A DNA stretch of 23,226 nt, taken from the NCBI GenBank assembly GCA_040326155.1, contig JBEQLE010000071.1, positions 1 through 23,226 of the forward strand, read 5' to 3'. A program made the translations under genes and the position numbers. Below are positions 1 to 23,226 of the stretch, piece by piece (position 1 is the stretch's first letter; every line of letters begins with the position of its first letter). Origin of the DNA: Leptospirales bacterium. GTDB lineage: Bacteria > Spirochaetota > Leptospiria > Turneriellales > JAOUFE01. The notes beneath the pieces were generated by a model that was not told where the DNA came from, did not search any database, and saw only the letters and a list, made by a program, of their open reading frames with translations.

Positions 1-24
1 AAGTCAAATAAATTGTTGATATGG

Positions 25-49
25 TAGGTATAAGCTGTACTTATACCTA
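25..49. promoter_or_regulatory. LysR-type autoregulatory operator (T-N11-A palindrome)
   Basis: Perfect 10-bp inverted repeat TAGGTATAAG-ctgta-CTTATACCTA (25-34/40-49). It contains T31-N11-A43 and overlaps the RBS/ATG of the LysR gene. Confidence 0.75.
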
Positions 50-918
50 TGGAACTGAAACAGTTGACGTATTTTGTTGAAATTATCCGTTCGGGTAGCC
101 TTACCCAGGCGGCGAAAAAGCTGGCGGTGACGCAGCCGGCTTTGAGTCAGGCGGTACAAAACCTGGAGCGCGGGGTGGGGTATATGCTGGTAGAAAGGGG
201 GCCTCGTGGGCTTTCGCTTACACCGAAGGGGAAGATATTTTTAAGGTATGCGGTTGAGGTTCTCGACGCAGCGGACAACCTGATGGAAGCGGCCAAAGGG
301 GCCGAAGAGGTTGAGAAACTTAGAATATATTCAGGACAAACGGTGGCAACATGGGTACTACCAGGAATTTTCTCCCAGCTGAAAAAAGAGTATTCAGATC
401 TGTTTATTGAAATTCGAGAAGGCGATGACCAGTTTGTTAAAAAGTCCCTGCTTTCGGGGGAGGCTGATCTTGCGATTACAACAGAGCAGATTGAAAATGA
501 AGATGTCATATCGGAATTCTTATGCGAAGATACAATTGGACCGGCGATAGCTACAGAACATCCATTGGCTCAAAAATTAAAAATTACTTTAAGTGAAATA
601 CTCAAAGAGAAATTTATTTTATACCACGCAGAATCGGCGATGCAAAAAATAATGGACAAGCTTTTGACGGAAGCCAGAATCTCAGATTCCATTGGCCGAG
701 TGATGGAGGTGCGCAGTCTTGCCGGGATGGTGAAAAATATTGAAGCGGGTCTAGGCGTGGGTTTTGTGTCGAGCCTGGTAAAAAGTGAAAAACTGCGCAT
801 GGTGGGGCCACAGCAGTTAACATATAAAAGAAAGTTTTTTCTGGCGGTTCGAAATAAAAGAGAAGTTCGATTTAAAAAAATCTCAAGATCGATACTTGAA
901 ATCGGCCAGAAAATTTAA
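49..918 (+). CDS. LysR family transcriptional regulator
   Basis: N-terminal LysR HTH (MELKQLTYF...SGSLTQAAKKLAVTQPALSQAVQNLE...LSLTPKG), C-terminal PBP2 substrate-binding domain, 289 aa. Confidence 0.97.
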   Translation: MELKQLTYFVEIIRSGSLTQAAKKLAVTQPALSQAVQNLERGVGYMLVERGPRGLSLTPKGKIFLRYAVEVLDAADNLMEAAKGAEEVEKLRIYSGQTVATWVLPGIFSQLKKEYSDLFIEIREGDDQFVKKSLLSGEADLAITTEQIENEDVISEFLCEDTIGPAIATEHPLAQKLKITLSEILKEKFILYHAESAMQKIMDKLLTEARISDSIGRVMEVRSLAGMVKNIEAGLGVGFVSSLVKSEKLRMVGPQQLTYKRKFFLAVRNKREVRFKKISRSILEIGQKI

Positions 919-943
919 TCTACTTAATTTAATCTTGATTGAA

Positions 944-1312
944 TTACATTGTTGCATCAAGTGCATATTTGTTGAGAACTTCGCGATCTATGAACTCTAT
1001 AGTACTAATATGAGTTGATTTCAGGTAAATATTCGGAGCTTTACCAGCTTCGTGTGCTTCCATCCAACGAGAAAGGCAGATACACCACCTGTCCCCTTTT
1101 TTCAGGCCCTTGAATCCAGATGTTTTTTGCGCAGTACTCAGATCGTTACCTGTAGATTTGCTGAAAGCTAGAAATTCATCTGTAATTTCTACACATACCG
1201 AGTGCATACCCTGGTCTTCAGCGCTTGTATCACACTTTCCGTTTCGATAAAAACCTGTTACGGGGTCTTCGCAGCACATTTCAAGATTACTGCCGAGTAC
1301 ATTTTTTGCCAT
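944..1312 (-). CDS. DUF2237 family protein
   Basis: Characteristic motifs NVLGSNLEMCCEDPVTGFYRNGKC, HSVC, GNDLST, GLKKGDRWCICLSRW; 122 aa. Confidence 0.93.
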   Translation of the reverse strand: MAKNVLGSNLEMCCEDPVTGFYRNGKCDTSAEDQGMHSVCVEITDEFLAFSKSTGNDLSTAQKTSGFKGLKKGDRWCICLSRWMEAHEAGKAPNIYLKSTHISTIEFIDREVLNKYALDATM

Positions 1313-1353
1313 TTTGGCACTGTTTAGAGCCTGTAAATGTGGTAAAGCAAAAT

Positions 1354-2493
1354 CTACATTACATTAATCTGGCCGGGTTTAAAGTGCATTTTTTGTATGG
1401 CTTCGACTTCGTGCCGGTTTTCTTCTAAAATAGCTAAACAATCAGAATCAAGCTTGTTTTTTGCCATCTCCCTCAGCGTTGCAAAAGCTTTATCGTTGCT
1501 CCACGCCTCTTTATACGGCCTCTCGGTGGTTAATGCATCAAAAATATCAGAGATGGTTATTATTCTTGTCACCATGGGTACCTCATCCCCGGAAAGTCCA
1601 TGCGGGTATCCACTTCCGTCGAGCATCTCGTGGTGAAGCTCAACGATATGAAATATCATTTCGATTTCTACGCTAATTTTCAGATCAAAAGTTTTTATCA
1701 GCTCCAGCAGAATTTTTTTCCCTTCGGTAGTATGAGTTTTCATAATATCCCATTCATCTTCCGAAAGTGGTCCGGGTTTTCTCAGTATCTGGTCCGGTAT
1801 AGCAATTTTGCCTAAATCGTGCAGAGGCGAGAACAGGTATATATATTCAATATCCCTGTCGGTGTAGTTGACTTTACCTTTACGAGCTAACTCCATCGCT
1901 ATTAATCTCGAATATTTTGACATCCTCTCTAGATGTTCTCCCGTTTCAGGATCTTTATAATGGACATAGGTATTGGCCGAGCGAAAGGCGGCTACCATCG
2001 TCTTAATCGTTGTAAGATCTATGTATACAAAATCCGAAATGAGTTGGCTCATCATTTCTAAATATTCTATGTTTTGCTCGGCGAAGTTGTTTTTCTTCAT
2101 AGAGTTAAAAAAAATAAATCCGTAGAAAACCCCCAGACGAAACATCGGAAAAGTATAACTCGATTTATATCCTTTTTTTGCTATTTTTTGCGTGTGAACG
2201 CCTTTTCCTTTTGCAAATACCGTCATATCATGAATCGTACGGCTGGACATGTTTTGCATGAGCGTTCGCAGCCCTGGAGTCTCTTTTAAAGTGGTTTCGT
2301 AAAACATTAGGGGATTTTCGCCTTCATCTATAGATAGGTATGTTTTTAAAATATCTGTCTGTTGATCGTATAATACGACTGCTATTCTCTCGATACCTCC
2401 GATTGTACTATTTACCCTTTCATAAACTTTTTCAAGTTTTGTTTGTGGTGATGAAACTTCGTAAAGGTATTCGTGTTTATTTTTTTCTATCAT
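1354..2493 (-). CDS. HD-GYP cyclic di-GMP phosphodiesterase with N-terminal GAF-like domain
   Basis: KDPETGEHLERM, PLHDLGKIAIPDQILRKPGPLS, HHEMLDGSGYPHGL, DIFDALTTERPYK; N-terminal SSYTFPMFRLGVFYGFIFFNS is GAF-like. Confidence 0.95.
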   Translation of the reverse strand: MIEKNKHEYLYEVSSPQTKLEKVYERVNSTIGGIERIAVVLYDQQTDILKTYLSIDEGENPLMFYETTLKETPGLRTLMQNMSSRTIHDMTVFAKGKGVHTQKIAKKGYKSSYTFPMFRLGVFYGFIFFNSMKKNNFAEQNIEYLEMMSQLISDFVYIDLTTIKTMVAAFRSANTYVHYKDPETGEHLERMSKYSRLIAMELARKGKVNYTDRDIEYIYLFSPLHDLGKIAIPDQILRKPGPLSEDEWDIMKTHTTEGKKILLELIKTFDLKISVEIEMIFHIVELHHEMLDGSGYPHGLSGDEVPMVTRIITISDIFDALTTERPYKEAWSNDKAFATLREMAKNKLDSDCLAILEENRHEVEAIQKMHFKPGQINVM

Positions 2494-2580
2494 AAGTTCT
2501 CTTCATATTTTATTGCCAATCTTTTAACATTTAGTGAAATTTGAAGCTTTTTTTGTATTTTATCGTTCGTTTAGTTTCCC

Positions 2581-3228
2581 TTATTCGCATAATTCATCAA
2601 GGTCATTTTTAATTTCCTTGCGGTATCCAAAAGGAAGCTCATTAATGTGGTTTATAAACCTGATAAATTCGTCATAAATCTGTATTGGCAGTTGGTGGAT
2701 TACCTCTTCAATTTTATAATCGGGTGGTTGGTTGTAGTATTTATAAATTTCATGTTTTTGATAGATAAGGCGATAACGTGTAATTCTGCTTCCTGATTCA
2801 ATATAATAAAGCTCAGATATCCCGTCCGTGTGCCAGTGGGGTTTTCCATCATCTCTTTCTGCAAGAAATTCACCTTTGACATTGATGAGGTGGTTGGCCT
2901 TTTCTTCCACATTAAAATGGGTTTGCAGGTAATGAGAGAGCGCAGTGTCTTCGTCGACAAAGGAACACCCGATTACATATTTGTGCTGTCTTAAAACTTT
3001 AAGTTGCGTTACAAAACTTTCCCCAGGCAGCTCAATATTACCTTTCAAATTGGTTCCCGGTGCAAGGTAGACACGGGTGTCTTGTATCCATAACCCGATT
3101 CCATTTTCAGAGATGTTTGCCAGCGGTACCTCTGTGGGTAAATTATGGGTTCCTGGTGCCTCCGGTATAAAATTAATATCGCCTAAAGACCAGTTTTTAA
3201 TTCGTACAGCTCGATTTTGTTTTCCCAT
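2581..3228 (-). CDS. PilZ-like domain protein (possibly degenerate c-di-GMP site)
   Basis: QNRAVRI (degenerate RxxxR) and LANISENGIGL (D/NxSxxG), followed by beta-barrel-like sequence ending IGCSF; adjacent to the HD-GYP gene. Confidence 0.65.
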   Translation of the reverse strand: MGKQNRAVRIKNWSLGDINFIPEAPGTHNLPTEVPLANISENGIGLWIQDTRVYLAPGTNLKGNIELPGESFVTQLKVLRQHKYVIGCSFVDEDTALSHYLQTHFNVEEKANHLINVKGEFLAERDDGKPHWHTDGISELYYIESGSRITRYRLIYQKHEIYKYYNQPPDYKIEEVIHQLPIQIYDEFIRFINHINELPFGYRKEIKNDLDELCE

Positions 3229-3285
3229 TTGCTATAATCATATTACTACTTATTTTCGTTTCTTTCAATTTCTTTTTATCTATTT

Positions 3286-4212
3286 TTATCTGTTTAAAGA
3301 AGTTACTAAACCGAGATAATGAAGGGCTGTGTGCTGGTAGAGTACTTCATCTGCCCAACTTAAATGAGTTCGTATTTTCCCGGGCAAGCTGATTCCATCA
3401 CCGGGCTGAAAATATTCACCAGCAAGGTGTTCTTCAACAAAGCCAATTATCTTTTTCTCAATGTGAGATTCTATTTTTGGACCGTCATCCGGGAAGGAGT
3501 TTTTTACCCATTCCAGGTTGTCCCACGCATGAGGAACAACATCATTCTGGTTGTGGTATCTGCCGATATCGGCCTGGAACTGTTGTACAAGCCAATCGGC
3601 CCAGATTTTATTTCCAGTTGTTTGCCCGGCAAAGGTTACAGGCCATACGGTACGGGTTTCACCGTGTTTTTTTAGTTTGGCGTAAAGATAGGCGCTTACC
3701 ATGTAACTCAACGCACCGCCCAGAGAGTGCCCAACCACTGCAATAGGTAATGACTCGGGCAATCGGTTTTCTTTAATTTCCTGTAGGAAAAATTGCTTGA
3801 GTGTTAATTTCTTGTTGGTTAAAGAAATAATGCTTTCGAGACCCTCGTTCGAACCGTGGGCAACCTTTGCCCCTGCCGGCGCTTCACCATATTTCCAGTC
3901 AACCATTTTGAACACTTCAAAATCTTCTACAATCCAGTTTGTAAAAAAAGTAACCGGAGAAGTTATGCTACCAAAAGAGCCGCGAATGGCAACAGCATAT
4001 TGCCCTGAATTTTTTTCACGTACCACATAGACAAGGTTGGCCTTATTTTCTGCAAACCAGACAAGTTTCCATTGTCCTGCGGTCGGTGTATAATTTAGTT
4101 TTAATTGCAAGCGGAGGTCCATTTTATCGGAATAGGCAAGGTAAGCCAGATTGATCGCTATAGACGCTGCTTTGTGGTCTGCGTTATTTTCCGGTGTTAT
4201 AGTATTGTTCAT
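3286..4212 (-). CDS. Lipase class 3 family alpha/beta hydrolase
   Basis: YAVAIRGS, VVGHSLGGALS (GxSxG nucleophile), TFAGQTTGN, NQNDVVPH, C-terminal YQHTALHYL; no signal peptide visible. Confidence 0.92.
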   Translation of the reverse strand: MNNTITPENNADHKAASIAINLAYLAYSDKMDLRLQLKLNYTPTAGQWKLVWFAENKANLVYVVREKNSGQYAVAIRGSFGSITSPVTFFTNWIVEDFEVFKMVDWKYGEAPAGAKVAHGSNEGLESIISLTNKKLTLKQFFLQEIKENRLPESLPIAVVGHSLGGALSYMVSAYLYAKLKKHGETRTVWPVTFAGQTTGNKIWADWLVQQFQADIGRYHNQNDVVPHAWDNLEWVKNSFPDDGPKIESHIEKKIIGFVEEHLAGEYFQPGDGISLPGKIRTHLSWADEVLYQHTALHYLGLVTSLNR

Positions 4213-4343
4213 ATAAATCCTTTTCGTTGAAGCATAAATTTTATATTTTCAAAACAAACATAAAGATGTATTATAAACTGCAATGAACTACATTAAGTCA
4301 AGTAATTAATTTTAAATTTGTACTTCGGGGGATTGAAATAAAC

Positions 4344-4368
4344 CACCTCCCCCCGGCGGTTAGCCGGG
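4344..4368. repeat. Terminal motif of the module-leader repeat (CACCTCCCC..GGCGGTTAGCCGG hairpin)
   Basis: Same motif at 17841-17862 and 23207-23226; contains the stem CCCGGC-GGTTA-GCCGGG. Confidence 0.75.
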
Positions 4369-4387
4369 CATAAGATATAAAAAGATC

Positions 4388-4418
4388 TTGACATAGAGGG
4401 CCATTAAATTTCTATAAA
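4388..4418 (+). promoter_or_regulatory. Candidate sigma70 promoter for the S8-RHS gene
   Basis: TTGACA at 4388-4393 and TATAAA at 4413-4418 (19-nt spacer, suboptimal); strong RBS AGGAGA just upstream of ATG 4517. Confidence 0.35.
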
Positions 4419-4516
4419 TTGAAAGTCTCCTACATTAGAAAAATAAAAAAGATAAGAAAGATAGAAAAATTTAACTGTGCAACAACGTGCGGTTTAGCCG
4501 AGTATAGGAGAACTTT

Positions 4517-7500
4517 ATGAGGGAATTATCGCATGGTTGGGTCCGTGCCAGAAAATTTTTAAAGTATGTACTGTTTTTTATTCCAATAATACTTGCTGTT
4601 GGCGTATTCGTAAATTATACTGGAATCTTTAATACTTCTGATGCGAAAGATTATACTGCTTCGTTAGTATCCCCTGAATATCAAGAAAAAATTTCTCAGT
4701 TATGTTCTAATGAGTTATCGGCAAATTCACCGCACTGTCGTTACCTGAAAACGAATGCTTCGTGGGAACACCGTGTTCTGGTTATACTGAAAAACGAGAA
4801 TGTGAATATCCAAAATGTTTTAGCAAAAATAATAGCTGATTATAAAATTCAAGAAGGCGATGGGAATAAAAAAAACACAACTGGAACGATTTCTTACACC
4901 CTGTTAGACTCAACACATGCTTTTTTTGAAGTTTCTACACAAAACGATAAGAATCGTCTGCAAAAGTTATTACGGCAATATAAAGACACAATTGAATCGG
5001 TAACCGACCGAAAAATTCAAATTACTGCGGAGCCGCAACCGCTTTCGGTAAAAAAGCCAAAACTTTTTTCACCGAAAGATCCATACATGGATCGCCAGTG
5101 GGCGTTGGCAGCAATAGAGGCTGAAAGTGCCTGGGGTGAAATGACAAACACAACCAATCGTAATGTGATTGTCGCCATACTCGATTCGGGTGTAGACTAT
5201 AACCATCCCGAACTAACCAACCAGATTGTTTCTGGTTACGATTTTGTACGCAATGATAACATCGCCGAAGATGAGAATGGTCATGGAACGGCCGTTGCCG
5301 GAATTATTGCAGCGCAGACAAATAAAAAAGGTATAACCGGCGTGAATCCACTGGTTAAAATAATGCCGTTGAAGGTTATTGACAAGAATGGAAACGGTTC
5401 TTTAACAAATCTGTTATTGGCAATTCAATACGCAGTAGATAACGGTGCCTCTGTTATTAATATTAGCGCGGGTTTTATAGAAAAAAATAACGATGGACCG
5501 CTCGTTGAAGTGGTACAGTCTTATATAAACTATGCCTTGAATAAAGGGGTTGTTGTTGTCGCCTCCGCCGGAAATATACCTGTACAAGCTGATGAACTCG
5601 TTCTACCCGCTATAGCGGATGATATAATTTCGGTTTCTTCGTTGGATCGAAACGGAGAACCGGTTCTTCGTTCGAACAATTTTCAACCGGGATTGTACGC
5701 ACCTGGCGTTTCTATATTAACACTAAACAATCTGGGTGTTCAAAACAGACTCATCGATGTATTTAAAACGAACAATTTATTTGGATATGTTACCGGTTCA
5801 TCTGGAGCTACCGCCGTTGTTACGGGTATTGTCTCTTTATTAGTAACCGAGCTTCCAGGGTTATCACCCCTGTATTACAAAGCGGTTTTGGAAAATAGCG
5901 CACAAAACAGAAATGCAAACGCTTATGAAGCAATGTTGTTATTGAAAAAAAGTTTAAACCCTGAAGATTCAGACAATAAAAGTAATGCGCAAGAACCATC
6001 CGGGGCTGAAGAAATGAACACACAAATTTCAACACAGTTTTGTGCTCCAGGGCATTACGAGTTAATTAGTTCTTGTACGCAAAGTACTTATGTGGATTGT
6101 TCCAAGTGGTGTCAATACCCAAATGTAAAGAGCTACCCTTACCCCGGTTGCAAAGGTGGTTCAGAATATGATTTTGATTCGGCAAGTGGTACGAATACAG
6201 ACCACTGTTGGAAACCAGTTATCGTTGTTGACGCAGCCCTGCTTGAAAAAGCGATTCGAGAAAAAGAACTCGCCATTGCTTTGGCATTGTTGGTTCTATA
6301 CTCATCGAATTTAACAGATGACGATTTACAACAACTTATTAAAACCGTCGAAAAAATTTACGGGATAAGCGCCGAGCAGACCGCCGGTATGGATCGCGCT
6401 GAATTGTTGGAGACGTTAGTTACCGATGTCTCCACTGAAATGGTCGATCAGGATTATCCCACTCTCACGCAAAATGAACGTACGTTATTGGCCGAAGCCG
6501 TAACCTCCGCCTCTTTATATGAAATAAAACAACGAGATTATAATCTTCCCCAGAGCGCTTTTTGTGACGGTAACCCGGTACGAATGTCGAGTTGTACAAA
6601 AGAGACAACCGCGCTTGATTTGAGTATACCTGTTTTAAGCGATCGATTTGAAATAAAACGAAAACACTCTACGTTCTATAAAGACAATTACTCTTTTGGG
6701 AAAGCATGGTTTTTTAATTACGATACTCGAATAATTCTGGGTGTAAAAAAAGACGCCGAAAAACTTTTAGCACTGGGACGTACCATTTTAAATAGTACAA
6801 CCGAACGACTCGAAACGTTAAAGGCGGCGCAAGCCGATATTCAAAGTTATATTGATGAAATTGACGGTATTTATAATCGTCTGAACAACAATATGGATTT
6901 AATCGGCTCTTTATGGTCTGAAGCTGAAAGCATTCGACAACATGCAAAAGCGGAGCGAAACCTGGCTATTACAAAACGCAACGAAACAAAGACCCAGGCC
7001 GACAAAGCCATAACCCACGCAACGAATTCTAACGCCAACGGAGCCAACGCTGTAATTTCCAAAGCTCGAAAAGCCATCGACGATGCAAATTTCTATATGA
7101 ACCATGCGAAAAACAATTATACAAAAATTGTCAACCGTATAAACACCGCCTCGAACTCTACTCCCGATGCGACTGAATTACTGTCGAGACTGGAAGAAAT
7201 TCGCTCCAGCATGAATGGAAAAAAAGCGACTATGGACACACTGGTCAATACCATGCAGACTCATGTAGATGAGTTGAGCGCAGAGGTCGAAACTCTACAA
7301 ACCGACGCAGAAATTGCAAGAGTTCATATGGAAAATAACCGATACGCAGTAGACCCTGAAAATGCCGAAACACAACAGTTCGGTAATGACTATATAAAAT
7401 GGATAGACGAAAATGGGAATAATCATTTTTTTGTTGTGAACGAAAATGGAACGGTTGAACCCGTGCGCGCTCAAAACTATAACGGCATAAATGGATTAGA

Positions 7501-10500
7501 ACTTGTAAAAAACAGTGACGAAACTTATTTGCTAAAAACTCTTTCTGGCTCAGAATACAGATTCGATAAAAATGGTTTACTTGTTTCTAAAGCCGATGAC
7601 TATGGAACGACGTTACGTTTTCAGTATTCTGAACCGGTACAAATTGGAGCGGGCGAAATAAAGCCTCTAAAAAGTGTGCAAGATCGTTTCAATAGAAAAC
7701 TGTCGTTCGAGTACACGGGGCGAAATATTACATCCATAACCGATTTTACAGGGCGGATTATTCGTTACACATACAACGATGGCTTTTTAAGTTCGCATAC
7801 CGACGCTATGGGGTTTTCCATAGCGTATGAATATGACGTTGAAAACATGATCGTTACCAAAGTGGTCGACCGAAACGGAGGCGAGAAAAAATACGAATAT
7901 GAAAACATCAGCGATACGCCAAGGGTGGTCAAAGAGACAGACCCTCGGGGCAATACATGGCAGTTTGATTTTGACCCCGATGCGAAAACAACAGAAATAA
8001 CAGACCGGCGCGGTTTTACCACAACATATTATTCTAACGAGGCGGGTTCTACAACGAAAATTGTTCATCCAGATGACAGCTCTATAGAGTATTTTTACGA
8101 CCAAAAACAAAACAGGACCGCCCAAAAAGATGAGAATGGGAACATAACTGGTTATGTTTATAACGAGCAAAACCAGGTACAAAAAATAGTACTGCCCAAC
8201 AATGGAGTTATTACGTATGCATATTATAGCAGTGGAAAAGTAAAATCGATTACCGACCCGCAAGGGGGCAAATACTCTTATACGTATAATGCACGAGGTA
8301 AAGTTTTAACCCAGAGCGGGCCTGATGGTGCCACCATGCGTTATGTTTATAACTCGACTGGACAACCGGTGAAAGTGACGAACTCTCTCGGGCACTCAAC
8401 AGTGATGACCTATGACCAATTTGGTTATATAGCTTCGAAGAGAGATGCTTCTGGCGCTTTGATTACGATGGAGTTTGATACACTGGGTCGGCCAATAATG
8501 ATTATTGCACCGGACACGGGAGAGATGTATTATGAATATGACCCGTTAAATCGGATCACATCTGTGATGGACCCTCTCGGTTATATTTCCAGTTTTGAAT
8601 ATTTTCCAGATGGGCAAATTTCTAAAAAAGTTCTTCCGTTAAACCGTGTTTTTACGTATGTATATGATATATCGGGAAACCTGATTCGTTTGGATGAACC
8701 GGGCGGGGTATTTGTGGAGTATGAATACGACGAAGAAGAAAATCTGGTTTCACAGTCGAAAAATGGAGTAGAAACGTTTCGCGCAGAACTCGATAGTCGT
8801 GGTCGAATCACAACATCTTTGGATGGTGGTTCCTCATATACAACAGAGTTTTTCTACGATAGAGCCGGTAATGTAATCAAACTCACAGATGCTTATGACA
8901 ACTATTACTCTTTCGTTTATAACAGTATGAACCAGTTGATTTCTGCTCAAGATCGACTCGGCAGTACGAACCATATTGAGTATGACTTAAATGGAAATAG
9001 AATCGCCTCTATCGATAAGCTAAATTCCAAAACTGAATATGTTTATGATTCGGTAAATCGTCTGGTCGAAACTGTGGACTCTCTTGGTGGGTCGATGCAG
9101 ATGCAGTACGACCTGATGGGAAATCGAAGTAGGGTGGTTGACAATAATGGCAACGTTACTACGTTCAGGTATAATAATGCAAATCGCCTTTCGAGTGTGA
9201 CCGACTCTCTTGGTGCACGAAGTAACTATTATTACGATAAAAAAGGGAATCGCGTGAAAGTGGTAGCACCCAACGGTGCAGAAACGTTAATGCAATACGA
9301 CTTGAAAAGCAGGGTAGTGGCAATTGTCGACGCTTTGGGTCAAAAAAGTGTGTTGGAGTATGACGCTGCTGATAATATCACCCATGCCAAAAATGCAAAT
9401 GGTGAACTGAGCAGTGTAAAATACGACATTCGAAACAGACCGATTTTATACCAGGACCCTCTGGGTAATAAAGTGAATTTGCAGTACGATAATTTTGACA
9501 ACATGGTTCGGGCCACAGACCCGCTGGGCAGTGTCGCGCTATTTACATATGACCAACGCAACAAATTGATCGAGACCCGAAAACCAGGCGGCGGAAAAAA
9601 TCAGTTTTCGTATGACCGGCTAGATCGTCTGCTTGAAAAAACTGACGCTCTCGGAAGAAGTACAAATTACAGTTACGACTCAGAAGGTCGATTGGCGCAG
9701 GTGAGCGACGCTTTGGGTAATTCCACTTCGTACATTTACGACGCCGAGGGGCGACTTTTGTCGTACACCAATGCAAACGACCACGTCACTTCTTACACCT
9801 ACGATTCACTCTCTCGCCTGATTCGCGAGAGCGACGCTCTAAAAAACAGTACCCGTTTTTCCTATGATGCAAACAGTAACTTACTGCAAAAATCATTGCC
9901 CGGTGGAGGAACTATCTCTTTCAGCTATGATGCCAAAAACCGCTTAGTGAAAAAAGCGACATCGGACTCCATGGTAAATACATACCAGTATGACGTTGTG
10001 GATAATCTGGTTTCTGCACAGAATGCAAATTACATAGAAAACTATTCCTACGATTTACTCAAGCGAAAGATTCATGTAAATAACATTACTCACAATAAAA
10101 GTATAGAATACCAATACGACGCTGTAGGTCGAAGAACTTACATGAGCTCACCAAAAGCTCCGGGCAGTGGAACCGAGTACCGATACGACAGAGGCGGAAA
10201 TCTGGTCGGAGTCCGTTTCCCGGAAACTCCCAACCGGGAGAATCTGCTGCAATACGACGCGGCAGGCCGAGTGGCCAACAAGCAGTATGTGAACGGTGTC
10301 GTAAAAAACATCGCTTACGACGCCGACGGAAATATAACACGCCAAAGCGAAACTTTAAACGGAACTTCAATAGTCGATTTTGCCTACGAATATGACAAAG
10401 TGGGAAACCCGATTCGGATAACCAGAGAAACCGGCAGAACAGACGAGATGACTTACGACAAACTGAACCGAATGACCGAGTTTGTGCGCGGGGCATACTC

Positions 10501-12250
10501 CATGCAATACAGATACGACGCCGTCGGCAATCGCACCCAAGAGAGCGGTTACCTTCCAGCGAATTTACAGACCGGCGTGAGTGGTGGACCAGTTTCCATC
10601 GCATCGAATTACAACGAACTGAACCAACTGGTAAGTCGTGGCAGCATCACTTACGATTATGATTCCAAAGGAAACCGGGTAACAAAAACCGATTCGAGAA
10701 TCAACGGTCCGATTGGGGCAATAACCAGTTACACATATAATGTCGAAAACCAACTGACGAACGTAAAACTTCCCGACGCAAAAACCTATGAATATAAGTA
10801 CGATGCACTCGACCGGCGCGTCTATAAAAAATACGCCATCGGCCCAGACACCTTCGCCAACCATATTATTTACGACGGTCGCCAAACATTATACGAACTA
10901 AACGAAGACCAGTCGCCGCTGGCTCAGTATAATTTCTTACCGCACCCGTCTTTACCCTATGGCGAACCAGTACTCCGAAAATTCTACGGATACAAAGGCC
11001 GGGGAAGTGCAGGCGGTAAAGCTGGAAAACAGACCATCGGCAATACCCACTACTACCACACCGACGCGCTCGGCACAACCTGGAAAATGACAAACCACCA
11101 AGGGCAGGAGATATTCGAATACGACTATGACCCATGGGGGAATATTCTTAACAACGAATTCACCGAGCCATACAATCGCTTTTTATTCACCGGCAAAGAG
11201 TTTGATTACGAAACACAACTGACCCACATTGACGCTCGTGAGTACGACATGCAGAGCGCAACCTGGATACAAAAAGACCCATACAATCTGGCAACGTTGC
11301 AGTTACCGCAACAGGCGCAGGGGCTGGTTGCCATGCTAGGTCAAAAACCGCAGGGCATGCTGATGAACCCGGCAGATCTGAATGGGTACTCATATGTGTA
11401 TAATAACCCGGCTCGGTATAAAGATGATACGGGGCACTTTATTTTTACGGCGATGGCGATCGGTGCAGGAGTGGGTCTTCTAATTGAGGGAATAAGTCAG
11501 CTGCTTAGTGATAAGGAGATGTCTGTAGGTGAAAGACTGACTCGACTGGGTTTTTCTATGGTAGCAGGTGGATTGTCTGGTGTTGGTGGGTTCTGGGCTA
11601 GTGCTTATTTGAGAACAGGTTTCAACTTGCTTGCAGGTGCTACTATTAATTCTGGAATTTCAGCAGGTGTAACGACAATTAATAATAATCTATATGACGA
11701 GAATAATAATATATATCTTTCTGGACTTTTTGGTTTTGCTGGTGGGTTACTGGGTAATTATGGTGGTTCAAAAGTTGCAAACTGGTTAACGAAGACCAAG
11801 TTGCCTATTCCCAGACGATTTTTCAGTCCATACGTAAATTCAGCCGGAAGTTCTTACACAACGTATATGCAAAGTTTAACTGCCAAATCTCATGCAGTGG
11901 CACTCGCCACTGCTGAAGCATTTACTAATTTCTCTACGAATGGTTTAAACCCTTCTTTTTGGTCGAATATGCAAAATAAGTTTTCTGCTTTAACTCAGTC
12001 GACTTGTGCCCAACCCGAATACACCTCCGGCTGGACAACAAATTACTCGAATGTGTTTTCTAGCACAAATTCCAGTTATGAGAATAGCCAGCGAGAGCAG
12101 AGCCAAAGAGAACTTTCCTGGTCGTATGGTTTACAGTGGGACTACTTGGCTGATGGCAGACGAACTTTCTCTGTGGACCCGTCTACCATCGTGACATTGT
12201 ACACGAATCCACAAATAGAGATTGTGAATACGTACCACATGGGGTATTGA
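4517..12250 (+). CDS. Subtilisin (S8) peptidase - RHS/YD-repeat fusion protein, putative exported polymorphic toxin
   Basis: N-terminal hydrophobic helix; S8 triad motifs VAILDSG, NGHGTAVAGII, VTGSSGATAVVTG; DUF6531-like DGNPV...FGKAWFFNYD; many YD repeats; RHS core YYHTDALG..YDYDPWG..FTGKEFD..AREYD..QKDP..YSYVYNNPARYKDDTGH; ~270-aa C-terminal domain. Confidence 0.95.
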   Translation: MRELSHGWVRARKFLKYVLFFIPIILAVGVFVNYTGIFNTSDAKDYTASLVSPEYQEKISQLCSNELSANSPHCRYLKTNASWEHRVLVILKNENVNIQNVLAKIIADYKIQEGDGNKKNTTGTISYTLLDSTHAFFEVSTQNDKNRLQKLLRQYKDTIESVTDRKIQITAEPQPLSVKKPKLFSPKDPYMDRQWALAAIEAESAWGEMTNTTNRNVIVAILDSGVDYNHPELTNQIVSGYDFVRNDNIAEDENGHGTAVAGIIAAQTNKKGITGVNPLVKIMPLKVIDKNGNGSLTNLLLAIQYAVDNGASVINISAGFIEKNNDGPLVEVVQSYINYALNKGVVVVASAGNIPVQADELVLPAIADDIISVSSLDRNGEPVLRSNNFQPGLYAPGVSILTLNNLGVQNRLIDVFKTNNLFGYVTGSSGATAVVTGIVSLLVTELPGLSPLYYKAVLENSAQNRNANAYEAMLLLKKSLNPEDSDNKSNAQEPSGAEEMNTQISTQFCAPGHYELISSCTQSTYVDCSKWCQYPNVKSYPYPGCKGGSEYDFDSASGTNTDHCWKPVIVVDAALLEKAIREKELAIALALLVLYSSNLTDDDLQQLIKTVEKIYGISAEQTAGMDRAELLETLVTDVSTEMVDQDYPTLTQNERTLLAEAVTSASLYEIKQRDYNLPQSAFCDGNPVRMSSCTKETTALDLSIPVLSDRFEIKRKHSTFYKDNYSFGKAWFFNYDTRIILGVKKDAEKLLALGRTILNSTTERLETLKAAQADIQSYIDEIDGIYNRLNNNMDLIGSLWSEAESIRQHAKAERNLAITKRNETKTQADKAITHATNSNANGANAVISKARKAIDDANFYMNHAKNNYTKIVNRINTASNSTPDATELLSRLEEIRSSMNGKKATMDTLVNTMQTHVDELSAEVETLQTDAEIARVHMENNRYAVDPENAETQQFGNDYIKWIDENGNNHFFVVNENGTVEPVRAQNYNGINGLELVKNSDETYLLKTLSGSEYRFDKNGLLVSKADDYGTTLRFQYSEPVQIGAGEIKPLKSVQDRFNRKLSFEYTGRNITSITDFTGRIIRYTYNDGFLSSHTDAMGFSIAYEYDVENMIVTKVVDRNGGEKKYEYENISDTPRVVKETDPRGNTWQFDFDPDAKTTEITDRRGFTTTYYSNEAGSTTKIVHPDDSSIEYFYDQKQNRTAQKDENGNITGYVYNEQNQVQKIVLPNNGVITYAYYSSGKVKSITDPQGGKYSYTYNARGKVLTQSGPDGATMRYVYNSTGQPVKVTNSLGHSTVMTYDQFGYIASKRDASGALITMEFDTLGRPIMIIAPDTGEMYYEYDPLNRITSVMDPLGYISSFEYFPDGQISKKVLPLNRVFTYVYDISGNLIRLDEPGGVFVEYEYDEEENLVSQSKNGVETFRAELDSRGRITTSLDGGSSYTTEFFYDRAGNVIKLTDAYDNYYSFVYNSMNQLISAQDRLGSTNHIEYDLNGNRIASIDKLNSKTEYVYDSVNRLVETVDSLGGSMQMQYDLMGNRSRVVDNNGNVTTFRYNNANRLSSVTDSLGARSNYYYDKKGNRVKVVAPNGAETLMQYDLKSRVVAIVDALGQKSVLEYDAADNITHAKNANGELSSVKYDIRNRPILYQDPLGNKVNLQYDNFDNMVRATDPLGSVALFTYDQRNKLIETRKPGGGKNQFSYDRLDRLLEKTDALGRSTNYSYDSEGRLAQVSDALGNSTSYIYDAEGRLLSYTNANDHVTSYTYDSLSRLIRESDALKNSTRFSYDANSNLLQKSLPGGGTISFSYDAKNRLVKKATSDSMVNTYQYDVVDNLVSAQNANYIENYSYDLLKRKIHVNNITHNKSIEYQYDAVGRRTYMSSPKAPGSGTEYRYDRGGNLVGVRFPETPNRENLLQYDAAGRVANKQYVNGVVKNIAYDADGNITRQSETLNGTSIVDFAYEYDKVGNPIRITRETGRTDEMTYDKLNRMTEFVRGAYSMQYRYDAVGNRTQESGYLPANLQTGVSGGPVSIASNYNELNQLVSRGSITYDYDSKGNRVTKTDSRINGPIGAITSYTYNVENQLTNVKLPDAKTYEYKYDALDRRVYKKYAIGPDTFANHIIYDGRQTLYELNEDQSPLAQYNFLPHPSLPYGEPVLRKFYGYKGRGSAGGKAGKQTIGNTHYYHTDALGTTWKMTNHQGQEIFEYDYDPWGNILNNEFTEPYNRFLFTGKEFDYETQLTHIDAREYDMQSATWIQKDPYNLATLQLPQQAQGLVAMLGQKPQGMLMNPADLNGYSYVYNNPARYKDDTGHFIFTAMAIGAGVGLLIEGISQLLSDKEMSVGERLTRLGFSMVAGGLSGVGGFWASAYLRTGFNLLAGATINSGISAGVTTINNNLYDENNNIYLSGLFGFAGGLLGNYGGSKVANWLTKTKLPIPRRFFSPYVNSAGSSYTTYMQSLTAKSHAVALATAEAFTNFSTNGLNPSFWSNMQNKFSALTQSTCAQPEYTSGWTTNYSNVFSSTNSSYENSQREQSQRELSWSYGLQWDYLADGRRTFSVDPSTIVTLYTNPQIEIVNTYHMGY

Positions 12251-12354
12251 TGGCCTAACATTTTATTGGCAATTTGTCTAAACTATTTTGTTTGGACTTT
12301 TGTAGAATATTAAGAGTTGTTTGTTAGACACTAGAGGAAATAGGAAGGTTATCT

Positions 12355-12876
12355 ATGGTTAGAGAAAGTTATAAAGTTCAGCCGGGCTTGTATCGATTAT
12401 TCGTAGGAATACTGATAATAGTTCTTTTCTTAGTGATTATAACACTTCTGAGTGCTATAAAGAATTCCTTTAACCTGGGTAATGATAGTTTTAGTGTTTT
12501 TCTGTTTACATTTGTGACCATTTCTATGTTCATTTTTTTAAGAAAGTTTCCTAGAGAGATCAAATTGGTAGAAAATGTGTTGTATATACATTACTACTTT
12601 CGTAAAGATGTGGAAAAGTCATGTGATTCGATAACAAAAATTTTAGCTGGCGGGAAGGGTGCTCCATTCGCTGAAATTACAATACACTTTAATGATGGGT
12701 TATCGATAAAACTACTTGAGAGTAGTGAAAACTTTATTCCATTTCTTCTGGCTTTGATGAAGCAGGTAGAGCAGTGTGAAACTGCCAATTTCGAAAAGTT
12801 GCATAAGAGAACATATATTGAGCCTAACGATATCGCCTTGCTCATGAAAGAAGTTAAGCGAATACAGGAACCATAG
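12355..12876 (+). CDS. 2-TM membrane protein with soluble C-terminal domain; putative immunity protein A (module 1)
   Basis: Directly downstream of RHS; two hydrophobic helices then a beta-rich domain; clear paralog at 21626-22156 (IHYYFRKD, LLESS.FIPF, DIAL.MKEV). Immunity role inferred from position. Confidence 0.75.
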   Translation: MVRESYKVQPGLYRLFVGILIIVLFLVIITLLSAIKNSFNLGNDSFSVFLFTFVTISMFIFLRKFPREIKLVENVLYIHYYFRKDVEKSCDSITKILAGGKGAPFAEITIHFNDGLSIKLLESSENFIPFLLALMKQVEQCETANFEKLHKRTYIEPNDIALLMKEVKRIQEP

Positions 12877-12896
12877 ATCTACAACTGTACTTTGTT

Positions 12897-13226
12897 ATGC
12901 AGGAAATAGTCAATTTTATAATCACAATTATTGTTTTTCTTCTGTATATCGCTATCGGTCTAGCTGTTCCACTTATTTTCGTTGTGCTCTTGGTTGGTTA
13001 TCCATTGCGTATAATTCATTTTTCAAATAGAAGTAGATCTTGGAATAGGTGTGCAAAAACTCTTTGGGTATTAGCAATGAATACGTTATTCATATTACCC
13101 TGTTCTATTTACATTGAAGAAATATTACAGCTACACGGATTAATTGTAATCGTTATAGCGTCTATCTGTATGGTTTTTTTTACGTTTTCACTATTGATTT
13201 TGTCTGAAGATGGGAAGCATTTTTAA
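12897..13226 (+). CDS. Small multi-TM membrane protein; putative immunity/accessory protein B (module 1)
   Basis: 109 aa, 3-4 hydrophobic segments; colinear paralog at 22177-22506 (YPLRII.FSNRSR, VLAMNT). Confidence 0.75.
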   Translation: MQEIVNFIITIIVFLLYIAIGLAVPLIFVVLLVGYPLRIIHFSNRSRSWNRCAKTLWVLAMNTLFILPCSIYIEEILQLHGLIVIVIASICMVFFTFSLLILSEDGKHF

Positions 13227-13235
13227 GTGTTAGAT

Positions 13236-13380
13236 AATCTGTTTTCTACCACAAATACCAGATATACTAACAGCCTTCGAGAACAAAGCCAAAGAGAACT
13301 TTCCTGGTCGTATGGTTTACAATGGGATTACTTGGCTGATGGTAGACGAACTTTTTCGGTGGACTCGTCTACTATTGTTA
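13236..13380 (+). pseudogene. Relic third copy of the RHS C-terminal conserved tail
   Basis: Ungapped match to 12050-12194 (21 mismatches in 145 nt, hand count); translates NLFSTTNTRYTNSLREQSQRELSWSYGLQWDYLADGRRTFSVDSSTIV. Confidence 0.92.
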
Positions 13381-13618
13381 TAATTTAATCAGAAGTTTTG
13401 AGACTACCTGAGTCAGCCAGGCGAGCACCAAACTAACCTCAAGTTTCGTACGAGCTTGGCGGTTAAACTCAGGTAGTCTCAAAATGTGGTTGAGCATCTA
13501 CGAAAAAACAATTGATCTAATGTCTCTATAAACGTAAAGATCATTTTGGTGTATAATATGATGCGAAACCCGCAGGCGAGAGCAGTCGCGCCTGAGCAGA
13601 TCAAAATTTGTTTTGCGC
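13377..13618 (+). repeat. Long palindromic attC-like element, copy 1 (left end truncated)
   Basis: Homologous to 16051-16244; internal perfect 18-bp IR TTTTGAGACTACCTGAGT/ACTCAGGTAGTCTCAAAA (13396-13413/13467-13484); ends GTTTTGCGC; precedes a single ORF. Confidence 0.7.
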
Positions 13619-13692
13619 AGTACCTCGACAATGATAAAATTAGAACAAGAAATGTATTATGATATATTAACCTTAGGGAGAAGGATTTATTT

Positions 13693-14430
13693 ATGGGAAT
13701 AGCAGAGATTAGCAGTTATGTTACTATATTTATGGTTCCTTTTGCCATTGGAACTTTTATTTATGCCGTAATCGAAGGTAAAAAGGCAACCGCTGAATAT
13801 AAAAAGGCGAATACTGAATATAAAGAAGCGATGATAAAATCAAAAAGCGTAGATGAGCTTATTGACGAATATGCAAAACTTGTAGCCGAATATAAAGGAA
13901 GAATACTTAGTTGGGCAGATACTGTAAATGAGTTGGCAAAACAAATTGAAACTGAAGAAGAACAAATTTGTATGGCAATGGACACACTATCCTATGGAAT
14001 TTTTTCTGCGCCAGAAGCATATAAACAATTTTGGGTAAACTTATTGACGAAAGCCGCAAGTGAAATGCCCATTGAAATCATAACTTTCAATGACCAAGCA
14101 CAGGAACAGTTGTTTGAAGAGCAGTATGGAAGAAAAAGGGAAGGTAGTTCGAGTGATGAAATCAATAAAGGTGTACAAAACCATCACGCTTGCATTAAAA
14201 CCTTAATTGAGCAAGGACAAAATACAGTAAATATTGCATATGCCCCATACTTTTCCATGCATCTATTCATTTTTAAAGCTAACAAAGTTGCACTATTTAC
14301 AATACAAGAATTTCATGAAGATGGGAAAGTGGATTCACATACTATAAAAACTCAAGATGACAAACTTATTAAAATATGCCGAGAGTCATTTAGAAAAATG
14401 CAGAAAATTTCTGCCTCAGATGTTAAATAA
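13693..14430 (+). CDS. Hypothetical protein: N-terminal TM helix + coiled coil + possible PLD-like fold domain without HKD motif
   Basis: Strong RBS (GGAGAAGG); hydrophobic residues ~9-27; C-terminal pattern IEIITFN...MHLFIF..KVALFTI...TIKTQDDKLIKICRESF recalls TrmB-C/DUF5919-like PLD folds (inference). Confidence 0.6.
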   Translation: MGIAEISSYVTIFMVPFAIGTFIYAVIEGKKATAEYKKANTEYKEAMIKSKSVDELIDEYAKLVAEYKGRILSWADTVNELAKQIETEEEQICMAMDTLSYGIFSAPEAYKQFWVNLLTKAASEMPIEIITFNDQAQEQLFEEQYGRKREGSSSDEINKGVQNHHACIKTLIEQGQNTVNIAYAPYFSMHLFIFKANKVALFTIQEFHEDGKVDSHTIKTQDDKLIKICRESFRKMQKISASDVK

Positions 14431-14472
14431 TTAGTAAAATCGATTACGTAAATGTAAAAGAAAAGCACGAAT

Positions 14473-14826
14473 TCAAATATCTAAAATTTCATTAATAATA
14501 TTACGAACTTTTATTTTTTTGGGGGCATCAGGCATCTCATTAAGCTTCCGAATTATTATCAAATCATCATCCGATGTCTTCAGATCGTCATCGCATTCTT
14601 TCAAAGTCATTGGACCGTTGCCAGTTAGTAGCCAGTCGATAGATAAATTATAAGTATCCATTAGCTTCACTAGAAAGTCAAAAGATGGAGTCGACTTGCC
14701 TGTTTCGATATGGGTTACATATGATCGGTTGAGATTCGCTTTATTGCTCATTTCAGTCTGAGAAATACCAATAGCTTTTCGGAAGTCACCAAGTCTTTCA
14801 CCTATTGTGTTAATTTTCGGTTCCAT
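14473..14826 (-). CDS. XRE/Cro-C1 family HTH transcriptional regulator
   Basis: IGERLGDFRKAIGISQTEMSNKANLNRSYVTHIETGKSTPSFDFLVKL...LSIDWLLTGNGPM. Confidence 0.93.
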   Translation of the reverse strand: MEPKINTIGERLGDFRKAIGISQTEMSNKANLNRSYVTHIETGKSTPSFDFLVKLMDTYNLSIDWLLTGNGPMTLKECDDDLKTSDDDLIIIRKLNEMPDAPKKIKVRNIINEILDI

Positions 14827-14911
14827 AAAGTTAGATTATTCATAAATCGTCAGAATAAGTATCATTGTAAAGTACTATAACTAAAAAAAGGTACATAATA
14901 TATAAAAATAG

Positions 14912-14942
14912 TTGACAAAGCAGTGAATATTATAGATATAAT
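14912..14942 (+). promoter_or_regulatory. Candidate sigma70 promoter divergent from the XRE gene
   Basis: Consensus TTGACA (14912-14917) and TATAAT (14937-14942), 19-nt spacer, upstream of ATG 14980. Confidence 0.5.
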
Positions 14943-14979
14943 ACCTTATTAAGGCAAGGTAGGTACAAGAAGTAACAAA

Positions 14980-15222
14980 ATGGCATATACACCAGAATTT
15001 AGTATGAAAGCAAGCTCGACTTTGAGAAGAATCGCATGGGCAGTCGGAAAACCAATGACAAAAACAGCCGAGGATATAATGGATTTTCTACCTCAAATAA
15101 TTGACAAAAAGATAGTTTGCAAGAGGTGTCGTGATAAAACTAAGTGTAATGATTGTGTTTTTTATGGTAGAGTAAATAAAAAGAATGCATATTTAATAAA
15201 ATCAATTATCAGAGATTTATAG
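14980..15222 (+). CDS. Small protein, RHH-like N-terminus + CxxC-x5-CxxC zinc-binding C-terminus (copy 1)
   Basis: MAYTPEFSMKASSTLRRIAWAVGKPMTK...VCKRCRDKTKCNDCVF; paralog at 17183-17386(-). Confidence 0.75.
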   Translation: MAYTPEFSMKASSTLRRIAWAVGKPMTKTAEDIMDFLPQIIDKKIVCKRCRDKTKCNDCVFYGRVNKKNAYLIKSIIRDL

Positions 15223-15226
15223 ATTA

Positions 15227-16006
15227 ATGGAAATAATAAACCCCTTTGAAGAAGATCTAGACAAACCGGTGTTTAGTACAACACCGGTTTTTGAGGTTAG
15301 AAATAGAAAAACAAAATTGATAGCTTCTGGAAATTACTTTGATATTGATGGGCGGATTTTATTTGTGACTGCAGGTCATGTATTTACCAATCATGGAAAA
15401 AATGGTTTATTTGTAGCAAATAATAAATCTGAAAAAATATATTTAAATGAAAGCAAAAAGTATATTTTTGCAAGTCAATACGCAAAAGAGCCTGGGGGGG
15501 ATGATGATCAAATGGATATCGGAGTGATACCATTATTCAATGTTAACAAAAGTACGATTCCTCAAAATATAATTAATATTAATGATATTTACACGAAACC
15601 TGAAGTCGACATTAATTACCAAGCAGTTATGTTAGGCTTTCCATATGGCTTGAAAATAGATGAGCACCGGAAAATAATCGATTGTCCAATGTTTATATAT
15701 AACACAACCTTTGTTCACAAGCCTTCACCACAATTTACAAATGCATCATCAGACTTCAACTATTTAATAAAATATAAAAGGCGTGATATCGATCATCTTG
15801 GTAATAAGAAGACAACGCCAAAACCGCAAGGGATTTCAGGTGGAGGCCTATGGGTCAAGAATGGTAATAAGGATAAATGGAAAATTATTGGAATACCAAT
15901 CGAATACCATAATAATCATTCACAAATTTTAGTCACGAGAGCAGACCAGTTAATTAGTGGGTTTAGAAGTATTATCGCTGATTATTCAACTAATTTCGAT
16001 AATTAA
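15227..16006 (+). CDS. Trypsin-like serine protease (cytoplasmic)
   Basis: Triad motifs FVTAGHV (His), MDIGVI (Asp), GISGGGLW (Ser), plus LGFP and IIGI; no signal peptide; starts 4 nt after the upstream stop. Confidence 0.88.
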   Translation: MEIINPFEEDLDKPVFSTTPVFEVRNRKTKLIASGNYFDIDGRILFVTAGHVFTNHGKNGLFVANNKSEKIYLNESKKYIFASQYAKEPGGDDDQMDIGVIPLFNVNKSTIPQNIININDIYTKPEVDINYQAVMLGFPYGLKIDEHRKIIDCPMFIYNTTFVHKPSPQFTNASSDFNYLIKYKRRDIDHLGNKKTTPKPQGISGGGLWVKNGNKDKWKIIGIPIEYHNNHSQILVTRADQLISGFRSIIADYSTNFDN

Positions 16007-16050
16007 AGCAAATTAGTATAATACTAATCAGATGGCAAACTGTAGGTATT

Positions 16051-16244
16051 GCGCTTAACGTTATAATCTTATCTGACGTTTTGGGGCTGACTACGGAGGA
16101 AGCCCCAAAACGTAGTTGAGCATCTACGAAAAAACATTTGATCTTATGTCTCTTCAAATGTAAGTAACATTTTGAAGTAAAATAAGATGCGAAACCTGAA
16201 CGCCCGCACAGTCAGGAGTAAGCAGATCAAAATTTATTGTACGC
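16051..16244 (+). repeat. Long palindromic attC-like element, copy 2
   Basis: Starts GCGCTTAAC (RYYYAAC) 44 nt after the protease stop and ends ATTGTACGC; sub-terminal AATCTTATCTG pairs imperfectly with CAGATCAAAATT; internal perfect 13-bp IR ACGTTTTGGGGCT/AGCCCCAAAACGT (16076-16088/16101-16113). Confidence 0.72.
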
Positions 16245-16278
16245 TGGAGCAAATGAGTAAGAACGAGATTTTTTATTT

Positions 16279-17031
16279 ATGGATGAGAATACACGAAAAT
16301 ATTTATTAGAGCATCTTAGAAAAGAATATGAACTTTCGTTCGATCGGAAGGATAGTTTAAATAGAGCATTAAATATTCAGATTTTTCTATTTACAATATC
16401 AGGAACTGGTATTGCCTATATGCTCCAAAATTATCCTATTATTAATCAAAGTTCTATTCTCTATTATTATTCTATATTATTAGTTATCACCTTTTTCTTA
16501 ATTCGATCCTCGTATTATTTTATTAAAGGTATGTGGGGACATACATATTCATATATAGCAACGCCGGAACAGATAGTTAATTATGTCGATGACTTGAATC
16601 AATACAACGAAAAGGTTGATGAAGAGAAAAAGAAAAACGTTGAAACAATAACAACTGAGATGTTAATAAAATTATATGCCAAGAGTGCTACTAAAAACAT
16701 TAAAAGTAATGAACTAAAAGGCAAGCTTCATAACGCATCAATTAGAATGATTATAATCGCAAATATATTTTTAATTGTATCGTTTATTCCATACACGTTC
16801 TTAAAAAAATCGGAAAAAGTACAGATTATTAAATTATTGAACCAGGAGAGAATAATGGCTGAAGATGAACAACAAAAACCTAGCACACCGGCGGAACCAC
16901 CGAGCGAGGATACCCGAACAAAAGGTACCGAGACACAACCTGTAAAGCTACCAAAACAACCGGGAACAAGAGAAACAACCGAGAGTAATTACAAGGGGCC
17001 TCGGCCATTCACAGGAAAAAAAGACAAATAA
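16279..17031 (+). CDS. 3-TM membrane protein (Pycsar-effector/DUF5706-like topology) with Pro/charged disordered tail
   Basis: Helix YELSFDRKDSLNRAL, 2 TMs, soluble loop, NIKSNELKGKLHNAS, third TM; tail MAEDEQQKPSTPAEPP... Family assignment is inference from topology. Confidence 0.6.
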   Translation: MDENTRKYLLEHLRKEYELSFDRKDSLNRALNIQIFLFTISGTGIAYMLQNYPIINQSSILYYYSILLVITFFLIRSSYYFIKGMWGHTYSYIATPEQIVNYVDDLNQYNEKVDEEKKKNVETITTEMLIKLYAKSATKNIKSNELKGKLHNASIRMIIIANIFLIVSFIPYTFLKKSEKVQIIKLLNQERIMAEDEQQKPSTPAEPPSEDTRTKGTETQPVKLPKQPGTRETTESNYKGPRPFTGKKDK

Positions 17032-17182
17032 GATAGAGTAATTCTTCTATGTATTTTTGATGAATTGAAAATTAAGCTAGGAAACAATATATAATTGTGA
17101 CCTAGCTTGCATTATTGAACGCATTCTTTTGTTCCAATCGATTGGGCATGTTAATGTGTTAATATATTTTTGATAGTGCTAT

Positions 17183-17386
17183 TTATCTTTTCTTTCTACC
17201 AAAAAAAACACATTGCTTGGAAAAGCTTTTATCTTTACATTTTCCGCAAACCGCTTTCTTATCAACGATATGCGGTAAATATTCTAACAACTCGATTGTC
17301 GCCGTAGCCATTGGTTTACCCATTCCCCAAGCAAAATGCTTTAAAATTCCGGAATCCCTTTTCGATAATTTTTGTGTGTATGCCAT
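17183..17386 (-). CDS. Small RHH-like/CxxC protein (copy 2, one Cys lost; possibly decaying)
   Basis: MAYTQKLS...FAWGMGKPMATA...IVDKKAVCGKCKDKSFSKQCVF aligns with 14980-15222; RBS AGGAGA upstream. Confidence 0.72.
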   Translation of the reverse strand: MAYTQKLSKRDSGILKHFAWGMGKPMATATIELLEYLPHIVDKKAVCGKCKDKSFSKQCVFFGRKKR

Positions 17387-17402
17387 AATCGTTCTCCTAT
17401 GT

Positions 17403-17438
17403 TACTGTACTTATTAAATGCTTTGAATAAGTACAGTA
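17403..17438. promoter_or_regulatory. Perfect 13-bp inverted repeat upstream of the CxxC gene copy 2 (operator or hairpin)
   Basis: TACTGTACTTATT (17403-17415) / AATAAGTACAGTA (17426-17438). Confidence 0.55.
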
Positions 17439-17442
17439 TAGT

Positions 17443-17562
17443 GAGGATTATTTACCAAATGAACTCTGGCGAAAACCACCAGACTTGGAGCTTATTGAGA
17501 AGGTAAAAAAACGAGTGGAGAAGAACAAGGCTCTTTACGATAAAGGGAAACCAGTCGCTTAA
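17443..17562 (+). pseudogene. 3' fragment of an immunity-A-like gene
   Basis: Translates EDYLPNELWRKPPDLELIEKVKKRVEKNKALYDKGKPVA*, homologous to the frame ending at 22933; no start codon. Confidence 0.7.
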
Positions 17563-17862
17563 CTTCGAAACTTGTTACATTTATCGAACATAATTTCCAT
17601 AACTGTTCGTGTACTGTAGAAAAATTGAATTCTTCTTGGGAGCAATCCAATAAATACTTTACTTTCATTGATTTTAAACAAAAGTTACCACACCAAAACA
17701 CTATAAAACGCGCAGCCAGTTTTATCTTTAAAAGCGAACCAATACCGGGATGCTCGGTACCCCCCAACCCCCACCAAGGAGGGTGGCGGTTGGGGGCGTT
17801 TTTCTTTTGGTTACTTTTCTTTTGCGGAAAAGAAAAGTGACACCTCCCCGGCGGTTAGCCGG
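17446..17862 (+). repeat. ~415-bp direct repeat, copy 1 (gene 3' end + structured intergenic element)
   Basis: Colinear with 22811-23226; shared blocks GAACATAATTTCCATAAC, AATTGAATTCTTCTTGGGAGCAATCCA, GCCAGTTTTATCTTTAAAAGCGAACCAATACCGGGATGC and three terminal hairpins. Confidence 0.92.
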
Positions 17863-17906
17863 AAAATAAGTATAAATATTGTATAACGAAAATACGAAAA
17901 CGTAGT

Positions 17907-20900
17907 ATGCAAATGAAATTAAAAAACGTGGGGGGTAGGCCACAACCATGTGTGGCCGTGGGGGGCGGCTGCCACCCTTTATATGAATATGACGAAGAAG
18001 GAAATAGAATCTCCGAGACGAAAAATAACAGAGAACAATCTCGGATAGCTCTGGATAGTCGAAACAGAGTGGTTGAGGTTTTAGACGGCGGCGCAGATTA
18101 TAAAAACAGGTATGAATATGACCCGGTCGGAAATTTAATACAATTAACGAACCCGGAAAATCAATCTTATACATTAACGTATAATAATATGAGTCGCACC
18201 ATCGACGTCCAGGATACACTTGGTCATAAAGCTTATATTGAATACGACTTAAACGGAAATGTCGTAACATCCACCGATAAACTGGGCAATAAAACCGGGT
18301 TTGTATATGACACATCCAACAGAATGGTAGAGGCAAAAGACGCCTTTGAAAAATCAGTTCATGTTTTTTACGATAAACTCGGCAACAAAACTCAGGTAGT
18401 GGATAAAAATGGAAACAGAACAAATTTTAGATATAATAAAATCAACAAATTGTCGAGCGTAACCGATGCGCTGGGGGCGAGCTCCAGGTATTATTACGAC
18501 CTAAAAAGAAATATGGTAAAAACCAGAACTGCCAACGGCGCCGAAACACGAATTCAATATGATTTGAAAAACAGGGTTGTGAACGTGTTAGATGCTCTGG
18601 GGAATAAAAGTATATTGGAATATGACGCCGTAGATAATGTAACCCATATGAAAAATGCAAACGGCGAATTGAGCACAATAAAATACGACGTAAGGAATAG
18701 ACCGGTAGAGTATGTAGACCCGCTGGGCAATAATTCTAAATTCGTGTACGACAATTTCGATAATTTAATACGGGCTGTTGATCCATTGGGCAACGCATCT
18801 TTACTTACATATAACAGTCGCAACAAATTGATAGCCACCCAGAAACCGAGTGGAGCAAAAAACAAAATCGCCTATGATCTTTTAGACCATGCAACGAAAA
18901 AAACGGACGCGCTTGGGCGAAGTACGAATTACAGTTATGATAGCGAAGGACGATTGGTTCAAGTGAGCGATGCTTTGGGGAATTCCACCAGGTATAGCTA
19001 TGACGCCGAAGGCCGACTGCTTTCTTATATAGACGCAAATAACAATGGTTCAACGTATGGTTACGACGCGCTTTCACAATTGATTCGTGAAACGGACGCC
19101 TTACAAAACACAACCCGCTTCGATTATGATCCGAACGGTAATGTAACCGAAAAGCTTTTACCGGGAGGTGATCAGGTCGCATATGCCTATGATAAGAAAA
19201 ATCGTTTAACACAAAAAAGTACAAGCGACGGCTTAACGAACAAATACCAATACGATTTAGTCAACAACTTAATCTCTATTGAAAATACAAATTACAAAGA
19301 GCGATATGGTTACGATTTACTGAATCGTAAAACAGATGTAAATAATATTACTCACAATAAACAAATCGAATACAGATACGACCCGGTGGGCCGAAGAACC
19401 TACATGAGTTCCCCCAAAGCCCCCGGCAGCGGAGCCGAATACCGATACGACAAAGCGGGCCGACTGGCCGGAGTAAAGTTCCCGGAAACCCCCAATATGG
19501 AAAACCTTATTCGATACGACGCGGCGGGAAGGGTTATGCAGAAACAATACGTAAACGGCGTCGTAAAAAACATAAGTTATAACACAGACGGGAATGTCAG
19601 CCGATTAAACGAATCGTTAAATGGAAAACAAATCCTCAATTTTGCTTACGAACATGACAAAGTGGGAAATCCTGTTCGCATTACCCGAGAAAACGGTAGA
19701 GTAGACGAAATGAGCTACGACAAGTTAGACCGAATGACCAGCTTTGTGCGCGGGGGATACTCCATGCAGTATACATATGACGCAGTCGGAAATAGAATTC
19801 AAGAGACGGGTTTTGTACCGGCTAGTCCAATAACCGGTGTGAGTGGAGGAGTGGTTTCTACAAATTCACAATACAACGAACTGAACCAACTTACGCAACG
19901 CGGCAATATAAAATACAAATACGACAACAAAGGAAACCGTATAGAAAAAAATGACCCCGCAAGTTATGGACCGGTCGGAGCAATTACAACATATAATTAT
20001 AATGTGGAAAACCAACTGGTCGGGGTAACACTTCCTGATGCAAAAACATATGAATATAAATATGATTCACTGGACCGGCGTATCTACAAAAAATACGCAA
20101 TAGGAACTGACACCTTCGCCAACCATATAATCTATGATGGAAGACAGACGTTGTATGAATTAAACGAAGACGAATCGCCGCTGGCGCAATACAACTTCTT
20201 GCCGCATCCGAGTTTACCATACGGTGAACCTGTGCTGCGAAAATTCTATGGATACAAAGGACGTGGCAGTGCTGGCGGTTCCGGTGGAAAACAGACTATC
20301 GGAAATACACACTACTACCACACCGACGCAATCGGCACAACCTGGAAAATGACAAACCACCAAGGGCAAGAAATATTCGAATACGATTATGACCCTTGGG
20401 GGAATATATTGAATAGCGAATTTACCGAGCCTTACAATCGCTTTTTATATACAGGCAAAGAGTATGATTACGAAACGCAGATGACCCACATCGATGCTCG
20501 CGATTACGACATGCAAAGTGCAACTTGGATACAAAAAGACCCGTATAATTTAGCAACGTTGCAACTTCCACAGACGGCGCAAGGGCTGGTCGCCATGCTA
20601 GGGCAGAATGCGCAGGGAATGTTGTTTAGTCCTAAGGACTTGAATGCGTACTCTTATGTGTATAATAATCCGGCGCGGTATAAGGATGCGAGTGGGCATT
20701 TTGTTTTTACGGCATTTGCGATAGGTGCTGGGGTAGGTCTAATATTTGAAATTGTTCATCAGTTATTAAGTGACAAAGAAATGTCAGTAGGTGAGCGATT
20801 TTTACGTTTAGGTATATCAATGCTGGCTGGTGGATTGTCTGCTGGTGGTGGATATTTGCTAAGTGGTTTGTTTAATAAAGGCGTGAGTATATTTGCAGGT

Positions 20901-21506
20901 GGCGTTAGCAATGGCTTGTTTTCCATGGGTACCGCTGGAGTAAATAACCACCTTTTTAATGATAATAATAATGTATTGCTTTCCGGGCTTTTTGGGTTTG
21001 GTGGTGGCTTATTGGGTAGTTATACAGGTACAAGGGTTGCAAATTTGCTTGCCAAAGCCAAACTAAACGTACCAGGTCGATCTATTGGTAGTTACGGTAG
21101 TAATACTGTCTTTACAACTTATGTGCGTAGTTTAAACGCTAGGACTTTAGGTTTATCCCTTGCGAGTGCTGAATCGGCTACAAATGCAATTACGGGGTGG
21201 GTAAGTAATTCGATTTGGCCGTCTGTACATGAGAAGTTGTATAGTTTAAATGCAGCTACCTGTAACCAGTTCGAATACACTGCTGGCTGGTCCACCGACT
21301 ACTCTAATGTCTTTTCTAGTACGAATTCCGCCTATGACAATAGCGTTCGTGAAGAAAGTCAAAGACAATTGTACTGGTCTTATGGTCTGCAGTGGGACTA
21401 CATGGCAGATGGTAGACGTACTTTTTCGGTTGACCCTTCGACAATTGTCACGTTGTATACAAACCCGGAAATTGAGATTGTGAATTCTTATTATATTGGG
21501 TATTGA
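17907..21506 (+). CDS. 5'-truncated (orphan) RHS/YD-repeat protein paralogous to 4517-12250
   Basis: Homology begins at YEYDEEGN (17982, equivalent to 8720) and runs colinearly to the stop; core ends NNPARYKDASGH. The first ~25 codons are non-homologous; S8, DUF6531-like and TM parts are missing; frame is intact. Confidence 0.9.
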   Translation: MQMKLKNVGGRPQPCVAVGGGCHPLYEYDEEGNRISETKNNREQSRIALDSRNRVVEVLDGGADYKNRYEYDPVGNLIQLTNPENQSYTLTYNNMSRTIDVQDTLGHKAYIEYDLNGNVVTSTDKLGNKTGFVYDTSNRMVEAKDAFEKSVHVFYDKLGNKTQVVDKNGNRTNFRYNKINKLSSVTDALGASSRYYYDLKRNMVKTRTANGAETRIQYDLKNRVVNVLDALGNKSILEYDAVDNVTHMKNANGELSTIKYDVRNRPVEYVDPLGNNSKFVYDNFDNLIRAVDPLGNASLLTYNSRNKLIATQKPSGAKNKIAYDLLDHATKKTDALGRSTNYSYDSEGRLVQVSDALGNSTRYSYDAEGRLLSYIDANNNGSTYGYDALSQLIRETDALQNTTRFDYDPNGNVTEKLLPGGDQVAYAYDKKNRLTQKSTSDGLTNKYQYDLVNNLISIENTNYKERYGYDLLNRKTDVNNITHNKQIEYRYDPVGRRTYMSSPKAPGSGAEYRYDKAGRLAGVKFPETPNMENLIRYDAAGRVMQKQYVNGVVKNISYNTDGNVSRLNESLNGKQILNFAYEHDKVGNPVRITRENGRVDEMSYDKLDRMTSFVRGGYSMQYTYDAVGNRIQETGFVPASPITGVSGGVVSTNSQYNELNQLTQRGNIKYKYDNKGNRIEKNDPASYGPVGAITTYNYNVENQLVGVTLPDAKTYEYKYDSLDRRIYKKYAIGTDTFANHIIYDGRQTLYELNEDESPLAQYNFLPHPSLPYGEPVLRKFYGYKGRGSAGGSGGKQTIGNTHYYHTDAIGTTWKMTNHQGQEIFEYDYDPWGNILNSEFTEPYNRFLYTGKEYDYETQMTHIDARDYDMQSATWIQKDPYNLATLQLPQTAQGLVAMLGQNAQGMLFSPKDLNAYSYVYNNPARYKDASGHFVFTAFAIGAGVGLIFEIVHQLLSDKEMSVGERFLRLGISMLAGGLSAGGGYLLSGLFNKGVSIFAGGVSNGLFSMGTAGVNNHLFNDNNNVLLSGLFGFGGGLLGSYTGTRVANLLAKAKLNVPGRSIGSYGSNTVFTTYVRSLNARTLGLSLASAESATNAITGWVSNSIWPSVHEKLYSLNAATCNQFEYTAGWSTDYSNVFSSTNSAYDNSVREESQRQLYWSYGLQWDYMADGRRTFSVDPSTIVTLYTNPEIEIVNSYYIGY

Positions 21507-21625
21507 TAATTATTGTTATAGTACTATTTTCCGCCAAATTGCATCGCGGAAAAAATAATTGAGATTGGGCTTAGTATAAAAATAGTAGATTAAGAATAAA
21601 TTGTAAAAAAAGGAAGTATACAGAA

Positions 21626-22156
21626 ATGGGGGTTAAGGTAAGTGAATTATATCAGGTTCGTCATAATACATTCTATGTATTTATTTTCCTGTTCGTATTT
21701 AATTTTATTTTTACTGCTTTTATGACATGGGGTTATATCGCTAGTTCCGTAGAGCTAGATGATTATAGTGCCGTAGTTTTTATGTTTATCAATGTAAATC
21801 TATTTATTATGTATATGTTCAGGAAATATCCAGAAAGTATAATTTTAGAAAATGAAGAGTTCCTAATCCATTTTTACTTTCGCAAAGATATCAGAATTGC
21901 AAAACATACTTTGACAAAAATGATGGCGGTAGGAAAAGGATTTAGATTTGGGGATATAAAACTATGTTTTTCTCATGGTGTGTCAATCAACTTGCTCGAA
22001 AGTAGCGATACCTTTATTCCTTTTTTCATGGGTATTTCAAAACAGACAAAACAATGTGAGATGGTCAACTTCAACAGGTTTCATAAACAAACTTTTTTAC
22101 ATCCTGACGATATTGCCTTGATTATGAAAGAGGTTAGTCGGATAACGACACCGTAG
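21626..22156 (+). CDS. 2-TM membrane protein; putative immunity protein A (module 2)
   Basis: Paralog of 12355-12876 in the same position; RBS AAGGAAG. Confidence 0.75.
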   Translation: MGVKVSELYQVRHNTFYVFIFLFVFNFIFTAFMTWGYIASSVELDDYSAVVFMFINVNLFIMYMFRKYPESIILENEEFLIHFYFRKDIRIAKHTLTKMMAVGKGFRFGDIKLCFSHGVSINLLESSDTFIPFFMGISKQTKQCEMVNFNRFHKQTFLHPDDIALIMKEVSRITTP

Positions 22157-22176
22157 CCTTATTATTGTACTTTATT

Positions 22177-22506
22177 ATGCTGGAGATTATCAATTTTATA
22201 ATTATACTTATTGTCGGTTTTTCTTATATTGCTGCTTGTCTTGCTATTCCTCTTTTTTTGGTCGCAATTTTAATTGTGTATCCATTACGTATTATTCAAT
22301 TTTCAAATAGAAGTAGGTTTTTCAATGGGGCGGCAAAAGCACTTTGTGTATTAGCCATGAATACAATACTAATATTGCCTTCTGTAATATTTTATCAAGA
22401 TATGTTACATTTTCATGAATTGATAAAATCACTTATAGGGTCAATTTATGTTGTTTTTTTTGTATTTTCATTATTCGTTTATTTTGAAGATATTAAGCAG
22501 TTTTAA
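22177..22506 (+). CDS. Small multi-TM membrane protein; putative immunity/accessory protein B (module 2)
   Basis: ATG at 22177 gives 109 aa, the same length as and colinear with 12897-13226; preferred over the TTG at 22165 in the ORF track. Confidence 0.75.
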   Translation: MLEIINFIIILIVGFSYIAACLAIPLFLVAILIVYPLRIIQFSNRSRFFNGAAKALCVLAMNTILILPSVIFYQDMLHFHELIKSLIGSIYVVFFVFSLFVYFEDIKQF

Positions 22507-22602
22507 ATTTTGAAATCACCTTCTATCGGACATAGAGATATGTGTTTAAAGTGACAAAATCTTTACTGTACGGTACTACACTTTACAGTTATAGGGTTCC
22601 GT

Positions 22603-22933
22603 ATGGGCAAAGCAGATTATTCTTGGAAAACAAATTGGCAGTGGTGTGTCGGGACTGCAATAATCGTTTTTACCATCTTAGGCTCAACAACACAATCAAA
22701 ACACTTTCTAGTTCCTAATAATTCGGTTAGACCGGACTGCAAAATATGTAGGTGATTTAATTGAAGCCCTGTTATTGCGTTTAGAAAATATTAAGGTTCT
22801 TGAAATTGATGATTACTTAAATAGCGAAGTATGGCAAAAGGAACCCGATCTGGAACTCATTGAAAAGGTCAAAAAACGAGTGGAAAAAAACAAAGCTCGC
22901 TACGATAAAGCGAAGCAGTCGGCTAACATCTAA
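22603..22933 (+). pseudogene. Broken membrane-protein gene, distant relative of immunity protein A
   Basis: ATG 22603 frame gives MGKADYSWKTNWQWCVGTAIIVFTILG (TM-like). A second frame 22712-22933 gives FLIIRLDRTAKYVGDLIEALLLRLENIKVLEIDDYLNSEVWQKEPDLELIEKVKKRVEK..., whose tail matches 17443-17562. Confidence 0.6.
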
Positions 22934-23226
22934 GCCTGCTACATTCACCGAACATAATTTCCATAACTATTCGTGTACTGCAGAAAAATTGAATTCTTCT
23001 TGGGAGCAATCCATTAAATACTTTACATCGATAGACTTTAAGCCAATAACCACCACACTAAAACACTATAAAACGCGTAGCCAGTTTTATCTTTAAAAGC
23101 GAACCAATACCGGGATGCCCGATACCCCACAACCCCCACCAGGGAGGGTGGCGGTTGTGGGCGTTTTTCTTTTGGTTACTTTTATTTTTGCGGAAAAAGA
23201 AAAGTGACACTTCCCCGGCGGTCAGC
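22811..23226 (+). repeat. ~415-bp direct repeat, copy 2 (runs to window end)
   Basis: Colinear with 17446-17859; ends CACTTCCCCGGCGGTCAGC. Confidence 0.92.

Follow-up and report, generated by a model that had tools for sequence, protein, structure and literature searches.

Membrane-active toxins are known among both RHS and CDI polymorphic toxins, and few of them have been dissected. In all polymorphic toxins known to us, the constant delivery parts lie N-terminal to the variable toxic part. Among the Rhs-borne pore formers is Tse5 (RhsP1) of Pseudomonas aeruginosa, whose tip, Tse5-CT, measures 149 aa; it is countered by Tsi5, an immunity protein integral to the membrane and predicted to have two TM regions (PMC9637101). 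The Tse5 tip is held in the Rhs shell and released by autoproteolysis, and it is described as helical, with TM and amphipathic segments and no enzymatic motif (PMC9637101, PMC10684867). The CDI ionophores (CdiA-CT, E. coli EC93, groups 1-6; Halvorsen et al. 2024) are two-module toxins in which a shared, exchangeable entry module is N-terminal and a polymorphic five-helix ionophore bundle is C-terminal, and their polymorphic, allele-specific membrane immunity proteins co-diverge at ~30-60% identity (PMC11630599). Constant 5' cores, variable 3' tips and orphan modules with their own immunity genes downstream have been described for Rhs loci (PMC5361080, PMC3150448). In these loci, effector displacement retains the immunity genes and leaves remnants of old effector 3' ends in immunity arrays (PMC5361080, citing Jackson 2009 and Koskiniemi 2014 on Rhs tip displacement). 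Gly-rich small-xxx-small helices, depolarisation and membrane immunity proteins are also reported for Tse4, EsxX and CdzC/D (PMC12169545, PMC12744356, PMC5380434).

The locus analysed here lies in a stretch of 23,226 nucleotides from a Leptospirales bacterium (the window), and similarities to each of these systems can be observed. As in Tse5, the tip would be enclosed in an Rhs shell and released by autoproteolysis, its predicted structure is helical with TM and amphipathic segments and no enzymatic motif, and one candidate immunity protein, ImmA, resembles Tsi5 in its two predicted TM helices. Unlike Tse5, the tip is 270 aa long and has an additional conserved polar tail and two downstream membrane ORFs, the N-terminus of the carrier consists of an anchor and a subtilase, and the genome search found neither PAAR nor Hcp nor TssC. 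As in the CDI ionophores, a polymorphic helical membrane module is combined with a shared, separate module, with signs of exchange, and the candidate immunity gene pairs co-diverge; however, the carrier is an RHS protein rather than CdiA, and the order is inverted, with the membrane module first and the conserved module at the extreme C-terminus. As in Rhs displacement, a constant 5' core, variable 3' tips and an orphan followed by its own candidate immunity genes are present, but the right cassette boundary lies inside the tip, at a conserved tail-coding segment, the displaced tail is itself subject to purifying selection, and the relics share one starting motif, immediately behind an immB stop codon. 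The tips also resemble the Gly-rich helices of Tse4, EsxX and CdzC/D, which differ in their carriers and secretion routes and for which the abstracts report no conserved C-terminal tail.

Pore-forming RHS and CDI toxins being already known, the locus is a new variant family and architecture, with a conserved tail, within the known RHS polymorphic-toxin scheme. The "undescribed system" of the preliminary description was too strong a term, and its premise that such tips are usually nucleases or deaminases passes over the pore-forming or ionophoric Tse5 (PMC9637101, PMC10684867) and the CDI ionophores (PMC11630599). We consider it fairly probable that the locus encodes a lineage-private RHS polymorphic toxin, consisting of a variable helical membrane module and a conserved polar tail.

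Layout of the rhs locus

The full-length rhs gene, rhsA (4517..12250, + strand), encodes 2577 aa with matches to PF05593, PF00082 and TIGR03696. The order of its parts is an N-terminal membrane anchor, a Peptidase_S8 domain (aa 215-467; PF00082, E 4.6e-46), a coiled-coil, RHS repeats, the Rhs-associated core (aa 2204-2307) and the C-terminal tip CT1. The anchor and subtilase form an unusual N-terminus. A second, 5'-truncated orphan rhs gene (17907..21506, + strand; 1199 aa) bears the tip CT2, and its similarity to rhsA begins at rhsA aa ~1398. RHS/YD repeats were detected in both proteins by PF05593 (E 2.4e-117 over 15 stretches in RhsA; E 6.3e-81 over 11 stretches in the orphan) and by TIGR01643. 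Without the export part, the orphan may be silent. By eye, several of the 10 other RHS-type genes of the genome have signal peptides and Tc/SpvB-like N-termini.

The profile of the Rhs-associated core (TIGR03696, Rhs_assc_core) stops at residue 2307 in RhsA and spans residues 828-931 in the orphan; therefore, the tips start at 11438 and 20700. The canonical RHS cleavage motif is P-x4-D-P-x-G-L. Before both tips, the translations contain the variant P-x4-D-D-x-G-H, which is predicted to be autoproteolytic. The end of the RHS core up to this predicted cut (10733..11437, + strand) is the left conserved flank of the tip cassette and is 91% identical to the orphan copy in aa and 83% in nt (pN 0.055). 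The cores of the two genes as a whole are a mosaic, in which 30-aa windows range from 33% to 100% identity, and over the whole pair no identical run exceeds 37 nt (at 11070). One crossover in the RHS core would be enough to switch tips.

Searches of the genome, which is 94.7% complete, did not find the T6SS markers PAAR (PF05488), Hcp (PF05638) or TssC (PF05943), and no PAAR domain was found in the RhsA protein by Pfam search. Membership among T6SS-delivered PAAR/VgrG-linked Rhs effectors is defined by a PAAR domain or by linkage to VgrG, Hcp or TssBC, and the locus falls outside this class. No delivery machinery was found in the genome, and the toxin may or may not reach another bacterium. 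The target could alternatively be the membranes of a eukaryotic host or predator, or the function could be otherwise non-interbacterial, with the small membrane ORFs serving self-protection or export. The missing T6SS markers, the unusual N-terminus of RhsA and the other RHS-type genes with signal peptides and Tc/SpvB-like N-termini are in line with this reading. However, polymorphic tips, co-diverging membrane ORFs, orphans and immunity-plus-relic arrays are hallmarks of interbacterial toxins (PMC5361080, PMC3150448), and we regard a non-interbacterial function as improbable.

Two-part organisation of the tips

CT1 (11438-12250, 270 aa) and CT2 (20700-21506, 268 aa) are colinear, with 158 of 270 positions identical (59%) and 2 gaps by BLASTP (E 5e-88). 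The coordinates, lengths and colinearity given in the preliminary description agree with the ORFs and the BLASTP result, and the conserved start and tail strings quoted there are present in the alignment. Moreover, the divergence was described as uneven along the tip, and windowed identity and pN/pS bear this out. The start (aa 1-45) has 34 identical and 11 different positions (76%), the middle (aa 46-189) 59 and 85 (41%), and the tail (aa 190-270) 65 and 16 (80%); the middle differs from the tail with p 7.7e-9 and from the start with p 6.6e-5 (Fisher). Synonymous sites are saturated along the whole pair, tail included. In the middle, pN is 0.36 and pN/pS about 0.4. In the tail, pS is 0.78-0.83 against a pN of 0.09-0.11, and the DNA is 75% identical, with a longest identical run of 12 nt. 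The saturated pS and low pN indicate selection on the protein, rather than recent DNA exchange, as the reason for the conservation of the tail.

The first part of CT1 (aa 1-119; 11438..11794, + strand), of which the first 45 aa are conserved with CT2, was delimited as a membrane module from AF2 helices, hydropathy and motif counts. AF2 with a 4-row alignment placed helices at residues 2-23, 30-57, 60-85 and 92-119 of CT1, with a low mean pLDDT of 42.4 that makes the model indicative only. A Kyte-Doolittle value of at least 1.4 is reached only by helix 1 (KD 1.9-2.2), and the remainder is rich in Gly, Ser and Ala. The count of small-xxx-small-xxx-small motifs is 13-16 for CT1 and CT2; the tips of two metagenome contigs, L008 and L007, have 9 and 14. 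The predicted helices, the hydropathy of helix 1 and these Gly-zipper motifs are consistent with the earlier impression of membrane-active tips, and the front module is probably membrane-damaging. Spontaneous membrane insertion, ion-selective pores and depolarisation are the traits that define the Tse5-CT pore-forming family. The description of the tips as hydrophobic holds for the first ~120 aa only, as residues 120-270 are polar. The variable polar or amphipathic part of CT1 (aa 120-189; 11795..12004, + strand) forms, together with aa 46-119, the diverged middle.

The junction motif C-x2-P-x-Y-x2-G-W-[ST]-T-[DN]-Y-S-N-V-F (12005..12058, + strand) consists of the invariant columns of the tail alignment. 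It is common to both tail types found, and the conserved tail DNA has its left boundary here. Tail type 1 follows (aa 208-270 plus stop; 12059..12250, + strand); it is polar, rich in Trp and Tyr, and 80-95% identical in aa among 4 full copies. An AF2 model of the tail from 5 rows shows a helix followed by beta strands, with a mean pLDDT of 46.6, again low and indicative only. In 6/6 pairs of the 4 full-length tails, pN/pS is 0.07-0.17. The tail, with 80% aa identity between the tips and a DNA boundary of its own, is a separate conserved module, as had been proposed. Judged from these ratios, it is under purifying selection on the protein and is not merely a recombination handle.

No known family was matched by the tips in Pfam, NCBIfam or the PDB, in agreement with the preliminary description. 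CT1 and CT2 matched 0 Pfam families at E<=10, the Pfam glycine-zipper included, and 0 NCBIfam families at E<=0.01; these profile searches also gave no family-level match to the CDI ionophores, a comparison made with Pfam and NCBIfam profiles. Among PDB sequences (phmmer and profile), the best match was MakB at a non-significant E of 0.16, the tail profile matched none, and no match to Tse5-CT appeared at E<=10, the Tse5 chain being assumed present there from PMC10684867. In the ESM Atlas, the nearest clusters to CT1 were unnamed ones from Bacillota (score 0.92; recognition 1826, below the informative range). The nearest family-bearing clusters, DUF637, PT-TG and PT-VENN at 0.82-0.84, are leads only, and the tail alone had no usable match. 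Scanning genome contigs with the profile A2, made from the junction/tail alignment, gave 33 pattern matches, 0 of them confirmed. With the A1 profile, 1 of 24 matches was confirmed, a 22-aa stretch of 55% identity in a Limnobacter MAG (L021), and it was taken as chance. A search space of 1.84 billion representative proteins and 241 million metagenome records yielded the family in a single genome and on two metagenome fragments, making it a clean example of a "private" toxin.

Cassette boundaries, candidate immunity genes and relic tails

Outside this contig, the family occurs only on the two short metagenome contigs L007 and L008, and the comparative picture is one of 4 alleles from 3 contigs. 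Both metagenome contigs have the same RHS core and tail (87-93% nt) around unrelated Gly-rich modules, and different membrane ORFs follow downstream. The DNA of L008 matches rhsA at 87.5% over 10107-11456, not at all over 11457-12002, and at 87.8% over 12003-12248. The core match to rhsA (87% nt) ends at 11456 in L008 and at 11446 in L007, and in a detached tail of L007 the homology to rhsA starts at 12014. It can be seen that conserved flanks enclose the variable part as a cassette, as the preliminary description suggested. Its statement that conserved DNA lies on both sides applies to rhsA and the metagenome alleles but not to the two copies of the window, and a double crossover between these two copies is unlikely at their tail nt identity. 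Between the hydrophobic modules of these two contigs and CT1, the similarity is only marginal (pairwise E 0.005 for L008 and 0.03 for L007; no phmmer match). When these modules, the downstream ORF of L008 and ImmA were searched in the genome (phmmer, six-frame pieces), only the window's own copies were found.

Two small membrane ORFs follow each tip and are its candidate immunity genes. Behind CT1 these are immA1 (12355..12876, + strand; 173 aa), with two predicted TM helices and a soluble C-terminal domain, and immB1 (12897..13226, + strand; 109 aa), a small polytopic membrane protein. Behind CT2 they are immA2 (21626..22156, + strand; 176 aa) and immB2 (22177..22506, + strand; 109 aa from the ATG at 22177, with a TTG at 22165 in the ORF listing). 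Both pairs differ between the copies along with the toxin tip, with 40% identity for immA and 56% for immB. ImmA has no match in Pfam or NCBIfam and a weak one to "tm_4" (E 0.0012; PADLOC/PHROGs). The immB family includes two ORFs of L007, and no other member was found among 2247 candidates.

Comparison of the alleles indicates which part of the tip these genes accompany. Tail type 1 is present in both the window and L008, yet the window has immA and immB, and in L008 another polytopic ORF, at least 229 aa long, takes their place. Also, immB-like genes follow tail type 1 in the window and tail type 2 in L007. With different downstream ORFs at the same tail and the same immB family at two tails, immunity appears to go with the membrane module and not with the tail. 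This bears on the idea that toxicity resides in the tail, as the effector domain, and that the variable Gly-rich part serves for membrane entry or translocation, which would be the usual CdiA-CT polarity with an N-terminal variable entry domain (PMC11630599). The tail is indeed the most strongly constrained part; however, the downstream genes change with the hydrophobic module at a constant tail, one immB family serves two tail types, and the 80-aa tail has no family match, confident fold or sign of an enzyme. A toxic tail is quite unlikely on these grounds.

Displaced tails were found directly behind immB-type genes, once in the window and twice in L007. The copy in the window (13227..13388, + strand; 53 codons) starts directly after the immB1 stop codon and is 79% identical in aa to CT1 aa 204-255 (86% nt). 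Of the tail residues, 13 are missing at the start and 16 at the end; the copy ends in a stop and is decayed, with a pN/pS of 0.29-0.44, above that of intact tails. At positions 2107-2364 of L007, a tail is detached yet intact, forming an ORF of 85 aa with its own ATG and a pN/pS of 0.07 against CT1. The window copy is abutted and truncated by a dispersed genomic repeat (13389..13692, strand not assigned; blastn), which has blastn matches on 30 other contigs and at 16097-16244 in the window.

Such relics would also be expected if the tail were only a DNA homology arm, kept similar by recombination or gene conversion and having no protein function of its own: crossovers would leave detached tails flanking immunity genes, as in the window and L007, and the tail-coding DNA is the right boundary of the replaced cassette in L008. 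The high pS and low pN of the tail, its nt identity and its short identical run nevertheless point to selection at the protein level, and all 6 pairs of full tails have a lower pN/pS than the truncated relic of the window. We hold a pure homology arm to be very unlikely.

Proposed mode of action and the remainder of the window

The sequence comparisons establish the anatomy of the locus, its selection pattern, the boundaries of the cassette, the relics and the rarity of the family; in the mechanism preferred here, the toxic action, its membrane target, the role in immunity and the function of the tail are all predictions from sequence. Cleavage at the predicted P-x4-D-D-x-G-H motif would free the tip within the RHS shell. 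Its N-terminal Gly-zipper helical module of ~190 aa would then insert into the cytoplasmic membrane of the target and dissipate the potential as an ionophore or alpha-pore. The polymorphic membrane module would fix the immunity specificity, and the two small membrane proteins of each tip would act as immunity within the membrane. The junction motif and the polar, aromatic-rich tail of ~80 aa would serve a step common to all alleles, either targeting and docking or exit from the cage. As the first choice, the tail would dock to a conserved component of the target cell or to the membrane interface. As the second choice, it would keep the hydrophobic cargo soluble in the RHS shell or lead it out. 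Two tail types occur on one RHS core (87% nt), which speaks weakly against a role tied strictly to the shell. Exchange of the membrane module would take place as a cassette swap, bounded by the conserved core end and the tail, and displaced tails would remain behind the immunity genes.

The tail is common to tips whose membrane modules and immunity genes are unrelated, and it is also the crossover point from which immunity-plus-tail relics arise. If it is a targeting or release element, it would offer a compact means of studying how hydrophobic toxins get out of the RHS shell and reach a membrane, and the growth of immunity arrays would also be explained. A more specific proposal, which we put forward as a doubtful one, is that the tail is a portable C-terminal module for targeting, entry or shell exit, borne by unrelated membrane-toxin modules, with the detached tail ORF of L007 perhaps expressed by itself as a decoy. 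If this were true, the architecture of polymorphic toxins would be inverted in polarity, the variable toxic module coming first and the conserved delivery module last, and a free decoy tail would give receptor-level cross-protection against all toxins with the same tail. The alternative of the preliminary description, a non-toxic determinant of kin recognition or adhesion, fits a polymorphic region between constant flanks but is scarcely credible for a tip that lies behind an autoproteolytic motif, and hence inside the shell rather than on the surface, and that has dedicated membrane ORFs behind each allele, known discrimination stemming from toxin/immunity specificity (PMC11630599).

In the island between the two rhs genes (13693-17400), PADLOC and PHROGs found only an HTH protein and two weak PHROGs of unknown function. 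No Rfam family was matched. Promoter-like sites were no more frequent than in shuffles (47 vs 41 +/- 6.6), and 11 terminator-like sites were counted vs 7.4 +/- 2.8 in shuffles. A repeat upstream of the orphan rhs gene (17442..17990, + strand) also occurs on 17 other contigs and is 92% identical in nt to positions 99-296 of L008. The orphan takes its ATG and first ~22 codons from the last ~120 nt of this repeat. This leader was considered as a piece of an ancestral RHS N-terminus, and this was rejected, the leader being a dispersed repeat. A second copy of the repeat (22807..23226, + strand) is 76-87% identical to 17442-17859 and reaches the contig end; beyond 23226, another orphan cassette probably follows.

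Uneven divergence of two RHS tips

The window, one complete contig of 23,226 bp from a genome of 4.26 Mb (171 contigs, 94.7% complete), contains two rhs genes. The full-length gene, rhsA (4517-12250, forward strand), encodes a 2577-aa RHS protein, and a 5'-truncated orphan copy (17907-21506, forward strand, 1199 aa) resembles it from about RhsA residue 1398 onward, its own core domain ending at residue 931. The RHS cores of the pair form a mosaic, with 33-100% identity per 30-aa window. The residues past the core constitute the tips CT1 of rhsA (11438-12250, forward strand, 270 aa) and CT2 of the orphan (20700-21506, forward strand, 268 aa). Genes for a LysR regulator (49-918), a DUF2237 protein (944-1312), a GAF/HD-GYP-type protein (1354-2493) and a weakly matched PilZ protein (2581-3228) lie upstream, followed by a class-3 lipase gene (3286-4212) oriented divergently from rhs; all but the first are annotated on the minus strand.

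Aligned end to end, CT1 and CT2 are identical at 158 of 270 positions with one 2-residue gap (BLASTP, E 5e-88). Identical and different residues number 34 and 11 in the start (aa 1-45), 59 and 85 in the middle (aa 46-189), and 65 and 16 in the tail (aa 190-270). The divergence is therefore non-uniform (Fisher test on identity counts, p 7.7e-9 for middle versus tail and 6.6e-5 for middle versus start), and the preliminary description of colinear tips with a conserved start, a diverged middle and a near-identical tail agrees with the alignment, in which its quoted strings are present. The tips had also been described as Gly/Ala-rich hydrophobic helical domains. This applies to the first ~120 aa, which are Gly/Ala/Ser-rich and predicted to be helical (CT1 helices 2-23, 30-57, 60-85 and 92-119; AF2, mean pLDDT 42), but residues 120-270 are polar, and the strict hydropathy threshold is exceeded by helix 1 only. 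Small-xxx-small-xxx-small motifs number 13 in CT1 and 16 in CT2, and the tail is rich in Trp and Tyr.

Judged by their DNA, the window's two copies are old, with synonymous sites saturated throughout (pS 0.6-0.9). The tail DNA is 75% identical, and its longest identical run is 12 nt. Values of pS and pN are 0.78 and 0.11 for the tail, and 0.83 and 0.09 for its last 55 codons; pN in the middle is 0.36. Because pS is saturated with low pN, and pN/pS is 0.07-0.17 in all 6 pairs of the four full-length tail copies, codon comparison indicates that the tail is kept by purifying selection on the protein and not by DNA homogenisation.

Module exchange and tail relics

Two metagenome contigs carry related alleles. 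L008 contains another 5'-truncated orphan rhs, which matches rhsA DNA at 87.5% over 10107-11456 and at 87.8% over 12003-12248, with no detectable match over 11457-12002. Since the match is interrupted only there, a common core end and tail (89% aa identity) flank a different Gly-rich module. Its resemblance to CT1 is marginal (pairwise E 0.005; no phmmer match), and the tip is followed by a polytopic ORF of at least 229 aa that differs from the genes behind the window's tips. In L007, the core end (87% nt identity to 10963-11446) leads into a third such module, also Gly-rich (E 0.03 against CT1). At its end only the 18-aa junction motif that opens the tail, C-x2-P-x-Y-x2-G-W-[ST]-T-[DN]-Y-S-N-V-F, is held in common; a different, Cys-containing type 2 tail follows. 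Downstream of this tip are an immB-like gene, a detached type-2 tail, a second immB-like gene and a detached intact type-1 tail.

Behind each window tip lie two candidate immunity genes without a Pfam or NCBIfam match. The first, immA (173/176 aa), encodes a protein with a pair of predicted TM helices ahead of a soluble C-terminal domain; the second, immB, encodes a 109-aa polytopic protein. The copies are 40% and 56% identical, respectively. An immB profile gave 3 matches among 2247 candidates, all of them proteins of the window or L007. When the four loci are compared, the membrane genes downstream of the tips vary with the hydrophobic module rather than the tail, as expected if the module is toxic and neutralised within the membrane.

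The detached type-1 tail of L007 (2107-2364) is an intact ORF of 85 aa that starts at its own ATG and overlaps the end of the immB-like gene before it. It is 95% identical to the CT1 tail in aa and 92.8% in nt; the differences, 18 synonymous and 5 non-synonymous (pN/pS 0.07), suggest either recent displacement or continuing selection. In the window, the immB1 stop is directly followed by a decayed tail copy (13227-13388; identity to the CT1 tail 79% in aa and 86% in nt). Both of its ends are missing, it is closed by a stop, a dispersed repeat truncates it, and its pN/pS (0.29-0.44) is higher than in full-length tails. The adjoining repeat (13389-13692, again at 16097-16244) has matches on 30 other contigs and a long inverted repeat near 13400-13480. 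Between both rhs modules, a low-GC insert (32-35%; 13693-17400) contains an ORF of 245 aa whose N-terminal part has a TM helix, a gene for a divergent HTH repressor (minus strand, 14473-14826), 259-aa and 250-aa ORFs with only weak PHROG matches of unknown function, and two small Cys-rich ORFs (14980-15222, plus; 17183-17386, minus) that by eye resemble inverted paralogues.

Such tail relics behind immunity genes are consistent with the model outlined in PMC5361080, in which effectors are displaced sequentially and immunity genes retained. Relative to that outline, the particular feature here is that in 3 of 3 cases the right-hand junction falls on the junction motif of the tail and directly follows the immB stop. 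The proposed double crossover of the specificity region is supported in the population, because the cassette boundaries sit at 11456 and 12003, but is unlikely between the window's two copies. One crossover in the core, where the longest identical DNA run of the pair is found (37 nt, at 11070), would suffice to join CT2, together with its immunity genes, to the full-length gene; an event of this type is reported for a Salmonella orphan (Koskiniemi 2014, as cited in PMC5361080).

The first ~22 codons of the orphan, start codon included, and ~300 nt upstream belong to a hairpin-rich dispersed leader repeat (17442-17990) with blastn matches on 17 other contigs, often at contig ends. A further cassette probably lies beyond the contig end, since the repeat recurs there (22807-23226). 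It also heads the L008 orphan (L008 99-296, 92% nt), whose core is truncated at a different point, and two 5'-truncated toxin-like frames elsewhere in the genome (contigs C34 and C151).

Rarity of the tip family

Neither tip has a match in Pfam (E<=10), NCBIfam or PDB sequences. A phmmer search of CT1 against 1,835,955,588 representative proteins returned only the window's own orphan, although clustering at 50% identity can conceal the tips of full-length RHS proteins behind representatives with other tips. In a 5.8-billion-cluster search, 2 of 5707 candidates of 474-2000 aa matched, namely the orphan and P0004, and none of 2555 candidates of 148-473 aa. No credible relative was obtained in two scans of genomes of 185,579 species, and a metagenome scan yielded 381 pattern matches, of which L007 (2440 bp) and L008 (3072 bp, encoding P0004) were confirmed. 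In 40 related genomes, drawn from the same family (3), order (30) or class (7), the tail profile had no match; the RHS core end matched in 3, at 34-39% identity, with no close orthologue. The tips thus form a new, very rare family within the well-known RHS toxin scheme, and their polarity is unusual, with the variable membrane module first and the conserved tail last.

The genome has 10 more genes of RHS type, reaching ~2600 aa in length (C83, C125, C150, C126, C124, C103, C47, C7, C25). Inspection by eye shows Gly/Ala-rich hydrophobic tips in at least 6 of them and, in several, signal peptides with N-termini of SpvB/Tc-like type; their tips have no detectable relation to CT1 or CT2.

Possible action and delivery

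The observation was confirmed and extended, and the preliminary interpretation as a whole is partly supported. From its position behind the RHS cleavage motif, we infer that the tip would be the cargo of the RHS shell. For the front module, its composition, predicted helices, absent enzymatic signature and membrane-protein neighbours make insertion into the cytoplasmic membrane of the target, with loss of membrane potential, the most likely action. Such insertion and depolarisation have been shown for Rhs-borne Tse5-CT, a pore former of 149 aa whose immunity protein has two TM regions (PMC9637101). The closest functional parallel is the CDI ionophores, which, as described in PMC11630599, also insert into the cytoplasmic membrane and dissipate potential, combine a polymorphic helical ionophore domain with a separate exchangeable module dictating the entry route, and have immunity proteins of ~30-60% mutual identity that protect against the cognate toxin only. 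By analogy, the tail may act in a step that all alleles share. The first choice would be docking to a conserved target component or membrane interface, because the tail is Trp/Tyr-rich; keeping the cargo soluble in the shell, or leading it out, would be the second. The presence of two tail types on one core type argues weakly against a strictly shell-specific role.

An anti-eukaryotic role for the toxin is kept as a less likely alternative, since TssC, Hcp and PAAR profiles had no match in the 94.7%-complete genome. RhsA itself opens with a hydrophobic anchor, which is followed by the Peptidase_S8 (subtilase) domain (aa 215-467, E 4.6e-46), a coiled coil, RHS repeats (15 matches, E 2.4e-117) and then the Rhs-associated core (TIGR03696, aa 2204-2307). 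A T7SS mycosin model scores 174.6 bits on the subtilase domain, below its cut-off. No description of an anchor and subtilase N-terminus on an RHS protein was found in a limited literature check. These domains occupy the position expected for PAAR or another known delivery domain, and the N-terminal part (4517-7400) also contains a Cys-rich stretch between the subtilase and the long coiled coil.
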